64,000 nt of DNA from Vulcanimicrobiota bacterium (lineage in GTDB: Bacteria > Vulcanimicrobiota > Vulcanimicrobiia > Vulcanimicrobiales > Vulcanimicrobiaceae): the NCBI GenBank assembly GCA_963757945.1, contig CAVWTN010000002.1, positions 458,262 to 522,261 on the forward strand, read 5' to 3'. How positions within the stretch are numbered: the first letter of the stretch is position 1; each line of letters starts with the position of its first letter. The notes beneath the pieces were generated by a model. The model did not search any database. It was not told where the DNA came from and worked only from the letters and a program-made list of their open reading frames with translations. Positions 1-64,000 of this stretch are shown in pieces. A program made the translations under genes and the position numbers.

Positions 1-1
1 G

Positions 2-703
2 CAATTCCCCAACCATCCATGCGGACGCGACCACGGCATCCTCTCCGTCAGCTCGATCATCGCCGCGCATCTGCCGCATGCGGTCGGCGTGGCGTACGCC
101 TTCAAGTACCGCAAGGAGTTCGACCGGGTCGTGCTCGCGACGTTCGGCGACGGATCCACGAGCGAAGGCGAGTGGCACGAGTCGCTCAATTTCGCCGCGG
201 TCCACAAGCTGCCGGTCGTCTTCTTATGCGAGAATAACGGCATCGCGATCTCCGTCCCGCAGGCGCAACAGATGGCGATCGCCGACATCTACAAGCGCGC
301 CGCCGGCTACGGAATCCCGGGCGTCGTCTGCAACGGGCTCGACCCGATCGCGACCTACGCGACCGTCAAGGAAGCGTTCGCACGTGCCCGCTCCGGCGGC
401 GGTCCGACGCTGGTCGAGGCGAAATGCTACCGGTATCTCGCGCATTCGACCGACGACGACGATCGCACGTACCGCAGCCGCGAGGAAGTGCAGCAGCATC
501 GCAAAGCCAACGACCCCGTCCCGCACTTCGAGGCGCTGCTGGTCGAACACGGCATCATCGACGCGCACGCGGTCGTCACGCTCAAGAAATCGATCCTGCA
601 AGAGATCAACGAGGCGACCGACCGGGCCGAGTCGCAACCGCTCCCGGCGCCGAGCGAGCTCTTCACGCACGTGTACGAAGGGAGCCACGAGCCATGGCGC
701 TAG
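2..703 (+). CDS. 2-oxoacid (pyruvate/acetoin/branched-chain) dehydrogenase E1 component alpha subunit, 5'-truncated by window edge
   Basis: In-frame translation from position 2 with no stop; thiamine-PP E1alpha-like sequence (…GDGSTSEGEWHESLNFAA…LCENNGIAIS…). Stop overlaps the start of the E1beta gene. Confidence 0.85.
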   Translation, partial: QFPNHPCGRDHGILSVSSIIAAHLPHAVGVAYAFKYRKEFDRVVLATFGDGSTSEGEWHESLNFAAVHKLPVVFLCENNGIAISVPQAQQMAIADIYKRAAGYGIPGVVCNGLDPIATYATVKEAFARARSGGGPTLVEAKCYRYLAHSTDDDDRTYRSREEVQQHRKANDPVPHFEALLVEHGIIDAHAVVTLKKSILQEINEATDRAESQPLPAPSELFTHVYEGSHEPWR

Positions 704-1701
704 CCGCCCACCCCCACACGACCGTGATGAACAACGTCGAGGCCGTGCGCGCGGCGCTGCACGAAGCGCTCAAGGGAGATCAACGCACGCTGATCCTCGG
801 CGAGGACGTCGGCGCGCGCGGCAACGTCTTCCTGATCACCAAAGGTTTCCTCGATGAGTTCGGCGCGGAGCGCGTGATCGATACGCCGCTCGCCGAGGCC
901 TCGATCGTCGGCGTCGCGGTCGGTATGGCGATGGAGGGCCTGCGCCCGATCGCCGAGATCCAGTTCGCCGATTTCATCTATCCGGCGTTTAACCAGATCG
1001 TCGGCGAGGCCGCGAAGACGCGCTATCGCTCGAACGGCGACTACTCGTGTCCGCTCGTGATCCGCACGCCCTACGGCGGCGGCGTCCACGGCGCGCTCTC
1101 GCACTCCGTTTCGATCGAAGCGCTGTTCTATCACGTGCCGGGGCTGAAGATCGTCGCACCGTCGTTCCCGGCCGACATCAAGGGCCTGCTCGCGGCGGCG
1201 ATCGAGGATCCGGATCCGGTCCTCTTCCTGGAACACAAGCGGACGTATCGCCTCGTCAAGGGCGAGGTCCCGACCAAGCGCTACACGATTCCGATCGGGA
1301 AAGCCGACGTCAAGCATGCCGGCACGCAGCTGACCGTCGTCTCGTACGGGCTCAACGTGCATCAGGCGCTCGATGCCGCGCTGCGCCTCGAAGCCGAGGG
1401 CCTCTCGGTCGAGGTGATCGATCTGCGCTCGATCCGGCCGATGGACCGCACGACGATCCTGCAGAGCGTGCGCAAGACGCGCAAACTGCTGATCGTTCAC
1501 GAAGACAACAAGTTCGGCGGCATCGGCGCCGAGATCAGCGCGATGGTCGTCGAGCAGGCGTTCTTCGATCTCGACGCGCCGATCCGGCGTCTCTGCGGGC
1601 CGGACGTCCCGGCGATGGGCTACGCGCATACGCTCGAGGATGCGTTCATGATCTCGACCGCTCGTATGGAAGCGGCAATGCGCGAACTGATCGCGTTTTA
1701 G
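694..1701 (+). CDS. 2-oxoacid dehydrogenase E1 component beta subunit
   Basis: Transketolase-like E1beta motifs (EDVGARGNVF, IDTPLAEASIVG, PYGGGVHG). ATG at 694 overlaps the E1alpha stop (ATGGCGCTAG). Confidence 0.9.
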   Translation: MALAAHPHTTVMNNVEAVRAALHEALKGDQRTLILGEDVGARGNVFLITKGFLDEFGAERVIDTPLAEASIVGVAVGMAMEGLRPIAEIQFADFIYPAFNQIVGEAAKTRYRSNGDYSCPLVIRTPYGGGVHGALSHSVSIEALFYHVPGLKIVAPSFPADIKGLLAAAIEDPDPVLFLEHKRTYRLVKGEVPTKRYTIPIGKADVKHAGTQLTVVSYGLNVHQALDAALRLEAEGLSVEVIDLRSIRPMDRTTILQSVRKTRKLLIVHEDNKFGGIGAEISAMVVEQAFFDLDAPIRRLCGPDVPAMGYAHTLEDAFMISTARMEAAMRELIAF

Positions 1702-1737
1702 CGGCGTCCAGCGAGGAAGATGGGAGAAGCGGAAACG

Positions 1738-3090
1738 ATGTCTACGACGATTACGATGCCGCAGCTCGGAGAATCGGTGACCGAGGGGACCGTCGCGCAG
1801 TGGCTCAAGAAAGTCGGCGACACCGTCGAGAAGTACGAGGCGTTCGTCGAGGTCTCGACCGATAAGGTCAACGCCGAAGTGCCCGCGCCCGTGAGCGGGA
1901 CGATCCGCGAGCTGATCGTCAAAGAGGGCGAGACCGTGCCGACCGGTGCGCCGATCGCGGTCATCGACGAAGTCGGCGCGCAAAGCGCTCCGCCTCCAAG
2001 CGCCCCGAGCCCGAGCGAGCGCGTTGCGCCCGCAGCGAGCGTCCCGCCCGCGGTCCTGACGGCGACCGTGACCGCAATCGCGAGCGGCGCGCCGGAGCCC
2101 TCCGGCAACGGCCACGCGAAGAACGCGCCCGAACTTCTGCGGCGCGTCTCCCCCGCCGTCCGGCGCCTAGCGCGCGAGCACGCGATCGATCTGAGCCGGA
2201 TCTCCGGGACGGGAATCGGCGGACGAATCACGGCGAACGACGTGCTGGCCGCAGCCCAAAGCGGATCGGCGGCACTGCCGGCCGCGGCCCCGTCGAGCCT
2301 GCCCGCCGCCCCGGCACCCGCCGCCACGGCGCCCGCCGCCCCGGGGGCGCCCGCGGCCGCCGCCGCCGCGAAGCCGCACGCCGCCGCGCCGGCGCCCGGC
2401 GAAACGATCCCGCTCACGCAGGCGCGACGGATCATCGCGCAGCGGATGGTCGAATCCAAGCACACCGCGCCGCATGCCTGGACGATGGTCGAGGTCGACG
2501 TCAGCTCGCTTTGGGCCTGGCGCGCGAAGGAAAAGGACCGCTTCCTGCGCGATCACGGCGTCCCGCTGACGCTTTTGCCCTTCTTCATCCGCGCGGTCGT
2601 GGAATCGCTGCGCGCATTCCCGCTCATGAACGCGCGCTTCACCGAGGACGGCATCAGCCTGTTCAAGGAAGTGCACATCGGGATCGCGATCGGGCTGGAA
2701 ACCAACCTCGTCGTGCCGGTCATTCGCAACGCGGACGCGCTTTCGATCACGGGCCTCGCGCTTGCGGCCGGGCGCCTGATCGAGAAGGCGCGCAGCGGCA
2801 AGCTCGCCGTCGACGATCTCGCCGGCGGCACGTTCACGGTCAACAACACCGGGGCGAACGGCTCGATCATGTCCGCGCCGATCATCAACGGCGGGCAGGC
2901 GGGCATCGTGACGATGGAGGCCGTCGTCAAGCGGCCCGTCGTCGTCGAGGGTGACGCGATCGCGATCCGTTCGATGATGAACGTGTGCCTGTCGCTCGAC
3001 CACCGGGTCCTCGACGGCGCGATCGCGAGCGCGTTCTTGGTCGATCTCAAGAAACGCCTTCAAGCGATGGGGCCGGGCTCGCAACTCTAA
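1738..3090 (+). CDS. dihydrolipoamide acyltransferase E2 component
   Basis: N-terminal lipoyl domain (EVSTDKVNAEV), Ala/Pro-rich linker, E3-binding motif, catalytic DHRVLDGA. ATG at 1738 has RBS GGGAGAAG 8 nt upstream; alternative ATG at 1720. Confidence 0.9.
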   Translation: MSTTITMPQLGESVTEGTVAQWLKKVGDTVEKYEAFVEVSTDKVNAEVPAPVSGTIRELIVKEGETVPTGAPIAVIDEVGAQSAPPPSAPSPSERVAPAASVPPAVLTATVTAIASGAPEPSGNGHAKNAPELLRRVSPAVRRLAREHAIDLSRISGTGIGGRITANDVLAAAQSGSAALPAAAPSSLPAAPAPAATAPAAPGAPAAAAAAKPHAAAPAPGETIPLTQARRIIAQRMVESKHTAPHAWTMVEVDVSSLWAWRAKEKDRFLRDHGVPLTLLPFFIRAVVESLRAFPLMNARFTEDGISLFKEVHIGIAIGLETNLVVPVIRNADALSITGLALAAGRLIEKARSGKLAVDDLAGGTFTVNNTGANGSIMSAPIINGGQAGIVTMEAVVKRPVVVEGDAIAIRSMMNVCLSLDHRVLDGAIASAFLVDLKKRLQAMGPGSQL

Positions 3091-5555
3091 GGACGCGTGG
3101 GTTCCACCTTCCAGATCGTTTCGGCGTATTCGCGAATCGAGCGATCCGAGGAGAACTTGCCCATGCGCGCAACGTTGAGGATCGAGCATCGCGTCCAGGC
3201 CTCTTGATCGTGCCAAAGCTCGCTCACGCGCGTCTGCGCCTCGAGATAGCTCTGGAAGTCGGCGAGGACGAGGAACGGGTCGCTCTCGCGCAGATTCTCG
3301 ACGAGCGGCGCGAAGAGCTTGCGATCGCCGTTCGAAAAGGCGCCGGATGCGATGAGGTCCAACGCCTCGCGGACGACCTGGTTCTTCTCGTAGATGTCGC
3401 GCGGATGATAGCGCGGCGCGCTCTCGGCGGCCTGCTCCGCGGTCAGCCCGAACGAGAAGAAATTCTCCGCGCCGACCGCCTCGCGTATCTCGATGTTCGC
3501 GCCGTCGAGCGTTCCGATCGTCAGCGCACCGTTCATCGAGAACTTCATGTTCCCGGTCCCCGATGCTTCCTTCCCCGCCAGCGAGATCTGCTCCGAAAGA
3601 TCGGCCGCGGGATAGACGTGCTGCGCGCTCTTCACGTTGAAATTCGGAAGGAAGGCGACGCGCAGCCGGTCCCGCGTCTTCACGTCCGCGTTGACGACGG
3701 CGGCAATCGCATCGATCAGCTTGATGATCAGCTTCGCCATGCGATAACCGGGCGCGGCTTTCGCGGCGAACAGGTACGTTCGCGGCGCGAGTTCCGGCGA
3801 CGGGTCGCGCCCCAGCCGCAGGTAGAGTGCGACGATGTGGAGCGCGTTTAGGTGCTGCCGCTTGTACTCGTGAAGGCGCTTTGCCTGTACGTCGAAGAGG
3901 CTCGCCGGGTCGACGGCGGCGCCGGTGCGCTCCGCGAGGATTGCGGCGAGACGGGACTTCGCCGTATGCTTCACGGCCCGCCAAGCCGCACGAAACTCCG
4001 CATCGCCGGCAAACGGCTCGAGCTTGCGCAACTCGTCGAGGTCCGTGAGCCAGCCGGCGCCGATGTGCGCCGTTATGAGCGCGGCAAGCGGCGGATTCGC
4101 GAGGCCGACGAAGCGCCGCTGCGTCACGCCGTTGGTGACGTTCGTGAACTTCTCCGGCCATAGCTCGTAGAAGTCGCGCAGGATCGTTCTCCGCAAGAGG
4201 TCGGAGTGCAGTTCGGCGACGCCGTTCACTTTTTTGCTGCCGACCGTCGCCAAGTGCGCCATGCGAACGGTGCGCCCGCCATCCTCACCGATCAGCGACA
4301 TCCGCGCGACGCGCGCCCGGTCGCCGGGGAACGCGGCACGGACCTCCTCCAGAAAGCGCCGGTTGATCTCGTAGACGAGTTCGAGATGGCGCGGCAGCAG
4401 CTCGCCGAAAATTCCGATGGGCCACTTCTCGAGCGCTTCCGGCAGCAGCGTATGGTTGGTATAGCCGAACGTGTTCCGCGTGACGTCCCACGCCTTTTCC
4501 CAGTCGAGCTTGTGCTCGTCGACCAGCAGGCGCATGAGTTCGGCGACGGCGAGCGCCGGGTGCGTGTCGTTGAGCTGAATCGTCCACTTATCGTGAAAGG
4601 ACTCGACCCGGGCGCCCCCCGCCAGATGCATCCGCAGCATGTCCTGTAAAGAGCACGAGACGAAGAAGTACTGCTGCTCGAGGCGCAGGATCTTTCCTTG
4701 GATCACTTCGTCGTTCGGATAGAGCACTTTGCTGATGTTCTCGGAATAGATCTTCTCGCCGACGGCTCCGTAATAGTCGCCGCGATTGAACGACGCGAAG
4801 TTGAAGGAATCGACGGCCTCGGCGCGCCACAGGCGCATCCGATTGCAGTTGTCGACGCGGAAGCCGAGCACGGGCGTATCGTACGCCACGCCTTTGACGA
4901 CGTTGGCGGCGACCCAGCGCACGCTGCGGCGCCCGCGTTCATCGGTATAGGCCTCAGTGTGCCCGCCGAACTTCACTTCATAGGTTATTTCCGGGCGCAC
5001 GACTTCCCAAGGATTGCCCCAGCGCAGCCAGCGGTCCGTGATCTCGACTTGCCACCCGTCGCGAATGAGCTGCTCGAAGATCCCGAACTCATAGCGAATG
5101 CCGTAGCCGATTGCGGGGTACCCGAGCGTCGCGAGCGAGTCCATGTAACACGAGGCCAGCCGCCCGAGCCCCCCGTTGCCCAGGCCCGGCTCCGTCTCTT
5201 GTTCGATGACGTCGTCGAAATCGACGCCCAGCTCTTCCATCGCAGCCCGGACCTGCTCCGTGATGCCCAGGTTGAGCATATTGTTCGCAAGATGCGGCCC
5301 CGGCAGATACTCCGCCGAGAGATACGCGACGGCTCGCGAGTTCCGATATTGTTCGAGGGTTTGCTCGCCCGTCTCGAAGACGCGTTCGCGAACCGTGAGC
5401 GCAAGCGCCAAATACTTGTCGTTCCGCGTCGCCGCCGGGAGCGTGCGGCCCAGCGCGCCGAACAGGTTGTTCAGGAATGACCGCTTGATATCCGAGGGAG
5501 AGTTTCGATGGCCGTCGCCGTGCGGACCGTCGGGCGAGCCCTCAGTCGTCAGCAT
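3087..5555 (-). CDS. glgP: glycogen/alpha-glucan phosphorylase (GT35)
   Basis: 822 aa. Pyridoxal-phosphate region EASGTGNMKFSMNGALTIGTLDGANIEI and other GT35 conserved blocks. Convergent with the E2 gene, 4 bp overlap. Confidence 0.9.
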   Translation of the reverse strand: MLTTEGSPDGPHGDGHRNSPSDIKRSFLNNLFGALGRTLPAATRNDKYLALALTVRERVFETGEQTLEQYRNSRAVAYLSAEYLPGPHLANNMLNLGITEQVRAAMEELGVDFDDVIEQETEPGLGNGGLGRLASCYMDSLATLGYPAIGYGIRYEFGIFEQLIRDGWQVEITDRWLRWGNPWEVVRPEITYEVKFGGHTEAYTDERGRRSVRWVAANVVKGVAYDTPVLGFRVDNCNRMRLWRAEAVDSFNFASFNRGDYYGAVGEKIYSENISKVLYPNDEVIQGKILRLEQQYFFVSCSLQDMLRMHLAGGARVESFHDKWTIQLNDTHPALAVAELMRLLVDEHKLDWEKAWDVTRNTFGYTNHTLLPEALEKWPIGIFGELLPRHLELVYEINRRFLEEVRAAFPGDRARVARMSLIGEDGGRTVRMAHLATVGSKKVNGVAELHSDLLRRTILRDFYELWPEKFTNVTNGVTQRRFVGLANPPLAALITAHIGAGWLTDLDELRKLEPFAGDAEFRAAWRAVKHTAKSRLAAILAERTGAAVDPASLFDVQAKRLHEYKRQHLNALHIVALYLRLGRDPSPELAPRTYLFAAKAAPGYRMAKLIIKLIDAIAAVVNADVKTRDRLRVAFLPNFNVKSAQHVYPAADLSEQISLAGKEASGTGNMKFSMNGALTIGTLDGANIEIREAVGAENFFSFGLTAEQAAESAPRYHPRDIYEKNQVVREALDLIASGAFSNGDRKLFAPLVENLRESDPFLVLADFQSYLEAQTRVSELWHDQEAWTRCSILNVARMGKFSSDRSIREYAETIWKVEPTRP

Positions 5556-5606
5556 GATGCCGGCCTCGGCGCGCGAGCCTCGTCGTTTGCATCCATCGGT
5601 GCCGGC

Positions 5607-7256
5607 TCAGGCCGGGACGGCGAGCGCGTTCGTGACGATGTGCTGCGCTTCGGCGACGATCGCCCCGAGGTGCGCCTCGTCGCGAAACGACTCAGCGTAG
5701 ATCTTGTAGATGTCTTCCGTCCCGGAAGGCCGCGCGGCGAACCAGCCTGAGGCGGAGACGACCTTCAGCCCACCGATCGGCGCGCCGTTCCCGGGTGCGC
5801 GCGTGAGCTTCGCGAGGATCGGTTCGCCCGCGAGTTCGGCGTCCAGAACGGCTTCGGGCGCGAGCTTCGCAAGGCCGGCCTTCTGCTCGCGGGTTGCGGG
5901 GGCGTCGATCCGAGTCGAGAGCGGCGCTCCGAACTCGGCCGTCAAGGTTCGATAGTGAACGCCGGGATCCGAGCCGGTGCGCGCGGTGATCTCCGCGGCG
6001 AGCAAGCCCATCACGATGCCGTCCTTGTCCGTCGTCCACACGGTGCCGTCGCGGCGCAGGAAGCTCGCACCCGCGCTTTCCTCCCCGCCGAAGCAGCACG
6101 TCCCGGAGAAGAGGCCGTCGACGAACCACTTGAACCCGACCGGCACTTCCAAGAGCGCGCGGCCGAGCCCGGCGACGACGCGATCGATGAGGCTGCTGCT
6201 CACGACCGTCTTTCCGACCGCCGCCTGCGCGCTCCAAGCCGTGCGATGCACCAGCAGATAGTGAATCGCGACCGAAAGGAAGTGGTTCGGATTCATCAGG
6301 CCGGCCGAGGGAGTGACGATGCCGTGCCGGTCCGCGTCCGTGTCGGTGGCGAACGCGACGTCGTACTTTGCACTCAAATCCAGCAGCCGCGCCATCGCGT
6401 AGGGGCTCGAGGGGTCCATTCGAATGCGCCCGTCCCGATCGACCGTCATGAACGAGAACGTCGGATCGACGATGCGATTGACGACCTCGATGTCGAGCCC
6501 ATAGGTCGCGTTGATCGCATCCCAATACTGCGTGGACGCGCTGCCGAGCGGATCGACGGCGAGTTTGGGGCCCGCCGCGCGGATGACGTCGAAATCGACG
6601 ATCGCAGCGAGATCGTCGACGTAGGGCTGGAGGAAATCGAACCGGCGCGTCGTCTCGGCGCAGATCGCGCGCTCGTACGCCGTGCGCCGCACGCCCGCGT
6701 TCCCCGCCGCAAGCAGCTCGTTCGCGCGCCGTTCGATCCAGCCCGTGACCTCGGTGTCGGCGGGTCCCCCGTTCGGCGGGTTGTACTTGAAACCGCCGTC
6801 CTCGGGCGGGTTGTGCGACGGCGTGATGAGGATCCCGTCGGCTAGCGGCCCCGTGCGACTCCGGTTCGCGACGAGAATCGCACGCGAGATCACGGGCGTC
6901 GGCGTGGGCGCATCGTCGCGCTGCAGGGCGACGGCGACGCCGTTGGCGGCGAGCACTTCCAGCGCCGTGCGCTCGGCGGGCCCGGAGAGCGCATGCGTAT
7001 CTTTTCCGAGGAAGAGCGGGCCGTCGATGCCGTGCGCGGCCCGGTAGTCGCAGATCGCCTGAGCGATGGCGAGGATGTGCGCCTCATTAAAAGCGTTCCG
7101 CAGCGGCGAACCCCGGTGGCCGCTCGTCCCGAATGAGACGCGCTGAGCCGGGTCGGCGGCGTCGGGCCGGCGGTCGTAGTAGGCGCCGATCAGCTGCGCA
7201 ACATCGATGAGAAGCTCGGGCGGGGCCGGTTTCCCAGCCAACGGGGACACGCTCAT
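5607..7256 (-). CDS. pgm: alpha-D-glucose-phosphate-specific phosphoglucomutase
   Basis: Active-site [15 protein letters not shown] and GTSGHRG motifs. Start taken at the ATG before MSVSPLAGK (7256), because the ORF's upstream 63 aa are Arg/Gly-rich and not protein-like. Confidence 0.85.
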
Positions 7257-7456
7257 GTAGGCCTCGGATCCAGGGGTGCCGGGCCGGAAAACTTCCCGGC
7301 GTTCGCACCGTCCCCTACCGCTCGAACCGCGCCGAGCGCACCTTTTCCCCCCGCGCGCGGCCGCGGGAACAGCGGCATTTTCTCTGTTAAATGGGCGTAA
7401 AGCCCTATAGGGGGCGGCCGCTCGGGCCGTATAGTAGAGATGCAAGGAGGGTGTTC

Positions 7457-8794
7457 GTGCACGCGAGCATCGCGAATGCGCAAGGATCGCGCATACAGCG
7501 CCGTACCGCCGTTATAACAACGGTCTGCTTGGTCATTGGCTGCGCGGCCCTGTTGCCGTTCGCGCACCGCACCTATCCGGCGATCCCCGGCATGCCGCCG
7601 GTCTTCATCACGTTCTCGCTGTGCCTCGCGGCGATCTCGGCGTTCGTGATCGCAACGCAGTACAAGAGCTCGCGCTCGCGCGCGCTCTTGATCCTCGCCT
7701 CGGGCTACGCGTTCATCGCGCTGATCGCCATCCCGGAACTGTTCATCGCGCTCACGCGCTCGGCCGGGCTCAACCTCGCCCCCAACGCCGGGCGCATCCT
7801 CGCGTTCGCCGCGCAGGCCGGATTCGATTTCCACGTCTGTTGGTACATCTACGCCGCGAACCGCAAGCTGAAAGTCCCGCTCGAAGGCGCCGATTTCGTT
7901 TCGACCGTCTTCTCCATGCGGCTCGTGCTCGTGACGTTGATCGTCACGACGGTCGCATTCGGGCCGTGGAAGCTCCCCGCCGGGCTCGACATCGTCGGCC
8001 CCGCGACCTTCGACAGCCTGACGCTCGCGGCGACGCTCCTCTACCGCCGCCAAGGATCGATCCTCAGCAGTTGGCTCGTCGTCGCCCTGATCGCTTCGAT
8101 CCTGGGCGAGCTCTTCACGGTCGCGAGCGGGACGCGCTTCACGCTCGGATGGCACGTCGCAAGCACGCTGCGCCTGATCGAGTACGGCGTGATCCTCGGC
8201 GCGTTCGTGACCGAAGTTTCGATCCGGTCCGGCGAACTCGCAACGCTGGCGACGATCGATCCGCTGACGGAACTCGCGAATCGCCGCCACCTCGACGCGT
8301 ACCTGGCCCGGCTCCTCTCCGACGGCCGGCGGACGACCGACACGCTCTCCCTCCTGATGATCGACATCGATCACTTCAAGCGCTTCAACGACCGCTTCGG
8401 GCACGCCGCGGGCGACCTCGCATTGCAGACGGTCGCGACGGCGCTCAAACGCAGCGTCGGCCGAAACCAGGATTTCGTGGCACGCTACGGCGGCGAAGAG
8501 TTCGTCGTGCTGCTCACCGCCGTCGATCGGCTCGGCGCGCTCGACATCGCGGAACGGATGCGGGAGCGCGTCGAAGGCATGCTGATCGCGCTCGAAAACG
8601 GCTCGCAGCACGTCACGATCTCCATTGGGATCGTCTCGGTCCGCAGCCGCGAGGGGCTCGATCCCGCCGCGCTCCTGCGCGAAGCGGACCGCGCGCTCTA
8701 TGCCGCCAAGGCACTCGGACGCAACCGCGTCCACGAAAATCGCGTCTTTCCGGCGAGCCTGCGCCGGCCGACTGAGGACGTCGCGACCGCCTGA
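7457..8794 (+). CDS. membrane-anchored diguanylate cyclase (GGDEF domain with GGEEF active site) with N-terminal multi-TM sensor region
   Basis: About 7 predicted TM helices, then a GGDEF domain ([12 protein letters not shown]…[11 protein letters not shown]). GTG at 7457 lies 6 nt after AGGAGG (7445-7450). Confidence 0.8.
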
Positions 8795-8811
8795 GCGAAA
8801 GCCGGGACGTC

Positions 8812-9183
8812 GTGCAGATTCGCAAACATTTCAGCTTCGAGGCCGCCCACGTGCTGCCGCACCATCCCGGAAAGTGCAGCCGCCTGCACGGTCATTCCTA
8901 TCGTCTCGAGGTGGCGCTCGAAGGGCCGCTGCAGGAAAGCGGGCCGTCGCAGGGCATGGTCCGCGACTTCGACGAGCTCAAAGACGTCGTCAAACGCACG
9001 GTGATCGAACGGGTCGATCACCGCTCGCTCAACGACCTGCTCGCCAACCCGACGGCGGAACTCCTCGTCGAGTGGATCTGGGGCCAGCTCGCACCGGAGT
9101 TACCCGAGCTCGCCGAACTCGTGCTGTGGGAAACGCCGACGGCGTGCGCCGTGTCGCGTGGGCCGGATGCTCGAGCTCGCTGA
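8812..9183 (+). CDS. queD: 6-carboxy-5,6,7,8-tetrahydropterin synthase
   Basis: PTPS/QueD family motifs (FSFEAAHVLP…CSRLHGHSY…). Confidence 0.85.
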   Translation: MQIRKHFSFEAAHVLPHHPGKCSRLHGHSYRLEVALEGPLQESGPSQGMVRDFDELKDVVKRTVIERVDHRSLNDLLANPTAELLVEWIWGQLAPELPELAELVLWETPTACAVSRGPDARAR

Positions 9184-9742
9184 GATCTTCTACAGCGTGC
9201 AGGGCGAAGGAACCCACGTCGGCACGCCCGCGGTCTTCGTGCGCCTGGCCGGGTGCAACCTGAACTGCCGTTTTTGCGACACGGACTACTCGCTGAAGTT
9301 CGTCGCGCCGGTCGCCGAGGTCGTCGCGCGCGTGCGTGAAACGGGCGGCGGTTGCCCGATGGTGGTGCTGACGGGCGGCGAGCCGCTCGCGCAACGCGAA
9401 GCGCTCGAGCTGATCGATGCGCTGCGGGCGGACGGACGGCGCATCCACGTCGAATCGAACGGTTCCGTCGCCGTCGCGCTCCCGCGCGACGTCTGGCTGA
9501 CCGTCTCGCCGAAGGAACGGCTCGATCCCGCGATGGCGGCGCGCGCGAACGAAGTGAAGCTGATCGTCGACGGGCGGATCCCGCATGAATGGGACGGCGC
9601 GTTTCCGGCCGCGACGCCGCGTTTCTTGCAGCCGGAAGGCAACAAACCGCGCAACGTCGAGCTCGCGCTCGCGGCCGCCAAAGCGGCGCCCGAGCGCTAC
9701 CGGCTCTCGCTGCAAACGCACAAGTTCATCGGCGTCCGATGA
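9158..9742 (+). CDS. queE: 7-carboxy-7-deazaguanine synthase (radical SAM)
   Basis: QueE N-terminus (IFYSVQGEGTHVGTPAVFVRLAGCNLNCRFCDT). Overlaps queD; the exact start could be 9167. Confidence 0.85.
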   Translation: MGRMLELAEIFYSVQGEGTHVGTPAVFVRLAGCNLNCRFCDTDYSLKFVAPVAEVVARVRETGGGCPMVVLTGGEPLAQREALELIDALRADGRRIHVESNGSVAVALPRDVWLTVSPKERLDPAMAARANEVKLIVDGRIPHEWDGAFPAATPRFLQPEGNKPRNVELALAAAKAAPERYRLSLQTHKFIGVR

Positions 9743-10344
9743 TCCTCGTGGTCTGCGCGACGGAAATCGAACGGGCGCGCCTGCCGCTGCGCGAGGGCGT
9801 CGAGGTTCTCGTCAGCGGGATCGGGCCGGTCGAGGCCGCGCTCGCGACCGCCGCCGCGCTCGCGCGCGAGGCCTACGAGCTGACGATCAACGTCGGGATC
9901 GCGGGCGTGTTCCCCGGGCGCGGCGAGATCGGCGACGCATTTGCCGTTGCGGAGGAGCTCTACGCCGACCTCGAACTCGAGGGCGGCGCTTCGCTCGGGT
10001 TTTCGCTCCCGGATCGCGCCGAGAGCAGCGCCCCGGCGCTCGAGCCCTTCCGTGCGGGGAAGCTCCCGGCGCGGATCGGGCGAGGGATCACGACGGCGAC
10101 GATCACCGCGAGCGATGGGCGCGCGGCCCTGCTCGCGTTGCGCTTCGAGTGCGACGTGGAGGCGATGGAAGGCTTCGCGGTGTTGCGCGCGGCGGCGCTC
10201 GCCGGGGTTCCTGCGCTCGAGTTGCGCGGCATCTCGAACCTCGTCGGCGATCGCGCCAAGAACCGCTGGGATTTCAACCGTGGCGCCGACGCGGCCGGCG
10301 CCGCGCTCGCGGCGTTCCTGGATTGGTATCGAGCCGGCAAGTGA
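9739..10344 (+). CDS. mqnB: futalosine hydrolase (MTA/SAH-nucleosidase family)
   Basis: MILVVCATEIE…GIGPVEA…VEAMEGFAV…ISNLVGDR is a PNP/MTAN-fold signature. ATGA overlap with the queE stop. It sits next to mqnD. Confidence 0.65.
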   Translation: MILVVCATEIERARLPLREGVEVLVSGIGPVEAALATAAALAREAYELTINVGIAGVFPGRGEIGDAFAVAEELYADLELEGGASLGFSLPDRAESSAPALEPFRAGKLPARIGRGITTATITASDGRAALLALRFECDVEAMEGFAVLRAAALAGVPALELRGISNLVGDRAKNRWDFNRGADAAGAALAAFLDWYRAGK

Positions 10345-10404
10345 CCGGTATGCGCCGCGAGGGCCGCGAGGTTACGCTCGCGGAGGTGCGCAACTGAGCC
10401 GGAT

Positions 10405-11265
<861 letters not shown>

Positions 11266-11285
11266 CCTGGCGCCCTTCGACGGGC

Positions 11286-11642
11286 TCAGGACGAGGGGGC
11301 CGAAATGCAGGCCGCGATCAGCGCGCGGATGGTCTCGAGTTCGCCGCTCGTGATGTGAGACGGCGTCTCGGTCAGGCGCGAGTGAGGAACCGTTTGGACG
11401 TTCCAAGCGAGCGCGTAGCACGGCTTCGTACAACCGTTCTCTGGCGTCGGCGGAATCAACAACGCGGCGCCCGCCACGGCGAGTTCAGCGGCGCCCGTCA
11501 GCGGCACGACGATCTCGAACTGCAAGGCGCCCCCGAAGAAGCTCGGCGAGCTTACGACCACAGCGGGGCGCAGCTTGTGCGGCTCCCCGGAACCCGCAAG
11601 CGCGTCGCGCCAGTTGACCGCGACGATCTGACCGGGCCTCAT
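11286..11642 (-). CDS. type II toxin, MazF/PemK-family mRNA interferase-like
   Basis: 118 aa. MRPGQIVAVNW…KLRPAVVVS matches the PemK/MazF fold signature. 4-bp ATGA overlap with the upstream small RHH gene. Confidence 0.55.
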   Translation of the reverse strand: MRPGQIVAVNWRDALAGSGEPHKLRPAVVVSSPSFFGGALQFEIVVPLTGAAELAVAGAALLIPPTPENGCTKPCYALAWNVQTVPHSRLTETPSHITSGELETIRALIAACISAPSS

Positions 11643-11890
11643 GCATCCTTCGCGCCCGGAAAGAAGCCGGCGGGATCGTCGGCCCAACCCTCCGGATGCT
11701 CTCTGAGATAGGCAGCGGCCCGTTCGATGCTCGCCCGCCGCGCAGCGGCAAGCGTTTCGGCCGCCCACCGCTCCAAGATGTCCCGCGCCAGAGCCGACGC
11801 CCCGGCGGCATCCCGCGTAGCCGCTGCATCGGCCAGGACCTGACGGGTCTCTCGGCTCAGCCGGACGGAAAGTGTCTCAGTCTTTGCCAT
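11639..11890 (-). CDS. ribbon-helix-helix (CopG/RHH) antitoxin
   Basis: 83 aa. MAKTETLSVRLSRETRQVLADAA is RHH-like. Translationally coupled to the MazF-like gene. Confidence 0.5.
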   Translation of the reverse strand: MAKTETLSVRLSRETRQVLADAAATRDAAGASALARDILERWAAETLAAARRASIERAAAYLREHPEGWADDPAGFFPGAKDA

Positions 11891-12023
11891 ACACAAACTG
11901 TAACACACCAGGTGCACTTCATGAACTGCCGGCGGAAGGGCCGGCTCGAAATGGGCAAGACCTCAGCATGAACATTTCGAGCGCCGGCAGCCGCGCCGGC
12001 GGCGTCAGTGATAGGTAAAGAGC

Positions 12024-12566
12024 ATGGCACAGGACGGCAGCGACCTCGTCCCCGAGCCGAGCGGCTCCGATCACATCCGGGGCTCGCTCGAGGCGCCCAT
12101 CGTCATCACCGAGTTCGGCGATTTCGAATGCCCGTATTGCGGCGACGCGTACCAGGTTCTCGAAGCGAACTTGGAACGCTACGCGCCGCGCGTCGCGCTC
12201 GTCTTCCGCCACTTTCCGTTGCCGATGCATCCGCACGCCCCGGCCGCGGCCGAAGCGGCCGAAGCCGCGGCGAGCGCCGGAAAGTTCTGGGAGATGCACC
12301 GGGAGCTCTTCCTACACCAAAAGGCGCTGACCGTTCGCGATCTGCGCGCCTACGCGGAAGCGATCGGCGTCGATGGGAGCAGCGTCGAGAAGGCGATCGA
12401 GCACGGCACGCATCGCCGGCGCATCGAACGCGACGTGCAGTCCGGCGAGCGCAGCGGGATCGAGGGAACGCCGGCGCTCTTCATCAACGGGTTCGCCTAC
12501 GATGACGACGTCACGGTCGAGGCTTTGAGCGAAACGATCGAGCGCGCCCTCGCCGCGCGAACCTGA
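12024..12566 (+). CDS. DsbA-family thiol:disulfide oxidoreductase (thioredoxin fold)
   Basis: CPYC active-site motif (FGDFECPYCG) and the rest of the DsbA-like thioredoxin domain. Confidence 0.75.
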   Translation: MAQDGSDLVPEPSGSDHIRGSLEAPIVITEFGDFECPYCGDAYQVLEANLERYAPRVALVFRHFPLPMHPHAPAAAEAAEAAASAGKFWEMHRELFLHQKALTVRDLRAYAEAIGVDGSSVEKAIEHGTHRRRIERDVQSGERSGIEGTPALFINGFAYDDDVTVEALSETIERALAART

Positions 12567-12626
12567 GCCGCTCCGTTCTCGCCCCGCGCGAAACGGTGTC
12601 GGCGCGGGGCCGTGGAATCATTCGCC

Positions 12627-13190
12627 ATGAAAACGTTCATCCGAACGCTTCTTCTGACTCTCTCGATCGGAGGCGCCGTCTTCGTCATGTCCAGCGAATC
12701 CACAGCCGCGTCCTTTCAACTGACGAGCCCCGCCTTCGCGGACGGCGGGACGCTGCCGCACTCGACGCTCTTCAACGGGTTCGGCGTCGGCGGCGAGAAC
12801 AAATCGCCGGCGCTCGCCTGGAAGGGCGCGCCGGCTGGCACGAAGAGCTTCGCGCTCACCGTCTTCGACCCCGACGCGCCGACCGGCCACGGCTGGACGC
12901 ACTGGGTCGCCTTCAACATCCCGGGCGACGCCGTGGGCCTGCCTGAAAATGCGGGCGCCGAAGGCAACACGCACGGGATAACGCTGGGATACACGGACTT
13001 CGGCACGAGTGCCTACGGCGGCGCCGCTCCGCCGCCCGGAGACACGCCGCATCACTACCTGTTCACGCTGTACGCGCTCGACCTGCCGAAGCTCGATCTC
13101 GATTCCAAGACGACGATCGCGCTGTTGCGCTTCGCGATCCGCGGACACGTCCTCGGAACGGCGACGCTGACCGGACGCTTCGGCCGCTAG
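12627..13190 (+). CDS. YbhB/YbcL family (PEBP/Raf-kinase-inhibitor-like) protein, secreted
   Basis: Signal peptide, then PEBP motifs (DPDAPTGHGWTHW, HHYLFTLYALD). Confidence 0.75.
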   Translation: MKTFIRTLLLTLSIGGAVFVMSSESTAASFQLTSPAFADGGTLPHSTLFNGFGVGGENKSPALAWKGAPAGTKSFALTVFDPDAPTGHGWTHWVAFNIPGDAVGLPENAGAEGNTHGITLGYTDFGTSAYGGAAPPPGDTPHHYLFTLYALDLPKLDLDSKTTIALLRFAIRGHVLGTATLTGRFGR

Positions 13191-13194
13191 CCGA

Positions 13195-14484
13195 GTGCAG
13201 CATCAAGGGAACGCGCCGCGACGCGACGCCCGCCGCGCCGCGTGCGCGTTTGCGCCGCTGCTGGCGCTCGCCGGGTTGCTGGGCGCATTGCTCGGCGGAG
13301 CGCCCGGCCCCCGGCCCGTAAGCGCCGCGCCGATCCCGCCGGCCGCCGTCATGCTCGGCGACGAGGTCTTTCTGCAAGAGGCCTGGCGCGAGTTGCGGGG
13401 CCGCTGCGTCGGCATCGTCACGAATCAGACCGGCGTCACCTCGCAGCTCGAATCGATCGTCGATGCGGCGCGCCGCAATCCGCAGATCTGCGTGAAGGCG
13501 ATCTATTCGCCCGAACACGGCTTGCGCGGCGATCAACCGGCGGGCGCGAACGTCTCGTCGTACGTCGACGCGCGCAGCGGGCTGCCGGTCTACAGCCTCT
13601 ACGGAAAGACGCGCCACCCGACGGCCGAGATGCTCGACGGCGTCGACGTCCTGCTCTTCGACATCCAAGACGTCGGTGACCGCGCCTATACGTACGTTTC
13701 GACGATGGCCTACGTGCTCGAAGCCGCCAAGGAGTTCCACAAGGAAGTCTGGATCCTCGATCGGCCCAACCCGCTCGGCGGCGAGATCGTCGAAGGGCCC
13801 GTCCTCGATCCGCGTTTCAAATCGTTCGTCGGGCTGTACCCGATCGCGTTGCGGCACGGGATGACCGTCGGCGAACTCGCGCGCCTGTTCGACGACGAGT
13901 TCGGCATCGGCGCGCAGCTGCGCGTGATCAAGATGCGCGGCTGGCAACGCGACATGTTCTGGCCGGCGACGGGGCTCGCGTGGGTTCAAACCTCGCCGAA
14001 CATCCCCGAATGGGACACGACGCTCGTCTATCCGGCCACGGGCCCGATCGACGAAGCGGGGATCAACAACGGCGTCGGCTTCACGAAGCCGTTCAAGTAT
14101 GCGGGCGCATACGGACTCGACGGGGCGCGGCTGGCGGACTATTTGAACGCGCGCCCGATCCCCGGGGTCTTCTTCCGCGCCGCGTCGTGGACGCCGCTCT
14201 CCGGCTTCTGGAGCGGAAAGCAGCTCGGCGGCGTCGAGCTGATCGTCACGAACCCGCGAACGTACCGCGCGGTGCGCACGGCCGTCGAACTCCTCTGCGC
14301 CGTCCGCGCCGTGGCCCCCGGCCTGCTCGCCGTCCATGCGGATGCGCTCGACCGCGACTGGGGGACCGACGCGCTTCGCCTGGGCCTGGCCGCCGGCTCG
14401 ACGCCCGAGCAGATCCTGCGCTCGTGGGAACCCCAAACGCAGAGCTTCCGCGCGCTGCGCGCGCGCTTTTTGCTCTACCCGTGA
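13195..14484 (+). CDS. DUF1343 family protein (exo-beta-N-acetylmuramidase NamZ-like), secreted
   Basis: Signal peptide plus DUF1343/YbbC-like conserved regions (VLLFDIQDVGDRAYTY, LDRPNP). Confidence 0.65.
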   Translation: MQHQGNAPRRDARRAACAFAPLLALAGLLGALLGGAPGPRPVSAAPIPPAAVMLGDEVFLQEAWRELRGRCVGIVTNQTGVTSQLESIVDAARRNPQICVKAIYSPEHGLRGDQPAGANVSSYVDARSGLPVYSLYGKTRHPTAEMLDGVDVLLFDIQDVGDRAYTYVSTMAYVLEAAKEFHKEVWILDRPNPLGGEIVEGPVLDPRFKSFVGLYPIALRHGMTVGELARLFDDEFGIGAQLRVIKMRGWQRDMFWPATGLAWVQTSPNIPEWDTTLVYPATGPIDEAGINNGVGFTKPFKYAGAYGLDGARLADYLNARPIPGVFFRAASWTPLSGFWSGKQLGGVELIVTNPRTYRAVRTAVELLCAVRAVAPGLLAVHADALDRDWGTDALRLGLAAGSTPEQILRSWEPQTQSFRALRARFLLYP

Positions 14485-14551
14485 ACGCCGCAGCGCCGCG
14501 CTCGGCAGCGCGCGGTCCAGGAACGGCGCGCGCCCTCGCAAAGAACGCTCG

Positions 14552-16009
14552 ATGACGGCTGATTCGCGAAGACGCGCGGCGCTCGTGGCTCGTCTCATCG
14601 ACGCGATCGGCCGCGACGCGGTGAAGACGGAGCCTGAAGATCTCGCCGCCTACGCCTACGACGCGTTCAGCGAAGAGGAGATGCCGAGCGTCGCGGTCAT
14701 CCCGCGCGACGCGAAGGACGTCAGCGCGATCGTCCGCATCGCGCGCGATTTTCGCGAGCCGATCGTTCCGCGCGGCGCGGGGACGGGGCTTTGCGGCGGG
14801 GCCGTGCCCGTGCACGGCGGGATCGTGATCTCCTTTGCGCGGATGAACCGCATCCTCTCGTTCGATCCGGCGAACCGCCGCGCGCGCGTGCAGCCGGGAA
14901 CGGCGAACCTCGCGCTGTCGGCGGCGATGCAGCCGCTCGGCCTCTTCTTCGGGCCCGACCCCTCGAGTCAAAAGATCTCGACGCTCGGCGGAAACACCGC
15001 GACGAACGCGGGCGGCCCGCACGCGCTCTCCTACGGTTCGATGATCAACCACGTGCTCGGCGTCGAGTTCGTCGATTCCGCAGGCCAGGTGCAGCACGTT
15101 TCCAGCGAAGACGCCGGCTACGACTTGTCAGCCGCGTTCGTCGGCAGCGAAGGGACGCTCGGCGTCATCACCGCCGTCGACCTGCGCCTGATGCGGCTGC
15201 CCGCCGCGACGCGCGTGTGCGTCGCGGCGTTCGGTGAGATCGACGCCGCCTCCGAGGCGGTCTCCGCGATCGTCGGCGCGGGGATCGTTCCGACCGCGCT
15301 CGAGATCATGGATCGCGTGATCACGCAAGCGGTCGAAGCGCATTACCATGCGGGCTACCCGACGGATGCCGGCGCCGTGCTGCTGGTCGAGATCGCGGGT
15401 GCGGCCGAGGACATGGCCGCCTCGGAGGCCGCGATCGCGACGATCGCCAAGCGCAGCGGCTCGCTCTCGTGGCGCAGCGCGCGCGACGCGAAGGAACGCG
15501 AAGCGCTGTGGGCCTCGCGAAAGGGCGCCGCGGGCGCGATCGGCCGCATCGCGCCGAACTATTACATCCAAGATGCGACGGTGCCGCGCACGAAGCTGCC
15601 CGAGGCCGTCCGCGCGGTCGATGCGATCTCTCGCGAACACGGCCTCGCGGTCGGCAACGTCTTCCATGCCGGCGACGGCAACCTGCACCCGCTCTTGCTG
15701 TTCGATCGCCGCGAGCGCAAGCAGATCGAGGCGGTCTTCGCGGCGGGGACCGACATTCTGACGGCCTGCATTGCGCTGGGCGGAACGATCTCCGGCGAGC
15801 ACGGCATCGGCTTCGAAAAGCGTGAATCGCTCTCGAAGGTCTTCTCGAGCGCCGACCTCGCGACGATGGGGCGGGTGCGCGACGTCTTCGATCCCGAGCG
15901 GCTCTTCAATCCCGACAAGATCTTCCCGAGCGGCGCCGTCTGCGCCGAGGTCCGCACGGGGCTCGGCGCCGCACCCGCGGCACCCGCGGCGCCGGTGAAC
16001 GCCGAATGA
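14552..16009 (+). CDS. glcD: FAD-linked oxidase, glycolate oxidase subunit GlcD-like
   Basis: FAD-binding PCMH domain (VVPRGAGTGL…GG) and C-terminal FAD-oxidase domain (ISGEHGIG). Start at ATG 14552; the upstream part of the ORF is Arg-rich junk. Confidence 0.8.
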   Translation: MTADSRRRAALVARLIDAIGRDAVKTEPEDLAAYAYDAFSEEEMPSVAVIPRDAKDVSAIVRIARDFREPIVPRGAGTGLCGGAVPVHGGIVISFARMNRILSFDPANRRARVQPGTANLALSAAMQPLGLFFGPDPSSQKISTLGGNTATNAGGPHALSYGSMINHVLGVEFVDSAGQVQHVSSEDAGYDLSAAFVGSEGTLGVITAVDLRLMRLPAATRVCVAAFGEIDAASEAVSAIVGAGIVPTALEIMDRVITQAVEAHYHAGYPTDAGAVLLVEIAGAAEDMAASEAAIATIAKRSGSLSWRSARDAKEREALWASRKGAAGAIGRIAPNYYIQDATVPRTKLPEAVRAVDAISREHGLAVGNVFHAGDGNLHPLLLFDRRERKQIEAVFAAGTDILTACIALGGTISGEHGIGFEKRESLSKVFSSADLATMGRVRDVFDPERLFNPDKIFPSGAVCAEVRTGLGAAPAAPAAPVNAE

Positions 16010-17268
16010 AGCTCAAGCTGCCCGATCCGGCGGAGTATGCGCTCGGCGGACGCGTGCCGTCGCGCATCGTCTTTCCCGCCTCGCCCGCGGAGCTTGCGGA
16101 GACGCTGCGTTCGTGCGACGCCGCCGGCGAAGCGGTCGTGGTCTTCGGCGGCGGGACGCTGCAAGGTTTCGGCAACGCGCCCGCGCGGTATGACGTCGCG
16201 ATCGGTCTCGGCGCGCTCGACCGAACGCTCGCCTACGAATACCGCGACCTGACGATCGCAGTCGAAGCGGGGATGACGGTCGGCGCGCTCGAGCGGACGC
16301 TCGCGAAGGATCGCCAGTTCGTTCCGCTCGACGCCCCGCGCCGCGCCGTCAGCACGGTCGGCGGAACGATCGCCTCCGGTTGGCTCGGACCGCGTCGCGC
16401 GACCCACGGCCGTCCGCGCGATCTGCTGATCGGCACGACCGCGGTGCTCGCCGACGGCACGATCGCGAAAGCGGGCGGCATGGTCGTCAAGAACTCGACC
16501 GGCTACGACCTCAGCCGCCTCTACGCGGGCTCGCTCGGCACCCTCGCGGTGCTCGTGCGCACGAACTTCAAGACCAAACCCCTCCCGGCGTTGCAGCGCG
16601 TCGCGCTCGCAGCGCTCCCCGAGGGCACGCGCGAACGCGCGGTCGCCCACGTCTTGGCGCTCGAACTCGAACCGGCGGCCGCGCTCGTCATCGGCGGCTT
16701 CGCGGGCGAGATCGACGGACACGACGGCATCGACGGCCGGATCCTGTTGTTCTTCGAGGGGTCCGAACGCGCCGTCGAGCGCGCCACCCGGGACGTGCGC
16801 TCGGCGCTCGGGGCTGCGGGCGTCCCGGAGACGACGCTGATCGACCGCGGCGCGGGCGAAGTGCTGCAACGCGCGATCGACGCCTATATCGAGCCGTTCG
16901 GCGCGTCGGTGACGTACCGCATCGGCGGGTTGCCGAGCGACGCGCTGCTGCGCGAGCGCGCCGTGGGTCTGCTCGCCCAACGGCACGGGCTCGCCTACGA
17001 GTCGATCTGCGACGTGCGCACCGGCGACCTGATCGCGCGGATCGTCGGGGAGGACGCCGATGTTCTCGACGCCGCGATCGTCCCGTTCGACGAAGCACTG
17101 CACGACGCGAGCCCGCGCGCGACCGTCATCTCGGCGCCCGACGGTGTGCGCGAGCGCCTCGCCGTCTGGGGCGCTCCGCCCGCCGCACTCGCGCAAATGC
17201 GCGCGCTCAAACGCCGCTTCGACCCCAACGGAACGCTCGCGCCCGGCCGCTTCGTCGGCGGAATCTAG
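16006..17268 (+). CDS. glcE: glycolate oxidase FAD-binding subunit GlcE-like
   Basis: FAD-binding-4 domain. 4-bp overlap with glcD. No glcF Fe-S subunit follows. Confidence 0.7.
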   Translation: MKLKLPDPAEYALGGRVPSRIVFPASPAELAETLRSCDAAGEAVVVFGGGTLQGFGNAPARYDVAIGLGALDRTLAYEYRDLTIAVEAGMTVGALERTLAKDRQFVPLDAPRRAVSTVGGTIASGWLGPRRATHGRPRDLLIGTTAVLADGTIAKAGGMVVKNSTGYDLSRLYAGSLGTLAVLVRTNFKTKPLPALQRVALAALPEGTRERAVAHVLALELEPAAALVIGGFAGEIDGHDGIDGRILLFFEGSERAVERATRDVRSALGAAGVPETTLIDRGAGEVLQRAIDAYIEPFGASVTYRIGGLPSDALLRERAVGLLAQRHGLAYESICDVRTGDLIARIVGEDADVLDAAIVPFDEALHDASPRATVISAPDGVRERLAVWGAPPAALAQMRALKRRFDPNGTLAPGRFVGGI

Positions 17269-17277
17269 GACGGCCAA

Positions 17278-18288
<1,011 letters not shown>

Positions 18289-19497
18289 TTAGTTGGAGCT
18301 GCGGGCCGCGGCTTTGCGCTCGGCCGAGCGTTTTCCGACCGCCAGCATCGAGAGCGCCGCGAGCAGCGGCACGTAGCTGACCTGCACGAGCGCGGCATCG
18401 AAGCCGATGCGAACGCCGACGAACCCCGTCAGCGCGACGAACATCGAGCCTACGCCGAACGCGACGCCGTTCATCAGGCCCAGCGCCATCCCGAGATTGC
18501 GCGGCAGCATCCCCTGGACGAGCGCGACGCCCGGCGCGTTCTGCATTGCGAGCAAGACGCTGCCGCCGAGCAGGCACGCGATCCCGAGCGAACCGGGAAA
18601 CAAGAAGAACAGCACCAGCAGCGGGACCGCTCCGCAGAGGCTGGCGACGCAGACGCGCAGCGCCCCGAAGCGGTCGGCGAGCGCGCCGCCGGCGTACAGG
18701 CCGGCGACCGAGACCATCAGGAAGGCGCTGACGAGTTCGCCCGATTGCGTCAGCGTGAAGCCGCGCGCGGCGAGCACGTTCGGCAGAAACGTCATGAACG
18801 CGCCGGTGACGAACTGCCGCAGCGCCGTGCTCACGATGATGAGCGTCAGTCCGAAGCGGTCGACGCGCTCGTGCACGACGGGCGCTGTGAATTCCGGCCG
18901 CGCGCCGCCGTACGCCGCGCGATCGACCCGCGGCATCAGCGCGAAGATCGCGCAGGCGACGAGCACCATCGGCGGGAGCAGATAGAGCGCGCCCGCGCCG
19001 CCGAAATGCGCGAGCAGCGGCGCGATCACGATCGGCCCCAGGGCGAAGCCGAACTGCCCGCCGATCTGGAAGATCGAGATGCCGCCGGCCTTGCGCGTCC
19101 CGCTGAGCATCGCGGAATACTTGCCGGCCTCGGGATGCATCACCGCGGAGCCCAGCCCGCCGACGACGATGCAGAGCGCCAGCAACGCGAGCGAGTGGAC
19201 CGAGCCCGCGAGCGAAAGGCTCGTGACGGTCAACAGGATCGCGCTCGGCAGAAACCACCAGCGGCCGTGGCGATCGGCATAGGCACCGAAGAACGGCTGG
19301 ACGATCGAACTCGTGAAGTACCAGAGGAACCCGAGCAGGCCTTGATAGACCGGCGAGAGTTGGTCGCGGGCGATCACGAAGTAGATCACCAGCGGAATCA
19401 TCCCCGCGAAGAAGTCGCTGACGCCGTGCGCGACGGCGACGAACGAGAGCGCCCGCAGGTTCCATTCCCCTGGCCGGCGCGCCGCGCTAGCTCCCAA
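18289..19497 (-). CDS. MFS transporter
   Basis: 12-TM major-facilitator topology with an MFS motif (GAYADRHGR). Confidence 0.8.
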   Translation of the reverse strand: MGASAARRPGEWNLRALSFVAVAHGVSDFFAGMIPLVIYFVIARDQLSPVYQGLLGFLWYFTSSIVQPFFGAYADRHGRWWFLPSAILLTVTSLSLAGSVHSLALLALCIVVGGLGSAVMHPEAGKYSAMLSGTRKAGGISIFQIGGQFGFALGPIVIAPLLAHFGGAGALYLLPPMVLVACAIFALMPRVDRAAYGGARPEFTAPVVHERVDRFGLTLIIVSTALRQFVTGAFMTFLPNVLAARGFTLTQSGELVSAFLMVSVAGLYAGGALADRFGALRVCVASLCGAVPLLVLFFLFPGSLGIACLLGGSVLLAMQNAPGVALVQGMLPRNLGMALGLMNGVAFGVGSMFVALTGFVGVRIGFDAALVQVSYVPLLAALSMLAVGKRSAERKAAARSSN

Positions 19498-19673
19498 TCG
19501 TGCGCTCCATTCCCTCCGGCGAGCCTAAGCGTCTACACATCCTTGCTCCAAAATGACGCGCAGCGGTGTGCGAAGGTTGCGGGGGGTGGGGCGAGCCGGG
19601 CGGCTCGCTAACATCCTGCAGCGAAGGAACGTTGCACACATCGGCATCGCTACACTCTTCAAGTGGGAGAACC

Positions 19674-20291
19674 ATGCGTAATCTTCTTTCATTCGCGTTC
19701 GCCGCGGCGCTTGCCGCCGCGAGCGTCCCGGCCTTGGCACAGACGGCGGCGGGCACCGCGACCCAGCCCATTTGCCCGGCAAACGACCCGGTCGTGTGGC
19801 TGAACACCGAGACGAAGGTGTTCCACGTCAAGGGCGACCGGTATTTCGGCACGACCAAGAAAGGCAAATACGAGTGCCAATCCGCGGCGACCGCGGAAGG
19901 CGGGAAACTCTCCAAGCAAGGTTCGAAGGCCGGCGGCGCGGCCGCGGGCCCGGCCGGAGCGGCCGCGACCGCCACCCCGGCTGCGAAGCGCGGCTTCAAG
20001 GGTCTGTTCGCCCCGGCGGCGACCGCCACGGCCGCCCCGGTTCCGGCGGCCAGCGTGACCCCCGCCGCGACAAAGCGTCACCACAAGGGCGCCACACCGG
20101 CACCGGGAGCAGCGCTTCCGGACGCGACCGCGACCACCGCTCCCGGCAAGAAGAAACACCATCACAAGAGTGAGGCGACACCGGCCCCCGACGCCTCGGC
20201 GACCGAGGCGCCCGGCACAAAGAAACACCACCACAAGAGCAAGGAGTCACCCGCTCCCGATGCGGCCGCAACGGTAGCGCCCGCGAAGTGA
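19674..20291 (+). CDS. secreted low-complexity His/Lys-rich repeat protein
   Basis: Signal peptide (MRNLLSFAFAAALAAASVPALA), one Cys pair, then about 3 tandem ~24-aa repeats (KKHHHKSEATPAPDASATEAPGT). RBS GGGAGA upstream of ATG 19674. Confidence 0.55.
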   Translation: MRNLLSFAFAAALAAASVPALAQTAAGTATQPICPANDPVVWLNTETKVFHVKGDRYFGTTKKGKYECQSAATAEGGKLSKQGSKAGGAAAGPAGAAATATPAAKRGFKGLFAPAATATAAPVPAASVTPAATKRHHKGATPAPGAALPDATATTAPGKKKHHHKSEATPAPDASATEAPGTKKHHHKSKESPAPDAAATVAPAK

Positions 20292-20395
20292 CGTAACGAG
20301 CAGCGGCGGTGGAGCCGGCGAGAGCCGGCGCCCCGCCTCACTGCATGTTTGGCCCGCATTCGCGGGAATAGAAATGGTATGGGCAAGCGGGGATA

Positions 20396-21238
20396 GTGCG
20401 CGTCGCCGTGATCGGTGCCTCCGGTTTCATCGGGCGGCACCTGGTGGAGGCACTGCAGAAACGCGCCGACGAGGTGATCCCCCTCTCGTTGCGTGACCCC
20501 GAAGAAGCCGGGCGGTCCTGCGCGGGCGCCGATGCCGTGGTGAACTTGGCGGGGGAACCGGTCGCCCAGCGCTGGACGGAAGGGGCCAAGGCACTGATCC
20601 GCAGCAGCCGCGTCGACGCTCCGCGGAAACTGATCGCCGTTCTGGCGACGCTGCCGGCGCCTCCCAAGGCGTACGTCTCAGCCTCGGCGATCGGCTACTA
20701 CGGAACGAGCGAAACGGCGACGTTCACGGAGTCGAGCGCTCCCGGGAGCGATTTTCTCGCCGGCGTGTGCATCGAGTGGGAAGCCGAGGCCGAACGGGCC
20801 GCGGCTGCGGGCATGCGCGTCGCGATCGTGCGCACGGGCCTGGTCATCGGAGCGGACGGCGGCGCGCTGACGCGGCTCTTGCCGGTGTTCAAGCTCGGCG
20901 GCGGCGGTCACGTCGCCGGCGGCAATCAGTGGTACTCCTGGATCCACATCGACGACATCGTCGGAATCTATCTCGCCGCGATCGACCGCGTCGGGGGCGT
21001 GCTGAACGCGACCGCGCCGCATCCGCTGCGCAATCGCGACTTCACCGCCGCGCTCGCGCACGCGGTCAATCGGCCCGCATTCTTCCCCATCCCCGAGTTC
21101 ACGATGAATCTCGTTTTCGGCGAAGGGGCGATCATCGTGACGAGGGGGCAGCGCGTGCTGCCCGAGCGCACCAGCGCCCAGGGCTATACGTTCCTCTATC
21201 CCGAGATCGACAGGGCCTTCGCGCAGATCGTGGGCTGA
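20396..21238 (+). CDS. TIGR01777/YfcH-family NAD-dependent epimerase/dehydratase (DUF1731 C-terminus)
   Basis: N-terminal Rossmann motif VAVIGASGFIGRHL. GTG start at 20396. Confidence 0.7.
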   Translation: MRVAVIGASGFIGRHLVEALQKRADEVIPLSLRDPEEAGRSCAGADAVVNLAGEPVAQRWTEGAKALIRSSRVDAPRKLIAVLATLPAPPKAYVSASAIGYYGTSETATFTESSAPGSDFLAGVCIEWEAEAERAAAAGMRVAIVRTGLVIGADGGALTRLLPVFKLGGGGHVAGGNQWYSWIHIDDIVGIYLAAIDRVGGVLNATAPHPLRNRDFTAALAHAVNRPAFFPIPEFTMNLVFGEGAIIVTRGQRVLPERTSAQGYTFLYPEIDRAFAQIVG

Positions 21239-21315
21239 CGAAGCGGCCGCCGACTGTAACGCGGCACGCCGGATGCCGATGATCTAAGGATGGCGAGCAC
21301 ACCAGGGGAGATGGC

Positions 21316-21762
21316 ATGATCGGAGTCGGAGACGTAGCACCGGATTTCAACACGACGAGTGAGCGCGGACACTCGATCCGGTTGCGCGATACCCTCGCGA
21401 AGGGGCCGGTCGTCCTCATCTTTTACCCAGGCGACAGCACGCCGGGCTGCACGAAACAGCTCTGCGCCGTCCGCGACGACTATGAGAAATACGACGCTGC
21501 GGGGATCACGGTGTTCGGCGTCAACAACGCCGACGCCGAATCGCATTGGCGCTTCATCGCGCAGAACAGGCTCAGCGTGCGCCTGCTCGTCGACCGGGAT
21601 TTCAAGATCTCAACGGAATACGGCTGCGTGCTCGGCTTCGGACCGCTGCGCCTGATCAAGCGCACCGTGGTCGGCATCAACAAGGACGGCGCGATCGTCT
21701 ATTACCAGCGCGGCACTCCGACGACGGACGAGATCATCGCCGGAATCACGCAAACCGCCTAA
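21316..21762 (+). CDS. bcp: thioredoxin-dependent peroxiredoxin (Bcp/AhpC-TSA family)
   Basis: Peroxidatic Cys motif in FYPGDSTPGCTKQLC. Confidence 0.8.
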   Translation: MIGVGDVAPDFNTTSERGHSIRLRDTLAKGPVVLIFYPGDSTPGCTKQLCAVRDDYEKYDAAGITVFGVNNADAESHWRFIAQNRLSVRLLVDRDFKISTEYGCVLGFGPLRLIKRTVVGINKDGAIVYYQRGTPTTDEIIAGITQTA

Positions 21763-22694
21763 GCGCGCACTTCGGCGTGCGCTTCGAGCGTTTCGAGATA
21801 TTTCTCGACCTCGAGCGCGGCCTTGCAACCCATCCCCGCCGCCGTGACCGCCTGTTTGTAGCGGATGTCGTACACGTCGCCCGCGACGAACACGCCCGGC
21901 ACGTCCGTGTGCACGCCGTCCGGCGAGCGGATGTAGCCCTGCGGATCGAGCGCCAGCTGATCGCGGAAGATCGCGGTGTTGGGATCGTGCCCGATCGCGA
22001 TGAAGATCGCGTCGGCAGCGAAGTCGCTGCGTTCTCCGGTCACGACGTTGCGCAACGTCAAGCGCTCGAGGTGATGTTCGCCGTGCATTTCCTCCACGGC
22101 CGTATCCCACACGAAGGAGATCTTCGGGTGCGCGAGCGCGCGGTCGGCCATGATCTTGCTCGCGCGCAAACGCTCGCGCCGGTGGATCACCGTCACGTGT
22201 TTGCCGAAGCGCGTGAGGAAGATCGCCTCCTCCATCGCGGAATCGCCGCCGCCGATCACGACGATCTCCTTTTCGCGGAAGAACGCACCGTCGCACGTCG
22301 CGCAGGTCGAGACGCCGCGGCCGCGCAGCCGGGCTTCACCCGGCACATCGAGCCAGCGAGCGCTGGCGCCGGTCGCGACGATGACGGCATCGGCGGTATG
22401 TTCGCCCTCGGCGTCCCACACGCGCAGCGGGCGCTGCGAAAAGTCCACGCGCGTGACGTCGACGTTCTCGATCTTTGCGCCGAAGCGCTCGGCCTGGGCG
22501 CGAAACGCCTCCATCAACTCGGGACCCATGATGCCCTCGGGAAATCCCGGGAAATTCTCGACCTCCGTCGTGAGCATCAACTGCCCGCCGTACATGTGGC
22601 CGCCGAAGACGCGCGGCGCGAGATTCGCGCGCGCGGCGTAAATCGCCGCCGTGAGGCCGGCGGGGCCCGAACCGATGATGATCACTCGTTCCAT
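21759..22694 (-). CDS. trxB: thioredoxin-disulfide reductase
   Basis: Motifs IIGSGPAGLTAAIYAAR and CATCDG (redox-active site). Start at ATG 22694 (MERVIII); 4-bp overlap with bcp. Confidence 0.9.
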   Translation of the reverse strand: MERVIIIGSGPAGLTAAIYAARANLAPRVFGGHMYGGQLMLTTEVENFPGFPEGIMGPELMEAFRAQAERFGAKIENVDVTRVDFSQRPLRVWDAEGEHTADAVIVATGASARWLDVPGEARLRGRGVSTCATCDGAFFREKEIVVIGGGDSAMEEAIFLTRFGKHVTVIHRRERLRASKIMADRALAHPKISFVWDTAVEEMHGEHHLERLTLRNVVTGERSDFAADAIFIAIGHDPNTAIFRDQLALDPQGYIRSPDGVHTDVPGVFVAGDVYDIRYKQAVTAAGMGCKAALEVEKYLETLEAHAEVRA

Positions 22695-22774
22695 ATCGCC
22701 CGCTTCGACCGCAGGTGTAGCCCTCCCGGTTGCGCCGCTGGGTGAGGACCGGCCCAATACCGAAGCAACGCCGC

Positions 22775-23611
22775 ATGAACCCGAGCGACTTTGCCCTCGA
22801 GGACGACTTTTGCGACGTCCTGCGAAAGGCGATGCGCGGGACGGGCGAGGGGCCCACCGTTATCGCCGAGCGAACAGGGCTCGACGCCGCCGCGATCAAC
22901 CGCTGGTCGAAGGGCGAGGGCGTCCCCGACGAGGCGACCACGCGTACGCTCGCGCGCGCGCTCGCGCTCGACCCCGGAAAACTCGCCGATTCCGCCGCAC
23001 GGCGCTGGCATCCGCACGTCGCGCTGCCGGGCGACGTGCGGCATCACCCGCACGATCCGCACCCCTCCAACGGATACCTTTTCTTCTTGGAGGAGAACCG
23101 GACCGCGGCGCTCATCGATCCGGCGGGGATCGCGAAGACCATCCTCGACGCAATCCGCGAGGGGCCGTATGCGCTGCGCTACATCCTGATCACGCACAAA
23201 CACGCCGATCATTGCGACGCGACCGCCGATATCGCGCACGCGTTCCCAGGCGCTCAGATCGTCATGCATAAAGACGACGTCGCCGCGCTCGGCGCCTACA
23301 CGCGCAAGGCCCTTCCGCTGGTCGACAACGCGGCGCTGCCGTTCGGGGAGGGCGCCGAGATCCGGATGCTCCACACGCCCGGGCACACTGACGGCTCCTC
23401 GTCGTATTTGTTTCGCTCGACGCTCTTCACCGGGGATACGCTCTTCGCGGGGAGCGTCGGGGGCGCGTACGGCGACCTGAGCACCTATCGCGACATTCTC
23501 GAGAGCGTCCGCACGAAAATCTTCACGCTTCCGGACGACGTCGTCCTGATGCCCGGGCACGGCCCGCCGTCGACGGTCGCCTTGGAAAAAGCGCACAATC
23601 CCTTCTTCTGA
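22775..23611 (+). CDS. MBL-fold metallo-hydrolase (glyoxalase II-like)
   Basis: Motif HKHADHCD and downstream metal-binding His/Asp residues. Start ATG at 22775 assumed (MNPSDF). Confidence 0.7.
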   Translation: MNPSDFALEDDFCDVLRKAMRGTGEGPTVIAERTGLDAAAINRWSKGEGVPDEATTRTLARALALDPGKLADSAARRWHPHVALPGDVRHHPHDPHPSNGYLFFLEENRTAALIDPAGIAKTILDAIREGPYALRYILITHKHADHCDATADIAHAFPGAQIVMHKDDVAALGAYTRKALPLVDNAALPFGEGAEIRMLHTPGHTDGSSSYLFRSTLFTGDTLFAGSVGGAYGDLSTYRDILESVRTKIFTLPDDVVLMPGHGPPSTVALEKAHNPFF

Positions 23612-23620
23612 AATGGACGC

Positions 23621-24148
23621 ATGATCGAGAGAGTCTTCGAAAAGTTCCTCTGGAACACGCGCTTCATCGTCGTCGTCGCCGTGATCGCGTGCCTGTTCGC
23701 CTCGGTGGCGATGTTCTTCATCGCCACCGTCGATGTCGTGCGGTTGCCGCAGGCCGCGGTGGACTACGTCAATCCCGCGCTCGCGGAGGCGGAGCGCCAC
23801 CGTCTCTACAATCGGACCGTCGCGGACGTCGCGGGAATCATCGATGCGTACCTGTTCGCGACGATCCTGCTCATCTTCGCGCTCGGTCTCTACGAGCTCT
23901 TCGTGAGCAAGATCGAGGCGGCCGAGAACTCCGCGTTTGCGGAGCGGATCCTGCTCGTCCGCTCGCTCGACGATCTCAAGGATCGCCTTGCGAAAGTGAT
24001 CTTCCTGATCCTGATCGTCAAGTATTTCGAATACGCGTTGGAGCAACAAATCCACACGTCGCTCGATCTCTTGATGCTCGCACTGGGCATCGCGCTCATC
24101 GCCCTAGCAATCTACCTGACCCGAGCGGCCAAAGGCACCGGCCACTAG
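23621..24148 (+). CDS. YqhA-family (UPF0114) membrane protein
   Basis: 4-TM small membrane protein with a YqhA-like N-terminus (FLWNTRFIVVVAV). Confidence 0.6.
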   Translation: MIERVFEKFLWNTRFIVVVAVIACLFASVAMFFIATVDVVRLPQAAVDYVNPALAEAERHRLYNRTVADVAGIIDAYLFATILLIFALGLYELFVSKIEAAENSAFAERILLVRSLDDLKDRLAKVIFLILIVKYFEYALEQQIHTSLDLLMLALGIALIALAIYLTRAAKGTGH

Positions 24149-24205
24149 AGCGACCACATCCGGCGCATCCTTCGACAAGCTGCGCACCCTGAGCTTGCCG
24201 AGGGG

Positions 24206-24976
24206 TCAGACGCGGAGCTTGTAGCCGACCGCCGTCATGCGCAGCGCGGCGGCGAGCGCCAGGGCGGTGAGCACCGAGACGATTGCGAGAGAGCGCCCCA
24301 GCGGCACGTCGCCCGTGCCGATGAAGGCGTAGCGGAACGCATCGATCATATACATCATCGGATTGAACGCGGAGACCGCGCGGACGGCGGGCGGCAACTG
24401 TTGCGCCGACGTGAAGACGCCGCCCACGAACACGAGCGGCGTGATCACGAACGTCGTGAAAATCGCGATGTGGTCGAACTTCTCGGCCAGCAGGCCGAAG
24501 ACGATGCCGATCGCCCCGAACAGCACGGCGACCAGCAGCGTCACGCCCACGAACAGGAACCAATTCTGCGGCCAGGTCTGCGCGAACAGGATCCCGACCG
24601 CGAGCACGAGCCCCGCGATGAAGAGCGCGCGCACGGCCGAGGCCACGATAAAGCCGCTGACGAGCTCGAGCGCCGAGAGTGGCGCGATCAGCATCTCCTG
24701 AATCGAGTTCATCAAACGGCCCTGAAAGACGGAGCTGCTGCTCTCGCCGTACGTCGCGTCGATCACCTGCAGCATGATCAGCCCCGGAATCAGGAACGCC
24801 GCGTAAGTGACGCCGCCGGCCGGCTTGATTCGGCTGCCCAGCGAGAGCCCGAAGACCACGACGTAGAGCACGGTCGTGATCACGGGCGGCCAAACGACCT
24901 GATTGATCACCTTGTACGTGCGCATGAGCTCGCGCTTGACCAGCGTCCAGAATCCGACGACGTTCGGCCCGTTCAC
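24206..24976 (-). CDS. ABC-2 type transporter permease
   Basis: 6-TM ABC-2 permease topology. Overlaps the ATPase gene by 4 bp. Confidence 0.8.
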   Translation of the reverse strand: MNGPNVVGFWTLVKRELMRTYKVINQVVWPPVITTVLYVVVFGLSLGSRIKPAGGVTYAAFLIPGLIMLQVIDATYGESSSSVFQGRLMNSIQEMLIAPLSALELVSGFIVASAVRALFIAGLVLAVGILFAQTWPQNWFLFVGVTLLVAVLFGAIGIVFGLLAEKFDHIAIFTTFVITPLVFVGGVFTSAQQLPPAVRAVSAFNPMMYMIDAFRYAFIGTGDVPLGRSLAIVSVLTALALAAALRMTAVGYKLRV

Positions 24977-25899
24977 CGGCGCGTCAACTCCAGGAATACG
25001 TCTTGCAGGTTCGCGCGGCGGTAGTCGACGTCGACGACGCGGTAGCCTGCGCTCTCGAGCGCCGCGAGCGCGTTCGAGATGCGTTCCGCCTTGAGCCCGT
25101 CGAACCGGGCGACCCCCGGCGCATCCTCGTCGGGCTTGGCGCCGAGTTCCTCGAGTTCGCCGCTACATCGAACGAACGCGCGATCGAGCGTGACGCGCAA
25201 CGTGCTGCCGCCCCTGCCGGAGAGCAACTGTTCCGTCGTGTCGAAAGCGACGAGCCGGCCCCCTTCGATGATCCCGATCGTGCGGCAGAGCTCCTCGGCT
25301 TCCTCGAGATAATGCGTCGTGAGCACGATCGTCATGCCGCCCGCGTTGAGCTCGCGCAAGAACGCCCACAGCTCGATACGCAGTTCCACATCGACCCCGG
25401 CGGTCGGCTCATCGAGGATCAACAGACGCGGCTGGTGGATCAGCGCACGCGCAAGCGTCAGCCTGCGCTTCATCCCGCCTGAGATCTTGACGTAGGTCTC
25501 GTGCGCCTTGGCGCTCAGCCCGAAGCGCTCGAGCAGCTCGTCGGCGCGCCGATTGACCGCGGCCCCTTGCATGCCGAAATATCCGGCCTGGTAGATCAGC
25601 ACGTCGCGGATCGAAAGATAGCGATCGAAGTTGTATTCCTGCGGCGCGAGCCCGACGAGCTTCCGGGCTGCGCGCCAGTCCGTCTGCGTGTCCGAACCGA
25701 AGACCGCGATCCGGCCGGCCGAGGGGCGCGCGAGACCCACGATCGCGTTGATCGTCGTCGTCTTCCCCGCGCCGTTCGGTCCGAGCAGACCGAAGAACTC
25801 GCCGGCGCGAACGCGCAGCGAAAGATCGTCGACGGCCGTGAACGTGCCGTAGCGCTTCGTCAGATGCGAAATCGAGATCGCATCAGGGGATCCGTTCAC
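24973..25899 (-). CDS. ABC transporter ATP-binding protein
   Basis: Walker A GPNGAGKTT, signature LSGGMKRRL, Walker B LILDEPT. GTG start at 25899 with AAGGAG upstream; the ORF's N-terminal extension is not protein-like. Confidence 0.8.
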   Translation of the reverse strand: MNGSPDAISISHLTKRYGTFTAVDDLSLRVRAGEFFGLLGPNGAGKTTTINAIVGLARPSAGRIAVFGSDTQTDWRAARKLVGLAPQEYNFDRYLSIRDVLIYQAGYFGMQGAAVNRRADELLERFGLSAKAHETYVKISGGMKRRLTLARALIHQPRLLILDEPTAGVDVELRIELWAFLRELNAGGMTIVLTTHYLEEAEELCRTIGIIEGGRLVAFDTTEQLLSGRGGSTLRVTLDRAFVRCSGELEELGAKPDEDAPGVARFDGLKAERISNALAALESAGYRVVDVDYRRANLQDVFLELTRR

Positions 25900-26623
25900 C
25901 GAGCTCCTTGTACCGATGGCGCAACAGCACTCGTTCGCGCGCCTTGGCGCCGGGCATCCCGCTCTTACGGATCTGGCGCGCCACCCCTTCGACGTCGAAC
26001 GAAACGCGCCGGTGCTTGACCTGCCAACCGCCGGGCCGCTCGGTGAAAATCGCATAGCTCACGCGCGGGTCGCCGTCTTTCGGCAAACCTGCCGAGGCCA
26101 CGTTCACGAGCATGCGATCGCGCCAAACGCGAACGTAAGGCAGATGCAAGTGCCCGAAGGCGATCGTCCGCTCCGGCACGCCGGCGGTCATGCGCACCAG
26201 GAACCCATCGTCGGCGTCGGGCCACAGGTGTTCTTCATCGTTGCGCGGGTTTGCATGCACGACGAGCAGTTCGTTCCCTTCGGAGCCGATGCGCAACGAA
26301 AACGGGAAGTCGCGCAGGCGCTCGAGCCAGGTTGCGCCGAGTTGCTCGCGCTGCCATGCGAACGCCGAGGCTTCCGCCTCGTCTGCGGCGAGCACCTCGT
26401 CCGCGTCGGCGCCGGCAGCGATGTAGCGATCCGTGTTCCCGCGTACGCAGCGCGCGCCGATTTCCTCTAGGCGTTCGAGCACTTGACGCGGGCGTGGACC
26501 GTCCATGCAATAATCGCCCGCACCGATGATCACGTCGGCGCCGCCCTGCTCGGCGAGGTCCGCCAGGCACGCATCCAGGCCCCGGATGTTTCCGTGAACG
26601 TCGGAAACGATCGCGGCCCGCAC
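25883..26623 (-). CDS. metallophosphoesterase (calcineurin-like)
   Basis: AIVSDVHGN…GDY…GNTD…GHLH phosphoesterase motifs. GTG start at 26623 lies 2 nt after the upstream gene's stop; an alternative ATG at 26689 would overlap it. Confidence 0.65.
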   Translation of the reverse strand: MRAAIVSDVHGNIRGLDACLADLAEQGGADVIIGAGDYCMDGPRPRQVLERLEEIGARCVRGNTDRYIAAGADADEVLAADEAEASAFAWQREQLGATWLERLRDFPFSLRIGSEGNELLVVHANPRNDEEHLWPDADDGFLVRMTAGVPERTIAFGHLHLPYVRVWRDRMLVNVASAGLPKDGDPRVSYAIFTERPGGWQVKHRRVSFDVEGVARQIRKSGMPGAKARERVLLRHRYKELGERIP

Positions 26624-26625
26624 GT

Positions 26626-27495
26626 TCAGCTTCGCCGCAGCGCGAGCGCGAGCAACGACGGCGTCGTCCCGATCTTGCCGAACTCCCACAGGTCGATCGC
26701 GTCGACGGCGACCTTCGCGGCGCGCAGCAGCGGGGGGACCGCGCGGAAACGGAGGTTCCCGATCACGCGCCCGCGCCCGAGCGCGAGCACGCCGGCGCCG
26801 TAATCGTCGCCGCGCGGCACTTCGATCGCCGTCAACCCGGCAAACGCGGCGCCCTGCACGAGCCCGGGCGAATACAGGATCGCTTCCTCATCGACGAAGG
26901 CGGCGACGGCCCGCAAGCGCACGGCATCCGCGGCTACGCCGACCTCGACGATGCGCCGCCCGATCCCGCGCGCGTACGCGGCGAGCTGCTCGCGCCCATG
27001 GGCGTTGCCGCGCCGCCCCGTCGGGATTCCCCCGGCCGATGGCCGTGCTTCACTGACACCGAGGTACAGCGCTTCCGGGCCGAGCAGCACGTCGCCGCCG
27101 TCGAGCAATCCGGGCGCTTCGATCCGGCCGACGATCGGCACGCCCGCCGTCGCCAGCGCCGCTTCGACGGCCGCGAGTTCGGTTCGCCGGGCTACGTCGC
27201 TGGGCCGCATCAAGAACGCGCCGCCCGGGAAGACGACCGCGAGATCCGCGACCGCGCTCGCATTCGGCAAGCCGGGCGTTTGGTCGATCGCGATCGTTTG
27301 GACGCCGTTGTAGTGCAGCGTGCCTTCGAAGATCGCGAATTGCTCGAGCGCGCGCGCGAAGATCGTCCCCGATTCGCCCTGAACGGGCTTCGCCCGTTCG
27401 ATCGCAGCCGACGGCCGCACGAGCAGCGCCGCCGCCAAGCGTGCGCCGTCATCTTCGACAAAGGGGCCCTTGATCTCGTTCGCTATGCTGACCAC
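26626..27495 (-). CDS. amidinotransferase-superfamily protein (dimethylarginine dimethylaminohydrolase-like)
   Basis: DDAH/arginine-deiminase-fold similarity across the length. The usual C-terminal catalytic Cys appears to be replaced (…GKIGTTPSLL), so it may be non-catalytic. Confidence 0.5.
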   Translation of the reverse strand: MVSIANEIKGPFVEDDGARLAAALLVRPSAAIERAKPVQGESGTIFARALEQFAIFEGTLHYNGVQTIAIDQTPGLPNASAVADLAVVFPGGAFLMRPSDVARRTELAAVEAALATAGVPIVGRIEAPGLLDGGDVLLGPEALYLGVSEARPSAGGIPTGRRGNAHGREQLAAYARGIGRRIVEVGVAADAVRLRAVAAFVDEEAILYSPGLVQGAAFAGLTAIEVPRGDDYGAGVLALGRGRVIGNLRFRAVPPLLRAAKVAVDAIDLWEFGKIGTTPSLLALALRRS

Positions 27496-27550
27496 CCTCA
27501 GTAGTTAACGAGAACCCCCCTCGCGCCCCCTCGCCCCGTGCGCGACTCGT

Positions 27551-27952
27551 TCAGCCTGAGCTTGCCGAAGGGGTCGAAGGGTCTGCACCGATGTCGAGGG
27601 TGATTCGGCCGCTTCCGTTGCAGGTGCAGCAGGCGAGGCCGCTGCCGGTGGCGCGAGCGATTCCGGAGCCTCGGCAGTTCGGGCAGGCTTGGGTTCGCTT
27701 CGGCACGCTGTGAACGCCGCGTCCGCCGCAGGCGCTGCAGGTCAAGCGCTTTTGCGGCTGCACGGCGGTCCCGCGGCACTCACCGCAGCGCACGAATGGT
27801 GCGCGCACGAGAATCATGCCCTCGCCGTGGCAGATCTCGCAGCGCGAGAGCGGGGAAAGGACCCCGAATGGATCCTTTCCCGTCCCGCGGCAGAACGCGC
27901 ACGCGACCTCATGGTACGCGGAGTTCGGGGTCCGGTTAGGCTGGATTGCCAC
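27551..27952 (-). CDS. DnaJ-type zinc-finger protein (six CxxCxGxG motifs), gas-vesicle-cluster associated, paralog 1
   Basis: 133 aa with repeated CxxC(x)GxG motifs ([48 protein letters not shown]). Paralog of 29608..29985. Confidence 0.6.
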   Translation of the reverse strand: MAIQPNRTPNSAYHEVACAFCRGTGKDPFGVLSPLSRCEICHGEGMILVRAPFVRCGECRGTAVQPQKRLTCSACGGRGVHSVPKRTQACPNCRGSGIARATGSGLACCTCNGSGRITLDIGADPSTPSASSG

Positions 27953-27964
27953 GCACGACCTCCA

Positions 27965-28636
27965 CTACGCGAGTCGAACTTGTTGCGTTGCGCTATCCGC
28001 CACGAGGTAGGTCAGCTTCTCCAACTTCTCGACTTGGTCGAAGAGCGAGAGAGCCTCGTGGTAATGCCCCTCGTTTTCGAAGACGTGCCCGAGTTCAAGG
28101 AGCCGATCGAACGCCTCGCGCCCCTCGATGCTGCCGGGATAGCGCCGCAGGAGCCGCGTGTATCCGTCGATCGCGGTGTGGATCAGCCCTTGTTCGTCCC
28201 AGGCTTGCGCTGCGCGAAGCAAGGCCACTCGGCCCGATGCCGCCGCGGCCAACTTCTGCAACGTGTGCAGGAACGAGGAATGACGTTCCGCCAGCGCCGT
28301 GCGAATTTCATCGTCCGACGCATAGACGCTGAAGGTCCCCGCGGGGAGCAACGTAAGGCGCCGCTGTAACGCGTCGACGACCCGGCCGTGATCGAACGTT
28401 ATCCGCCCGAGCCACGCGTCATCCTGGGCCAGCGTGCGCACGCGCTCCTGCGAAAATTCGTCGAGCGGAACGGCGCTGACGAGTGCGGCCAACTCGCCAT
28501 ACTCGATCGCGGTGAGCGGCGCCGATCCGTTGACGCCGAACGTGTCATCGGGCAGGCGGCTCTGGGCATCGGTCTGCTTCGCGATCCCGTAAAGGTACCA
28601 CCCGTGGTCCGGGGGCAAGCGGTGTTTCGTCATCAC
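27965..28636 (-). CDS. GvpL/GvpF-family N-terminal domain fused to a TPR-like C-terminal region
   Basis: N-terminal ~135 aa aligns with the gvpL at 31578..32423 (GHAWYLYGIAK…YGELAALVSAVPLDEF…FSVYASDD). The C-terminus diverges into TPR-like helices (AWDEQGLIHTAIDGYTRLLRRYPGS…GHYHEALSLFDQV). Confidence 0.65.
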   Translation of the reverse strand: MMTKHRLPPDHGWYLYGIAKQTDAQSRLPDDTFGVNGSAPLTAIEYGELAALVSAVPLDEFSQERVRTLAQDDAWLGRITFDHGRVVDALQRRLTLLPAGTFSVYASDDEIRTALAERHSSFLHTLQKLAAAASGRVALLRAAQAWDEQGLIHTAIDGYTRLLRRYPGSIEGREAFDRLLELGHVFENEGHYHEALSLFDQVEKLEKLTYLVADSATQQVRLA

Positions 28637-29031
28637 CGGCTCCCTCCGCGTGCGACGCCGGCTCGCCTGCGCGTGTAGCTGCTCCAGATGCGCGCCGTCT
28701 CGCTGCGTCGGCCGTGGAGGCCGCCGAGCAGACCGCGAACCTGCGCCCGGTTCTGTGCCGTTTCTGCCTCGAGCAGCGTTCGCTGGCGCTGTGCCGTTGC
28801 CGCAAGCTCGCGGCCGAAACCCGCGAGCAGCGTGGCGACCGCCCGGCTACGGACGGTCACGTCCTCTCTGAGCGCCTCTCGCAGCGAGGCATCCTCGCGC
28901 AGGCGCTCGCGCCCCAGCAGCTCGAGCTTTTGCGCGATCGCCGCCCGTCTGGCTGCAATCTCTAGCGAGCGTTCATCGTGCGCCTGCTCCAACCGATCGG
29001 TCAGCGCGCGCACGTCCGCGACTATTGCCAT
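28633..29031 (-). CDS. predicted coiled-coil gas-vesicle-associated protein ('GvpX' paralog 1, family not recognised)
   Basis: 132 aa, helical and Arg/Glu/Ala-rich. The first ~100 aa are paralogous to 37420..38013 (MAIVADVRALTDRLEQ…). ATG at 29031; the ORF's upstream extension is junk. Immediately downstream of gvpA1. Confidence 0.5.
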   Translation of the reverse strand: MAIVADVRALTDRLEQAHDERSLEIAARRAAIAQKLELLGRERLREDASLREALREDVTVRSRAVATLLAGFGRELAATAQRQRTLLEAETAQNRAQVRGLLGGLHGRRSETARIWSSYTRRRAGVARGGSR

Positions 29032-29168
29032 GTCGATCTCCCGAATCATTGAAGAAAAACAGTGCGAGGGGGCGCCGGCGTCTTTGCCGCCGATCGCTAC
29101 GCACGACCGGCATGCAAGCCCCGGCGCCCTTCGCTCGAGCTCGATCGACGAGCTCTTTGCCGCTCGTG

Positions 29169-29399
29169 CTATGCGGCGGCCGCCTGCGGTGCGGCGACGG
29201 ATGCCGTGAGCCCGATCGCTTCGGCATACTTGAGGTAGGTTTCGACCGACGCGACGACGGCGCGGATTTCGATCGCGAGCAATTCGATGCCGACCAGCGA
29301 CACGCGCACCCATGCGTCGATGACGAGGCCCTTGTCCAAGATGCGATCGACGACTTCCACGAGGCTCGACGAGCCGATTGCCTTCTCTACTTGTGCCAT
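29169..29399 (-). CDS. gvpA: gas vesicle structural protein GvpA (copy 1)
   Basis: 76 aa: [64 protein letters not shown]… is the canonical GvpA core. Confidence 0.92.
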
Positions 29400-29494
29400 T
29401 CTCAGCCAAGCTCCCTGTGACGAATAGCGGCCTTGACGCATTGCCGAAGCCGCTGGTTGGGGTCCCATCGCCATCCTATCCGGCGCTCGAGAAC

Positions 29495-29543
29495 TCAACA
29501 ACACTCGATCGAGGTACTGCGGACTATCCGGACGGATACAAAT
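29495..29543 (-). promoter_or_regulatory. conserved upstream element of gvpA copy 1 (CTCGATCGAG palindrome + TATCCG-N2-CGGATA inverted repeat)
   Basis: About 48 bp nearly identical to 38510..38558 upstream of gvpA copy 2, while the flanking intergenic DNA diverges. Confidence 0.5.
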
Positions 29544-29607
29544 CCGTGCGCCCTTCGAACCACGCGGGGCGCACGCCGCAGCGCGGGATCGCGCCTGGCT
29601 GGCGGCG

Positions 29608-29985
29608 TTACGAAGCCGAACCGCTATGCAACGTCACTCTGCCGCTGCCGGTACAGGTGGAACACGACAGATCGATCTCGCTTTCCGGATCGACGCCCGT
29701 ACCTTTGCAAACCGGGCACGCTTGGTTGTTCTTCGAGACGCTCTGCACGCCGCGCCCTCCGCACGCACTGCACGTCAGACGCTTGTGCGGCTGCGCGCCG
29801 GTACCATGGCATTCGCCGCAGCGCACGAACGGCACGTGCACGATGTTCTTGCCGACGCCCTGGCACGTCTCGCAGCGCGAAAGGTCGGAAAGGAGCCCGA
29901 ACGGATCCTTACCCGTACCGCTACAGAATGCGCATTCGACGGCCTGTTCGCCTGGTTTCGGAACTGGATTAGGCATTGGCTCCAA
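29608..29985 (-). CDS. DnaJ-type zinc-finger protein (CxxCxGxG repeats), paralog 2
   Basis: 125 aa ([48 protein letters not shown]). About 50% identical to 27551..27952. Overlaps the gvpJ stop. Confidence 0.6.
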
Positions 29986-30280
29986 TCGCCTCCTCTACGC
30001 GTGCGAGTCTTTCTTTGAGTAAAAGGTTATCGGCCTCGAGACTTTCGGCGCGCGAAACCAGCGCCGAGTCGCGCTCCCACCAGTTGATCCCCATCTCTTT
30101 CGCCTTGTCCACCGATGCGATCAACAAGCGCACCTTGATGCTCAACAACTCCACCTGAACGAGGGAGATGGTGATGTCCCCGGCGATGACGATGCCCTTG
30201 TCGAGCACGCGCTCGAGGATGTCGGCCAAGTTCGTGGTCTGGATTGCACTGGCGACGCGCCGGTCGCTTGCGTTCTGCAT
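29969..30280 (-). CDS. gvpJ: gas vesicle protein GvpJ (GvpA-family)
   Basis: NLADILERVLDKGIVIAGDITISLVQVELLSIKVRLLIASVDKAKEMGI. RBS GGGAGAAGG upstream. Confidence 0.8.
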   Translation of the reverse strand: MQNASDRRVASAIQTTNLADILERVLDKGIVIAGDITISLVQVELLSIKVRLLIASVDKAKEMGINWWERDSALVSRAESLEADNLLLKERLARVEEAIGANA

Positions 30281-30303
30281 GTTCCCTTACCTTCTCCCTG
30301 TTA

Positions 30304-30633
30304 TCACAGGAGATTGCCCAGCGGTCCCAAGTTGAGATTCAAATCCTCGCCTTCCAGACCGAACCGTTCTTTGAGCTCGATCATCGCTTGCTCGAGGTTC
30401 ATGAACGTCTCGCCCATCCGCTCGACCTCGTCCGCCGTCACGCTCTCCGCTTCGATGCGCTTGATGGCCTGACGCTCGAGCAACTGGCGCAACAACTCGA
30501 TGATCGTGAGCACGAGCTTTGCCAGCCCTTGCTCCACGCGCTCCGGGTCGATATCGAGCCGATCCTCCGCGGCCCGCGCCGCGGACGACGGCGCGATCGT
30601 GTCGGGGAGATCGGTCGCATCATTCACGTTCAT
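30304..30633 (-). CDS. gvpK: gas vesicle protein GvpK
   Basis: 109 aa. EQGLAKLVLTIIELLRQLLERQAIKRIE…LNLNLGPLGNLL is the GvpK signature. Confidence 0.85.
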   Translation of the reverse strand: MNVNDATDLPDTIAPSSAARAAEDRLDIDPERVEQGLAKLVLTIIELLRQLLERQAIKRIEAESVTADEVERMGETFMNLEQAMIELKERFGLEGEDLNLNLGPLGNLL

Positions 30634-31409
30634 CGCTGTACCCTCGCCGCTATGCGGGCTCGCGAACGGTCCTCCGCCACGAAGCTGTACGGCGCGGACG
30701 GGCCGCTCAGCACCAGATCGAGTTCCGGGCGCTCGCTGCACAGGCTCGCAAACGCCCTGCGGAATCCCGGCACCGCGGCCGGATCCACGAGATACGCGGC
30801 GCTGCAGGCGATGCGCTCGCTCGCCAGCTCGGACCAACGCACTTCGCGCGCGTGGGGAGAGAGGCGCTCGTCGATGCCGTCCCGCGCCGCGCGGAGGCGC
30901 TCTTCGAGAATCTGCGCCTTCAAATGCACGCGCATCAGCCCGCGCAAGTAACGAGCGCCCGCACCGGAACCGCGAATGTTCGGCCCTGCAGGCAAAGCTG
31001 CCGCCGGCGCGCTTGCGCCGTCCCGCAGAACGGAAGACGTGGTCAGGATCGCCAGATCCAACTCCGCCATGGGGCCCAAGCGCGCCAAGTCCTCGTGCAA
31101 CTGCTCGCGCTGCCGTGCGAGCGTTTCGACGACGGCCGTCTCGCCGCGCAGTACCGTGCCGAACCGGGCAGGAAGCGCGGAGTTCCGCTGGCGTACCGCC
31201 TCGACGACGGCTTGGTGAGCGAAGAGATGCTTGGCCGTATGCTCCCAACGTTCCTGACTCACCGCGCCGGTGACGGCCGCAAGGCCTGCGCCGCGGACCA
31301 AAGCCAACGCCTCACCCTCCACGCCGCGCACGCCGGGCGCCAGCTCGGCCTGCGGCGGAACGATCGCGTAGACGTACAGGTATCGTTCGCTACGGTCGAG
31401 CGTTTCCAC
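30630..31409 (-). CDS. gvpF: gas vesicle protein GvpF/GvpL family
   Basis: N-terminal YLYVYAIV… and GvpF-family architecture. GTG start; ATGA-type overlap with gvpK. Confidence 0.75.
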   Translation of the reverse strand: METLDRSERYLYVYAIVPPQAELAPGVRGVEGEALALVRGAGLAAVTGAVSQERWEHTAKHLFAHQAVVEAVRQRNSALPARFGTVLRGETAVVETLARQREQLHEDLARLGPMAELDLAILTTSSVLRDGASAPAAALPAGPNIRGSGAGARYLRGLMRVHLKAQILEERLRAARDGIDERLSPHAREVRWSELASERIACSAAYLVDPAAVPGFRRAFASLCSERPELDLVLSGPSAPYSFVAEDRSRARIAARVQR

Positions 31410-31581
31410 GGTATTGCGGCTCCCCTACGCACAGCGCAATCACGAGTTGCAGGTCGAGGAAGAGCAGGTCGACGCCGGCGACCGAGATCGTCAGATTCCC
31501 CGCCAGCACGAGGCCCCGATCGAGGACCCGGTCGAGCAGATCGAGGAGGGTGACCTCGTCCGGCTCTGCAACGGCGCTCAT
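31390..31581 (-). CDS. gvpS: small GvpA-family gas vesicle protein (GvpS/GvpM-like)
   Basis: 63 aa. TLLDLLDRVLDRGLVLAGNLTISVAGVDLLFLDLQLVIA is a GvpA-fold core. Confidence 0.7.
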   Translation of the reverse strand: MSAVAEPDEVTLLDLLDRVLDRGLVLAGNLTISVAGVDLLFLDLQLVIALCVGEPQYRGNARP

Positions 31582-32423
31582 CGGTGCACGCTCCCTTGCT
31601 CTTCGATGGATTCAGGATCGACGAAATTGTACGGCGGCCACGGCCCGCTATATTCGACCTTGATCTCCGGGCGCAGTTGACCGATGCGCTCCACCATCTC
31701 CAAGAACGCACCTTGCTGCGCGCGCCGGACCAAGAATGTCCGGCGCAGGATCGCGAGCGTCGCTTCGCCGTCCGTGAGGCGCAGGGGCGAGAGCTCCCCG
31801 CCGGCGACCGCGAGCGAACGCAGTTCCGCGTACGCCTGGTCGCTCACGCCTGCGATCGTGTCTTCGACGTGACGCTTCAAGAGGGTCGCGATTTGGCGAT
31901 CCACGAGATAGGCGCGGCCGGCACTCGACGACGCCCGCTTCTCCAGCAACTGCGCGATCTGGGGGACGGAGCGGGAAAGGCTCTTGCGCAGGAGCGTCCG
32001 ATCGAACGTCAGCCGCACCTCGAACTCGTCGCAGCCCTCCAACCGTTGCAGGATGCGTAAGATCGAGGACTGACTTTCCGCAAGCGCCGCAAGAATGTCG
32101 TCATCGCTCGCATAGACGCTGAACAACCGCGCGGGCACGATGCCCAGGCGCTGCTGCAGCCCTTCGACGACCCGTTCGTGCTCGGAGGCGACCTGCCCGA
32201 GCCACGTATCGTCTTGCGCGAGCGAGCGCACGCGCTCCGCTTCGAAATCGGCAAGCGGAACGGCGCTCACGAGTGCGCTTAACTCCCCATAACTGATCGC
32301 GCCGACGAGCGTCGCGCCGTCCACGCCGAGGATCGCGAGCGGCAGCCGGCTGCGAACATCGCTCTCCTTCGCGATTCCGTACAGATACCACGCATGCCCG
32401 GGCGGCAATACTCGATCGATCAT
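31578..32423 (-). CDS. gvpL: gas vesicle protein GvpL/GvpF family
   Basis: 282 aa, WYLYGIAKE…GELSALVSAVPL. Start at ATG 32423, which overlaps the gvpG stop by 1 nt. Confidence 0.8.
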   Translation of the reverse strand: MIDRVLPPGHAWYLYGIAKESDVRSRLPLAILGVDGATLVGAISYGELSALVSAVPLADFEAERVRSLAQDDTWLGQVASEHERVVEGLQQRLGIVPARLFSVYASDDDILAALAESQSSILRILQRLEGCDEFEVRLTFDRTLLRKSLSRSVPQIAQLLEKRASSSAGRAYLVDRQIATLLKRHVEDTIAGVSDQAYAELRSLAVAGGELSPLRLTDGEATLAILRRTFLVRRAQQGAFLEMVERIGQLRPEIKVEYSGPWPPYNFVDPESIEEQGSVHR

Positions 32424-32671
32424 CAGAGCGACGCCTTGTATTCGCGAATCTCGTTCAAGCGCTGCAAGATGCTCGCTTCCGCCTCGCTGTACTCCGCTTC
32501 CGAGATCTCGCCCAAATCGAGTTGCAAGCTCAGCCGCATCAGCGCGCTCTCGAGGCGGCCTTCGTCGTACATCTCCGCGTCGACCGCCTCTTTGATCTTC
32601 TCGAACACAAAGAGCAGCCCGCGGGCCGGTCCCGCAACCGGCAGACACACGAGATCGGTGACCAATCCCAT
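32423..32671 (-). CDS. gvpG: gas vesicle protein GvpG
   Basis: 83 aa. MGLVTDLVCLPVAGPARGLLFVFEKIKEAVDAEMYDE…LDLGEISEAEYSEAEASIL is GvpG-like. RBS AAGGAGAG. Confidence 0.7.
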   Translation of the reverse strand: MGLVTDLVCLPVAGPARGLLFVFEKIKEAVDAEMYDEGRLESALMRLSLQLDLGEISEAEYSEAEASILQRLNEIREYKASL

Positions 32672-32673
32672 CG

Positions 32674-33477
32674 CTAGCTCTCCTTTTCCCAGGCGAGATC
32701 GACGAAATCGAACGGCGGCAGAGGCCCGACGTACTTCAGAATCAGCCGTTCGGCATTCCGCTCGGCGATCGCGTTGACGGCCGCGTCGAAGCGCGCTTCG
32801 CTTGCTTTCTCCACGAGAAACGCCGCGTTGACGATCATCATGTCCGTGAGCAGGGCGTTCGTCTTCATCTCCACGCACAGCGGTGCAAGCTCGCTCTCGA
32901 TCTCCTCGGCGTCGCGCGTGCGCAGCAGGGCCATGGCCTGCTCCACCAATTGCCCGAGCCGGATCTGCTCGAAGTGGCCCGACCCCGATACCATCTCGTC
33001 ACGCAACGAGCGGATGTCGTCCCGCGCGGCCACGATCTCGGCGAACACGCGCTCCCGTTTCCAAAGCACCTTGAGCCCGAGCTCGACTCGCCCGCGGACA
33101 TGCGCCAAGATCGCGAGCAGCTCGTCGCGCCGCGCTTCAAGAACCTGCTCGCCGACACGCGCGTCGCTCGCGGAGATCAATCCGAATTGCGCGGGGATCA
33201 CCTCGCTGAACGTGAGGATCTCTTCGAGAACGCGCTGATGCGTCAGGAGGTTCTCGCGGCTAACGTCGTAGCGAGCTGCCGGAGAGTCGCTGACGATCGC
33301 CGCGAGCTCGCCGGCCCGGACGGCGCGCACCGCGTCGCCGCGCCCGCCGACCGCGGCCGCGGCGAACGCACCGCGCCCTTCGAGCGCGGCTGCGGGAACG
33401 ATGCCGTAGACATAAACGCCGGCCGCGCCCGCGGACGTTCCCGCCTCGCTCGCGGCGAGCTTCTCGTCACTCACCAT
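32674..33477 (-). CDS. gvpF: gas vesicle protein GvpF
   Basis: 267 aa. GVYVYGIVPAAA…LAAIVSDSP… is GvpF-family. Start at ATG 33477. Confidence 0.8.
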   Translation of the reverse strand: MVSDEKLAASEAGTSAGAAGVYVYGIVPAAALEGRGAFAAAAVGGRGDAVRAVRAGELAAIVSDSPAARYDVSRENLLTHQRVLEEILTFSEVIPAQFGLISASDARVGEQVLEARRDELLAILAHVRGRVELGLKVLWKRERVFAEIVAARDDIRSLRDEMVSGSGHFEQIRLGQLVEQAMALLRTRDAEEIESELAPLCVEMKTNALLTDMMIVNAAFLVEKASEARFDAAVNAIAERNAERLILKYVGPLPPFDFVDLAWEKES

Positions 33478-35659
33478 GGGCCGCCTCTTCCGCCTGGAGG
33501 GCCGCGACGTGCGCTTCGCGCGCCTGCACGAACGCGTTCTCGAAGTGACGCCGCTCGATGACGAACGGCGTGAACGCCGCCTGGGGTTCGCGCTCGATCG
33601 ATTCGCGGATCGCGAGCATCGCCGCACGCCGGCAAAGCCCCTCGAGATCCGCGCCGACGAGGCCCTCGGTGCTCGCTGCGATGCTCTTGAGGTCCACGTC
33701 TGCACTCAACTGCCGGCCGCGCGTGTGCACGCCGAGGATCGACAGGCGCGCAGCCCGGTCCGGGGCGTGCAACGGGAGAATCACGTCGAAGCGCCCGGCG
33801 CGCAACAGCGCGGGATCGATCATGTCCGGGCGATTGGTCGCGCCGAGAATGACGACGCCGCGCAATTCCTCGATGCCGTCGAGTTCGGCGAGGAACTGCC
33901 CCACGACACGTTCCGCAACGTGCCCCCCGCCGCTCCCGTCGCCGCGGCGCGGCACGAGCGCGTCGATCTCGTCGAAGAAGACCATGCACGGCGCGGCTTG
34001 CCTGGCCTTGTGGAAGACTTCGCGGATGCCTTTCTCCGACTCGCCGACCCACTTCGAGATCAGCGCGGGCCCCTTGACCGAGATGAAATTGATGCCGCTC
34101 TCCGCCGCGGCCGCCCTCGCCACGAGCGTCTTTCCCGTTCCCGGCGGCCCGGTCAGGAGCAACCCTTTCGGTGGATTCACCTTGGCAAACGCAAAGCGGT
34201 CGGCATACGCGAGCGGCCAGGCGACCATCTCACGAATGACTTCCTTCACCTCGTCGAGCCCGCCGACGTCGTCCCACTTCACGTCCGGCAGTTCGGTGAA
34301 GACCTCGCGAATGGCCGAGGGCTCCGTCTCCGTGAGCGCATCCGTGAAGTTCCGCATCGAGATTTCGAGCTTGAGCAGCTCCTCGTAGGGAAGCTGCGGG
34401 TTCTTGAAATCGATCGTCGGGAGAGCGTTTCGCAAGCAGCTCATCGCGGCTTCGCGGCACACCCCGGCGAGATCGGCGCCGACGAAGCCATGCGTGATCG
34501 CCGCCAGCTTCTCGAGGTCCACATCCTTCGCGAGCGGCATGCCGCGCGTGTGAATCTGCAAGATCTCCAGACGCCCCACCTTGTCGGGGACGAGGACCGA
34601 GATTTCGCGATCGAAGCGCCCCGGCCGGCGCAGCGCCGGGTCGATGCTATCCGGAATGTTCGTCGCGCCGATGACGACGACGTGCCCGCGGGACTCGAGG
34701 CCGTCCATCAGGGTCAGGAGCTGCGCGACCACGCGCTTCTCGACTTCCCCTTGGACCGCTTCGCGCTTGGGCGCGATCGCGTCGATCTCGTCGATGAAGA
34801 CGATGCTCGGCGCGTGGTTCTGCGCCTCATCGAAGAGCTTGCGCAGATTTGCTTCCGACTCGCCGTAGAACTTGTGGATGATCTCCGGACCGTTGACGTG
34901 CACGAAGTGCGCGGAGGTTTCGGCTGCGACCGCTCGCGCGATCAGCGTCTTGCCGCACCCGGGCGGCCCGTAGAGCAAAACTCCCTTGGGCGGCTCGATG
35001 CCCAGACGCGCGAAGACCTCCGGGTAGCGCATCGGCAACTCGATCATCTCGCGAATCCGCGCGATCTCTCTCCCCAGGCCACCCACGTCCTCGTAGGACA
35101 CTCCCGGCGCGCGGCCTCCCAGGGTGGCATCTCCGGCGATGCGCACGACGGTGGCTCGATCGACGTAGACGGGACCGGACGGGCTCGTGTCCTTGACGAT
35201 GAAATCGACCGCCCGCGAACCGAACAGCGCGACGCGCACGCGATCGCCCACCACGAGCGGCACGTTCTCGAGCAGCGTGCCGATGTAGCGCGAATCTTGC
35301 GCGCCGAGCGCCTTGGCGGTGACGACCGGCGTGAGCGCGAGACTCGCCGCGCTGTGGTTGCCCGCCTTCTTGAGTTGCACGCTATCGTCGAGCGCCGCCT
35401 GCGCGTTCTCCCGGATGATCCCGTCGATCTGGACCAGACCCTTGCCGCGCTCGCCGGGGAACGCCGGCATGATCCGCGCCGTGGTGTTGCGTTTGCCTGC
35501 GATCTCCACGATGTCGCCGATCGCGCAACCGAGACGCTCGATATCCGCCGGATCGACGCGCGCGATCGCCCGGCCGACGTCTTTCGGAAGCGCCTCCGCA
35601 ACGCGCAGCGCGAGCGCCGCCCGCTCGCCTACCGCGCCGCTTGCTCCGGGTTGACTCAT
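33467..35659 (-). CDS. CDC48/VAT-like double-ring AAA+ ATPase (N-domain + D1 + D2) embedded in the gvp operon
   Basis: 730 aa. CDC48-type N-domain, two Walker A sites (GPPGCGKT, GPPGTGKT), two Walker B sites (IVFIDEID, MVFFDEID), and a second-region-of-homology with Arg fingers. Confidence 0.85.
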   Translation of the reverse strand: MSQPGASGAVGERAALALRVAEALPKDVGRAIARVDPADIERLGCAIGDIVEIAGKRNTTARIMPAFPGERGKGLVQIDGIIRENAQAALDDSVQLKKAGNHSAASLALTPVVTAKALGAQDSRYIGTLLENVPLVVGDRVRVALFGSRAVDFIVKDTSPSGPVYVDRATVVRIAGDATLGGRAPGVSYEDVGGLGREIARIREMIELPMRYPEVFARLGIEPPKGVLLYGPPGCGKTLIARAVAAETSAHFVHVNGPEIIHKFYGESEANLRKLFDEAQNHAPSIVFIDEIDAIAPKREAVQGEVEKRVVAQLLTLMDGLESRGHVVVIGATNIPDSIDPALRRPGRFDREISVLVPDKVGRLEILQIHTRGMPLAKDVDLEKLAAITHGFVGADLAGVCREAAMSCLRNALPTIDFKNPQLPYEELLKLEISMRNFTDALTETEPSAIREVFTELPDVKWDDVGGLDEVKEVIREMVAWPLAYADRFAFAKVNPPKGLLLTGPPGTGKTLVARAAAAESGINFISVKGPALISKWVGESEKGIREVFHKARQAAPCMVFFDEIDALVPRRGDGSGGGHVAERVVGQFLAELDGIEELRGVVILGATNRPDMIDPALLRAGRFDVILPLHAPDRAARLSILGVHTRGRQLSADVDLKSIAASTEGLVGADLEGLCRRAAMLAIRESIEREPQAAFTPFVIERRHFENAFVQAREAHVAALQAEEAAHGE

Positions 35660-36156
35660 TTCTTCTTCTCGAGGCGAACCTCGAGAATGGCATTCTTAAA
35701 GCTTCGCTGCAGGTTCGACGCATCGACCTGCGCCGGCAACAGGAGTTCCTTGGAGTATTTCCGTTCGCGACCGGCGGCCTCGAGCGTCAGGATGTCGCCC
35801 TCAACTTCGACCTTGATGTCTTCGTCCGTGACGCCCGGCAGCTCCGCCACGACCAAGACATGATCGGCTTCGTCGAAAATGTCGACGAGCGGCTCGCGCA
35901 CCTCGGAAACTTCGGGCCCGTGTGCCGTGGGGCGGATGTTGCCGAACTGCTCGATGACCGGAACGCCGCCGAGCGACTTGATCGACACGCCGTAGAGGCC
36001 GCGCAATTCACGCGGACCGCTCAGCTCGCCGCTGCGCCGGATTTCCTTGCCCTCGCCGAGCTCACCGAGCAGATCGATGAAACCGCCCAGCCCTTTGAGG
36101 ATCTCGCCGAGCCCGAGATCCGTGCGCGGATCGCTTGTCTTCCGTTTGCTGCTCAT
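35656..36156 (-). CDS. gvpH: Hsp20/alpha-crystallin family protein (GvpH-like)
   Basis: 166 aa with an alpha-crystallin domain (ADHVLVVAELPGVTDEDIKVEVEGDILTLEAAG). ATGA overlap with the CDC48-like gene. Confidence 0.75.
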   Translation of the reverse strand: MSSKRKTSDPRTDLGLGEILKGLGGFIDLLGELGEGKEIRRSGELSGPRELRGLYGVSIKSLGGVPVIEQFGNIRPTAHGPEVSEVREPLVDIFDEADHVLVVAELPGVTDEDIKVEVEGDILTLEAAGRERKYSKELLLPAQVDASNLQRSFKNAILEVRLEKKK

Positions 36157-36159
36157 CTT

Positions 36160-36459
36160 CTAGTACTCCAACGTCAGCGCATGGCGGTCACTCGCGGCAG
36201 GCGGGGCTTCGATGCCGCCGGCGATCGGGCGCGCGATCGGCCGTGATTCGAGGTCGGCGATCTGCCCGTCGACCTCGCGCAAACGCGCCTCGACGGTTTG
36301 CTGTCTTTTCCGCGCGAGCTCGACTTCGCGCACGAGCCGCCGGCGTTCGCCCGCCAGCCGCTGGAGTTGCAATGCACGGCTCACTTCGCTGCGCAACCCG
36401 ATCGACGGGGGCAGCCCGCGAAACGACCGCACGTCGTGCATGGTGCTAGGTTGCCCCAT
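36160..36459 (-). CDS. small predicted coiled-coil protein in the gvp operon (unknown)
   Basis: 99-aa ORF tightly packed between gvpN (2-nt gap) and the Hsp20 gene, with RBS GGAG. Helical Arg/Glu-rich composition. It could be spurious in this high-GC DNA. Confidence 0.4.
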   Translation of the reverse strand: MGQPSTMHDVRSFRGLPPSIGLRSEVSRALQLQRLAGERRRLVREVELARKRQQTVEARLREVDGQIADLESRPIARPIAGGIEAPPAASDRHALTLEY

Positions 36460-36461
36460 GG

Positions 36462-37391
36462 TTACTTCCGCCTTTTCGGACTGCCGGTTTCCCGGATGCG
36501 CCGCCGCGACTTTTCAGATCGATCGGAGCCGCCGCTGACGAGCACATCAGCGCACGTCTGCTCGAACGCCGGCTCTCCGGGAACCGCGCGTCCACCGGAG
36601 ATCGACAAGACCTTGGCGATCATGATGGAGCGGCGCAGCGTGGACCCTACGTGGCCGGACTCATCCCTCCAGTGATGCACGACGTCGACGATCCGTTCGG
36701 CATCCTCGAGGGGAACGCCGGACTTCGCTCGAGTGATCTCGATCTCCGTATCGCGATCGAAGCCGCTCATGTCGATCGTGATCATCCGGTCGAGCAGTGC
36801 ATCCTGCGCGCCGTGCACGCCCACGTACTCGTCGGGATTCGACGTGAAGATCGCGGAGAACGCGGGGTGAACCTTCAGATACTGCACGCCGTTCCTGCTC
36901 GTGGGCAACATGAGCAGCTTCTCTTCCAACACGGCGAGCAGGACGTTGTTCGCCTCCGCGCGCGAGCGCGAGAACTCGTCGTAAAGCAGCGTCAGCCCTT
37001 CGCGGCAGGCGACCGTCAAACGATTGTCGACCCACTGTTGCGTCACGTCCTCCTCGGTCTTGAGGACCGAGTGGACGAAGTTGTCGACGACCCTGCGGCG
37101 GCGATAGCCGGATCGCCCGCCGACAAGGTCCGATGTGCCGAACTCGTCGTCACCGCACAGCAACGCCAGCGGCCGGCCCAGGTGATGCGCGACGTGCAGC
37201 GCCAAGGTCGTTTTGCCCGAGCCGGACGGTCCGCGGAAATGCACCGGATAGCCGGCCCGGATATACGTGAGGGCCCGTGCGGTCAGGGCCCGGATGAAGT
37301 CGGTCTCAACGAAATCCGCGCGTGGCCGGCTCGTGATGACCGAACTCCCTCCGACCGCAGGCGCGCTACCGTTCAACGTGACGCTCGCCAA
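36462..37391 (-). CDS. gvpN: gas vesicle protein GvpN (MoxR-like AAA+ ATPase)
   Basis: Walker A HFRGPSGSGKTTLA, Walker B LLYDEFSR. TTG start at 37391 preceded by AGGAGG at 5-nt spacing. Confidence 0.85.
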   Translation of the reverse strand: MASVTLNGSAPAVGGSSVITSRPRADFVETDFIRALTARALTYIRAGYPVHFRGPSGSGKTTLALHVAHHLGRPLALLCGDDEFGTSDLVGGRSGYRRRRVVDNFVHSVLKTEEDVTQQWVDNRLTVACREGLTLLYDEFSRSRAEANNVLLAVLEEKLLMLPTSRNGVQYLKVHPAFSAIFTSNPDEYVGVHGAQDALLDRMITIDMSGFDRDTEIEITRAKSGVPLEDAERIVDVVHHWRDESGHVGSTLRRSIMIAKVLSISGGRAVPGEPAFEQTCADVLVSGGSDRSEKSRRRIRETGSPKRRK

Positions 37392-37419
37392 GGCGCCCTC
37401 CTCTTCTTATCGAGTGCGA

Positions 37420-38013
37420 TCAAGTTGCAAAGTAAATTTCGCGAACGTCGTCCTTACGGGCGCGGTTCTGCTCGATGAGTCCATCGATCGCATGACCGAC
37501 TCCCGCGCGCGATGCGTGGAAGTGACGCTCGATGTCGTGGATCTTCACGCCGTTTGGATGGCCGGCGAGGAACGTGAAGACCTTGTCCTGCAGAGCGGTT
37601 GAATGATGCTGGACGCTTGGTTTGGGGCCATCTTGCGTCACCGCTCTGAAGGCGTAGTAATTGCCCCAGATCCCGGCCGTCTCCACGCGATTGACGTGGA
37701 AGGCGTCAAGGAGCCGGCTGACCTGTGCCCGGTTCTCCGCCGCGTCGGCCTTGAGCTGCGCGTTCTGCTTCTTCGCCGTCGCAGCAAGCTCCCGATCGAA
37801 ACCGGCAAGCTGATCGGCGACCGACCGGCTACGGGCGACGACCTCGGTATGGAGCGCCGCTCGCAGCTCCGTCTGTTCTTGAGTCCGCTCGCGTTGGAAG
37901 CGCGAAAGCTTCTGCGAAATCGCCTGTCGTCTCGCCGCGATCTCTTGGAACCGCTCTTCGTGCGATTGCTCCAACCGATCCGTCAGTGCGCGCACGTCTG
38001 CAACTATTGCCAT
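37420..38013 (-). CDS. predicted coiled-coil gas-vesicle-associated protein ('GvpX' paralog 2) with extra C-terminal winged-helix-like domain
   Basis: 198 aa. The N-terminal ~110 aa are paralogous to 28633..29031 (MAIVADVRALTDRLEQSHEER…). C-terminal ~70 aa extension (…VFTFLAGHPNGVKIHDIERHFHASRAGVGHAIDGLIEQN…). RBS GGGGGAGA. Confidence 0.5.
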   Translation of the reverse strand: MAIVADVRALTDRLEQSHEERFQEIAARRQAISQKLSRFQRERTQEQTELRAALHTEVVARSRSVADQLAGFDRELAATAKKQNAQLKADAAENRAQVSRLLDAFHVNRVETAGIWGNYYAFRAVTQDGPKPSVQHHSTALQDKVFTFLAGHPNGVKIHDIERHFHASRAGVGHAIDGLIEQNRARKDDVREIYFAT

Positions 38014-38151
38014 CTGGATCTCCCCCGCTTGTTGCGGCGTTGCGAGAGGGGCGCCGGCGGCCTTCACGCTGCTCTCTGGGCGCGAGCAGCGTGTAGACCC
38101 CAGCGCCCTCCCTCAAGCTCGATATAGTCGAGCCTATCTCTACCGCTCGCG

Positions 38152-38382
38152 CTACGCGGCGACGGGCTGGGGTGCTGCGACCGATGCCGTAAGCCCGATC
38201 GCTTCGGCATACTTGAGATACGTCTCGACCGAGGCCACGACGGCGCGGATCTCGATAGCGAGCAACTCGATGCCGACGAGCGACACGCGCACCCATGCAT
38301 CGATGACAAGGCCCTTGTCCAGGATACGATCGACGACTTCCACGAGGCTCGATGAGCCGATTGCCTTCTCTACTTGTGCCAT
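38152..38382 (-). CDS. gvpA: gas vesicle structural protein GvpA (copy 2)
   Basis: 76 aa. Identical to copy 1 except for 2 C-terminal residues (…APQPVAA vs …APQAAAA); DNA about 88% identical, mostly synonymous changes. Confidence 0.92.
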
Positions 38383-38478
38383 TATTTAACGAAGCTCCCT
38401 GTGACAAATGGCGGCCAAGACACACTGCCGAGGCCACTGCTTGGGATTCGAGAAACCATGAACATCAGGTTTCCCTCC

Positions 38479-38558
38479 CTACGATGCATCGTAGTCGTAC
38501 GGCAGCGGCACAACAACACTCGATCGAGGTAGCGCGAGCTATCCGAACGGATACAATC
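38479..38558 (-). promoter_or_regulatory. gvpA copy-2 upstream region: 16-bp perfect palindrome CTACGATGCATCGTAG (38479..38494) plus conserved CTCGATCGAG / TATCCG-N2-CGGATA element (38510..38558)
   Basis: The conserved element is shared with 29495..29543. The 16-bp palindrome is unique to copy 2. It lies between the RR stop and gvpA2. Confidence 0.5.
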
Positions 38559-38564
38559 ATGCCG

Positions 38565-39221
38565 TCACTCCACCATTCCGACGCGCATCGCGAGGACCGC
38601 GACGTGCGTGCGATCGCGCGCGGCGAATTTTCCGATGATGCTCTGAACGTGCTTCTTGACGGTCACTTCAGCAAGACCGAGCTCGTCGCCGATGGCGCGA
38701 TTCGTCTTTCCGTCGACCAAAAGATCGAGCACCATTCGCTCGCGCTCGGTGAGATCGATCCCGGCCTTCTTCGCGGCGTTCGCCGGCGCCAGCGCCTCGT
38801 CCGCAAGCGCGCGCCGGATGACCGCATCTCTCACGACGATGTTGCCTTGACTGACTGCGGTGACGGTATGATACAAGAGATCGCGCGAGCAATCTTTGAG
38901 CAAATAGCCTGCCGCCCCGGCACACACCGCGCTCGTCACGAACGCATCGTCGCCGTAGCTGCTCATCATGATGACGGCGGTATCCCCGAAGGCTTCCTTG
39001 ATGCGACGCGCCGCATCCAAGCCGCCCATGCCCGGCATGCGCACGTCCATCAACACGACGTTCGGCCGCAGCCGTTCCACGCTCGCGATCGCGCTCTTTC
39101 CATCCTCCGCCTCGCCGACGACCTCGATCGCAGGATACGTCTCGAGCATGGCCCGCACGCCCTCGCGAACGACGAGATGGTCATCGACCAGCAGGACGGA
39201 GATGCGCGGCGTTGCGCTCAT
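38565..39221 (-). CDS. LuxR/NarL-family response regulator (REC + HTH)
   Basis: 219 aa. Receiver domain LLVDDH…VVLMDVRMPGMGG; C-terminal LuxR HTH (LTERERMVLDLLVDGKTNRAIGDELGLAEVTVKKH). Start at ATG 39221. Confidence 0.85.
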   Translation of the reverse strand: MSATPRISVLLVDDHLVVREGVRAMLETYPAIEVVGEAEDGKSAIASVERLRPNVVLMDVRMPGMGGLDAARRIKEAFGDTAVIMMSSYGDDAFVTSAVCAGAAGYLLKDCSRDLLYHTVTAVSQGNIVVRDAVIRRALADEALAPANAAKKAGIDLTERERMVLDLLVDGKTNRAIGDELGLAEVTVKKHVQSIIGKFAARDRTHVAVLAMRVGMVE

Positions 39222-39988
39222 CGCAAATGCTCCCGGGATTCGCTCGCCACGAACGAAGGCGCGCCGAGCGCGAGCGACGCCGGGACGATCACGGTCGTCG
39301 CGGTGCCCTTGCCTGGGGCGCTTTCCACGGTCAACGTGCCGTCGAGGAGTTCCGCACGCTTGGTCATGCTCAGCACGCCGAAATGCCGCGGTGCACGCTC
39401 TCCGATCAGCGTGGCGACATCGAAACCGGCGCCGTCGTCGAGCACGGTCCATTGGATCGTATCGCCTACGCGACGGAGCGTGGCCACGATCCGCGATGCA
39501 TTTGCATGTTTGACGACGTTTGTAATCGCCTCGTGAACGATGCGATAGAGCGCCGTCTCCACTTCCTTGGGAAAGTGCAGCGGAGCGAGTTCGTAATGAA
39601 CCGCCAGACCGTGGCTCTCGCGCAGCTCGTCCAGTTCGTGCTGGATTGTCGACACGAGCCCGACGTCGTCGAGCGCCGCCGGCCGCAGGCAGGCGACGAC
39701 CTCTCTGGCCTCCTGAAGTGCCTTGCGAACGCAACTCCCGGCACGATTCACGCTCGCCCGAACGTCGTCCGGCAAATTCGATCGTGCAACCACGACTTGA
39801 AGCTGCTGGAAGGCCGCGGTCAGCGTTTGCGTGAGACCATCGTGGATGTCCAAGCAAATTCGCTCGCGCTCCCGTTCCTGCGCCTCAAGCGTCTTCTGCA
39901 ACAGATAACGAACGCGTTGCTCCTGCTCTTGCAAAGCAGTGCGCAAGCCTGCGTCGTCGGCCTTCCTCTGCGCACTTATCTCAGACAT
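39218..39988 (-). CDS. sensor histidine kinase, HisKA_3 + HATPase_c, no TM or recognisable sensor domain
   Basis: 256 aa. H-box LDIHDGLTQTL about 45 aa from the N-terminus; ATPase motifs (ITNVVKHANA, DDGAGF, GLLSM). 4-bp overlap with the RR gene. Confidence 0.8.
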   Translation of the reverse strand: MSEISAQRKADDAGLRTALQEQEQRVRYLLQKTLEAQERERERICLDIHDGLTQTLTAAFQQLQVVVARSNLPDDVRASVNRAGSCVRKALQEAREVVACLRPAALDDVGLVSTIQHELDELRESHGLAVHYELAPLHFPKEVETALYRIVHEAITNVVKHANASRIVATLRRVGDTIQWTVLDDGAGFDVATLIGERAPRHFGVLSMTKRAELLDGTLTVESAPGKGTATTVIVPASLALGAPSFVASESREHLR

Positions 39989-40543
39989 ACGGGGCGAGCC
40001 TCGGAATCGCCCCGAATCTTAAGCCCGTTAATGATTCGGGCGTGGTGCACTGCCTGGCCTGATGGAACGTCGACATAGGCATTGCCGAACTCGGTACGGT
40101 GATCGTACTGAACTCGGCGGAAGTCCTTACCAGCAACGAGCATCGACATGCACATTTCAGCCTATTACTCGTTTTGCCCCGGAATGTGCACGGCAAACCC
40201 GCTTGTATGCGGCCTTCCCCGCCTGCGCCGCGACGCGCGTACGGCGGCACGCGACGTGCGCGCGGAATCCGTGCGCGAGCGCGGTGCTATTGCGGTGCGC
40301 GGCGAGAAAGCCACCAGCAGCAACCCTTGCGAATGAAGTGATCGGAAACGGCGGACGCCGATTCGTGTCTGGGAATCACCATGATACCAAACGGCGTTGA
40401 AAATACAGTCCCATGTATGGGGGATAATCCGGCGACCAGACGCGCAGTCACGCGAACGCCGCGGGTTCGGCTAGCCGTACTCGAGCAAAGATACGTGCGG
40501 TGCGCGTGCTGCTTGGGGAGCTATCCGAGCGCAGCCAAGTGCT
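39989..40543. other. 555-bp non-coding region with locally lower GC, upstream of the HK-RR-gvp genes
   Basis: No protein-like ORF on either strand. GC drops to roughly 50-55% around 40100-40450. Stem-loop GGGGCGA-9nt-TCGCCCC at 39990..40012. Confidence 0.4.
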
Positions 40544-43084
40544 TTATTTCGTCCGGCCTGCTAGCGCGACATATGGCGCCGCATCCGGCGCCGCCGTGAA
40601 GAAGTCGCGTAAGTCGGCGGCCAGCGCATCGCCGAGCGAGAGCGGCGGCAGCCCGAGCAGCTCCTCCTCCGTCTTCAGGACGCTCGCCGTGGAGAGATGA
40701 CGGCCGCCGAGGTAGTGCGGCTTCGCATACGGCGAGATGACGAGCGCGTAGCTTCTGTGCGCGTGAACGTGATCGCGCGAATTCTCCGCATCGTCGGGCA
40801 TGACGAAGATCGCGGTCTCCTTCCATTGCGGAAGATGCGTGAGAAACTCGACGATGCTCCCGAGCGCGGCGTCGCCGTCTTTGACTTGCTCGGCGAGAGA
40901 GGGCAGTCCGGGCGCGGCGGCACCGCGATCGCCCGGCAGCCAGATCTGCGTGAAGGCGGGGAAGCCGTTGGATGCGACCAGCTGCGAGAAGTCGGAGACG
41001 AACTCTTGCGCGCGCCGCGTATCGCGGATCGATGGGCTCCAGCCGGGATAGTCGAGGTCGATGCGCCCGGCGAGCGCCGCAAGCGCGGGGACGTCGAGCG
41101 AATAGACGCCGCCTAGCCCGGGTGCTTGCACGCTCGCTCCCGCGACGCTGCCCGTCGACGCGGTATACCCCGAGAGCCGCACGAGGTCGCCGTAATCGCG
41201 ATAGCTCAGGCGCTTACGCGCGAGCGCATCGAAGATGTAGCCGGCTCGCGGATAGTCCTCGGGATCTTGGCTGCTCGTAAACGGCAGGCGGCCGCGCTCG
41301 ATTCGCAGCGTTCGCTCGCTGAACGCCGTCGCGAGCCCCCCCGCGGCGAACTGGTGCGCCCCGTTCGATTCCTCAGCGTCCGCGTAAAAATTCGTAGCCA
41401 GCCCATACGTGCGGGCCAGCGCATGCAGATTCGGCGTGACGGATTCATCGAACGCCGTGAACGTGCGCTCGCCGTTGCCCCACGGTTTGCCCGCTGCATC
41501 CGTGAGATCGCCGAGCATCGCATCGTAGCTCTTGCTCTCTTCGAGAATCAACACGACGTGCTTGATCGCATGGCTCGCCTCGCCGGAAAAACCCTGCGGC
41601 ACGATCGGGTTCGCCGTCGCCCTGCGCGCGATGCGCACGTACGTCAGTGCCCGGCGCGTCACCCGGCCGAGATCCAGCGTGCCCAATTCGATCTTCTGCA
41701 GCGTCGCCCAGACCGCGCTGCTGTCCCCGGTGAATCCGGGTTCGTGATCCAGTCCCTTCGCGTTGGCGACGAGCAGCGTCGTATCGTTCGCGGTGAGCGC
41801 GAGCGCGCTCGGAGACCAGCCCGTGGGGATCAGGCCGATACGATGCGGCCGCACCGGATCGCGCACGTCGAGCACGGCGACGGCGTTCAGCCCCGCTAGC
41901 GCGACGTAGAGCCGCCGCTGGTCGGCGCCCAGCGCGAGCGCAACCGGCTGCGTGCCGTAGGGCGCGCGGTCGAACAATCGCAGCTCGGTCCCACCGACGA
42001 CGCGCGCGCGGCCCTTATCAAACCCCACCACCGCGATGCGATCGACGTTCGTCATCGTGACGAAGGCGTGCCGACCGTCGCGCGTGGCGACGACCGCGGT
42101 GGGATGCGCGCCGCCGATCGTCGCACGGCCGTCGGGCGGCCGATCCATCTCGAGAGCGTACGCGCGGCGCCCGTCGGGGATCCCCCCCGTCCCGAGCGGA
42201 ATGACGGAGAGCGAGGAGGATCGCCCGCGATCGATCCGCGCGCCGCGGAACTCGGGCGCTCCGAGCGCCGCCGGGAGCGCGCGATAGGCCGCGAGCCCCT
42301 CGTTCGAAACGAGCAGCCGCTCTCCGGCACGCGCTGCGCCGAAGGGGAAGTATCCGACGGGAATCACTGGGCCGGCGAGCGCGCGCGTCGCCGTGTCGAT
42401 CGTCGCAACGGTGTTCGCCATGTTGTTTATGACGTAGATCCGCGCGCCGTTCTGCGAGGGGACGAGCGTCCCGGGGAACGCGCGGCCGGCGGTCGCGAGG
42501 CGTGCATCCGCGGCGGGCGGCATCGGGATCATCGCGGCGATCGGATCGGGCGCCAGCCGCCCCGCCGCGTCCAGATCGAATGCGAGGACCGCATCGTTCG
42601 CGCCGCCGCTCGCGAAGACGAGCGTCCGGCCGCGATCGAGCGGGTCGGCGACCGCCACGATCCCGGCGAAGAACGTCGCATCGGGCGCGCGGTACTGGTC
42701 GACGAGCCGCATCGATGCGACGTCGACGACCGCGAGCGAATACCCGCCGTGGACGCGCGGATCGAGCGTGCTGATCGCGCCGCTTTGCCGGTCGTCGCAG
42801 TTCGCGACGATCGCATAGCGCCCGTCCGGGGTCAGCGCGAGACCCAGCGCGTTCGTCCCGACGAGCGTGCTGGTGCCTTCGGGAATGACCAAGCGCCCGG
42901 AGGGCAGGATCTGCGAGAACGGATCGGCTGGATCGAGCACGCCGGCCGGGCGGGTTCCCGCCGGCGGCTCGAAGGTAAGGAGCGCAACGGGCCGCGCCGT
43001 GGGGCGAGGCTGCGGATGCGCGCCGAGCAAGCTGACCGCAGCGACAAGCGCGGCCAAGAGGCGGAGTCTCACGTCATCCCGCAT
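40544..43084 (-). CDS. secreted fusion protein: YVTN-type beta-propeller repeats + C-terminal phosphoesterase-family (PLC/acid-phosphatase-like) domain
   Basis: 846 aa. Signal peptide. The N-terminal ~480 aa carry repeated beta-propeller YVTN/lactonase-like units. The C-terminus has phosphoesterase-family motifs (HVVLILEESKSYD…, …PDDAENSRDHVHAHRS). Confidence 0.65.
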   Translation of the reverse strand: MRDDVRLRLLAALVAAVSLLGAHPQPRPTARPVALLTFEPPAGTRPAGVLDPADPFSQILPSGRLVIPEGTSTLVGTNALGLALTPDGRYAIVANCDDRQSGAISTLDPRVHGGYSLAVVDVASMRLVDQYRAPDATFFAGIVAVADPLDRGRTLVFASGGANDAVLAFDLDAAGRLAPDPIAAMIPMPPAADARLATAGRAFPGTLVPSQNGARIYVINNMANTVATIDTATRALAGPVIPVGYFPFGAARAGERLLVSNEGLAAYRALPAALGAPEFRGARIDRGRSSSLSVIPLGTGGIPDGRRAYALEMDRPPDGRATIGGAHPTAVVATRDGRHAFVTMTNVDRIAVVGFDKGRARVVGGTELRLFDRAPYGTQPVALALGADQRRLYVALAGLNAVAVLDVRDPVRPHRIGLIPTGWSPSALALTANDTTLLVANAKGLDHEPGFTGDSSAVWATLQKIELGTLDLGRVTRRALTYVRIARRATANPIVPQGFSGEASHAIKHVVLILEESKSYDAMLGDLTDAAGKPWGNGERTFTAFDESVTPNLHALARTYGLATNFYADAEESNGAHQFAAGGLATAFSERTLRIERGRLPFTSSQDPEDYPRAGYIFDALARKRLSYRDYGDLVRLSGYTASTGSVAGASVQAPGLGGVYSLDVPALAALAGRIDLDYPGWSPSIRDTRRAQEFVSDFSQLVASNGFPAFTQIWLPGDRGAAAPGLPSLAEQVKDGDAALGSIVEFLTHLPQWKETAIFVMPDDAENSRDHVHAHRSYALVISPYAKPHYLGGRHLSTASVLKTEEELLGLPPLSLGDALAADLRDFFTAAPDAAPYVALAGRTK

Positions 43085-43159
43085 ACGCGGTGAAACAGAC
43101 GGCTCCTAGCTGCCCATCGGCAAGCTCAAGGTGACTGGAGGGTTAGGCCACCCTGAGTC

Positions 43160-44632
43160 TCATCGAAGGGCGGGTGGGGCCCCGCAGCGCTCGAGCGCGC
43201 GGGAGAGTCGCGCGATCCCCTCGCGCGCGGTCGCCTCGTCCAGATCGCCGAAGGAAAGCCGCAGGGCCGCGGGGCCCGAGCGGGTCGGGTACGACGGGTC
43301 GGCCGGCATCACTAGGACCCCTTCGCGCGCGCATTCGTCGAAGGCCGCCTGCGTCGAGATGCGCGGCGGGAGGGGAAGCCACATCGTCAAGCCCGCGGCC
43401 GGGGGGCGCACGTTCGCCCACGGCAGGGCGCGCGCCAGCTCTTCGACGAACGCGTCGCGCCGGCGACGGTAGAGCGCGCGCGCCGACCGCAAGTGCTTGG
43501 GATACGCGGGCGACTCCATGAAGCGCCGCAGCGACCGCTGCATCAGCGTCGAGGTGAACGAGTCCGTGCGCTCCTTCGCCGCCGCGAAGGGCGCGTGGAG
43601 CGCGCCGCGCGCGTGGATGTAGCCGACGCGCAGCGCCGGGAAGATCGATTTCGAAAGGCTCTCGAGCACGATCGTGCGCCCGTCGACGTCGTACGCCGCG
43701 AGCGGCGCGGGGGGCTCCCCGTCGTAGGTGAAGACCCAGCCGGTCTGATCTTCGAGAATCACGACGTCGTAACGCCGCGCGAGCGCCACGATCGCCTTCG
43801 CGCGGCGCTCGGGCAAAATGCCGCCGATTGGATTCTGCGCGAACGGGTTCAGGTAGAGCAAGCGCGGACGGTACTCGGCGAAGACGCGCTCGACGTCGTC
43901 GACGCGGACGCCGTCGTCGTCGGTCGCAAGCTCGACGTAGGTCACGCCGCGCGCATCGAACGCGCCGAGCGTGGCGGCGTAGGTCGGGCTCTCGGCCGCC
44001 ACGACCGAGCGCGGTTCGAGCAGCGTCCCCGCGACGATGTCGACGGCTTGCTGCGCGCCCGAACACACGATCAGATCGTTCGCGGAAACCTCCACGCCGC
44101 GAGCGCGCAGAGCGTTTGCGAGCGTCTCGCGCAGTTGGGGATCGCCGCTCCCCGAAGCGTACTGCATCGTCTCGGGCGGATCGTCCGCCAGCGTCCGCTG
44201 GACGCAGCGCCCGAACTCCGCGAGCGGGAAGGTCTCGGGCGCCGGGTAACCGGTCGCAAGCGAGATCGTGCCCGGGCGGTTCGCCAGCTCGAGCCGGGCG
44301 AGGACGTTCTCCATTCGCGCGCGAGTGACTCCGCCGAGGTCCGGTTCCCAGCGGCGCGCCAAGGGTTCGGCGGCAACCGCGGCGCGCGCCACGAACGAGC
44401 CCTTGCCGACGCGCGTGACGATGCGGCCGCGCGCCGAGAGCGCCTCGTACGCCTGCGAAACCGTGACCAGTCCGCAGCCGAGGCTCTTCGCGAGCGAACG
44501 CATCCCGGGCAACCGGTCCCCTGCGGCGAACTCACCGCGCTCGATCTGCGCCGCGAGGCCGTCCGCAATCTGAACGTAGAGCGGGCGCTTGTCCCGTTCG
44601 TCGAGGACGATCGCGCCCGGAGGCTCGTTCAC
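43160..44632 (-). CDS. MocR/GntR-family PLP-dependent aminotransferase-like transcriptional regulator
   Basis: N-terminal GntR wHTH (PLYVQIADGLAAQIERGEF…LPGMRSLAKSLG), then a class-I aminotransferase domain with a PLP lysine motif (LSKSIFPALRVGY). GTG start at 44632 overlaps the upstream stop (GTGA). Confidence 0.8.
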   Translation of the reverse strand: MNEPPGAIVLDERDKRPLYVQIADGLAAQIERGEFAAGDRLPGMRSLAKSLGCGLVTVSQAYEALSARGRIVTRVGKGSFVARAAVAAEPLARRWEPDLGGVTRARMENVLARLELANRPGTISLATGYPAPETFPLAEFGRCVQRTLADDPPETMQYASGSGDPQLRETLANALRARGVEVSANDLIVCSGAQQAVDIVAGTLLEPRSVVAAESPTYAATLGAFDARGVTYVELATDDDGVRVDDVERVFAEYRPRLLYLNPFAQNPIGGILPERRAKAIVALARRYDVVILEDQTGWVFTYDGEPPAPLAAYDVDGRTIVLESLSKSIFPALRVGYIHARGALHAPFAAAKERTDSFTSTLMQRSLRRFMESPAYPKHLRSARALYRRRRDAFVEELARALPWANVRPPAAGLTMWLPLPPRISTQAAFDECAREGVLVMPADPSYPTRSGPAALRLSFGDLDEATAREGIARLSRALERCGAPPALR

Positions 44633-45327
44633 GCGGCGTCGAGCCGGTACCCGATGCCGCGAACCGAGGATATCTGCACGATCGAGCCCACCTCGGAGAG
44701 CTTCTTGCGCAACGCGGCGACGTGCACGTCGACGACGCGCGTCGGCACGCCCGAGACGTCGTTCCAGACGCGCTCGAGGATCTGCGCGCGCGTCAGCAAC
44801 CTGCCTTCGGCCTCCGCCAAGAACCACAGCAAACGGAATTCGAGCGCCGTCAGGCTGGTGGTCCGTTCGCCTCGTTCGAGCACGTGCAGATCGCGCAGCA
44901 GGCGCGCGTCGCCGATGCCGAGCGTCGCGCCGTTTGCGTTCGCGCGAGCCCGATCGCGGCGCCGCAAGAACGCGCCGATGCGAGCGATCAGCTCGCTCGG
45001 TAGAAAGGGCTTGGTGATGTAGTCGTCGGCCCCGAGACCGAGGCCCCGCAGCTTGAACTCTTCCTCCGCGTGACCGCTCACGAGCAAGATGTACGCATCG
45101 GCGCTCTCAGCGATCGCCGTGCACACGTCGAGCCCCGACATATCGGGCAAGCCGATATCCAACAGCACGACGTCCGGGTGATATTTCGTCATCAGCTGCA
45201 AGCCGGCCGAGCCGTTCGACGCGATGCGCGCATCGTAGCCGGCCTTCGCCAAAACGAGCTGCTCGAAGCGCGCCGTGTCGGCGTCATCTTCGACGATCAG
45301 CACCCGGGCCGCCGAGCTGTCGATCAT
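44629..45327 (-). CDS. OmpR/PhoB-family response regulator
   Basis: REC domain (LIVEDD…VVLLDIGLPDMSG) plus winged-helix trans_reg_C (LTALEFRLLWFLAEAEGRLLTRAQIL…GIGYRL). No cognate kinase adjacent. Confidence 0.85.
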   Translation of the reverse strand: MIDSSAARVLIVEDDADTARFEQLVLAKAGYDARIASNGSAGLQLMTKYHPDVVLLDIGLPDMSGLDVCTAIAESADAYILLVSGHAEEEFKLRGLGLGADDYITKPFLPSELIARIGAFLRRRDRARANANGATLGIGDARLLRDLHVLERGERTTSLTALEFRLLWFLAEAEGRLLTRAQILERVWNDVSGVPTRVVDVHVAALRKKLSEVGSIVQISSVRGIGYRLDAA

Positions 45328-46775
45328 TTCCGAAGGCCGATCCCCACGGGAATGTCCTCGCTGTCGACCGCGAGCAGGCGCCGCCCAACGCCTTCGCGCG
45401 CGGCTTCCGATGCGACGGCCTTCGCGACGGCGTCGACGACGCGCGGATCGAAAACGCTGGGAATGACGTACTCCGGGCCACGTTCGGCATCGGTGACGAT
45501 CTCCGCGATCGCATGAGCGGCCGCAAGCTTCATCCCTTCGGTGATCTTTCGCGAACGGCTATCGAGTGCGCCGCGGAAGATGCCGGGGAACGCGAGCAGG
45601 TTGTTGACCTGATTGGGAAAGTCCGAGCGGCCGGTCGCCATCACCGCGACGTAGGGCGCCGCGACGTCCGGCATGATCTCGGGCGTCGGGTTGGCCATCG
45701 CGAAAACGATCGGGTCGCGCGCCATCAGCTGGAGATCGGCGGGCTTGAGGATGCCGGGCGCCGAGACGCCGATGAAGACGTCCGCGCCGCGCAAGACCTC
45801 GCCGAGCTTCCCGCGGCGGTTCTCGCGATTCGTGTTCTGCGCGAGCCACGTCCAATGCGAGTTCGTGTAGGTGTCGTCGCGATTGAGCGCGCCCTCGCGG
45901 TCGACGGGGATCACGTCGTGCACGCCGGCGGCGAGGAGCATCTTGATCGTCGCCGTGCCGGCCGCGCCGGAACCCACGACGACGACGGTGAGGTCCTCGA
46001 TGCGCTTGTCGACGACTTTCGCCGCATTGATCAGCGCCGCCAGGATCACGACGGCGGTTCCATGCTGATCGTCGTGCATCACGGGAATGTCGAGCCGCTC
46101 GATCAAGCGCCGTTCGATCTCGAAACAGCGGGGCGCCGAGATGTCCTCGAGGTTGATGCCCCCGAAGATCGGCGCGATGCGAACGACGGTCTCGACGATC
46201 TCGTCGACGTCCTTTGTATCCAAGCAGATCGGGAACGCGTCGATCCCGGCGAACTGCTTGAAGAGCATCGCTTTGCCTTCCATCACGGGCGCGGCGCCAT
46301 ATGGACCGATATCCCCGAGGCCAAGCACCGCCGTGCCGTCGGAGACGACGGCGACCGTGTTGCGCTTGATCGTGAATTGATAGGCCTTCGAGGGATCGTC
46401 GGCGATGGCCATCGAGACGCGCGCGACGCCCGGCGTGTAGACCGTCGAAAGGTCGTGCCGCGTCTTGACCGGGACCGTCCCTTCGACGCGAATCTTGCCA
46501 CCCTGATGGGCCAGAAACGTGCTATCCGAGACGCTGATCACCTTGACGTCGCCAAGGCCTTGGACGATCGCGCGCACCGCGGCGGCGACGGCATCGGAAG
46601 GAACGTTGACCGTGACGTCGCGCGTCACCGCCGCCTTGCCGATCGCGCACACGTCGATGCCGCCGACGATCCCGCCGGCCGATCCGATCGCGGAAGCGAG
46701 TTCGGCGAAGGCTCCCGGGGTATTCGGCATCTCGAGGCGCATGATGAGGGAAAAACCAATTGCAGGGCTTGCCAT
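45324..46775 (-). CDS. NAD(P)-dependent malic enzyme with N-terminal ACT-like domain
   Basis: Malic enzyme conserved blocks (FNDDIQGTA-like [21 protein letters not shown]) and a Rossmann NAD-binding region. About 65 aa regulatory N-terminal domain. Confidence 0.85.
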
Positions 46776-46879
46776 GCCCCTAGGTTATCGGCAGAAAATG
46801 ATAGGTCCTCGCAGGCGCGCCGCAAACGCCGCGCCCAAGCCCCGCCGGGTCGAGCGTCCACGCTCGGCGGGCGCCCGCG

Positions 46880-48235
46880 CTATTGGCCCGAGACCGTCAT
46901 TTCCGCCACGCGAAACGACGGCGCGACGATCGCGCCGTCGAACCGCAGATCGTTCGCGACGCCGTCGATCGCGGCGAGCATCGTCGCCAGGTTCCCGGCG
47001 ATCGTGAACTCGTCGAGGGGGCCAGCGAGTTCCCCGTTCTCGATCGCGAAACCGCGGGCTCCGCGACTATAGGTTCCGCTGACGTATTCCGTTGCGAAGC
47101 CGATCGTATCGACGACAAAAACGCCGCGCGCCGTTCCCGCGATCAGCTCGGCGAGCGTCTGCGAGCCCGGTTCCAGGAAGAAATTGTTCGGTCCCACGCC
47201 GCCGCCCGCCGCGTTCGCCGTCGATTTCGCGCCGAGCTTACGGCCGTAATAGACGTCGAAGAGATACGTGCGCAACACGCCGCGGTCGAAGACGACGGTG
47301 CGACGCGTCGGGACGCCCTCGGCATCGAAGGGCGACGTGCCCAGGCCCCCGACGAGCCGGCCGTCGTCGACGATCGTCACGAGGTCGCTGCCGACGCGCT
47401 CTCCGACTCGGTCGATCAGAAACGAGTTGCCGACCGCGACGTGCGCCGCATTCACGGAAGCGAACACGTCGGAGAGCACGGCCGCCGCGACGTCGCGCTC
47501 GAAAATGACCGGCACGCGCATCGTCGCAGGCCGGCGCGCGCCGCAAAGATCCACCGCCCGCCGCGCCGCCGTTTCGGCGATCGAGGCGACCGATTCGAGC
47601 GCGGCATAACCGCGCGCCGCGCTTCCATAGCCGGCAACGCGCAGATTGGCACCGTCTTGCGCGATCGGCGCGGTGCTGCGCGACGCGCTCGAAGCCCGAA
47701 ACGAGCCTCGAAAACCGCGTGAATTCACGAGTGCCAGCGTCGTCGTCCCATCGGCGACGCGCGAGCCGCTCGAATTCGCGATGCGCGGGTCGACCTCGCG
47801 AATGCGGCGCTCCAACTCGAGCGCGTCGTCCAGCTTCGCTTCGACGGCGCGCTCGCGCACGTCCGCGGCGAGGATCCCGAGGTCCGCGCCTTCTGCGGCC
47901 GGCGGCAGGTCGTCGGGCAAGCCGGCGAACGGGTCGATCGCGACGTGCCCCGCCGCATCGACCACTTCGCGCGCCAGCGCACCGAGCGTGGCGGCGGAAA
48001 GGTCGGTCGTCGCAAGCGTCGCTTTCGCGCCGTTCTTGAAGACGCGCAGGGTCAGCGCGCGGCCGATCGATTGTTCGAGCTTCGCGATCTCGCGGCCGCG
48101 CGCTTCGGTGGAAAAACGTTCCGATACGTGAACCGTCGCCTCGGCGTCCGTCGCGCCCGCGGCGAGCGCCGCCTCGACGGCGCGTCCCGCGATTTCGAGC
48201 TCAAGCTCCAAGCGCGGAACCCCCGACCGTCGCAT
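46880..48235 (-). CDS. PmbA/TldE-family metalloprotease
   Basis: TldD/PmbA family similarity throughout. Paired with the downstream tldD. Start uncertain because the 5' end overlaps tldD by 35 bp. Confidence 0.75.
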   Translation of the reverse strand: MRRSGVPRLELELEIAGRAVEAALAAGATDAEATVHVSERFSTEARGREIAKLEQSIGRALTLRVFKNGAKATLATTDLSAATLGALAREVVDAAGHVAIDPFAGLPDDLPPAAEGADLGILAADVRERAVEAKLDDALELERRIREVDPRIANSSGSRVADGTTTLALVNSRGFRGSFRASSASRSTAPIAQDGANLRVAGYGSAARGYAALESVASIAETAARRAVDLCGARRPATMRVPVIFERDVAAAVLSDVFASVNAAHVAVGNSFLIDRVGERVGSDLVTIVDDGRLVGGLGTSPFDAEGVPTRRTVVFDRGVLRTYLFDVYYGRKLGAKSTANAAGGGVGPNNFFLEPGSQTLAELIAGTARGVFVVDTIGFATEYVSGTYSRGARGFAIENGELAGPLDEFTIAGNLATMLAAIDGVANDLRFDGAIVAPSFRVAEMTVSGQ

Positions 48236-49607
48236 GCGAGAGCTTGACCGTCGGCAGGCCGACTCCGACCGGCACGTACTGCCCGCCCTTGCCGCAGGTA
48301 TAGAAGCGCCCCGCGAGCCGGCTATCGTTGCCGACCGCTACGACGCGCGTCATGACCTCGGGACCGTTGCCGATCAGCGTTGCGCCGCGCACCGGACGCG
48401 TCAGCTTGCCGTCTTCGATCAGGTATCCCTCGGCGAGCATGAAGACGAAATCGCCCTTGCTGATCTCGACTTGTCCACCCGCAAACGACTTCGCGAACAG
48501 CCCGCGTTTGACCGAGCCGATGATCTCTTCGTAGGTCGATTCGCCGCTGGGCATGTAGGTGTTGCACATGCGCGGCTGCGGCATGCTGCGAAACGATTGA
48601 CGCCTGCCGCTGCCCGTGGACGAACACTCCATCAAGGTCGCATTGAGACGATCGTGCATGTAACCGCACAGGATGCCGTTCTCGACCAGAACTTTGTGGG
48701 AGCCGGGCGTTCCCTCGTCGTCGACCGCGACGCTGCCGCGTTCTTCGGGCAGATTGCCGTCGTCGTAGATCGTCACGAGCTCGCTCGCAACGCGCTCGCC
48801 GATGCGCCCGCTGTAGAGCGAGGTGCCTTGCCGGTTGAAATCCCCTTCGAGACCGTGGCCGACCGCCTCGTGGAGCAGAACGCCCCCGCTCCCCGCGCCG
48901 ACGACGACCGGCAATTCGCCCGCGGGCGCCTCGACCGCCTCCGCGTTGACCGCGGCGACGCGCGCCGCTTCACGCGCGATCGCTTCAGGAGTCTGCTCGA
49001 GGAAATATGCAAGGCTCGTGCGCCCGCCGTCGGCGGAGAAGCCGTTGCCGCGCACGGTGCCGCGCGCGACGCACTGCACCGCGAGCGTCACGAGCGGCCT
49101 GCGGTCGGTCACGTAGCGGCCCTCGCTCGTCGCGATCACGACCTCCTGCAATTCCTGCGCGATCGACGCGTTGACCGCGACGATCCGCGGATCGAAGGCG
49201 CGCGCGGCGACGTCGGCGCGCGAGAGCAGATCGACGTAGGCTGCGGACGCGCTTCCGTCGAGGGCGGCGGCCGCGTGATAGATATCAGGTGCGAGTTGCG
49301 GCCGCGTACCGAGGTCCACGCTCGCCGCACGCGAGGAGCCGCCGCGGGCGATGTACGAAGCGATCCGCGCCGTGCGCAGCAACGCCTCGCGCGAGAGGTC
49401 GTCCGTGTGCGCGTAGCCCGCGCGTTCGCCGGAGAGCACGCGTATCCCGACGCCGCTCGTGACCGTCAGACCCGCTTCGTGGATCGCGCCGTCCTGAAGC
49501 CGGAACGAACGCGCGGTGCGATGCTCGTAGAATGCGTCGGCGTAGTCGCCGGCGCCGATCGCCTCGGCAAGGACGGCGGAAAAAGTCGCCGCGTCGATCG
49601 TCTCCAT
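48201..49607 (-). CDS. tldD: TldD-family metalloprotease
   Basis: TldD motifs (HEAVGHGLEGD, …GYMHD…). 468 aa. Confidence 0.85.
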   Translation of the reverse strand: METIDAATFSAVLAEAIGAGDYADAFYEHRTARSFRLQDGAIHEAGLTVTSGVGIRVLSGERAGYAHTDDLSREALLRTARIASYIARGGSSRAASVDLGTRPQLAPDIYHAAAALDGSASAAYVDLLSRADVAARAFDPRIVAVNASIAQELQEVVIATSEGRYVTDRRPLVTLAVQCVARGTVRGNGFSADGGRTSLAYFLEQTPEAIAREAARVAAVNAEAVEAPAGELPVVVGAGSGGVLLHEAVGHGLEGDFNRQGTSLYSGRIGERVASELVTIYDDGNLPEERGSVAVDDEGTPGSHKVLVENGILCGYMHDRLNATLMECSSTGSGRRQSFRSMPQPRMCNTYMPSGESTYEEIIGSVKRGLFAKSFAGGQVEISKGDFVFMLAEGYLIEDGKLTRPVRGATLIGNGPEVMTRVVAVGNDSRLAGRFYTCGKGGQYVPVGVGLPTVKLSHATVGGSALGA

Positions 49608-49630
49608 TCCGGGTCTCTTTTCGATGAACC

Positions 49631-51229
49631 TCAGAAGTCCGCCAAGCGATCGAGCGCTAGATCCTCGAGGTCCGCGAGCCGATCGCTGCCTGCGTGTTCT
49701 CCGTTCGAGAGAAACGCGAACACGATCGGACCGTGGCGCCGGCTCTCGACGACCCCGGCGAGGCCGTTGACGCCCTCCAAGTGCCCGCTCTTGCCGCGAA
49801 CCCGGCCGGCGCCGTCCTGCAGCGTGCGGCGGCGCACGGTTCCCTCGATTCCGACACGGGGCATCAGCGGGACGACGCTCTCATCGGCGGGGACGAACAA
49901 TTGCGCGCGTAAGAGCGCGGCCAGCGACGCCGCGGTCAGACGGTTCGAGAACGAAAGGCCGCTGCCGTCGACGATCCGCACGCCTTCGCTCGGGACGTTC
50001 CAACGCGCGAGCAACGTCTTCTCGATGCGAATGCCGTCGCTGCTGCCGGCCGCGCCGAAGCCGTCCGCCGCGAGTAAACGCAGCAGTTGCTCGGCCGTGT
50101 GATTGTCCGAAGCAAAGAGCATCTCGTGCACGAGACGCTCGACGGGCGGCGAGCGATGCGTCCACAACGCGAGCGCATCGCCCGGCGCGGCGCCCAGCTC
50201 GACGCCGCCGCCGAGCGCGATCCGATGCCCTTCGAGCATCGCCGCAAACGCGTGGCCCGCATAACGCGGAAGATCCAGAACCGGCTGCCAATCGTGTTCG
50301 GTCTCGCCGGCCGCGACCGTGCCCCAGGCCCGAAAGACGTTGCTTCCGCGCCGATCGCGCGGCCCGGCGCCGCCGTCGCGTTCGAAGAAGAACTGCGCCG
50401 GACTGCCCGCCCCGACCGTTTCGATCGTGCCGTGCACGCGCACGCCGCTCTTCGGCGGCTCGGTTTCGATGCGCGCCGCAGCTCCGGGAACCGTCGGGGT
50501 CACGCGAAAATCGACGCTGTCTCCGTCGAGCGAGAGCGCGCTCGCGGCAAACGCAAAGCCTGCGCGCAGGTCGTCCGGCGACCAGGTGGGGTTCGTCTCC
50601 TCGCCGGAAAAACGCGTCGCGTCCACGACGAGCGGCCCTTCGACGCGCCGGATCCCGCGCGCCGCGAGTTCGTGCGCCGCGCCGCGCAAATCGTCCGACG
50701 TCAAAGCCGGATCGCCGCCGCCCACGAGCCAAAGCGGTGAGGGAACCGTGCCGTCCCGGGGCTCGGCGCGCGCGAGCACGCGCGTTTCGATGCGCCGTTG
50801 CGGCCCCAAAACGGCGAGCGCGGCCGCCGCGACCACGAGCTTGATCGTCGACGCCGGGACGAGCGAACGGCGCGCACCGTGCGAAAAGAGCACCGTGCCG
50901 TCCGCCGTGACGATCTGGACCCCGGCATCCGAGAATACCGGGTCGTCCAAGAGCGCGCGCAACGAGCGCTGCGCGCGTGTCCGTTCGGCGCCGCTCCAGC
51001 GCGCGGCGCGCACAACGCGCGGCGCTCGCGCGCCGGGGAGCGCCGGAGCGGGCACGACGGGGTGCGTTGGGGCCTTCGGTCCGCAGGCCGACAGCACGCC
51101 CAGGCAGAGCGCGAGCGCCGCGCGCAGCTCCGATACCCGCAATCTCAGATCCCCGCGCCCTCCGCGAACTCGAGCTCTTGCATGCCGTCGCGGCCCCCGA
51201 ACGCCAGCGCTTCGACCAGTTCCAACCAC
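49631..51229 (-). CDS. dacB: D-alanyl-D-alanine carboxypeptidase/endopeptidase (PBP4 family), lipoprotein
   Basis: Lipobox LGVLSAC. PBP4 motifs STIKL, SDN, KSG. The true start is probably an internal start codon near the lipobox (about 51100); the annotated 5' end is the ORF maximum. Confidence 0.7.
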   Translation of the reverse strand: MVGTGRSAGVRGPRRHARARVRGGRGDLRLRVSELRAALALCLGVLSACGPKAPTHPVVPAPALPGARAPRVVRAARWSGAERTRAQRSLRALLDDPVFSDAGVQIVTADGTVLFSHGARRSLVPASTIKLVVAAAALAVLGPQRRIETRVLARAEPRDGTVPSPLWLVGGGDPALTSDDLRGAAHELAARGIRRVEGPLVVDATRFSGEETNPTWSPDDLRAGFAFAASALSLDGDSVDFRVTPTVPGAAARIETEPPKSGVRVHGTIETVGAGSPAQFFFERDGGAGPRDRRGSNVFRAWGTVAAGETEHDWQPVLDLPRYAGHAFAAMLEGHRIALGGGVELGAAPGDALALWTHRSPPVERLVHEMLFASDNHTAEQLLRLLAADGFGAAGSSDGIRIEKTLLARWNVPSEGVRIVDGSGLSFSNRLTAASLAALLRAQLFVPADESVVPLMPRVGIEGTVRRRTLQDGAGRVRGKSGHLEGVNGLAGVVESRRHGPIVFAFLSNGEHAGSDRLADLEDLALDRLADF

Positions 51230-51693
51230 GGACCGTCAGCGACGCGTTCGCGCAAGCGCCGCGCCGGCCTCGTCGCGCGCAGCGCGTCCTCGCGAAAGAT
51301 CGTCGCTCCGAAACGCCGCGCGCGCAACATCCGTTCCAGCGCCGGTGCGCCGTATTCGATCAGCCCGACCCCGGGCTCGAGCTCCCAGCGCTGGATCGCC
51401 CCGGCCGGCGCGACGAACGCGAAGTGCGTGCAATACGGAAGATAGCTGCGCCACTTCGCATCGGCCAGGACGTCGCCGCGCGACGATTTCACCTCGAAGA
51501 TCCGCGCTTGACGCGTGTATTTCGTCAAGCCGATCACATCGAAGCGCAAGCCGCTCCCCAGCGGCGAGAACTCGGTGCCGGCGTACGCGTACCCGAGCGC
51601 GCGCATCCGCTCGAGTGCGAGCGCCCGCAACTCGCTCGTCATCGGGGCTCGCCCGGCGGCCGGCGTAAGCGGGATGTAGTCGAGTGCGGGCAT
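51145..51693 (-). CDS. hypothetical protein, possible PD-(D/E)xK nuclease fold (MmcB-like?)
   Basis: About 180-aa ORF with a D…E-V-K pattern (RFDVIGLT…IFEVKSS). Weak assignment. Overlaps the dacB ORF 5' extension. Confidence 0.3.
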   Translation of the reverse strand: MPALDYIPLTPAAGRAPMTSELRALALERMRALGYAYAGTEFSPLGSGLRFDVIGLTKYTRQARIFEVKSSRGDVLADAKWRSYLPYCTHFAFVAPAGAIQRWELEPGVGLIEYGAPALERMLRARRFGATIFREDALRATRPARRLRERVADGPWLELVEALAFGGRDGMQELEFAEGAGI

Positions 51694-51705
51694 CGTGCCG
51701 AGGGC

Positions 51706-53214
51706 TCAGTCGCGCGGCCGCAGGCCGTCGAGCGAGAACAAGCGCGTGGGTCTCTCCCAGCGCAAGGTCGCTATTCCGTCCGGCGCGAGCGATTCGCACC
51801 ACGTAAAATAGAACGTGCGCGGCGGCGTCGCGCCGTACCGGTACGAGTGCGCGCCGCCGTCCACGACGCGCTCGCACGCGAGCTCAAAACGCGAGGCAAA
51901 CTCGGGACGAGCCGCGAGCGGTTGATTGTCGACGAAGAGCGCGCGGCGCGCGTGCTTGGTCGACGGATACCAATTGTGCGATTCGCGCCCCTGCCAATCG
52001 TAGCCGATGACGACGGCCGGAACGTTCGCGTTGAAATCGATCACGGATGAGAGCCCGTATCCGTCCGTCATCACGATCGCGTGCCGCTCGCGGGCGATCC
52101 GCGCGAGATCGCGTGCGAGCGGGCGGTAGGCGAACATCTCGAACGGTCCCGCGTTGCGAAGCTGCACGCCCGTTTCGCGCTGAATGATCCGGTAGCTCGC
52201 GACCGGTGCGAACGCCATCGCGAAGATCGCCGGGAGCAGCACGGCCGCCGGCACGAGCGCGATCGTGGTCCAGACGATGCGGCGGCGAGCGGCCAACTGC
52301 ACGTAGGCGATCCCCATCATCGCGCAGAGCGAAGCGAACGCGCCGAAGGCCCAGTGAATTTCGACGTCGCGGAAAAGCGCGAGCAGCGTCAGCGTGCCGA
52401 GCAGCGGCAGCGCGGTCCAAGCCAAGAAGGCGTTACGCGGCCGTAGCGCGAGGATCAAGACACCGAGCCAGATCCCGGGCGAGTACGCGGCGGCTTGAGC
52501 GGCGTACAGCGAGAGCACGTGCCGCAGCGAGGACTGCATCAAGCGCTCGCCTTCGTGGCGGTGCACCAGCGCGAACGCGAACGTGACCCACTCGTGCGCC
52601 GCGTTCCAGATGACGAACGGCGAATAGACCAGCGCGCAGATGCCGAACGAGAGCGCGAGGCCTTCCCGCCAGTACCGGCGATGCGCGGGCAAGAGTGCAT
52701 AGCCCGCGATCCCGGCGACGAGCGCGAACCCGAACATGCGCGAGAGCAGCACGCCGCCGAGCGCAAGACCCAGCAGCGCGTAATCGCGCCGTTCGCCGGA
52801 GCGGAACGCGCGCGCGGCAAACCACAGGGCCAAGCACCAGAACATGAGATACGGACCGTCCGGCTGCGCCGAGCCGAACGCGATCGACGCGAGCGGCGTG
52901 ACCGAGAACGCGATCGCCGCGGCATCGCCAGCGCGCCGGTCGCCCGCGAGCAGCGTCGCGCAGCGCGCCAACGCGTACGTCGCGATCGCGCCGCACAGGA
53001 CGAACCCCAGGCGCACGAAGCCCGGATTGTTCCCGAGCCATCCGAACGAGGCGATCGTCCACGCGACCGCGGGCGGGTGGTCGACGTAACCGAACGCCGG
53101 CCGCCGGCTCCACTCCCAATAATACGCTTCATCGCCGGTCAACGGGAGCATGAATCCGCCCACGGCTCGCAGGATGAACGCGACGATCACGACGGCCCAC
53201 ACGTACGGCGTCAT
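51706..53214 (-). CDS. glycosyltransferase family 39 / ArnT-like membrane glycosyltransferase
   Basis: About 11 TM helices with an N-terminal GT39/PMT_2-like region (LTGDEAYYWEWSRRPAFGYVDHPP). Confidence 0.7.
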   Translation of the reverse strand: MTPYVWAVVIVAFILRAVGGFMLPLTGDEAYYWEWSRRPAFGYVDHPPAVAWTIASFGWLGNNPGFVRLGFVLCGAIATYALARCATLLAGDRRAGDAAAIAFSVTPLASIAFGSAQPDGPYLMFWCLALWFAARAFRSGERRDYALLGLALGGVLLSRMFGFALVAGIAGYALLPAHRRYWREGLALSFGICALVYSPFVIWNAAHEWVTFAFALVHRHEGERLMQSSLRHVLSLYAAQAAAYSPGIWLGVLILALRPRNAFLAWTALPLLGTLTLLALFRDVEIHWAFGAFASLCAMMGIAYVQLAARRRIVWTTIALVPAAVLLPAIFAMAFAPVASYRIIQRETGVQLRNAGPFEMFAYRPLARDLARIARERHAIVMTDGYGLSSVIDFNANVPAVVIGYDWQGRESHNWYPSTKHARRALFVDNQPLAARPEFASRFELACERVVDGGAHSYRYGATPPRTFYFTWCESLAPDGIATLRWERPTRLFSLDGLRPRD

Positions 53215-53963
53215 CGCTCGTGCGGCTCCACGAGCCCGCCGTTCACGCCGATCGTCTGACCGTTGATGAAACCGGCATCATCCGAAAGATAGAAGCGGAC
53301 GGCGGCCGCGATATCTTCCCAGGAACCGGCGTGGCCCGTGGGATTCGCAGCGGGAACGCTGCTCGCTCCGAAGCGGTCGAGCTCCTTATCGCGGATGTCG
53401 CCCGGCTCGATCGCGTTCACGGTGATCCCGTGCCGCGCTTCCTCGAGCGCGAGCGCCCGTGCGAACGTCACGACGGCGGCTTTCGCCGCGCCGTACAAGG
53501 TCATGCCCGCGGCTGGGAGCGTCGCGTGAGAACCGTTCATGCCGAAGAACACGAGGCGCCCGAAAGCGCGTTCGCGCATGCCCGGCAGGACGGCGAACGC
53601 GCCCTCGACGGCGCTCCCCAGATTGGCCGCCAGCATCGTCTCGTAGTCGGCGAAGGTCGATGCGGCGAACCGCCGCACGACGATCGGACCCGCGGCGTGG
53701 ACGAAGGCATCCAGCCTTCCGAAGCGCGCCTGGACCGCCGCCACGGCCGCCTGCGTTTGCCCGCGCACGGCGTGATCGGCCGGGAAGGCAAAGCCTTCCT
53801 GGCCCGCCCGTTCGATGGCGGCCAACGTCTCGTCCGGCGGTGTCCCGGCCGGCCTGTACGTAAAGGCCACCCGGTAGCCGCTCTCCGCAAGATTCCGAGC
53901 GATGCCGCGAGCCAAGCCGCGCGCCGCCCCCGTAACCAGCGCTACCCGAGTCTGCGTGCTCAC
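53211..53963 (-). CDS. SDR-family oxidoreductase
   Basis: TGAARGLARGIA Rossmann motif and a Y-x3-K active site. 4-bp overlap with the GT39 gene. Confidence 0.8.
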   Translation of the reverse strand: MSTQTRVALVTGAARGLARGIARNLAESGYRVAFTYRPAGTPPDETLAAIERAGQEGFAFPADHAVRGQTQAAVAAVQARFGRLDAFVHAAGPIVVRRFAASTFADYETMLAANLGSAVEGAFAVLPGMRERAFGRLVFFGMNGSHATLPAAGMTLYGAAKAAVVTFARALALEEARHGITVNAIEPGDIRDKELDRFGASSVPAANPTGHAGSWEDIAAAVRFYLSDDAGFINGQTIGVNGGLVEPHER

Positions 53964-54062
53964 TTCGCGGGGTTCTTCGTCGTCAGCCGCACCCTTCCGC
54001 GTTGGGCGGCGACCTCGGGTTTCCCCTGCCGGTGTTTCTCGGTCGTACTAGGTGACGGCGGC

Positions 54063-57000
54063 CTATACCCCCGCTTCGATTCGCGGCGCGACGAGTTCCG
54101 GCAGGCCCTGCTCGGCCTTCCTTTTCCTTTTTTCCGCACGGCGCTCCGAGGCGCCCATGATCGTGCAGTAGACGATCGGCACGAGCATCAGCGTCAAAAC
54201 GAGCGAACTCGAGAGGCCGCCGATGAGGACCGTCCCCATCGACGCCCGCTCTTCGCCGCCTTCGGTCAAGCCCAGCGCGAGCGGGAGCATGCCGAAGATC
54301 ATCGCGCACGTCGTCATCAAGATCGGCCGGAAGCGCGTCGATGCGGCCTTCGTCATCGCTTCGACCACGCGTAAGCCTCGCGCGCGCATCTGGTTCGCGT
54401 AATCGACGAGCAGGATGCCGTTCTTGGCGACGAGGCCGAACAGCATGATCATCGCGATCAGCGAGAACAAGTTGAGCGACTGGTGCCGCAGCGCGAGCCC
54501 CACGAGCGCGCCGATGATCGCAACCGGAACCGAGAACATCACGACGAACGGCTCGACGAACGATCCGTAGAGCACGACCATCAGCATGTAGACGAGCGTG
54601 ACGGACGTCAGCAGCGCGAGCCCCATGCTCGAGAACGTCTGTTGGTAGAGCTCGGCGTCGCCGGCCGAGAGCGCCTTCGTATCGGGCGGCAGGAAACCAG
54701 GCGTCGCGAGCGCTTTGTCGACCGGCCCGAGCACGGTGCCGAGCGTCGTCGTTCCATCGATATCCCCGATCACGCGCACGATGCGGTGGCGGCTCTGCCG
54801 TTCGATCTTCGTAGGAGCTTTCGTCAGCGTGAAACTCGCAATCGAACCCAAACTGACGAGCGAGCCGTCGAGCGCGCGCACTTTGACCGTCTTGACGCGC
54901 GCGATGTCGTTGCGCGTGCCTTCGGGCAACTGCACGCGAACGTTGATGAGCCCGCTTTCCGTGCGGACCTTCGTCGCGATCGCGCCGCCGATGGCGATGC
55001 GGGCGGCGGTCGCCGCATCGCCCGGAGCGACGCCGACGAGGGTCGCGCGCGCCGGATCGATCTGAATGTTCAGGCGCGGACCGTCGCCCTCGGCCCCGGT
55101 TTGCACGTTGATCGCGCCGGGCTGCGCGCGGATCAGCGCCGCCAGCTTGTTGGCCGCTGCGTTCAGCGTCGCGTCGGGACCCGAGAGCGTGTAATAGATC
55201 GGCGTCCCGGTCCCGCCGCCGCCCTCTTTCTGCGCTTCGAAGCGCGCGCCGGGGACGGTCCAATCGAGCTTGCGGAGATCCTCGAGGGCGCGGTTCGTTT
55301 CCTTGCGTTTGTCCTGGCGCAGGATCACCGTGAAGCGGCCGACCTGCCCGCCGATCGTCGATCCCCAGCCGCTCGGTTTTCTGCCCGCGGTCGTCAGCAC
55401 GCTCTCAACGTCCTTGACCTTCAACGCCTCCGTCGCGAAGCGATCCATCGCCGCCTCCGTGACCGCCAGCGGCGTACCGATCGGGTAGGTGACCGCGCCG
55501 GTGAGCATGCCCGTGTTCGACCCCGGGATGAACTCCGAGCCGATGAAGCCGAGCGGCACGAGCGCGATCGCGCCGATGACCAACACGAAGCCGCTGCTGA
55601 CCGTCAGCCAGCGGTGCCCGAGCGCCCACGGCAGCACCCGCTCGAGATAGAAGCGCGCGACCACATCGAAGGAGCGCTGGAACCAGGCGGCCCAACCGGG
55701 GACGCCTTCGCTGCGCGTCTTGACCGACCAGCGGCCCGCCAACAGCGGCGTCAGCGTGAAGGAGACGAGCAGCGAGAACAGCGTCGCGACGACGATGACG
55801 ATGCCGAACTCCTTCATGTATTTGCCGACGATCCCGGAGAGGAATGCGATCGGGAAAAACACGACGACGTCGACGAGCGTGATCGCGATTGCGGCTTGGC
55901 CGATCTCGGTGCGCCCGTTGTAGGCGGCATCGAGAGGTGATTCGCCCATGTCTCGATGGCGCGTGATGTTCTCGAGCACCACGATCGAATCGTCGACGAG
56001 GATCCCGATCGTCAGGCCGAGCCCCATCATCGAGATCGTGTCGATCGTGTAATTCAAGAGCCGCATGACCATGAACGTCGCGAGCAGCGACATCGGGATC
56101 GCGATCATGACGACCGCCGCGTTGCGCCAGGCGTGCAGGAACAGCAGCATCACGATCGCCGTGAGCAAGATGCCCTCGCCCAAGCTCTGCAAGACGCCGT
56201 TGATCGAGGCTCGCGTGTAATCGGCGTTCGCTTCGATCTCGCTGAACTTGACCTCGGGATGGCGCGCGGCGAGATCCTTGAAGGCCTTGCGCACGGCGTC
56301 GGTCGTCTTGATCTCATCCGAATCGGCGCTGCGTTGAACGTCGAGGATCACGCCTGCAGCACCGTTATATTTCGTCGGGTAGCGCTGTTCTTGGTGGCCG
56401 TCGACGACGGTGGCAAGCGCCCCGATCGTCGGCATCATCATGCCCGCGGAGACCGTCGTGCCGCTGGGATAGAGCGAAACGGGCAGTGCCAAGATATCGG
56501 CCGGCTGCACGATATCCGCGTGGACCGAAACGCTGGTCTCGCTGGTCTTGGCGTCGATGCGGCCGCCCGGCAGGTTCGCGTTGTTTTGCTGGACCGAGCC
56601 GAACACGTCGCCGAGCGTCGCGCCGACGCCGTCGAGCCGGCCGAGATCCGGATACACGTAGATTTCGCGGAGCGTGTCGCCGCGCGTATCGATCGAGACG
56701 ACGCCCGGCACGTTCTTGAGTTCGGGCACGAGCCGGTCCTCGATCAGATCGCCGAGCGCTCCGGCGGAGAGCGAAGTCGAGCTCAGCGCTTCCGTCAGAA
56801 TCGGATCGGCCGTCCCCGAGTTCTTGAACACGGTCGGCGGATCGAGATCCGCCGGCATGTTGACGCGCGCCGTATCGACCCGCCGCTGGACGTCCGTCGC
56901 GGCGAAATCGAGATTCGTATCGAGCTTGAACTGGACGATGACCGACGCCGTGCCTTCTTGCGCGGTCGCCGAGAGTTTGTCGAGGTTATCGATGCCGTCG

Positions 57001-57212
57001 AGTTGATCTTCGATCGGCTTGATGACGAGCTTCTCCATCTCGGCGGGAGACGCGCCGGGGTAGCTCGCGGAGACGACGACGATCGGAAACGCGACGTTCG
57101 GAAACAGACTCACGCCGAGCGAGCGGTAGGAGATGAACCCGAAAATTGCAATCGCGATCGCCGCCATCGCGACGATGACCGGCCGGGTTATCGCAAATCG
57201 GGTCAACCACAC
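54063..57212 (-). CDS. RND efflux transporter permease (AcrB/HAE family)
   Basis: 1049 aa, 12-TM RND architecture with two large periplasmic loops. No membrane-fusion adaptor or outer-membrane factor gene adjacent. Confidence 0.9.
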   Translation of the reverse strand: MWLTRFAITRPVIVAMAAIAIAIFGFISYRSLGVSLFPNVAFPIVVVSASYPGASPAEMEKLVIKPIEDQLDGIDNLDKLSATAQEGTASVIVQFKLDTNLDFAATDVQRRVDTARVNMPADLDPPTVFKNSGTADPILTEALSSTSLSAGALGDLIEDRLVPELKNVPGVVSIDTRGDTLREIYVYPDLGRLDGVGATLGDVFGSVQQNNANLPGGRIDAKTSETSVSVHADIVQPADILALPVSLYPSGTTVSAGMMMPTIGALATVVDGHQEQRYPTKYNGAAGVILDVQRSADSDEIKTTDAVRKAFKDLAARHPEVKFSEIEANADYTRASINGVLQSLGEGILLTAIVMLLFLHAWRNAAVVMIAIPMSLLATFMVMRLLNYTIDTISMMGLGLTIGILVDDSIVVLENITRHRDMGESPLDAAYNGRTEIGQAAIAITLVDVVVFFPIAFLSGIVGKYMKEFGIVIVVATLFSLLVSFTLTPLLAGRWSVKTRSEGVPGWAAWFQRSFDVVARFYLERVLPWALGHRWLTVSSGFVLVIGAIALVPLGFIGSEFIPGSNTGMLTGAVTYPIGTPLAVTEAAMDRFATEALKVKDVESVLTTAGRKPSGWGSTIGGQVGRFTVILRQDKRKETNRALEDLRKLDWTVPGARFEAQKEGGGGTGTPIYYTLSGPDATLNAAANKLAALIRAQPGAINVQTGAEGDGPRLNIQIDPARATLVGVAPGDAATAARIAIGGAIATKVRTESGLINVRVQLPEGTRNDIARVKTVKVRALDGSLVSLGSIASFTLTKAPTKIERQSRHRIVRVIGDIDGTTTLGTVLGPVDKALATPGFLPPDTKALSAGDAELYQQTFSSMGLALLTSVTLVYMLMVVLYGSFVEPFVVMFSVPVAIIGALVGLALRHQSLNLFSLIAMIMLFGLVAKNGILLVDYANQMRARGLRVVEAMTKAASTRFRPILMTTCAMIFGMLPLALGLTEGGEERASMGTVLIGGLSSSLVLTLMLVPIVYCTIMGASERRAEKRKRKAEQGLPELVAPRIEAGV

Positions 57213-57471
57213 AGTCGCGTCATCCTCCGGCTCCGGTTGCTACGCCCTCAGGTACGCGGAACCCGTCCCCGAAGTTTCGCTTGGCCCGCAATCTGGTTCC
57301 GCAAGGGACCCCTCGCCTGGCCGGTCAGCCGTTAGACGGCCCCAACCCCGGCCGCGTCCCCCCGCCGCCGGGCGCTCGGCGTGACGGGGCCCGCGCTCGT
57401 CGTCGTGGTCACCTGTCGAAGGGTGCGCTCGCCGAACGGCCGGTCCGCCGGAGAACGACGGGTTCCGTGGG

Positions 57472-57499
57472 ACGAGAAAAACCCGCCGGGTGACGGCGG
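57472..57499 (-). terminator. intrinsic terminator after tRNA-Leu
   Basis: On the minus strand, CCCGCCG-5nt-CGGCGGG followed by TTTTTC, immediately 3' of the tRNA. Confidence 0.6.
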
Positions 57500-57586
57500 G
57501 TGGTGCGCGAGACTGGACTCGAACCAGCACGCCCTTGCGGGCGCTAGCCCCTCAAGCTAGTGCGTCTACCAATTCCGCCACTCGCG
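57500..57586 (-). tRNA. tRNA-Leu (anticodon GAG), CCA encoded
   Basis: Minus-strand sequence GCGCGAGTGGCGGAATTGGTAGACGCACTAGCTTGAGGGGCTAGCGCCCGCAAGGGCGTGCTGGTTCGAGTCCAGTCTCGCGCACCA folds as a class-II tRNA with a long variable arm and anticodon loop TTGAGGG. Confidence 0.85.
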
Positions 57587-57760
57587 CACGGGGGCCCAAA
57601 GCTTGGGCGCGGGAAAGCGCCAAAGCGATTAACCCGCGTATGGTATCGTATCGGCCGACGCCGTGCAAGACACGCCGCGGGGTATCCCGCACGGGGCAGC
57701 TATCCCCGGCGACGGGCGTGATTGACAGGCTGCGGCGGGGGGTGGTACCGTCGGGAGCGT

Positions 57761-57841
57761 CATGTTTGCGCGTGCTTTCGGTCCGGCGCCGTGCTGTTGT
57801 CCCCCCGTAACGCTTCGTCGGGAAGGGTGCATTCGCGCGTA
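57761..57841 (+). other. putative 26-codon leader ORF (MFARAFGPAPCCCPPVTLRREGCIRA*) with three consecutive Cys codons
   Basis: ATG at 57761 with GGGAG upstream. Follows a TTGACA-N18-TACCGT promoter-like sequence at 57721..57750. A terminator follows at 57870..57906. Confidence 0.3.
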
Positions 57842-57869
57842 GACGGCGTCAGCGCATGACGCAAGCGTT

Positions 57870-57906
57870 GACCCCCTGCCGGCGGCAGGGGGTCTTTTCA
57901 TTTTTC
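57870..57906 (+). terminator. intrinsic terminator / attenuator 44 bp upstream of the nif-like genes
   Basis: GACCCCCTGCC-GGC-GGCAGGGGGTC hairpin followed by TTTTCATTTTTC. Confidence 0.55.
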
Positions 57907-57949
57907 TGCGAGGCCCTCGCCTCGCGTAGCACCCGGAAGGAACGCATCG

Positions 57950-59416
57950 GTGGACATCAACCTTGATAGCGCGGTCGTGCCGGTTCGCGAAGCGCGACTC
58001 GGCTCGGTCAGCGGCTACGTCGGGACGGCCGCCGATCTGGTGGCCCGCTCGGCGGCAGGCACGCTCGCGGACCGCGGCCGGAGCTTCACGCAGTGCCTCT
58101 CCTGCTCGGAGATGTGCGCGGTCTCGCTGCTTGCCTATATCCAAGATGCCGCGGTCGTGAGCCACGCGCCGCTCGGGTGCGCGGCGAGCTTCGGCGGAAT
58201 GAACCAGCTCAATCGCTGGGGTCAGCTGCGACGCGGCCTGCAGGTCGGCAACGCGCACTTGGTCAGTTCCAACCTGACGGAGAGCGACACGATCTTCGGG
58301 GCCGCCGCGAAGCTCGAGCAGGCCGTGCGGGCGGCCTACGAACGCTTCGACCCCAAGGCGATCTTCGTCGCGACCGCCTGCGCGTCGGCGATCATCGGCG
58401 AGGATCTCGCCGGCCCCCTCGACGATCTCGAACGCGAGCTCGGCGTTCCGATCGTGCCCGTCCACTGCGAAGGCTTCCGCTCCCAGCTATGGTCGAGCGG
58501 TTTCGACGCCGCGTATCACGCGATTCTGCGGAAGATCGTCAAGCCCGCGCAGCGGAAGCGCAACACGGTCAACGTCGTCAACTTCTGGCACGACGACGTC
58601 TTCTCGCACCTGCTCGAGCCGCTCGGGCTGACCGCGAACCTGATCGTTCCGTTCTCGACGATCGCGCAATTGGAGACGATCTCCGAGGCGGCGGCGACCG
58701 TGCAGATGTGCGCCACGCTCGGCACCTATCTCGCGAGCGGCCTCGAGGAATTGCACGGCGTCCCGGCGATCAAGGCTCCACAGCCGTACGGCATCGCCGG
58801 AACGGATGCGTGGCTGCGCGCGCTCGCCCGCGCGACCGGGAAAGAATCGCAGGCAGAAGCGCTGATCGCCGCCGAGAAGGACGCGATCGCGCAGGAGCTC
58901 GCGGACCTGCGCCGAGAGCTCGGCGGCGTGCGCGCGTACGTCGCCGCCGGGAGCGCGCACGGACACAGTCTGATCAGCGTCCTGCGCGAACTGGGCGTCA
59001 CGATCGAGGGCGGCTGCTTCTATCACCACGATCCGAAGTTCGATCACGGCGACCCCGCGGGCGATACGCTCGGGCACGTCGTGCGGACGTACGGCGATTT
59101 CAAGGCCGGCGTCTGCAACAAGCAGCTCTTCGAGCTGATCAACCTCGCGAATCGCATCAAGCCCGACATCTTGATCGTCCGGCACGGCAACCTCGCGGTC
59201 TGGGGCGCGAAGCTCGGCATCCCGACGTTCCTGTTGCAGGACGAGCACCTCTCGCTCGGCTATCGCGGGATCGTCCGCTACGGACGCAAGATCCTGGACT
59301 TCGTGAGCAATCCCGCGCTCGTGAAGCATCTGGCGAAACACACGCGGCTCCCGTACAAGCCGTGGTGGTTCGAGCAGAATCCCTACGCGTTCTTGAAGGC
59401 GGAACGGACGCCGTGA
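57950..59416 (+). CDS. nitrogenase component-1-like oxidoreductase, NifD/NifE-like subunit
   Basis: 488 aa. NifD-type cluster-ligand region (CAVSLLAYIQDAAVVSHAPLGC) and further conserved Cys/His positions. GTG start with AGGAA RBS. Confidence 0.65.
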   Translation: MDINLDSAVVPVREARLGSVSGYVGTAADLVARSAAGTLADRGRSFTQCLSCSEMCAVSLLAYIQDAAVVSHAPLGCAASFGGMNQLNRWGQLRRGLQVGNAHLVSSNLTESDTIFGAAAKLEQAVRAAYERFDPKAIFVATACASAIIGEDLAGPLDDLERELGVPIVPVHCEGFRSQLWSSGFDAAYHAILRKIVKPAQRKRNTVNVVNFWHDDVFSHLLEPLGLTANLIVPFSTIAQLETISEAAATVQMCATLGTYLASGLEELHGVPAIKAPQPYGIAGTDAWLRALARATGKESQAEALIAAEKDAIAQELADLRRELGGVRAYVAAGSAHGHSLISVLRELGVTIEGGCFYHHDPKFDHGDPAGDTLGHVVRTYGDFKAGVCNKQLFELINLANRIKPDILIVRHGNLAVWGAKLGIPTFLLQDEHLSLGYRGIVRYGRKILDFVSNPALVKHLAKHTRLPYKPWWFEQNPYAFLKAERTP

Positions 59417-60735
59417 GCACGATCGTCGAGCAGCCGAGAAACTTCTGCCCGCTGGGCGGCCAGCAAACCGTGCTCGCGATCGAGCGCGCGATCCCGATCG
59501 TCCACGCGGGGCCGGGCTGCTCGTCGATGCTCTTCGGCGGGCTCGCGATGGCGAACGGGTTCCAGGGTTCGGGTTATGCCGGCGGCGGAACGGTCCCGAG
59601 CACGAATGCGGGCGAACGCGAGGTCGTCTTCGGCGGCGAGGAGCGCCTGCGCGAAGAGATCGAAGGCGCGCTCCAAGTGCTCGACGCCGATCTCTACGTC
59701 GTGCTGACGGGCTGCACCGCGGACCTCGTCGGGGACGACGTCGCACAAGTCGTGCGGCCGTTCCGCGAGCGCGGCGTGCCGATCGTGCACGCCTCGACCG
59801 GCGGCTTCAAAGGGTACTCGTGCTTGGGGCACGAGCTCGTCGTGCGGGCGATCGTCGAGCAATTCCTGGAACCCGCGACCGCGACGATCCCGGGGCTCGT
59901 CAACGTGTGGTCGGTCGTGCCGTACAAGGACACGTTCTGGGCCGGGAATCTCGAGGCGATTCGCGAGTTGCTCGAAGGGATCGGGCTCGAGGCGAACATC
60001 CTCTTCGGCCACGATTCCGGCGGCGTCGCGGCCTGGCGCCGCGTCCCGGCGGCGCAATTCAACCTCGTCGTTTCGCCCTGGACGGGGCTCGCGATCGCGC
60101 ACGATCTCGAGGCGGCGTTCGGCACGCCGTACCTGCACTATCCGGTCTTCCCGATCGGCGCCGTCGAATCGAGCCGCTTCCTGCGGGAGGTCGGCGAGTT
60201 CGCCGGGATCGCGCCCGAGATCGTCGAGCGCTTCATCGAGCGCAAGGAGAACCGGTTCTATCACTACCTCGACCGCGCCGCCGACTTCTTCCTCGAAGCG
60301 CGCTGGGACTTGCCCGACCGTTTCGTCAGCATCGCCGATTCGTTTTACACGATCGGGATCGCGCGCTTCCTCGTGAACGAACTCGGCTTGTTGCCCGGGC
60401 ATCAATTCATCACCGACGATCCGCCGGAGGAGAGCCGCGCGCTCCTCTCCGATCTGCTCGCGAACCTCACGCCGAAGGTCTCGGCGCACGTCACGTTCAC
60501 GCACGACGGCGGCGAGATCGCAAACACGCTCCGCGCCCTGCGCAGCGACGAGAAGCCGATCGTCTTCGGCACGAGCTGGGACAAAGATATCGCGCGCGAA
60601 CTGCGCGGCTACAAACTCAGCATCGGCCTCCCGACGACCGACCGCATCGTCCTCGACCGCGCCTACGCCGGCTACGCCGGAGGCCTACGCCTCATCGAAG
60701 ACATGTACGCCGCCGTCCTCTCCAGCTCCCAATAG
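59413..60735 (+). CDS. nitrogenase component-1-like oxidoreductase, NifK/NifN-like subunit
   Basis: 440 aa, NifK/N-type region (CPLGGQQTVLAIERAIPIVHAGPGC). GTGA start/stop overlap with the preceding subunit gene. Confidence 0.65.
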   Translation: MSTIVEQPRNFCPLGGQQTVLAIERAIPIVHAGPGCSSMLFGGLAMANGFQGSGYAGGGTVPSTNAGEREVVFGGEERLREEIEGALQVLDADLYVVLTGCTADLVGDDVAQVVRPFRERGVPIVHASTGGFKGYSCLGHELVVRAIVEQFLEPATATIPGLVNVWSVVPYKDTFWAGNLEAIRELLEGIGLEANILFGHDSGGVAAWRRVPAAQFNLVVSPWTGLAIAHDLEAAFGTPYLHYPVFPIGAVESSRFLREVGEFAGIAPEIVERFIERKENRFYHYLDRAADFFLEARWDLPDRFVSIADSFYTIGIARFLVNELGLLPGHQFITDDPPEESRALLSDLLANLTPKVSAHVTFTHDGGEIANTLRALRSDEKPIVFGTSWDKDIARELRGYKLSIGLPTTDRIVLDRAYAGYAGGLRLIEDMYAAVLSSSQ

Positions 60736-60799
60736 TCGCGCCACCGTGACGTCAAGACTCGTCACGCTGAGCCTGTCGAAGCGCGCAGCGCCGACTCCT

Positions 60800-61318
60800 T
60801 CACAACGAGCGGGCGATGTCATCCATCCTAAGGATCATCCGGCGTGGATTCGACGGAAGTGACACGAAGCCGACACTCGCGTAGAGCTTGGTCGCTCCGG
60901 GAGATGCATCCAGCGCGACGTCGAGGACGACGAATGCCGAAGCGACGGTTGCCGACGGCGTGTGCGCCTCCCGGAGCGCGTGACTCAAGAGTTTTCGGCC
61001 GAGCCCTTGCCCTTCGTAGCGTTCGTCGACGGCGAAACGGCCGAGCAGGGTCGCAGGGACGGGGAAGGTTGGGCGCCCACGCCTGAAAGCGTCAGGAAGC
61101 CCCGTGAGTTCGAGGGTGCACGCCGAGAGCGTGAAAAATCCGGCGATCGCACCCGTGCGATCGGCCAAGACGTGGACCCGGGTCGTACGATTCTCGTGTT
61201 GTTTGCGAGCGCTCGTGCGCAGAAAGACGTTGAGGCTCTGCGCCCGGCAATGGAATCGATCGCGGAGATGGTGAGGCGCGAGCAGTTGTAGGTGAAAGCC
61301 GTCAGCCGCGAGCGGCAT
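60800..61318 (-). CDS. GNAT-family N-acetyltransferase toxin (TacT-like)
   Basis: GNAT fold motifs (RFAVDERYEGQGLGRKLL). Overlaps and is co-directional with the upstream DUF1778 antitoxin gene. Confidence 0.7.
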   Translation of the reverse strand: MPLAADGFHLQLLAPHHLRDRFHCRAQSLNVFLRTSARKQHENRTTRVHVLADRTGAIAGFFTLSACTLELTGLPDAFRRGRPTFPVPATLLGRFAVDERYEGQGLGRKLLSHALREAHTPSATVASAFVVLDVALDASPGATKLYASVGFVSLPSNPRRMILRMDDIARSL

Positions 61319-61586
61319 CAGGCCCGGTGAGCGCTAGCAATTCGCGCAGTTCAGGAAGCTCGCCGTGCCGCTCCCGCACGAGCAACTCCATGACGAGGCG
61401 GCTGTCGTCCTCGGTCAGCGTCCAGCGCTCGATGGAGGCCGCTGCTTCGTCCGCCTTCTCGATGACTGCCGCAATGATGAAATCGCTCATCGAACGCCCC
61501 GAGAGGGCCGCGATCTTCCGGACGCGCTCCTTCAGAGGCGCCGGAATCCGAAGGTCGACCCGTTCGGTGGCCGGAGTGGTCTTCAT
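61302..61586 (-). CDS. DUF1778-family antitoxin (TacA-like, RHH)
   Basis: 94 aa. MKTTPATERVDLRIPAPLKERVRKIAALSGRSMSDFIIAAV… is the DUF1778 signature. Start at ATG 61586. Confidence 0.7.
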   Translation of the reverse strand: MKTTPATERVDLRIPAPLKERVRKIAALSGRSMSDFIIAAVIEKADEAAASIERWTLTEDDSRLVMELLVRERHGELPELRELLALTGPDAARG

Positions 61587-61756
61587 GGTACGAATTGTAC
61601 GGCGCTTTACTGTACAACACCTCTGACCGTACGGTAATTGTCCGTACGTTCCGGCTATCGGGATCGTTGGGCTTCGGGCCTCCGTCTGTCCGTACGAAGG
61701 GTCTATCGCCACCCCAAGCCCCCGGCTGCCCTAGAGCGAAGTGGCGATAGGCGGCC

Positions 61757-62212
61757 TCATTTTCCGAAGAGCTGGAAGCGCGCGATGTTGAAGCGCAGAT
61801 AAAGATAGCAGCCGACGCAGAAGCCCGCGAGCGCCACCGCCGCGGCCAGCGCAGCGAACGACGAGAAGATCCAACCCACGAGCGGCGCGTGGGCGAGAAA
61901 CGCGATCTGCGCGATCCCGAGAAAGATCGTGGCGAGCGAGTTGTTGAAGCGCATCAAGCGGCGGTCCTCGGTTTCGGCCGTCGCGTTCCAGCGCGCGAAG
62001 ACGCGCGAGCCGATCTGATAGATCAGGCTCCCGCGCGAGCCGAACAGCGCGGCGCTCCCCAGGATCAGGAACAGGGCGGTCGTGATCAGCGGCTGCTGCA
62101 GCACGACCGCCGCGATGACGCCCAGCAACAGCGTCCAGCGGTTCAGCAGCACGATCGGCAGCGGAATGTCGGGTGCGCAGCCCTGCGGCACCGCTTGCGT
62201 CTCGCCGCTCAC
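61757..62212 (-). CDS. small membrane protein (DUF4395-like)
   Basis: 151 aa, about 4 TM helices. 4-bp overlap with the corrinoid-protein gene. Confidence 0.45.
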   Translation of the reverse strand: MSGETQAVPQGCAPDIPLPIVLLNRWTLLLGVIAAVVLQQPLITTALFLILGSAALFGSRGSLIYQIGSRVFARWNATAETEDRRLMRFNNSLATIFLGIAQIAFLAHAPLVGWIFSSFAALAAAVALAGFCVGCYLYLRFNIARFQLFGK

Positions 62213-62874
62213 GCGGGTTGCCTGCGGCTTTCGAGCAACGAGGTCGCGAGCTTCGCGGCGGAAGCTGCGTTTCCGGCGTAGCCGTCGGCGCCGATCTTGC
62301 GCGCGAACGCGGCGGAGATCGGCCCTCCGCCCACGATCACGCTAAAGCGTTCGCGCAGTTGCTCGCGTTCCAGCAGGCGGACGATCTCGGCCATGTTCTC
62401 CATCGTCGTCGTCATCAGCGTCGAGACGGCGATGATGTCGGCCCCCGTCTCCTTCGCGCGTTCGACGAAGACGTGCGGCGCGATGTCGCGGCCGAGATCG
62501 ACGACGTCGAAGCCGGCGGTCTCGAGCATCATCTTGACGAGATTCTTGCCGATGTCGTGCGTGTCGCCTTCCACGACGCCGATCACGACGGTGCCCTTCT
62601 TGCCGCCCGCATCGACGCGCACGTGCGGGCGCAGGATGTCCAGCCCCGCGTACATCGCATCGGAGCAGAGCAGCAGCTCGGGGATGAAATACTCTTCTTC
62701 TTCGAAGAGCTGCCCCGCGCGCTCCATGCCGTGCGCGAGCCCTCGGTCGATCGCGGCGTACGCGTCGAGGCTCTCGTCGACGACCCGGTTCGCGTTCTCG
62801 ACGGCTTTCTCGGCGTCCATCTCGACGACGGCGTCGGAAAGGTTCGAGAGCAGATTCACTTCGAGGCTAGACAT
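62209..62874 (-). CDS. cobalamin-binding corrinoid protein (methyltransferase cognate, MtbC/MttC-like)
   Basis: B12-binding N-terminal cap plus Rossmann B12 domain with DxHxxG (GDTHDIGKNLV). Start at ATG 62874. Confidence 0.75.
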   Translation of the reverse strand: MSSLEVNLLSNLSDAVVEMDAEKAVENANRVVDESLDAYAAIDRGLAHGMERAGQLFEEEEYFIPELLLCSDAMYAGLDILRPHVRVDAGGKKGTVVIGVVEGDTHDIGKNLVKMMLETAGFDVVDLGRDIAPHVFVERAKETGADIIAVSTLMTTTMENMAEIVRLLEREQLRERFSVIVGGGPISAAFARKIGADGYAGNAASAAKLATSLLESRRQPA

Positions 62875-64000
62875 ATTCGAGTCTCCTTTGGGCCGGTTCG
62901 GGAACGTTCGCGACCGCGGGGGCCTCGAAGCCGAGGCTCGCGACGAAGGTCTTCTGGAACTCGGGGAACGTCGCCAGATCGAGCGCGTCGACGCGCCCCG
63001 CGACCTGGGCCATCGCGGCGCGGGCGGGCGCATTGACGAGCAGCGCGCGGCCGCCCGTCTTCGAGGTGTTGCCGAGAAACGTGATGCGCCCCGCGAACGC
63101 GCGCGGCAAGAGTCCCAAGCGAAACAGGCTCTCCGCGCGCACGTGGTAGCCGAACGAGCCTGCGATGAAGACGCGATCGACCGCTTCGGGCGCGACGCCG
63201 GCCTGCGCGAGCAACATCTCGATCCCGCACCGCACGGCGCCCTTCGCGAGCTGGACGTGCCGGATGTCGCGCTGCGTCAGATGCACCCCGGGCGCAAGCG
63301 CGAACGCGGGCTTGCGCTCGCGTTCCACGATGTGCCGCGCGAACTGCGGCGCGAGCTCCGCCGTTTTGCGCAGCCTGCCCGCTCGATCGACGATGCCGCG
63401 CGCGACGAGCGCGCCGGCCGCGTCGAGCAAGCCGCTGCCGCACAGCCCGGCGGGATCGGCGCCGCCGATGACGCCCAGGCTCACCTCGCCGTCCTCGCCG
63501 ATCTCCACGCTCTCGATCGCGCCGCTCGCTGCGCGCATGCCGCAGCTGATGTTCATGCCCTCGAACGCGGGGCCCGCGGCCGTCGACGTCGCCGTCAGCT
63601 TGCCGTCGACGGCGAGCACCATCTCGCCGTTCGTGCCGATGTCGATGAAGAGCGAGACGCCCGCCAGCGTCTGCAGGCGCGCGGCGAGGATCCCCGAGGT
63701 GATATCCGCACCGACGAACCCCGAGATGACCGGCGGCAAGTAGATCGCGCCGCCCTCGGCGAGCGCCAGGCCGTGCTCGCGCGCGTCGAGCAGCGCCGGC
63801 AGCTCCAGATTCGAGAGATACGGAGACTTGCCCAGCGTCGCCGGATCCGTTCCGGTCGCGAGGTGGAGCATGCACGTGTTGCCGCTGTAGACGACCTCGT
63901 AAATATCTGCGCGCCGCACGCCCGCGGCCGCCGCGACCTCGTCGAGCAGGTCGCCGAGCGCGCCCGCGACGGCCGCGTGCAGCTCTTGCAGCCCGCCGGG
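62867..64000 (-). CDS. corrinoid activation/regeneration protein (RACo-type ASKHA ATPase), 5'-truncated by window edge
   Basis: ASKHA/DUF4445-like C-terminal domain (FIDIGTNGEMVL…AGSFG…). The reading frame stays open to the window end, so the N-terminal part lies beyond 64000. Confidence 0.65.
   Translation of the reverse strand, partial: PGGLQELHAAVAGALGDLLDEVAAAAGVRRADIYEVVYSGNTCMLHLATGTDPATLGKSPYLSNLELPALLDAREHGLALAEGGAIYLPPVISGFVGADITSGILAARLQTLAGVSLFIDIGTNGEMVLAVDGKLTATSTAAGPAFEGMNISCGMRAASGAIESVEIGEDGEVSLGVIGGADPAGLCGSGLLDAAGALVARGIVDRAGRLRKTAELAPQFARHIVERERKPAFALAPGVHLTQRDIRHVQLAKGAVRCGIEMLLAQAGVAPEAVDRVFIAGSFGYHVRAESLFRLGLLPRAFAGRITFLGNTSKTGGRALLVNAPARAAMAQVAGRVDALDLATFPEFQKTFVASLGFEAPAVANVPEPAQRRLEYV

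Follow-up and report, generated by a model that had tools for sequence, protein, structure and literature searches.

The gas-vesicle (gvp) clusters of Anabaena, B. megaterium, Halobacterium and Serratia give gas vesicles without a CDC48 protein, whereas the cluster described here carries a CDC48 gene. GvpA is intrinsically prone to aggregation, and it is proteotoxic if assembly factors are not there before it (PMC12848028), and the aggregation of GvpM is prevented by haloarchaeal GvpH (PMC9501494). Of the unusual components considered below, the Hsp20 part has been noticed earlier: Hsp20 and an ArsA-type ATPase were reported in 2010 in gvp clusters of Polaribacter, Pelodictyon and Geobacter (PMC2963123), and hsp20 was found beside gvp genes of Ca. 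Hakubella in 2020 (PMC7325909). The CDC48, zinc-finger (ZnF) and X components are without a description that we could find, as full-text searches returned no paper that places a CDC48-type ATPase, the zinc-finger protein of this cluster or the X family in a gvp cluster.

We analysed a 64-kb stretch of DNA (the window), in which 18 closely packed genes occupy positions 27551-38382 of the minus strand (Table 1). They are transcribed in the order gvpA2-X2-N-cc-Hsp20-CDC48-F-G-L-S-F/L-K-J-ZnF2, followed by gvpA1-X1-(GvpL-N/TPR)-ZnF1. A sequence-only reading had placed the same genes at these coordinates, in this order and tightly packed, and all of this was borne out. The DNA has 67% GC, and several mechanically listed ORFs extend too far 5′; starts were chosen from the overlap with the preceding gene and the fit to family profiles. 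With the start codons chosen, seven of the gene junctions are −4, −11, +2, −1, −4, −20 and −4 bp and another seven are +23, −8, +2, +3, +28, −1 and +12 bp, while three larger gaps separate gvpA2 from X2 (138 bp), gvpA1 from X1 (137 bp) and ZnF2 from gvpA1 (208 bp). The overlaps of Hsp20 with CDC48 (4 bp) and of CDC48 with gvpF (11 bp) were counted as translational coupling.

Table 1. Features of the gvp locus, with positions in the window.
Feature	Positions	Strand	Evidence
Histidine kinase without sensor domain, 256 aa	39218..39988	-	HisKA_3 46 bits, HATPase_c 49.5 bits
NarL/LuxR-type response regulator, 218 aa	38565..39221	-	Response_reg 96 bits, GerE 55.5 bits
Palindrome TATCCG-NN-CGGATA, candidate operator, 5′ of gvpA2	38540..38553	.	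within conserved 46-bp block
gvpA2, major shell protein, 76 aa	38152..38382	-	PF00741 61 bits
gvpA2-X2 intergenic RNA, very stable stem-loop	38014..38151	-	MFE −79.5 kcal/mol, z = −6.3, 0/200 shuffles as stable
X2, long helix and C-terminal winged-helix-like domain, 197 aa	37420..38013	-	no Pfam/NCBIfam family
gvpN, canonical gas-vesicle AAA+ ATPase, 309 aa	36462..37391	-	TIGR02640 GvpN equivalog 332.7 bits (cutoff 266.8)
cc, small basic helical protein, 99 aa, pI 10.9	36160..36459	-	no family match
Hsp20/alpha-crystallin small heat-shock protein, gvp-specific subfamily, 166 aa	35656..36156	-	PF00011 33 bits
CDC48, VAT/CDC48-type double-ring AAA+ unfoldase, 730 aa	33467..35659	-	TIGR01243 908.9 bits (cutoff 802.65)
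gvpF, 267 aa	32674..33477	-	PF06386 229 bits, full length
gvpG, 82 aa	32423..32671	-	PF05120 71 bits
gvpL, 281 aa	31578..32423	-	PF06386 164 bits
gvpS, minor protein of GvpA family, 63 aa	31390..31581	-	PF00741 56 bits
Third GvpF/L paralogue, 259 aa	30630..31409	-	PF06386 160 bits
gvpK, 109 aa	30304..30633	-	PF05121 116 bits
gvpJ, minor protein of GvpA family, 103 aa	29969..30280	-	PF00741 64 bits
ZnF2, stand-alone, six CxxCxGxG motifs, without J-domain, 122 aa	29608..29976	-	PF00684 52 bits
Palindrome TATCCG-NN-CGGATA, second copy, 5′ of gvpA1	29525..29538	.	block alignment and motif scan
gvpA1, opens second transcription unit, 76 aa	29169..29399	-	PF00741 61 bits
gvpA1-X1 intergenic RNA, stem-loop followed by U-run	29032..29168	-	MFE −71 kcal/mol, z = −4.6, 0/200 shuffles
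X1, paralogue of X2 helical region without C-terminal domain, 132 aa, pI 11.5	28633..29031	-	identity to X2
GvpL-N-half/TPR fusion, 222 aa	27965..28633	-	PF06386 positions 1-112 of 245 (69 bits) and TPR_6
ZnF1, paralogue of ZnF2, 133 aa	27551..27952	-	PF00684 38 bits

Every Gvp family assignment of the sequence-only reading lay above the Pfam or NCBIfam thresholds in the profile searches that it had proposed, and its CDC48, Hsp20, zinc-finger and GvpL-TPR calls were likewise upheld by such searches. X1, X2 and the 99-aa cc ORF are the only genes of the cluster without a family match in Pfam and NCBIfam. The assembly set A, N, F, G, L, S/J and K is complete. PF00741 (Gas_vesicle) matches both GvpA copies, GvpS and GvpJ with 56-64 bits (cutoff 25); GvpA2, which is 97% identical to GvpA1, also matches the NCBIfam GvpA model PRK09371 with 124 bits (cutoff 100), and GvpN corresponds to AAA_5 in Pfam. 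The fusion can be described more precisely as a duplicated GvpL N-half (59% identical to GvpL residues 6-138) joined to a TPR protein, the latter being a stand-alone conserved gene in a close relative, where a separate 84-aa gene shows 69% identity to the TPR half (L089).

X1 and X2 had been read as a pair of unknown coiled-coil proteins. They are indeed paralogues without a family (X1 is 61% identical to residues 1-124 of X2), but they are better described as long single helices with a 33-residue periodicity. In the AF2 model of X2, residues 2-126 form one helix with a pLDDT above 90 for most of its length, and the lag-33 self-scores of X2 (+30, against a null of −55 ± 19) and X1 (+13) were each reached by 0/1000 shuffles. 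Throughout the X family, which comprises 197 clusters, the copies of the 33-residue repeat vary from about one to more than five. Moreover, X homologues directly follow gvpA in other loci, which is the gvpC position, and the X proteins are basic whereas GvpA is acidic. The earlier statement that the cluster contains no GvpC with 33-aa repeats is therefore correct for the Pfam GvpC repeat model (PF01304), which X does not match, but it overlooks the periodicity of the proteins at the gvpC position.

One 33-residue GvpC repeat covers about four GvpA subunits (PMC10185304). This span, together with the gene position, the single long helix, the periodicity, the variable repeats and the basic pI, argues for X as a GvpC analogue. 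The X proteins look GvpC-like in design, while homology to GvpC is not detectable, and their role is most likely a GvpC-type external helical reinforcement, in which the repeat number differs among species. It is possible, though doubtful, that X1 and X2 instead act as regulators, by binding DNA or as scaffolds, or as chaperone-like GvpA partners that never reach the vesicle. Such roles would fit the lack of detectable sequence homology between X and the GvpC proxy, the global hydrophobic moment that is significant in the proxy but not in X, the weak similarity of cc to X1, and the C-terminal domain of X2 and most family members, whose repeated sub-threshold winged-helix matches could mean DNA binding. 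However, that domain is entirely absent from X1, and haloarchaeal GvpC resembles X2 in having a globular C-terminal domain next to its helical repeats (PMC9501494). Strong 33-residue repeats in variable copies are typically structural rulers and not regulators, and the position after gvpA also speaks for a GvpC analogue.

Upstream of gvpA2 lies a conserved 46-bp block, and alignment shows that gvpA1 is preceded by its own copy. Allowing at most one mismatch, the palindrome in this block was found twice in the 64 kb (0.10 matches expected by chance), only upstream of the two gvpA genes; its position and shape make it a candidate operator. Directly upstream of the cluster and on the same strand lies a two-component pair, outside the coordinates of the earlier reading, that probably belongs to the gvp system. 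The kinase, the first gene of the pair, is a probable regulator, and the same order is seen in an identical contig (L002). The response regulator gene, with its stop codon 12 bp upstream of the first palindrome, probably encodes the protein controlling both gvpA promoters. The cluster appears to consist of two co-regulated transcription units, each behind the same palindrome block and adjoining a NarL-type two-component pair. The stem-loop between gvpA2 and X2 is possibly an attenuator or mRNA stabiliser.

The unfoldase harbours the Pfam domains CDC48_N, CDC48_2, two AAA and two AAA_lid_3, and its nearest solved structure is VAT (5g4f, E = 3e-220). Walker A motifs are located at 231 and 504, Walker B motifs at 286 and 559, and pore loops at 263 (KFYGESE) and 536 (KWVGESE), with the aromatic residue in D1 and D2. 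No HbYX proteasome-docking tail was found in the window protein; when C-termini were counted, HbYX or a penultimate Tyr was present in 0/29 gvp-linked CDC48s versus about 19/52 archaeal ones. The protein is VAT-like, with ATPase motifs and pore loops intact in both rings and without the docking tail. In a neighbour-joining tree of the best 80 matches, without bootstrap support and with a very short branch admitting L048, one split sets the 29 gvp-linked CDC48s apart from the 52 of archaea, and the window protein falls in the gvp-linked clade.

The Hsp20 protein also matches GvpH (PF05455; 24.3 bits, cutoff 22) and reaches 137 bits against the NCBIfam archaeal Hsp20, below its cutoff of 140. 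Gvp-linked Hsp20 proteins are extended at the N-terminus by about 80 residues, which are conserved across phyla. Both zinc-finger proteins, which are 61% identical, exceed the PF00684 (DnaJ_CXXCXGXG) cutoff of 32.7 bits. All six motifs of ZnF2 are strict and three Zn centres are predicted, while five of the six CxxC motifs of ZnF1 are strict CxxCxGxG. Among 20 sequences of the family, 12/12 Cys are invariant, and the family has a 16-letter signature. A fold search with the AF2 model of ZnF2 (pLDDT 86.9) gave weak matches only, all to DnaJ CR domains, BSD2 or anti-TRAP. The cc protein is kept in the slot between N and Hsp20 in L089 (65% identity, E = 1e-35) and L090 (37%, E = 7e-12), and all three proteins share the C-terminus ...T(L/V)EY.

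Among the best 80 CDC48 matches (28 bacterial and 52 archaeal loci), gvp genes are present in all 28 bacterial loci (identity at least 56%) and in 0/52 archaeal loci. Hsp20 is found in 26 of these 28 and the zinc-finger protein in 19; in the other nine it is missing or undetected, some of them being on incomplete contigs. With L084 and L088 included, the bacterial loci span 11 phylum-level groups. Clusters looked up independently are collinear too: L086 (a metagenome contig), L084 (Atribacteria), L088 (Desulfofundulus sp. TPOSR), and L089 and L090 (both Chloroflexota-type relatives). This neighbourhood comparison confirms that the chaperone/unfoldase set is tied to gvp genes across many phyla and is not a chance neighbour. 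What had been called an undescribed variant is hence one member of a common cluster type, widespread among uncultured bacteria, although not an already characterised one, since no description was found in the literature.

This is a functional-looking gvp cluster of a widespread, uncharacterised bacterial class, and on balance we consider it somewhat probable that it carries a dedicated holdase and unfoldase quality-control module for GvpA-family proteins. GvpA, GvpJ and GvpS, which are extremely hydrophobic and aggregation-prone, would be captured by two ATP-independent holdases, the Hsp20 of the gvp-specific subfamily and the zinc-finger protein with its six motifs. The CDC48/VAT-like hexamer would thread and unfold GvpA-family protein that is mis-assembled or aggregated, perhaps also that of collapsed vesicles, and return it to the assembly-competent pool, from which GvpN, GvpF/L, GvpG and GvpK would build the shell. 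That the client of CDC48 is a GvpA-family protein is something we infer from gene linkage alone.

VAT/Cdc48/p97 enzymes are segregases that extract subunits from stable assemblies. CDC48 might accordingly serve regulated vesicle removal instead of assembly, pulling GvpA from intact or collapsed shells and passing subunits to Hsp20 and ZnF, for buoyancy loss or shell-protein recycling. The intact pore loops and ATPase motifs agree with this, the missing docking motif fits recycling better than degradation, and a dedicated mechanism of gas-vesicle degradation was still an open question in a 2024 review (PMC10903477). We nevertheless regard this explanation as unlikely. CDC48 is coupled to assembly genes in the gvpA operon and would therefore be expressed while vesicles are built, and the locus shows no promoter or regulator that would control it separately; the idea also overlaps the quality-control module, in which collapsed vesicles may be recycled too.

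Still less likely, in our view, is a regulatory device in which CDC48 switches gvp expression by unfolding or stripping a transcription factor; the response regulator would be one such target, the winged-helix-like domain of X2 another. The logic would be that of haloarchaeal GvpD, a repressing NTPase (PMC9501494) that acts on the activator GvpE. The X2-type C-terminal domains would suit such a role, and regulators adjoin many clusters: the window has the two-component pair, L086 has a sigma-54 activator, and L090 contains a sigma-70 factor and is flanked by a GerE regulator. These regulators vary by locus, however, whereas CDC48, Hsp20 and the GvpF/G/L/S/K/J block are constant and collinear. 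The constant partners, a small heat-shock protein and a zinc-finger holdase-type protein, suit a misfolding-prone client, and a 730-aa double-ring unfoldase would be a costly control of one factor.

It is very improbable that these are general stress genes placed beside gvp by hitch-hiking or in an operon of convenience: the archaeal loci L031 and L035, which lack gvp genes, do carry the Hsp20-CDC48 pair, in line with a holdase/unfoldase partnership that existed beforehand, and hsp20 beside gvp was interpreted as a heat-shock link (PMC7325909), but the bacterial linkage is kept despite shuffled surrounding gene order, the CDC48s linked to gvp make up a clade of their own, the gvp-linked Hsp20 has its own extension, and the ZnF family, with its own invariant signature, was in a gvp cluster for every member looked up.

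The dedicated quality-control module is the preferred explanation. As the model clusters manage without CDC48, the unfoldase is not universally required. Bacteroidota loci and Desulfofundulus carry an ArsA/Get3-type ATPase between Hsp20 and CDC48; its absence from the window cluster indicates that the composition of the module is not fixed. The chaperone theme turns up again independently, as GvpL/F fused to a DnaJ J-domain (L084 and L090), as the ArsA/Get3-type ATPase and as the N-terminal extension of Hsp20.

Profile searches of each ORF against Pfam and NCBIfam upheld every Gvp family assignment made in the sequence-only reading, and the 18-gene gas-vesicle cluster proposed there was borne out by matches for each named family. 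The genes follow the order gvpA2-X2-N-cc-Hsp20-CDC48-F-G-L-S-F/L-K-J-ZnF2 and then A1-X1-L/TPR-ZnF1, where X1 and X2 are the helical proteins encoded after each gvpA, and ZnF1 and ZnF2 are CxxCxGxG zinc-finger proteins. Mechanical ORF lists were full of spurious frames because the window is GC-rich (about 65-70%); two guides served to set the start codons, the overlap with the preceding gene and agreement with the family profile. Most gene junctions measure -20 to +28 bp. Three gaps are larger: gvpA2 is followed by 138 bp and gvpA1 by 137 bp, and 208 bp precede gvpA1. Both GvpA proteins matched PF00741 with 61 bits and the NCBIfam GvpA model PRK09371 with 124 bits (cutoff 100), and GvpN matched the equivalog model TIGR02640 with 332.7 bits (cutoff 266.8). 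PF06386 was found at full length three times, in GvpF, GvpL and a third F/L paralogue, all above cutoff, as were the matches of GvpG (PF05120), GvpK (PF05121) and the GvpA-like GvpS and GvpJ (PF00741). The same searches supported the CDC48-type ATPase, the Hsp20, the two DnaJ-type Cys-rich proteins and the GvpL-TPR fusion, which consists of the N-terminal half of a GvpL/F domain and TPR repeats. X1, X2 and the 99-aa basic protein 'cc' had no family match in Pfam or NCBIfam; X1 and X2, 61% identical over residues 1-124, are indeed the family-less paralogous pair that had been described. Judged by these matches, the locus is almost certainly a gas-vesicle gene cluster with a complete core gvp set. 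Directly downstream of ZnF1, on the same strand, lies an ORF of 289 aa with no Pfam match, a possible member of the cluster of which no homologue was noticed beside the related ones.

The core set common to canonical clusters (GvpA, GvpN, GvpF/L paralogues, GvpG, GvpJ/S and GvpK) is shared with Halobacterium (gvpACNO/gvpDEFGHIJKLM), Anabaena (gvpA-C-N-J-K-F-G-V-W), Bacillus megaterium (gvpA-U) and Serratia sp. 39006. As in haloarchaea, gvpA is the leading gene and a structured intergenic region lies behind it, and a protein of Hsp20 fold is present as in canonical clusters, matched marginally by the Pfam GvpH model. Beyond the canonical content, the cluster encodes a six-motif zinc-finger protein, a small TPR component and a VAT/CDC48 double-ring ATPase, the last being absent from all model clusters (Halobacterium, Anabaena, Bacillus megaterium and Serratia). 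Also unlike these clusters, it harbours the X family instead of a recognisable GvpC, and a second mini-operon, A1-X1-L/TPR-ZnF1.

VAT and Cdc48 enzymes unfold proteins and pull subunits out of assemblies. The CDC48 protein of the cluster passed TIGR01243 with 908.9 bits (cutoff 802.65) and contains PF02359 (84 bits), PF02933 (45.6 bits), two AAA and two AAA_lid_3 domains. Among solved structures, the archaeal unfoldase VAT is closest to it (5g4f, E = 3e-220); with VAT, as with archaeal Cdc48, it shares an N domain of double-psi barrel and beta-clam followed by D1 and D2. Walker A (GPPGCGKT at 231, GPPGTGKT at 504) and Walker B motifs (IVFIDE at 286, MVFFDE at 559) as well as aromatic pore loops (KFYGESE at 263 in D1, KWVGESE at 536 in D2) are found in both rings. 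Compared with archaeal Cdc48s, identity is about 50-56%, the D2 pore loop KWVGESE is identical, the D1 loop is likewise aromatic and all ATPase motifs are kept. By these motifs and pore loops, which are as in substrate-threading enzymes, the protein is predicted to be competent for threading. The C-terminus reads ...EEAAHGE, and the penultimate Tyr of an HbYX-type tail, used for docking to the 20S proteasome, occurs in none of the 29 gvp-linked CDC48s (the window's protein and those of 28 bacterial loci); in a count from C-termini, about 19 of 52 archaeal CDC48s have it. The missing tail therefore points to a stand-alone unfoldase or segregase. The enzyme thus differs from VAT and archaeal Cdc48 in being bacterial and gvp-linked, in forming a separate clade and in lacking the proteasome-docking tail, and its client, unlike the general proteasome substrates of archaeal Cdc48, is presumably one organelle protein. 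Cpa, an actinobacterial Cdc48-like double-ring AAA+ protein, has been reported to interact with the proteasome. The gvp-linked protein is, like Cpa, a bacterial member of this group, but differs from Cpa as described in that it has no docking tail, passes TIGR01243 and is linked to gvp genes across many phyla. Two of the CDC48 homologues, P0043 (1210 aa) and P0116 (1229 aa), have about 500 extra residues and intein/LAGLIDADG domains (PF14890, PF14528), and the CDC48 match in locus L036 covers 3 kb; all three are probably intein-containing CDC48 genes.

We scanned for CDC48 relatives with one genome per species and searched the best 80 loci with all 18 proteins by local tblastn. Among these, gvp genes were found in 28/28 bacterial loci (CDC48 identity 56-66%) and in 0/52 archaeal loci (50-56%). 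The bacterial loci come from Chloroflexota, Actinomycetota, Desulfobacterota, Nitrospirota, Cloacimonetes, Bacteroidota, Planctomycetota, an alphaproteobacterium and Thermotogae; 26 of the 28 encode Hsp20 and 19 the zinc-finger protein. A neighbour-joining tree, built without bootstrap values and with a very short branch bringing in locus L048, sets the 29 gvp-linked CDC48s, including that of the window, apart by a single split. Separate look-ups of further homologues agreed with this linkage. The metagenome contig L086 (A-X-ZnF-N-(3 small ORFs)-Hsp20-CDC48-F-G-L-S-F/L-K-J) is nearly collinear with the window, and the Firmicute Desulfofundulus sp. TPOSR (L088) has CDC48-F-G-L-S-F/L-K-J in the same order. 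Linkage to gvp genes also held for an Atribacteria locus (L084) and for two close relatives, L089 and L090, whose CDC48 identity is 83% and 69%, respectively. The closest CDC48 relatives (70-85%) are annotated as Chloroflexota MAGs. The arrangement is therefore not peculiar to this genome: a VAT-like unfoldase clade, a specialised Hsp20 and a zinc-finger family are gvp-linked across many phyla, and we have high confidence that gvp clusters with this set form a real and widespread class.

The CDC48 gene is translationally coupled to gvpF and to the Hsp20 gene, which overlaps it directly. Hsp20 matched PF00011 with 33 bits (cutoff 20.8) and, in the same region, the GvpH model PF05455 with 24.3 bits (cutoff 22), and scored 137.1 bits against the NCBIfam archaeal Hsp20 model, just under the cutoff of 140. 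The gvp-linked Hsp20s share roughly 80 extra N-terminal residues that are conserved between phyla (GLGG.FKG...DL...KGVYGF...FGNI...REP..D.FDE), an uncommon feature among sHSPs. The archaeal loci L031 and L035 have an Hsp20 gene immediately upstream of a CDC48 gene in the same orientation, and gvp genes are absent from the surroundings. The pair therefore looks older than its association with gas vesicles and may represent a module that was later recruited to gvp clusters. Between Hsp20 and CDC48, the Bacteroidota loci and Desulfofundulus encode an ATPase of the ArsA/Get3 type (about 315 aa, with GGKGGVGKT), which the window lacks. Clusters with Hsp20 and an ArsA-type ATPase were described in Polaribacter irgensii, Pelodictyon luteolum and Geobacter uraniireducens in 2010 (PMC2963123), in a paper that mentions no CDC48, zinc-finger protein or X. 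The Hsp20-ArsA-CDC48 rows in the relatives link the window's cluster to these, which probably belong to the same broad class. In L084 (Atribacteria) and L090 (a Chloroflexota-type relative), GvpL/F is fused to a DnaJ J-domain (PF00226). These fusions tie GvpF/L of this cluster class independently to chaperone systems, suggesting that Hsp70 is recruited directly to gas-vesicle assembly in some lineages. The L090 cluster also contains a gene for a sigma-70 family factor between Hsp20 and CDC48, and a PAS/HD protein and a GerE response regulator are encoded just downstream of it.

ZnF2 and ZnF1 matched PF00684 with 52 and 38 bits, respectively (cutoff 32.7). They have six CxxCxGxG motifs (five strict ones in ZnF1) and three predicted Zn centres. 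A word-index search found 19 ZnF relatives; 12 Cys are invariant among 20 sequences of the family, which has a 16-residue signature, and all homologues whose context we examined lie within gvp clusters. We rejected DnaJ itself as an identity, since the 122-133 aa of ZnF1 and ZnF2 consist of Cys-rich repeats only, and PF00226, the J-domain with its HPD motif, had no match in either. The AF2 model is confident (pLDDT 86.9), and a fold search with it against the PDB gave no significant global match (best E = 0.1); the only weak matches were DnaJ CR domains, the Rubisco assembly chaperone BSD2 and anti-TRAP. Like plant BSD2, the ZnF proteins are small and stand-alone, carry CxxCxGxG motifs without a J-domain and are encoded with the genes of one large assembly. 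They differ from the DnaJ CR domain and BSD2 in having six motifs instead of four and a signature of their own, and their chaperone activity is only predicted. In L089 the TPR half of L/TPR has a counterpart of 84 aa encoded by a gene of its own (69% identity), and L090 has a similar small ORF in the matching slot. The basic 'cc' proteins (94-99 aa) of L089 and L090 are 65% and 37% identical to that of the window and occupy the same slot between gvpN and hsp20. Conserved features of the family, which matched no known one, are an MHDVRS motif at the N-terminus and a final ...T(L/V)EY. A weak match of 'cc' to X (E = 2e-5 without composition correction) probably reflects coiled-coil bias, and we rejected a relationship on this basis.

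For the X proteins, a word-index search recovered only five relatives. When 1.84 billion representatives were searched with a profile, the number rose to 197 clusters (64-434 aa), and in many of them the profile matches 2-5 stretches. An X homologue directly follows gvpA in every locus where one was found. In members of the family, a helical region that differs in length is joined by a Pro/Ala-rich linker to a conserved domain of about 60 residues at the C-terminus, for which winged-helix matches recur below threshold. AF2 modelled residues 2-126 of X2 as one continuous helix (pLDDT >90 over most of its length) and the C-terminal domain with low confidence. Significant internal repeats occur in 124 of 147 members, with a modal period of 33 residues; 46 of the 124 have a period of 33, 66 or 99, and one relative has an internal duplication of 66 residues. 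The lag-33 self-similarity of X2 and X1 is positive and was reached by 0/1000 shuffles.

These features resemble GvpC, one 33-residue repeat of which spans about 4 GvpA subunits (PMC10185304). Both proteins are encoded directly downstream of gvpA and form a long alpha-helix with 33-residue periodicity and a species-variable number of repeats. Haloarchaeal GvpC also joins its helical repeats to a globular C-terminal domain (PMC9501494), as X does, although that of X looks winged-helix-like and not like a zinc finger. We looked for homology by several routes. At E <= 1, PF01304 matched neither X1 nor X2 nor any of six diverse members of the family. An HMM made from 330 instances of the X repeat scored -6.9 bits on a GvpC proxy, a sequence that is not an exact database entry but reaches 249 bits against PF01304, and 237/300 shuffles did as well, so that the likeness seen by eye (AFH..ET, F-D/H-K/R-E-L) fails. 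The global hydrophobic moment of X1 and X2 was not above that of shuffles, whereas that of the GvpC proxy was significant. With no detectable homology, X is not filed as a GvpC family member; we regard it as a GvpC-like design and hold with moderate confidence that it does the same job. The earlier statement that no GvpC with 33-aa repeats is present thus stands as far as PF01304 is concerned, but X1 and X2 do carry a 33-residue periodicity next to gvpA.

All four genes of A1-X1-L/TPR-ZnF1 are paralogous to main-operon genes: besides X1/X2, A1 and A2 are 97% identical, L/TPR and GvpL 59% over residues 6-138, and ZnF1 and ZnF2 61%. A 46-bp block is conserved upstream of both gvpA genes and contains the perfect palindrome TATCCG-NN-CGGATA, which occurs in the 64 kb only at these two places (0.10 expected). 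We infer two co-regulated transcription units. Directly upstream of the cluster, on the same strand, a histidine kinase of 256 aa with HisKA_3 and HATPase_c and without a sensor or membrane domain is paired with a NarL/GerE response regulator; the order of the two is the same in the identical metagenome contig L002. The palindrome is a candidate operator for this adjacent regulator. Each gvpA-X intergenic region forms a predicted RNA stem-loop of unusual stability, the second of which is followed by a U-run. They recall the haloarchaeal gvpA-gvpC terminator (PMC9501494) and may be attenuators that set the ratio of GvpA to accessory proteins. Scans of the cluster for consensus sigma-70 promoters and intrinsic terminators gave nothing above chance, and Rfam, run over the whole window, found no RNA family within the cluster; a tRNA gene was its only match in the window.

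Coordinates of the features in the window and in the compared loci
Feature	Sequence	Position	Strand	Remark
gvp cluster, 18 genes	window	27551-38382	minus	read from 38382 to 27551
289-aa ORF	window	26626-27495	minus	
gvpA-X stem-loop, first	window	38014-38151	minus	z = -6.3
gvpA-X stem-loop, second	window	29032-29168	minus	z = -4.6
Palindrome TATCCG-NN-CGGATA	window	29525-29538		inside 46-bp block
Palindrome TATCCG-NN-CGGATA	window	38540-38553		inside 46-bp block
Sensor-less histidine kinase and NarL/GerE response regulator	window	38565-39988	minus	
tRNA gene	window	57504-57587	minus	
cc	window	36160-36459		
cc	L089	1037-1321		
cc	L090	2291-2584		
ArsA/Get3-type ATPase	L013	8935-9930		
ArsA/Get3-type ATPase	L018	8993-9931		
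ArsA/Get3-type ATPase	L088	9001-9948		
GvpL/F-J-domain fusion	L084	9173-10195		
GvpL/F-J-domain fusion	L090	6344-7426		
Sigma-70 family factor	L090	3226-4092		
Hsp20-CDC48 pair, archaeal	L031	303-2957		
Hsp20-CDC48 pair, archaeal	L035	9548-12148		
CDC48 match	L036	398-3481		

GvpA by its nature tends to aggregate, and it is toxic if assembly factors are not there beforehand (PMC12848028); GvpH prevents aggregation of GvpM, and GvpF/L bind GvpA-family proteins (PMC9501494). In the mechanism that we propose, Hsp20 and ZnF would hold GvpA, GvpJ and GvpS, and GvpN and other accessory proteins would build the shell, which X would decorate. A CDC48 hexamer would unfold shell protein that has aggregated or been assembled wrongly, possibly including that of collapsed vesicles, and return it to the pool. 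We give such a specific holdase/unfoldase mechanism for shell protein roughly even chances. The CDC48 module could instead serve regulated disassembly of vesicles, or CDC48 could have a regulatory role like that of GvpD. That the chaperone genes merely hitch-hike beside the gvp genes is poorly compatible with the linkage data. The holdase/unfoldase mechanism can be extended to a wider proposal, which we consider rather unlikely to hold as a whole: a gvp-dedicated CDC48, found in at least 11 phylum-level bacterial groups, would work with a specialised Hsp20 and a three-zinc-centre holdase to extract GvpA, unfold it and recycle it, and X would be a second, independently evolved 33-residue 'ruler' for the job of GvpC. 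If true, a gas vesicle would for the first time have an enzymatic system for its turnover or repair, and a bacterial Cdc48-type machine would for the first time have a defined client in an organelle.

The suggestion that the locus is an undescribed variant of the gas-vesicle machinery holds in part. CDC48, ZnF and X were not found described as gas-vesicle components in the full-text literature searched, which excludes most subscription journals. On the other hand, the class is widespread, and its Hsp20 (2010, 2020) and ArsA (2010) had already been noted. The 2020 paper reports hsp20 beside gvp genes in Ca. Hakubella and, in its gas-vesicle passages, does not mention the CDC48 homologue, which is 63% identical to the window's protein. 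The genome mining study of Hurt et al. cloned gvp clusters of Desulfobacterium vacuolatum (23.4 kb; FWXY01000008:1268-24724), which made vesicles in E. coli at 30 C, and Desulfotomaculum acetoxidans (12 kb; CP001720:3216181-3228274), both large enough for CDC48, ZnF and X genes. The cluster core is ordinary, and it is the conserved unfoldase/holdase module and the X family that are uncharacterised.

How the very hydrophobic GvpA is kept soluble and inserted into the growing shell, and whether vesicles can be taken apart or recycled by the cell, are open questions in the field (PMC10903477), and the conserved unfoldase-plus-holdase module offers concrete, testable candidate proteins for GvpA solubility and vesicle recycling. 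Proteotoxicity of GvpA limits heterologous gas-vesicle expression (PMC12848028), and most mined gvp clusters fail in E. coli (PMC10344784); for engineering, the dedicated chaperones of this class could be tried as expression helpers. Judging by the X family, 33-residue helical repeats beside gvpA occur more widely than matches to the Pfam GvpC model show. The proposed role in gas vesicles would also give a client to a Cdc48-type ATPase of bacteria; beyond archaea and eukaryotes, little is understood of this group.

Follow-up and report, generated by a model that had tools for sequence, protein, structure and literature searches.

Introduction

ArsA homologues and Hsp20 occur in gas-vesicle (gvp) operons, and roles in biogenesis were proposed for them by Castillo and Saier (PMC2963123), whose article covers ArsA and Hsp20 and mentions neither a zinc-finger nor a DnaJ-like gene. 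GvpA is extremely hydrophobic, and gas-vesicle biology has yet to explain how the protein stays in solution and reaches the shell as it grows. The same problem is a practical bottleneck for gas vesicles used as acoustic reporter genes, since their heterologous expression provokes proteotoxic stress (PMC12848028). Among the DnaJ-like zinc-finger proteins that have no J-domain, BSD2, OR, PSA2, and ZnJ6 are client-specific assembly chaperones (PMC4806229, PMC12063368, PMC7865324). Our search of the literature on gas vesicles together with DnaJ-like or zinc-finger proteins found no paper describing the six-motif family treated here. We analysed two genes of this family, ZnF-A and ZnF-B, in the gvp cluster of the window, i.e. 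the whole 64-kb stretch of DNA under study, on which an earlier note had commented.

Results

ZnF-A and ZnF-B in the gvp cluster

Both ORFs described in the earlier note were present, each on the minus strand (Table 1). That note had counted six CxxCxGxG motifs in each; six exact motifs were found in ZnF-B, whereas ZnF-A carries five exact motifs and one variant (CGECRGTA). Six-frame translation of the 64-kb window gave 12 exact motifs, 11 of which lie inside the two genes. Both proteins exceeded the Pfam gathering threshold of PF00684 DnaJ_CXXCXGXG (38.1 bits for ZnF-A and 52.3 bits for ZnF-B vs 32.7 bits). The reported lack of a J-domain was borne out, as PF00226 matched neither protein in the Pfam and NCBIfam searches, and a profile scan of the whole window detected no J-domain, Hsp70, or ArsA gene. 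Compared with the full-length architecture of a type I DnaJ (G/F region, CTD I/II, dimerisation), the two proteins are short, at 125–133 aa each, and the type I DnaJ/Hsp40 model TIGR02349 stayed far below its NCBIfam cut-off (28.7 / 42 bits vs 377.2 bits). Scores for anti-TRAP (RtpA) were also below threshold (27.1 / 21.8 bits vs 32 bits for PF15777; 27.9 / 31.1 bits vs 65 bits for NF058604), and no Gvp-named Pfam or NCBIfam model matched either protein.

ZnF-A and ZnF-B were identical at 60% of positions (74/123, gapless), a value higher than the roughly 50% given before. They are paralogues, as had been claimed, and the duplication is lineage-specific. The start of ZnF-B is more likely ATG 29976, as in the public annotation (P0001, 122 aa); in the sequence ATGCCTAA this start and the stop codon of the preceding gvpJ-like gene overlap. 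ZnF-A starts with GTG 27952, and a GGAGG sequence ends 6 nt upstream of it. An orthologue of ZnF-A with 87% identity is encoded in metagenome contigs L004/L005, and the best genome relatives are only 54–56% identical. Measured against their orthologues from two metagenome contigs, L004 and L006, ZnF-A had a dN/dS of 0.19 and ZnF-B one of 0.11–0.12; both genes are thus under purifying selection. The Pfam matches, the dN/dS values, and the motif count rule out chance or spurious ORFs in high-GC DNA.

The rest of the cluster (29969..38385) was annotated by Pfam, NCBIfam, and in-house HMM scans of the window. As the earlier note had stated, ZnF-B lies just ahead of gvpA1, ending 208 bp upstream of it, and ZnF-A is the final gene of the cluster. 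The gvpA1 promoter of that note is an assumption, since a scan of 27300-30400 detected no sigma-70-like promoter and no intrinsic terminator. GvpA1 is 97% identical to GvpA2. Each gvpA gene is followed by a gene for a putative coiled-coil protein, and these two proteins are paralogues (58% identity); CC130, the one after gvpA1, matched no Pfam or NCBIfam family, and a PDB sequence search with the one after gvpA2 returned nothing meaningful. Many other clusters have a relative of the CC130 gene separating gvpA from the zinc-finger gene, and relatives of the GvpF/L-TPR protein are encoded at 11 other loci. An Rfam scan of the window gave one tRNA only.

Table 1. Features of the gvp cluster in the window, listed from gvpA2 towards ZnF-A
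Feature	Position	Strand	Place in transcription order	Remarks
gvpA2	38155-38385	-	first	
Coiled-coil protein	37420-38067	-	second	weak wHTH match
gvpN	36462-37391	-	third	
99-aa protein	36160-36459	-	fourth	
Hsp20/GvpH-like	35656-36156	-	fifth	
CDC48-family double AAA+ ATPase	33467-35659	-	sixth	
gvpF/L	32674-33450	-	seventh	
gvpG	32423-32671	-	eighth	
gvpF/L	31578-32360	-	ninth	
Small GvpA-family gene	31390-31581	-	tenth	
gvpF/L	30630-31409	-	eleventh	
gvpK	30304-30660	-	twelfth	
gvpJ-like	29969-30280	-	thirteenth	
ZnF-B	29608..29985	-		125-aa ORF, probably 122 aa from ATG 29976; PF00684 and motif count
gvpA1	29169..29399	-		major shell protein, 76 aa; Pfam Gas_vesicle, 61.1 bits
CC130	28633..29031	-		protein after gvpA1, coiled-coil-looking (by eye); start ATG 29031
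GvpF/L-TPR	27965..28636	-		directly upstream of ZnF-A; GvpF/L N-terminal half and TPR repeats; Pfam GvpL_GvpF, 69.3 bits (residues 12-133), and TPR_6, 27.1 bits vs GA 26.3
ZnF-A	27551..27952	-		133 aa, J-domain-less; ORF list, PF00684, and motif count

A six-motif family related to the DnaJ CR domain

By their sequences, ZnF-A and ZnF-B belong to a conserved, widespread, and hitherto unnamed six-motif family. Its members are small proteins of about 105–160 aa that lack the J-domain, the G/F region, and the C-terminal client-binding domains, and a few of them carry a C-terminal winged-helix domain. Exactly six motifs were present in 131 of 168 zinc-finger ORFs. An alignment of 22 sequences showed no variation at any of the 12 cysteines, and among 136 unique sequences each was conserved to at least 90%; from these residues, zinc binding at three Zn(Cys)4 centres is predicted. 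Compared with DnaJ, the family has one more pair of motifs, at the N terminus, with a conserved loop peculiar to it, GKDPFGxxSxLSxC. At E<=1e-10, 561 clusters (50% identity), some of which may be ordinary DnaJ, were found among 1.84 billion representative proteins, and no dedicated Pfam or NCBIfam model for the family was found. When ZnF-B was compared with 72,556 plasmids by tblastn, no gvp-linked copy was obtained; the sole match (E=3e-6, 35% identity, 62% query coverage) fell at a site without annotation in a Fusobacterium record of 2.1 Mb. What seemed to be a fusion of ArsA with a zinc finger (P0170) was set aside, as its first motif is missing and it looks like a frameshifted gene call.

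The relationship to the cysteine-rich (CR) domain of DnaJ, which the earlier note had read from the motifs, is confirmed both by the PF00684 scores and by the family profile, which matched the E. coli DnaJ CR domain (1EXK) with E=1.4e-9 and, more weakly, DNAJA3, Ydj1, and DNAJA2. The AF2 model of ZnF-B had a pLDDT of 87.6 and a pTM of 0.78. In a Foldseek search it gave no match at E<=1e-3 and similarity was only local; the top 14 matches were all CR-type modules. The homologues of known structure are all chaperone or regulator modules, with no structural proteins among them. In the model, a strand precedes each odd motif and follows each even motif, so that the pairing of the motifs into zinc centres could be either sequential (1+2, 3+4, 5+6) or nested as in DnaJ. 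Since six motifs are kept in most ORFs (131/168) and the gvp context is conserved, degenerate dnaJ fragments were ruled out. Assignment to a gvp-specific family corrects the database annotation, a generic 'DnaJ-class molecular chaperone'.

Association with gvp genes in other genomes

Loci in genomes, none shorter than 8 kb, were chosen by the zinc-finger sequence alone, and GvpA/J, GvpF/L, GvpG, or GvpK genes were counted as gvp genes. Such genes were present within 10 kb in 64 of 65 loci, so the family resides almost exclusively in gvp clusters, and the association that the earlier note had proposed as a check proved very strong. More than 12 bacterial phyla are represented, with lineages including Actinomycetes, Chloroflexota, Omnitrophota, Planctomycetota, Nitrospirota, Cloacimonadota, Elusimicrobiota, Desulfobacterota, Armatimonadota, KSB1, Calditrichota, and others. 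Pfam-annotated metagenome contexts agreed with the genome loci, and the gene labels at locus L065 were confirmed with Pfam. Conversely, a zinc finger was encoded in 13 of 23 metagenome loci (at least 10 kb) for which GvpA had been the only selection criterion, and sister gvp clusters of identical gene order contained neither a zinc finger nor any other CxxC-rich ORF. The family is thus gvp-specific but optional.

The recurrent gene order was gvpA, a coiled-coil gene, ZnF, gvpN, (ZnF), hsp20, arsA, AAA+, and gvpF/L-J. The bracketing of gvpA by two copies, to which the earlier note had given weight, is not general; the downstream neighbour was most often gvpN (41 of 139 ZnF genes), compared with gvpA in 12. 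In clusters of the Actinomycetes and Chloroflexia types, the ZnF gene follows gvpK, gvpF/L, or gvpJ. At least two copies were present in 39 of 79 loci, with 2–6 copies per cluster. The ZnF copy number showed no significant correlation with that of the GvpA family (rho 0.23, p 0.36, n=18), was correlated with that of the coiled-coil gene (rho 0.60, p 0.008, n=18), and was uncorrelated with the presence of a J-domain.

The neighbourhood is rich in chaperone genes. Among the 79 ZnF loci, GvpN was encoded in 58, Hsp20 in 46, a J-domain in 36, ArsA in 32, and Hsp70 in 16; CDC48-like AAA+ ATPases and ArsA/Get3-like ATPases are further chaperone-type products of the clusters. Nearly all J-domain ORFs (36/38) were fused to GvpF/L, and the HPD motif was intact in all 38. 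About half of the ZnF loci (36/79) have such a fusion, sometimes with Hsp70 nearby.

Discussion

In our estimate the chances are evenly balanced that ZnF-A and ZnF-B, as lineage-specific paralogues, are zinc-stabilised modules serving as a dedicated, optional chaperone or adaptor of gas-vesicle assembly. That they act as chaperones, and on which clients, is our inference, and so is the 'GvpA chaperone' of the earlier note. In the mechanism proposed here, the three Zn(Cys)4 centres would hold together a thin, extended scaffold of mainly loops and beta-hairpins, and this scaffold would be an ATP-independent binding module, i.e. a holdase or adaptor, that keeps new, aggregation-prone GvpA-family subunits and/or assembly partners soluble. 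The clients would then be handed over to energy-driven assembly factors, which in the window may be GvpN and the CDC48-like AAA+ ATPase, and in other lineages may also be Hsp70, recruited by the GvpF/L-J-domain fusions, and ArsA/Get3-like ATPases. Since the window holds no J-domain, Hsp70, or ArsA gene, any link to Hsp70 would there run through the housekeeping DnaK. The optional status of the gene, with its presence in 13/23 loci and the ZnF-less sister clusters, fits an auxiliary helper. Because gvpN and not gvpA is the commonest neighbour, the partner could be GvpN. The C-terminal winged helix of a few members could have a regulatory or tethering role.

Some of the same observations fit other roles. 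A structural or surface protein that binds outside the finished shell like GvpC, or at the tips or seam, and acts in stiffening or clustering would account equally well for co-transcription with gvpA. We give this reading a small but real chance: the gene usually lies in the gvpA-proximal operon, after gvpA and a coiled-coil gene in the position of gvpC, multiple copies are frequent, their number tracks that of the coiled-coil gene, and C-terminal winged-helix fusions occur on both zinc-finger and coiled-coil proteins. However, the gene is missing from sister clusters of equal architecture, the solved homologues are all chaperone or regulator modules, and no repeat pattern fitting the GvpA lattice was seen. 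It is also doubtful that ZnF is no general holdase but an adaptor or regulator of GvpN, recruiting substrate for this MoxR-type AAA+ ATPase or modulating it. Although no other gene lies next downstream nearly as often as gvpN and the order ZnF-gvpN-ZnF recurs in many clusters (including L123-L125, L137, and L141), neither copy in the window adjoins gvpN, the ZnF of the Actinomycetes- and Chloroflexia-type clusters is placed elsewhere, and 9 of 22 gvpN-positive loci are without a zinc finger.

The GvpF/L-J fusions with their HPD motif, together with the Hsp70 genes, would suit a split DnaJ, in which GvpF/L-J binds the client and ZnF, acting in trans as the CR domain of an Hsp70 co-chaperone, helps to lock clients onto Hsp70. 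Zinc centre II of DnaJ is required for substrate transfer to DnaK, which counts in favour of this arrangement. We nevertheless consider it improbable, as the clusters of the window and of its close relatives L004 and L006 encode neither a J-domain nor Hsp70, the fusion occurs without a zinc finger in L121, L138, and L100, and ZnF copy number does not follow J-domain presence. A broader proposal, namely that ZnF is one arm of an unrecognised multi-chaperone gas-vesicle pathway widespread in uncultivated bacteria, with GvpF/L as the J-protein and ZnF as the CR domain in trans feeding GvpA-family subunits to Hsp70, Hsp20, ArsA/Get3-like, and AAA+ proteins, is conceivable but unlikely. A regulatory function, whether by sequestering a regulatory protein in the manner of anti-TRAP or by binding nucleic acid to control gvp expression, seems very improbable. 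The anti-TRAP matches are weak and sub-threshold, single zinc modules superpose on anti-TRAP (1.5–2.0 A over 33–35 columns), and some relatives have winged-helix domains; but most members are bare zinc modules without a DNA-binding domain, 2–6 copies per cluster would be unusual for a regulator, and a two-component system (38565-39988) already lies upstream of the cluster. Thiol-disulfide oxidoreductase activity, as in the plant DnaJ-like proteins LQY1, CYO1, and ZnJ6, is known for some CR-type proteins (PMC7865324). It is hardly to be expected here, as GvpA1, GvpA2, GvpJ, GvpK, and both coiled-coil proteins are Cys-free and the ZnF proteins, small zinc modules in which neither a signal peptide nor a membrane segment is evident, are probably cytoplasmic.

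An optional, gvp-specific, DnaJ-related zinc finger encoded by a 0.4-kb gene would be a concrete and easily tested candidate for GvpA handling; its frequent companions, the GvpF/L-J fusions, Hsp70, Hsp20, and the ArsA-like ATPases, would likewise be candidates. Accessory genes of chaperone type known from gvp clusters (Hsp20/GvpH, ArsA homologues, GvpN) share these clusters with the zinc finger. While the DnaJ CR domain (PF00684; 1EXK; human DNAJA3, 2CTT) has four motifs and two zinc centres, the gvp family has six motifs and a predicted three centres; it is free-standing, without the J-domain, G/F region, and CTD I/II of DnaJ, and is encoded in gvp clusters instead of dnaK-dnaJ operons. Anti-TRAP is similar in being bacterial, small, and J-less, with a CR-type zinc module, and in acting purely by binding to another protein, but it is only 53 aa long, has a single zinc centre, and belongs to an unrelated tryptophan-regulatory context. 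With BSD2, OR, and PSA2, ZnF-A and ZnF-B share a CR-type zinc module without a J-domain. BSD2, OR, PSA2, LQY1, and ZnJ6, from plants and algae, are four-motif proteins of eukaryotic plastids and have other clients (Rubisco, phytoene synthase, photosystems), whereas the gvp family is bacterial, six-motif, and gvp-linked, with no detectable orthology to them. If the chaperone reading is true, the idea of a J-less CR module as a client-specific assembly factor would extend from plastids to bacteria, and a three-zinc architecture would be added to such factors.

Zinc-finger genes of the gas-vesicle cluster

The ORFs of the two J-domain-less CxxCxGxG proteins described in the earlier note were found in the window and named ZnF-A and ZnF-B (Table). 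Six-frame translation of the 64-kb window yielded 12 exact motifs, 11 of which lay within these ORFs, and both proteins exceeded the Pfam gathering score of PF00684 (DnaJ_CXXCXGXG; ZnF-A, 38.1 bits; ZnF-B, 52.3 bits; gathering score, 32.7). All six motifs ascribed to each protein were exact in ZnF-B, while ZnF-A has five and the variant CGECRGTA, and the two were 60% identical over 123 gap-free residues, not ca. 50% as had been estimated. Pfam, NCBIfam and HMM scans detected no J-domain in either protein or in the whole window. An assignment to DnaJ was rejected on this absence and on the NCBIfam DnaJ scores (29–42 bits vs a cut-off of 377); the Pfam and NCBIfam thresholds for anti-TRAP were not reached either.

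The start codon of ZnF-A is GTG 27952, preceded by a GGAGG whose end lies 6 nt upstream. For ZnF-B the most likely start is ATG 29976, which overlaps the stop codon of the upstream gvpJ-like gene (ATGCCTAA); this 122-aa version is identical to the public protein P0001. Comparison with the orthologues of metagenome contigs L004 and L006 gave dN/dS values of 0.11–0.19 for the two genes. Judged from their sequences, both are genuine, constrained, expressed-looking genes. Since they form a single clade with the orthologues on contigs L004–L006, the duplication is lineage-specific, and the tree places it as not equivalent to the zinc-finger pairs of other phyla. The dS to the same relative differed about threefold (ZnF-A, 0.42 vs L004:5568-5942; ZnF-B, 1.24 vs L004:3414-3770), and the paralogue dS (1.08) was smaller than the ZnF-B orthologue dS; saturation, gene conversion or separate histories could account for this mismatch.

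The gas-vesicle cluster runs from ca. 38.4 kb to 27.55 kb as one cluster of neighbouring minus-strand genes, listed here as transcribed: gvpA2, a coiled-coil-looking protein, gvpN, a 99-aa protein, an Hsp20/GvpH-like protein, a CDC48-family double AAA+ ATPase, gvpF/L, gvpG, gvpF/L, a small GvpA-family gene, gvpF/L, gvpK, the gvpJ-like gene, ZnF-B and, after a 208-bp gap, gvpA1 (97% identical to gvpA2), a second coiled-coil-looking protein, a fusion of the GvpF N-terminal half with TPR repeats, and ZnF-A. A scan around ZnF-B and gvpA1 detected neither a sigma-70-like promoter nor an intrinsic terminator, so the gvpA1 promoter of the earlier note is assumed. The coiled-coil-looking proteins are 58% identical to each other, and relatives occur in many phyla between gvpA and the zinc-finger gene, the usual gvpC position. 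GvpF/L-TPR proteins of a similar kind were found at 11 other loci, and CDC48-like AAA+ homologues in 14 of 18 full-length loci. J-domain, Hsp70 and ArsA genes were absent from the window.

Table. Features of the window
Feature	Position	Strand	Remarks
ZnF-A	27551-27952	-	133-aa ORF
GvpF/L N-terminal half fused to TPR repeats	27965-28636	-	immediately upstream of ZnF-A
Coiled-coil-looking protein	28633-29031	-	follows a gvpA copy; no family assignment
ZnF-B	29608-29985	-	125-aa ORF
CDC48-family double AAA+ ATPase	33467-35659	-	TIGR01243, 908.9 bits; present besides gvpN
Coiled-coil-looking protein (215 aa, the longer)	37420-38067	-	follows a gvpA copy; no family assignment; weak C-terminal MarR-like winged-helix match
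HisKA_3 histidine kinase and LuxR/GerE response regulator	38565-39988	-	directly upstream of gvpA2; candidate regulators of the gvp cluster
tRNA gene	57504-57587	-	sole Rfam match in the window

Linkage of the zinc-finger family to gas-vesicle genes

Seventy-nine genome loci were six-frame translated and searched with HMMs built from the Gvp proteins of the window, linkage being scored when at least one of GvpA/J, GvpF/L, GvpG and GvpK was encoded no more than 10 kb from the zinc finger. Such genes were present at 64 of the 65 loci that were 8 kb or longer (71 of all 79), and GvpA-family and GvpF/L genes occurred together in all 18 full-length 20-kb loci. The loci came from Actinomycetes, Chloroflexota, Omnitrophota, Planctomycetota, Nitrospirota, Cloacimonadota, Elusimicrobiota, Desulfobacterota, Armatimonadota, KSB1, Calditrichota and others. 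This linkage is not circular because the loci were picked by the zinc-finger peptide only; Pfam verified the HMM-based labels on an Omnitrophota locus (L065), and pre-annotated metagenome contigs showed the same linkage. Of these longer loci, a single one lacked a detected gvp gene: L036, from a Streptosporangiaceae MAG, which on one side is flanked by only 2.7 kb and in which the zinc finger has a CDC48-like AAA+ gene on one side and a free-standing J-domain gene on the other.

The recurrent order was gvpA, coiled-coil gene, zinc finger, gvpN, (zinc finger), hsp20, arsA, AAA+, gvpF/L fused to a J-domain (gvpF/L-J) and gvpF/L; the downstream neighbour was most commonly gvpN (41), followed by another zinc finger (27), gvpA (12) and hsp20 (10). 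ZnF-A occupies the position after gvpA and the coiled-coil gene, and ZnF-B the end of the gvpK/gvpJ block, as in Actinomycetes and Chloroflexia MAGs.

Reciprocally, 80 metagenome loci were chosen by GvpA similarity alone. Among the 23 of at least 10 kb, gvpN was present in 22 and a zinc finger in 13 (57%). Identical gene orders occurred with (L156, L114, L174) or without the zinc finger (L152, L153, L122), and in loci lacking the zinc finger the strand of the gvp genes held no further CxxC-rich ORF. The family is thus specific to gvp clusters, though not all of them have it.

Across the 79 zinc-finger-selected loci, GvpN (58), Hsp20 (46), ArsA/Get3-like ATPase (32) and Hsp70 (16) were encoded, and a J-domain in 36. 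The HPD motif was intact in all 38 J-domain ORFs, 36 of which were fused to the C-terminus of GvpF/L (L001:6215-7303, L065:13904-14953 and 34 other loci within L015-L092). These fusions and the Hsp70 genes imply, at the level of gene content, that Hsp70 would be recruited to gas-vesicle assembly. ArsA and Hsp20 in gvp operons have been known since 2010 (PMC2963123); no description of the zinc finger or of the GvpF/L-J fusion was found in the gas-vesicle literature. Several clusters also encode a Volactin-family actin homologue (L001:5154-6185, L065:16236-17297 [PF25216, 328 bits], L017, L021, L046, L063, L069).

Conservation of the family and its relation to DnaJ

Only 21 relatives were retrieved from 5.8 billion proteins by word-indexed search. 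When 1.84 billion representatives were scanned in full by HMM, 561 clusters scored E ≤ 1e-10 and 56 scored E ≤ 1e-30, and scanning a single genome for each GTDB species gave 249 loci. The 12 Cys and the motif Gly were invariant among 22 sequences and at least 90% conserved among 136 unique sequences, and 131 of 168 family ORFs had exactly six motifs. Some lineages show strong expansion, with four to six tandem genes in Anaerolineae-type clusters and single polypeptides of two or more six-motif units, e.g. 16 motifs in 488 aa (L038:2523-3986, P0036, L001/L017/L018/L019/L021/L025). Besides, some members carry C-terminal winged-helix fusions (L028:8645-9874, L021:17642-18631, L025:11581-12507, L001:15817-16722, P0038), with mostly weak or sub-threshold matches (wHTH-PRTase_assc, HTH_IclR, CvfB_WH, TrmB-like); the 215-aa coiled-coil protein of the window may end in the same kind of domain.

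The family profile matched the cysteine-rich (CR) domain of E. coli DnaJ (1EXK, E = 1.4e-9), as well as DNAJA3, Ydj1, DNAJA2 and anti-TRAP. The AF2 model of ZnF-B was confident (pLDDT 87.6, pTM 0.78), with short beta-strands on either side of the motifs. Foldseek with the zinc-finger model gave no match at E ≤ 1e-3; its top 14, all above this value, were all CR-type proteins (DNAJA3, BSD2, anti-TRAP, DNAJA2, DnaJ, EMB2737). As far as sequence is concerned, homology of the family to the CR domain is thus solid.

Possible function and comparison with known systems

The proteins are predicted to comprise three zinc-clamped hairpin modules and hardly anything else. Since the family is nearly confined to gvp clusters and is optional, and since its genes are usually co-oriented with gvpA and gvpN amid chaperone-type genes, we give about even chances to a role as an ATP-independent holdase or adaptor for Gvp subunits. 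The zinc finger would hold aggregation-prone subunits in an assembly-competent state and hand them on to the ATPases of the cluster. A thiol-oxidoreductase role is unlikely because the shell proteins contain no cysteine. The zinc finger may instead be a structural component, an adaptor of GvpN, or one half of a split DnaJ acting in trans with GvpF/L-J; a regulatory role is less likely. The GvpA chaperone proposed in the earlier note is partly supported: the observation behind it is confirmed, the likeness to the DnaJ CR domain and the gvp association in other genomes were both found, and client and activity are what we infer.

The holdase or adaptor reading has precedents, since the characterised J-less relatives all act via protein binding (PMC4806229, PMC12063368, PMC7865324; PDB matches): BSD2 binds Rubisco large subunits, OR binds phytoene synthase, PSA2 acts likewise, and anti-TRAP, another J-less CR-type protein, binds TRAP. 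The family differs from DnaJ in the conserved loop GKDPFGxxSxLSxC after motif 1, and its predicted three-centre whole is without a solved counterpart. It is a six-motif, gvp-dedicated, new form of the known stand-alone DnaJ-like zinc-finger assembly factors.

Follow-up and report, generated by a model that had tools for sequence, protein, structure and literature searches.

Two divergent GvpC-like proteins, one with a C-terminal winged helix, in a bacterial gas-vesicle cluster

GvpC forms helical straps on the outer surface of gas vesicles; it tunes their mechanical strength and is the main handle for engineering gas vesicles as acoustic reporters. In the Anabaena/Dolichospermum flos-aquae type (P09413 type; PF01304, TIGR02641), its gene lies between gvpA and gvpN and the protein is all α-helical, with five tandem 33-residue repeats, residues conserved on one helical face, and a characteristic N-terminal motif. 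The published binding face consists of Leu4, Phe11, Leu12, Arg19, Leu30, and Phe33 (Huber et al. 2023), and one 33-residue period corresponds to four GvpA subunits (PMC9994262). Halobacterium salinarum GvpC also has helical repeats, followed by a linker and a compact globular C-terminal domain (PMC10903477); in haloarchaea this domain binds GvpN, GvpO, GvpF/H/I/L, and GvpC itself (PMC9372576).

We analyzed a 64,000-nt stretch of DNA (the window) in which two related genes, here called X1 and X2, each follow a copy of gvpA. The X proteins share with the Anabaena type its gene position, 33-residue repeats (predicted to be all-helical), one-sided conservation, and type of N-terminal motif, but they have three repeats rather than five, and X2 carries a winged helix with no counterpart in the Anabaena protein. 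X2 resembles the haloarchaeal protein in design (repeats, linker, globular end domain); that protein differs in having repeats of 32–40 aa, a zinc finger instead of a winged helix as its C-terminal domain, and an acidic character.

The X1 and X2 genes and their surroundings

Both ORFs have the coordinates and encode the peptides given in a preliminary description of this DNA, but they lie on the minus strand, which that description omitted; the plus strand at these positions reads as stop-containing nonsense (Table 1). Its account of the two ORFs as a paralogous pair, one after each gvpA, with a conserved N-terminus and an extra C-terminus in X2, agrees with our results. X1 and X2 have 78 of 132 identities by BLASTP (59%; E = 3e-46), far beyond chance, with 137–138 nt between each and the gvpA copy upstream of it. 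All homologs begin with M(A/G)(I/L)(V/I)AD, and their alignment places the true starts at the ATGs at 29031 and 38013, with a Shine-Dalgarno sequence (GGGAGAU) conserved ∼7 nt before each. The ∼70 additional C-terminal residues of X2 are genuine and are conserved in relatives. Orthologs with conserved synteny occur in at least four other contigs; dN/dS is 0.18 for X1 versus its ortholog P0005, indicating purifying selection, and ranges from 0.07 to 0.41 in the family.

The two gvpA copies are ∼93% identical at the nucleotide level, including a leader of ∼70 nt. X1 comes directly after gvpA1, while X2 occupies the slot between gvpA2 (PF00741) and gvpN (TIGR02640) inside a full gvp cluster. A search for homologs beside gvpA elsewhere found the order gvpA–X–gvpN in all long-form relatives (loci L001, L002, and L006–L008). 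Directly upstream of gvpA, a HisKA_3 kinase and a NarL-type regulator are conserved in every locus, and chaperone-like genes (Hsp20/GvpH, CDC48, DnaJ-type zinc fingers) are abundant in the cluster. The stop codon of X1 and the start of the ORF that follows overlap.

Both gvpA–X intercistronic regions are predicted, solely from folding z-scores, to form a strong hairpin (minimum free energy [MFE] of −71 kcal/mol and z of −4.6 for gvpA1–X1; −79.5 kcal/mol and −6.3 for gvpA2–X2). The outer stem is conserved between the two copies, and the inner stem of the gvpA2–X2 hairpin pairs despite its differing sequence. A simple terminator scan of the gvp cluster revealed no excess (7 found versus 7.9 expected from shuffled sequence).

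Table 1. Positions in the window of the X genes, their parts, and neighboring gvp features
Feature	Position	Strand	Length or residues	Basis or description
X1	28633..29031	(−)	132 aa	Translation; short GvpC-like protein without winged helix
X1 layout				6-residue N-cap, three 33-residue repeats, C-cap (…ETARIWSSY), basic tail
X1 repeats 1–3	28717..29013	(−)	aa 7–39, 40–72, 73–105	Register of published Anabaena GvpC consensus
X2	37420..38013	(−)	197 aa	Translation, AF2, homologs; GvpC-like with C-terminal winged helix
X2 repeats 1–3	37699..37995	(−)	aa 7–39, 40–72, 73–105	Lag-33 periodicity, repeat stack
X2 helix C-cap	37636..37698	(−)	aa 106–126	Family alignment (H..R.ETA.IW..Y)
X2 short linker			aa 127–140	Between helix C-cap and winged-helix module
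X2 winged-helix module	37423..37593	(−)	aa ∼141–197	AF2, Foldseek, dN/dS
gvpA copy 1	29169..29399	(−)	76 aa	PF00741, 61.1 bits
gvpA copy 2	38152..38382	(−)	76 aa	PF00741, 61 bits
gvpA1–X1 intercistronic region	29032..29168	(−)		Long GC-rich hairpin, then U-run
gvpA2–X2 intercistronic region	38014..38151	(−)		Hairpin equivalent to gvpA1–X1
gvpN (AAA+)	36462..37391	(−)		Directly downstream of X2; TIGR02640, 332.7 bits (cutoff 266.8); PF07728

Helical repeats and relationship to GvpC

X2 residues 2–126 are predicted by AF2 to form a single helix (pLDDT 80–95), in keeping with the earlier characterization of both proteins as helical and Arg/Glu-rich. The helical part is basic (pI 9.6–11.5) and Arg/Ala-rich, in contrast to the Gln-rich Anabaena type. 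Self-similarity peaks at a lag of 33 residues in X1 (z = 3.5), X2 (z = 4.3), and most relatives (z up to 14); one relative, P0002, is longer than X by exactly two repeats (66 aa), and repeat number among relatives varies from 3 to >8 with the winged-helix module constant. Unlike those of the Anabaena protein, the X repeats alternate between two types, A and B, forming a 66-residue super-repeat.

The X repeats stack in the register of the published GvpC consensus, YKELQETSQQFLSATAQARIAQAEKQAQELLAF. In X2, columns 30 and 33 are L36/L69/L102 and F39/F72/F105, respectively, so that Leu30 and Phe33 recur in all three repeats, and Leu4 is present in two of the three; in X1, column 33 is Phe in one repeat and Leu in the other two. 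Of the six residues in the published binding face, the other three (Phe11, Leu12, and Arg19) are out of register and are replaced by Leu15 and Arg22/23. Sequence conservation is periodic, with a peak at 98° per residue (11/3, or nine turns in 33 residues; p ≈ 0.012), and the conserved residues form one straight 11/3 stripe along the helix; hydrophobic moment alone was not significant. A tryptophan in the helix C-cap (W116 in X2 numbering) is invariant throughout the family, including cyanobacterial GvpC (…VWG). GvpA in the window retains the α2 segment, including both Glu residues implicated in GvpC binding.

Neither X1 nor X2 matched the GvpC models PF01304 (Pfam) and TIGR02641 (NCBIfam), even at E ≤ 10, and searches of all Pfam and NCBIfam models identified no family, yielding only sub-threshold winged helix-turn-helix (wHTH) signals on the X2 C-terminus. 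GvpO was considered and rejected, as PF05800/GvpO gave no match at E ≤ 10 in either collection. The curated GvpC models are narrow: among 10 proteins encoded in the gvpA–gvpN slot (9 of them cyanobacterial), only L032, from Nostocales, passed PF01304, and most cyanobacterial proteins tested at the GvpC position fail both models, as X does. When X2 alone was used to query 5.8 billion protein clusters by word-indexed search, only five relatives were recovered, a result that seemed to favor novelty until profile searches reached further ones. Scanning contigs with the X alignment retrieved no locus, its back-translated patterns being too specific; the relevant gvp loci were recovered with a GvpN-based scan. 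The closest GvpN and GvpC-like relatives are from Chloroflexota metagenome-assembled genomes (MAGs; ∼65% identity), and horizontal transfer of gvp clusters may have occurred.

When only the helical regions were compared with hhalign, X matched the non-cyanobacterial long forms (98.8% probability, P = 4e-17), the long forms matched TIGR02641-positive cyanobacterial GvpC (97.6%, P = 5e-12, 209 collinear columns), and X matched the latter directly at 77% (P = 2e-5), compared to 0.7–9.8% for reversed-sequence controls; such controls reduce but do not eliminate the risk of spurious profile matches, which are common among helical repeat proteins. The long forms also matched cyanobacterial GvpC lacking a winged helix (95.9%, P = 6e-9). 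Because direct matches between the five-sequence X profile and these winged-helix-less sets were weak (3–9%), the case for homology of X with GvpC rests on intermediates. The cyanobacterial proteins that provide the link pass TIGR02641 (19.5–31.9 bits; cutoff 18.8), are named GvpC by NCBI, UniRef, and JGI, and have the same architecture as X2, running from the N-terminal motif through repeats, (I/V)W motif, and linker to the winged helix. GvpC of the Leptolyngbyaceae/Oculatellaceae type (for example, P0060 from Egbenema bharatensis and P0049 from Trichocoleus desertorum, both with the NCBI name GvpC) displays the full X2 architecture, and its helical regions match the X-family profile; it differs from X in its size (260–450 aa), its 5–7 repeats, its long Pro/Ala-rich linkers, and its ability to pass TIGR02641, and it is ∼20–30% identical to X2.

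The preliminary description had presented X1 and X2 as a novel pair matching no recognized Gvp family; the 33-residue register, the gvpA–gvpN slot, and the transitive profile link to GvpC argue against this. As judged from sequence profiles, the X proteins are related to curated-model-positive GvpC by distant, transitive homology via Chloroflexota-type intermediates, and they probably constitute an unrecognized GvpC subtype. The GvpC-like shell role that had been suggested for them is the best-supported function. We consider it probable that the pair represents two isoforms of a minimal and divergent form of GvpC, a structural protein of the gas-vesicle outer surface.

Alternatively, the resemblance to GvpC could be convergent, and X could belong with unrelated helical scaffolds or chaperones of a phasin-, GvpO-, or apolipoprotein-like kind and act transiently in assembly, for example by keeping GvpA soluble, rather than as a stable shell component. 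Such a role would fit the failure of X to match curated GvpC models, the below-threshold apolipoprotein matches of its relatives, the only partial conservation of the published binding motif, and the abundance of chaperone-like genes in the cluster. We nevertheless judge it unlikely: the collinear profile–profile matches to curated-model-positive GvpC lie far above reversed controls, the whole domain order is shared with GvpC down to the terminal (I/V)W motif and winged helix, the repeat period equals four GvpA subunits (PMC9994262), and there is no GvpO (PF05800) signal at E ≤ 10.

The C-terminal module of X2

The suggestion that X2 ends in a winged-helix-like domain is supported by structure prediction for the last ∼60 residues. 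Although confidence was low at the C-terminus (pLDDT 47–79) when AF2 was applied to full-length X2 with 7 sequences, modeling the module alone with a 27-sequence alignment yielded a pLDDT of 84.7 overall and >90 in the core, with the topology α1-β1-α2-α3-β2-β3. Foldseek matched it to Zα, MarR, IclR, and RPA32C domains in the PDB (TM 0.65–0.76; rmsd 1.1–2 Å). The module shares just 11–25% of residues with these small winged helices, and none of its family-level HMM matches rose above threshold; unlike them, it is non-basic and is fused to a structural organelle protein instead of a ligand-binding or dimerization domain. Its dN/dS of 0.07–0.12 indicates strong purifying selection.

The same module ends gvpA–gvpN-slot proteins of Chloroflexota, Poribacteria, Omnitrophica, and Cyanobacteria, and an HMM built without cyanobacterial sequences finds Leptolyngbyaceae/Oculatellaceae-type GvpC at E values of 1e-8 to 4e-13. 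It is absent from X1 and from the relatives P0022 and P0024. Literature searches combining GvpC with winged helix found no description of such a domain among the papers searched, and those combining GvpC with Chloroflexi returned nothing relevant.

Since the module shares its fold with the DNA binders MarR, IclR, and Zα, X2 might instead be a transcription regulator of the gvp cluster, with a wHTH DNA-binding domain and a coiled-coil dimerization arm, and X1 a truncated anti-regulator or decoy. Dedicated regulators are known in gas-vesicle clusters elsewhere, weak Pfam wHTH matches occur family-wide (MarR_2, E = 0.005; HTH_24, E = 3e-4), and the module retains basic wing residues as well as an Arg that is invariant at the beginning of α3. 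However, its charge across 12 family members ranges from near neutral to acidic (net −3 to +1, pI 4.8–8.6), which is atypical of a DNA-binding wHTH and leads us to down-weight DNA binding. Moreover, the kinase and NarL-type regulator already lie upstream of gvpA in every locus, the helical part is homologous to GvpC and strictly periodic at 33 residues, unlike a coiled coil with its heptads, and repeat number varies while the module stays constant where present and is dispensable altogether in X1, P0022, and P0024. A regulatory function is thus very unlikely. Although long shadow ORFs are frequent in high-GC DNA (108 ORFs of ≥50 aa in 14 kb here), the idea that X1 and X2 are merely chance reading frames is refuted by their paralogy (E = 3e-46), syntenic orthologs, dN/dS values, conserved Shine-Dalgarno sequence, and confident structure predictions.

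Proposed mode of action and significance

We infer from the likeness to GvpC that X1 and X2 bind GvpA and strengthen the shell. Each X molecule would be one long, amphipathic, basic α-helix of three 33-residue repeats running along a GvpA rib; if each repeat spans four GvpA subunits, one molecule would therefore cover ∼12. The conserved stripe (Leu30, Phe33, Ile/Val26, Arg2, and Arg22/23 of each repeat) would dock on the exposed, acidic α2 of GvpA, and this docking would stiffen the gas-vesicle shell against collapse. The winged helix of X2, held on its short linker, would project from the vesicle surface. It would most likely serve as a protein–protein docking module, a role proposed purely by analogy with the C-terminal domain of haloarchaeal GvpC, which is non-homologous; it might dock further GvpC molecules or an assembly factor, for which the neighboring GvpN is a candidate. 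X1 would be a duplicated copy that has lost the module and serves as a plain strap.

In many bacterial lineages, the C-terminus of GvpC-type proteins could more broadly act as an exchangeable adaptor, linking gas vesicles to other parts of the cell, although we regard this as unlikely. Three kinds of C-terminus occur besides the plain form: the winged helix (X2, Chloroflexota-type relatives, and Leptolyngbya-type cyanobacteria), a Lys/Ala/Pro-rich, histone H1-like tail with a charge of +19 (P0024), and a helix-hairpin-helix/DUF4332 domain (L011). Since two of these are classical modules for nucleic-acid binding, GvpC might anchor vesicles to the nucleoid and so serve their positioning or segregation; the phasin PhaF has been reported to tether polyhydroxyalkanoate (PHA) granules to the nucleoid. 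With such an adaptor, the adaptor-less X1 and adaptor-bearing X2 would together determine what proportion of straps is tethered and what proportion free.

Because the curated GvpC models are narrow, members of the wider GvpC superfamily (Chloroflexota-type, Poribacteria, Omnitrophica, and many filamentous cyanobacteria) are mostly annotated as hypothetical. X1, with three repeats in 132 aa, would be a natural minimal GvpC, and X1 and X2 form a natural pair without and with a conserved, tightly constrained winged-helix end domain. Should the winged helix not be a docking site, the locus amounts to the reannotation of two hypothetical proteins as GvpC; should it dock GvpN, other GvpC molecules, or a cell structure, it would be relevant to the way in which the shell acquires its GvpC and to the organization of vesicles in the cell.

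X genes and the gas-vesicle cluster

The preliminary description's pair of paralogous ORFs, X1 and X2, one downstream of each gvpA copy, was borne out (59% identity over 132 residues; E 3e-46), with the strand corrected to minus: plus-strand translation at their coordinates gives nonsense with stops, and translating the reverse complement reproduces the quoted peptides exactly. In both cases 137-138 nt separate the gvpA copy (PF00741, 61 bits) from the start of X, and a GGGAGAU Shine-Dalgarno sequence is conserved ∼7 nt 5′ of the ATG. DNA alignment of the two regions showed a duplication that runs from the gvpA leader through gvpA (∼93% nucleotide identity) and the intergenic sequence and includes X. 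Purifying selection acts on both X genes: dN/dS is 0.18 for X1 versus its orthologue P0005 and 0.30–0.40 for the helical part of X2 versus its relatives P0002 and P0003, while the C-terminal module of X2 is under the strongest constraint within the protein (0.07–0.12).

Between gvpA and X, the sequence of both copies folds into a long, GC-rich hairpin whose outer stem, GGGCGC(C/U)GG…CCGGCGCCC, is conserved between copies; the inner stem differs in sequence but retains pairing, and a U-run follows the hairpin in copy 1 but not in copy 2. These hairpins may be an attenuator or mRNA-stability element setting the gvpA:gvpC ratio. The only Rfam match in the 64-kb window at the gathering threshold was a tRNA.

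Features in and around the gas-vesicle cluster
Feature	Position	Strand	Description
X1	28633..29031	-	132 aa
X2	37420..38013	-	197 aa
X2 repeat 1	residues 7–39		VRALTDRLEQSHEERFQEIAARRQAISQKLSRF
X2 repeat 2	residues 40–72		QRERTQEQTELRAALHTEVVARSRSVADQLAGF
X2 repeat 3	residues 73–105		DRELAATAKKQNAQLKADAAENRAQVSRLLDAF
X2 cap	after repeats		H..R.ETA.IW..Y
gvpA1–X1 hairpin	29032..29168	-	−71 kcal/mol, z −4.6
gvpA2–X2 hairpin	38014..38151	-	−79.5 kcal/mol, z −6.3
Zinc-finger ORF	27551..27952	-	small, DnaJ-type CXXCXGXG
GvpF/L–TPR fusion	27965..28636	-	PF06386 N-terminal half (E 7e-19; profile positions 1–112 only) plus TPR repeats
Zinc-finger ORF	29608..29985	-	small, DnaJ-type CXXCXGXG
Double-AAA+ ATPase	33467..35659	-	CDC48/p97-type, with CDC48_N domain
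99-aa ORF	36160..36459	-	directly 3′ of gvpN
tRNA	57504..57587	-	Rfam

The X genes belong to a complete gas-vesicle cluster (window ∼27.5 to ∼40 kb, minus strand). In transcription order, it contains a HisKA_3 kinase, a NarL-type response regulator, gvpA2, X2, and gvpN (TIGR02640, 332.7 bits; cutoff 266.8), followed by the 99-aa ORF, Hsp20/GvpH, and the CDC48-type protein; next come three GvpF/L paralogues, an ORF weakly resembling GvpG (19.7 bits; curated cutoff 85), a small GvpA-like protein, a GvpK-like ORF (a PF05121 match in L003, a near-identical contig), and GvpJ; these are followed by a DnaJ-type zinc-finger ORF, gvpA1, X1, the GvpF/L N-domain–TPR fusion, and a second zinc-finger ORF. 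The gvpA–gvpN slot is held by gvpC in cyanobacterial, haloarchaeal, and Serratia gvp operons; X2 thus occupies the gvpC position.

Overlap between the X1 stop and the start of the GvpF/L–TPR gene suggests that their translation is coupled; L004 and L005 have the same gene 3′ of their X1 orthologues. The zinc-finger ORFs, which flank the gvpA1–X1–GvpF/L-TPR unit, fall outside the classical Gvp protein set and recur within other gvp clusters (L011 4746-5069, L086 1794-2006). The CDC48/p97-type ATPase is kept in the distantly related cluster L087 (4549-6681), which adds an ArsA/ParA-like ATPase. The 99-aa ORF matched no family; its position is conserved, with ORFs of 94–109 aa there in both L002 and L087, and its ending (…LTLEY) resembles that of a 105-aa Nostocales ORF (…FHFEY, locus L032). 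It may be GvpV-like.

Relationship of X to GvpC

Neither X1 nor X2 matched a Pfam or NCBIfam family, and a novel Gvp family had been proposed. Slot, repeat, and profile comparisons replace this reading: X is a divergent GvpC subtype missed by curated models. Searched by word index, 5.8 billion protein clusters yielded only five relatives, all in gvpA–X–gvpN context; an exhaustive HMMER search with a helical-region profile yielded 19 proteins, most of them 260–420 aa long with multiple matched stretches and C-terminal ∼60 residues as in X2. When loci were fetched by GvpN similarity, Chloroflexota MAGs supplied the closest GvpNs (∼65% identity); there, proteins of 315–451 aa fill the gvpA–gvpN gap; these combine an X-like N terminus (MSRLAEMRNLTE…), obvious 33-residue repeats, and an X2-type C terminus (…FSFLADHPDGLRLVDLE…LIEQNKARKD…LYFAT). 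A broader-family profile search found 49 proteins, several named "gas vesicle protein GvpC" (NCBI/UniRef) or "GvpC-like" (JGI). Seven of the 10 profile relatives tested pass TIGR02641, the curated GvpC-repeat model of NCBI (19.5–31.9 bits; cutoff 18.8), and these have the X2 architecture throughout, including the (I/V)W motif closing the helix and the C-terminal module.

We ran hhalign on helical regions only, so that the C terminus cannot drive a match. X matched the non-cyanobacterial long forms at 98.8% probability (P 4e-17), and these matched TIGR02641-positive GvpC at 97.6% (P 5e-12; 209 collinear columns) and Synechococcales-type GvpC lacking the winged helix at 95.9% (P 6e-9). Directly, X matched TIGR02641-positive GvpC at 77% (P 2e-5), N terminus aligned to N terminus, and cyanobacterial sets lacking the winged helix at 3–9%. 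Reversed-sequence controls gave probabilities of 0.7–9.8% for the X/long-form, long-form/GvpC, and X/GvpC comparisons and 0.1–0.2% where the sets lacked the winged helix. Set against these controls, the homology of X to GvpC is real, yet distant and transitive.

The other curated model, PF01304, was passed by only one of 10 slot proteins tested (nine cyanobacterial), the Nostocales one; the curated models are thus narrow, and the failure of X to match them is weak evidence against GvpC membership. GvpC-position proteins of Pseudanabaena (L033, L035-L040) and Synechococcales/Thermostichus (L015-L018) show 33-residue periodicity and another conserved C-terminal motif (…DPSDILNTLLQMAEG / …DPADILTILRRMV…), but do not reach the PF01304 threshold; the curated models therefore miss much cyanobacterial GvpC too.

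In self-similarity analysis, the strongest signal is at lag 33 for X1 (z 3.5), for X2 (z 4.3), and for most relatives (z up to 14); a few have period 40 or 51 (33+7, 33+18). X repeats stack on the Anabaena GvpC consensus, YKELQETSQQFLSATAQARIAQAEKQAQELLAF (Huber et al. 2023, PMC9994262): in X2, Leu column 30 and Phe column 33 occur in all three repeats and Leu column 4 in two, while Phe11, Leu12, and Arg19 of the consensus are absent, with Leu15 and Arg22/23 instead. P0002 exceeds X by exactly one A+B double unit (66 residues). AF2 models X2 residues 2–126 as a single helix (pLDDT 80–95). Conservation along it peaks at 98° per residue (p≈0.012 versus permutations), or 3.67 residues per turn, so that 33 residues make nine turns; the conserved residues thus form a straight stripe, the pattern anticipated when a helix lies on a periodic surface. 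Huber et al. (PMC9994262) and Dutka et al. (PMC10185304) place each GvpC repeat across four GvpA subunits, in contact with the acidic α2 helix; the window's GvpA retains the acidic α2 segment, and the helical part of X is basic (pI 9.6–11.5). The earlier guess of a helical protein with a GvpC-like role is supported.

The C-terminal winged helix and alternative ends

The X2 C terminus had been called winged-helix-like, correctly. With a 27-sequence alignment, AF2 folds residues 126–197 as α1-β1-α2-α3-β2-β3 (pLDDT 84.7 overall, >90 in the core), and Foldseek against PDB returned Zα domains, MarR, IclR, TtgV, and RPA32C (TM 0.65–0.76; rmsd 1.1–2 Å). A module HMM built without any cyanobacterial sequence matches the end of the slot protein in Chloroflexota, Poribacteria, Omnitrophica, and three cyanobacterial loci, and all Leptolyngbya-type GvpCs. 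The charge of the module, near-neutral to acidic (pI 4.8–8.6), argues against classical DNA binding. Functionally, its closest parallel is the globular domain at the C terminus of Halobacterium GvpC, which is carried on a linker (PMC10903477) and partners with GvpN, GvpO, GvpF/H/I/L, and itself (PMC9372576).

Other ends occur on GvpC-like helices. The slot protein of a "Candidatus Hatepunaea" MAG (L011 2974-4170) has strong 51-residue repeats (z 17) and, instead of a winged helix, a helix-hairpin-helix/DUF4332 C terminus (PF14229, E 3e-7; HHH_5, 8e-6); it is another exchanged end-domain. In place of a winged helix, GvpC-like P0024 (L086 1008-1724) and P0022 (L087 1316-1759) have Lys/Ala/Pro-rich C-terminal tails that are basic and histone-H1-like (in P0024, the last 45 residues carry a net charge of +19, with pI 12). 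Both loci have a second family member between gvpA and gvpN (220 and 208 aa), forming tandem paralogue pairs; together with the forms lacking the winged helix, these make GvpC-like isoform pairs seem a recurring theme among relatives.

Proposed role of X1 and X2

The novelty is modest: what is new is the minimal three-repeat form, the alternating A/B repeat, and the C-terminal winged helix, which we did not find described in the literature searched, where no paper treated GvpC and a winged helix together. We infer binding of X to GvpA, mechanical strengthening, and a partner for the winged helix. X1 and X2 would be minimal GvpC straps, each a three-repeat basic amphipathic helix covering about 12 GvpA subunits along the rib and stiffening the shell; the X2 winged helix would be a docking module displayed on the vesicle surface, and X1 a duplicate that would have lost it.
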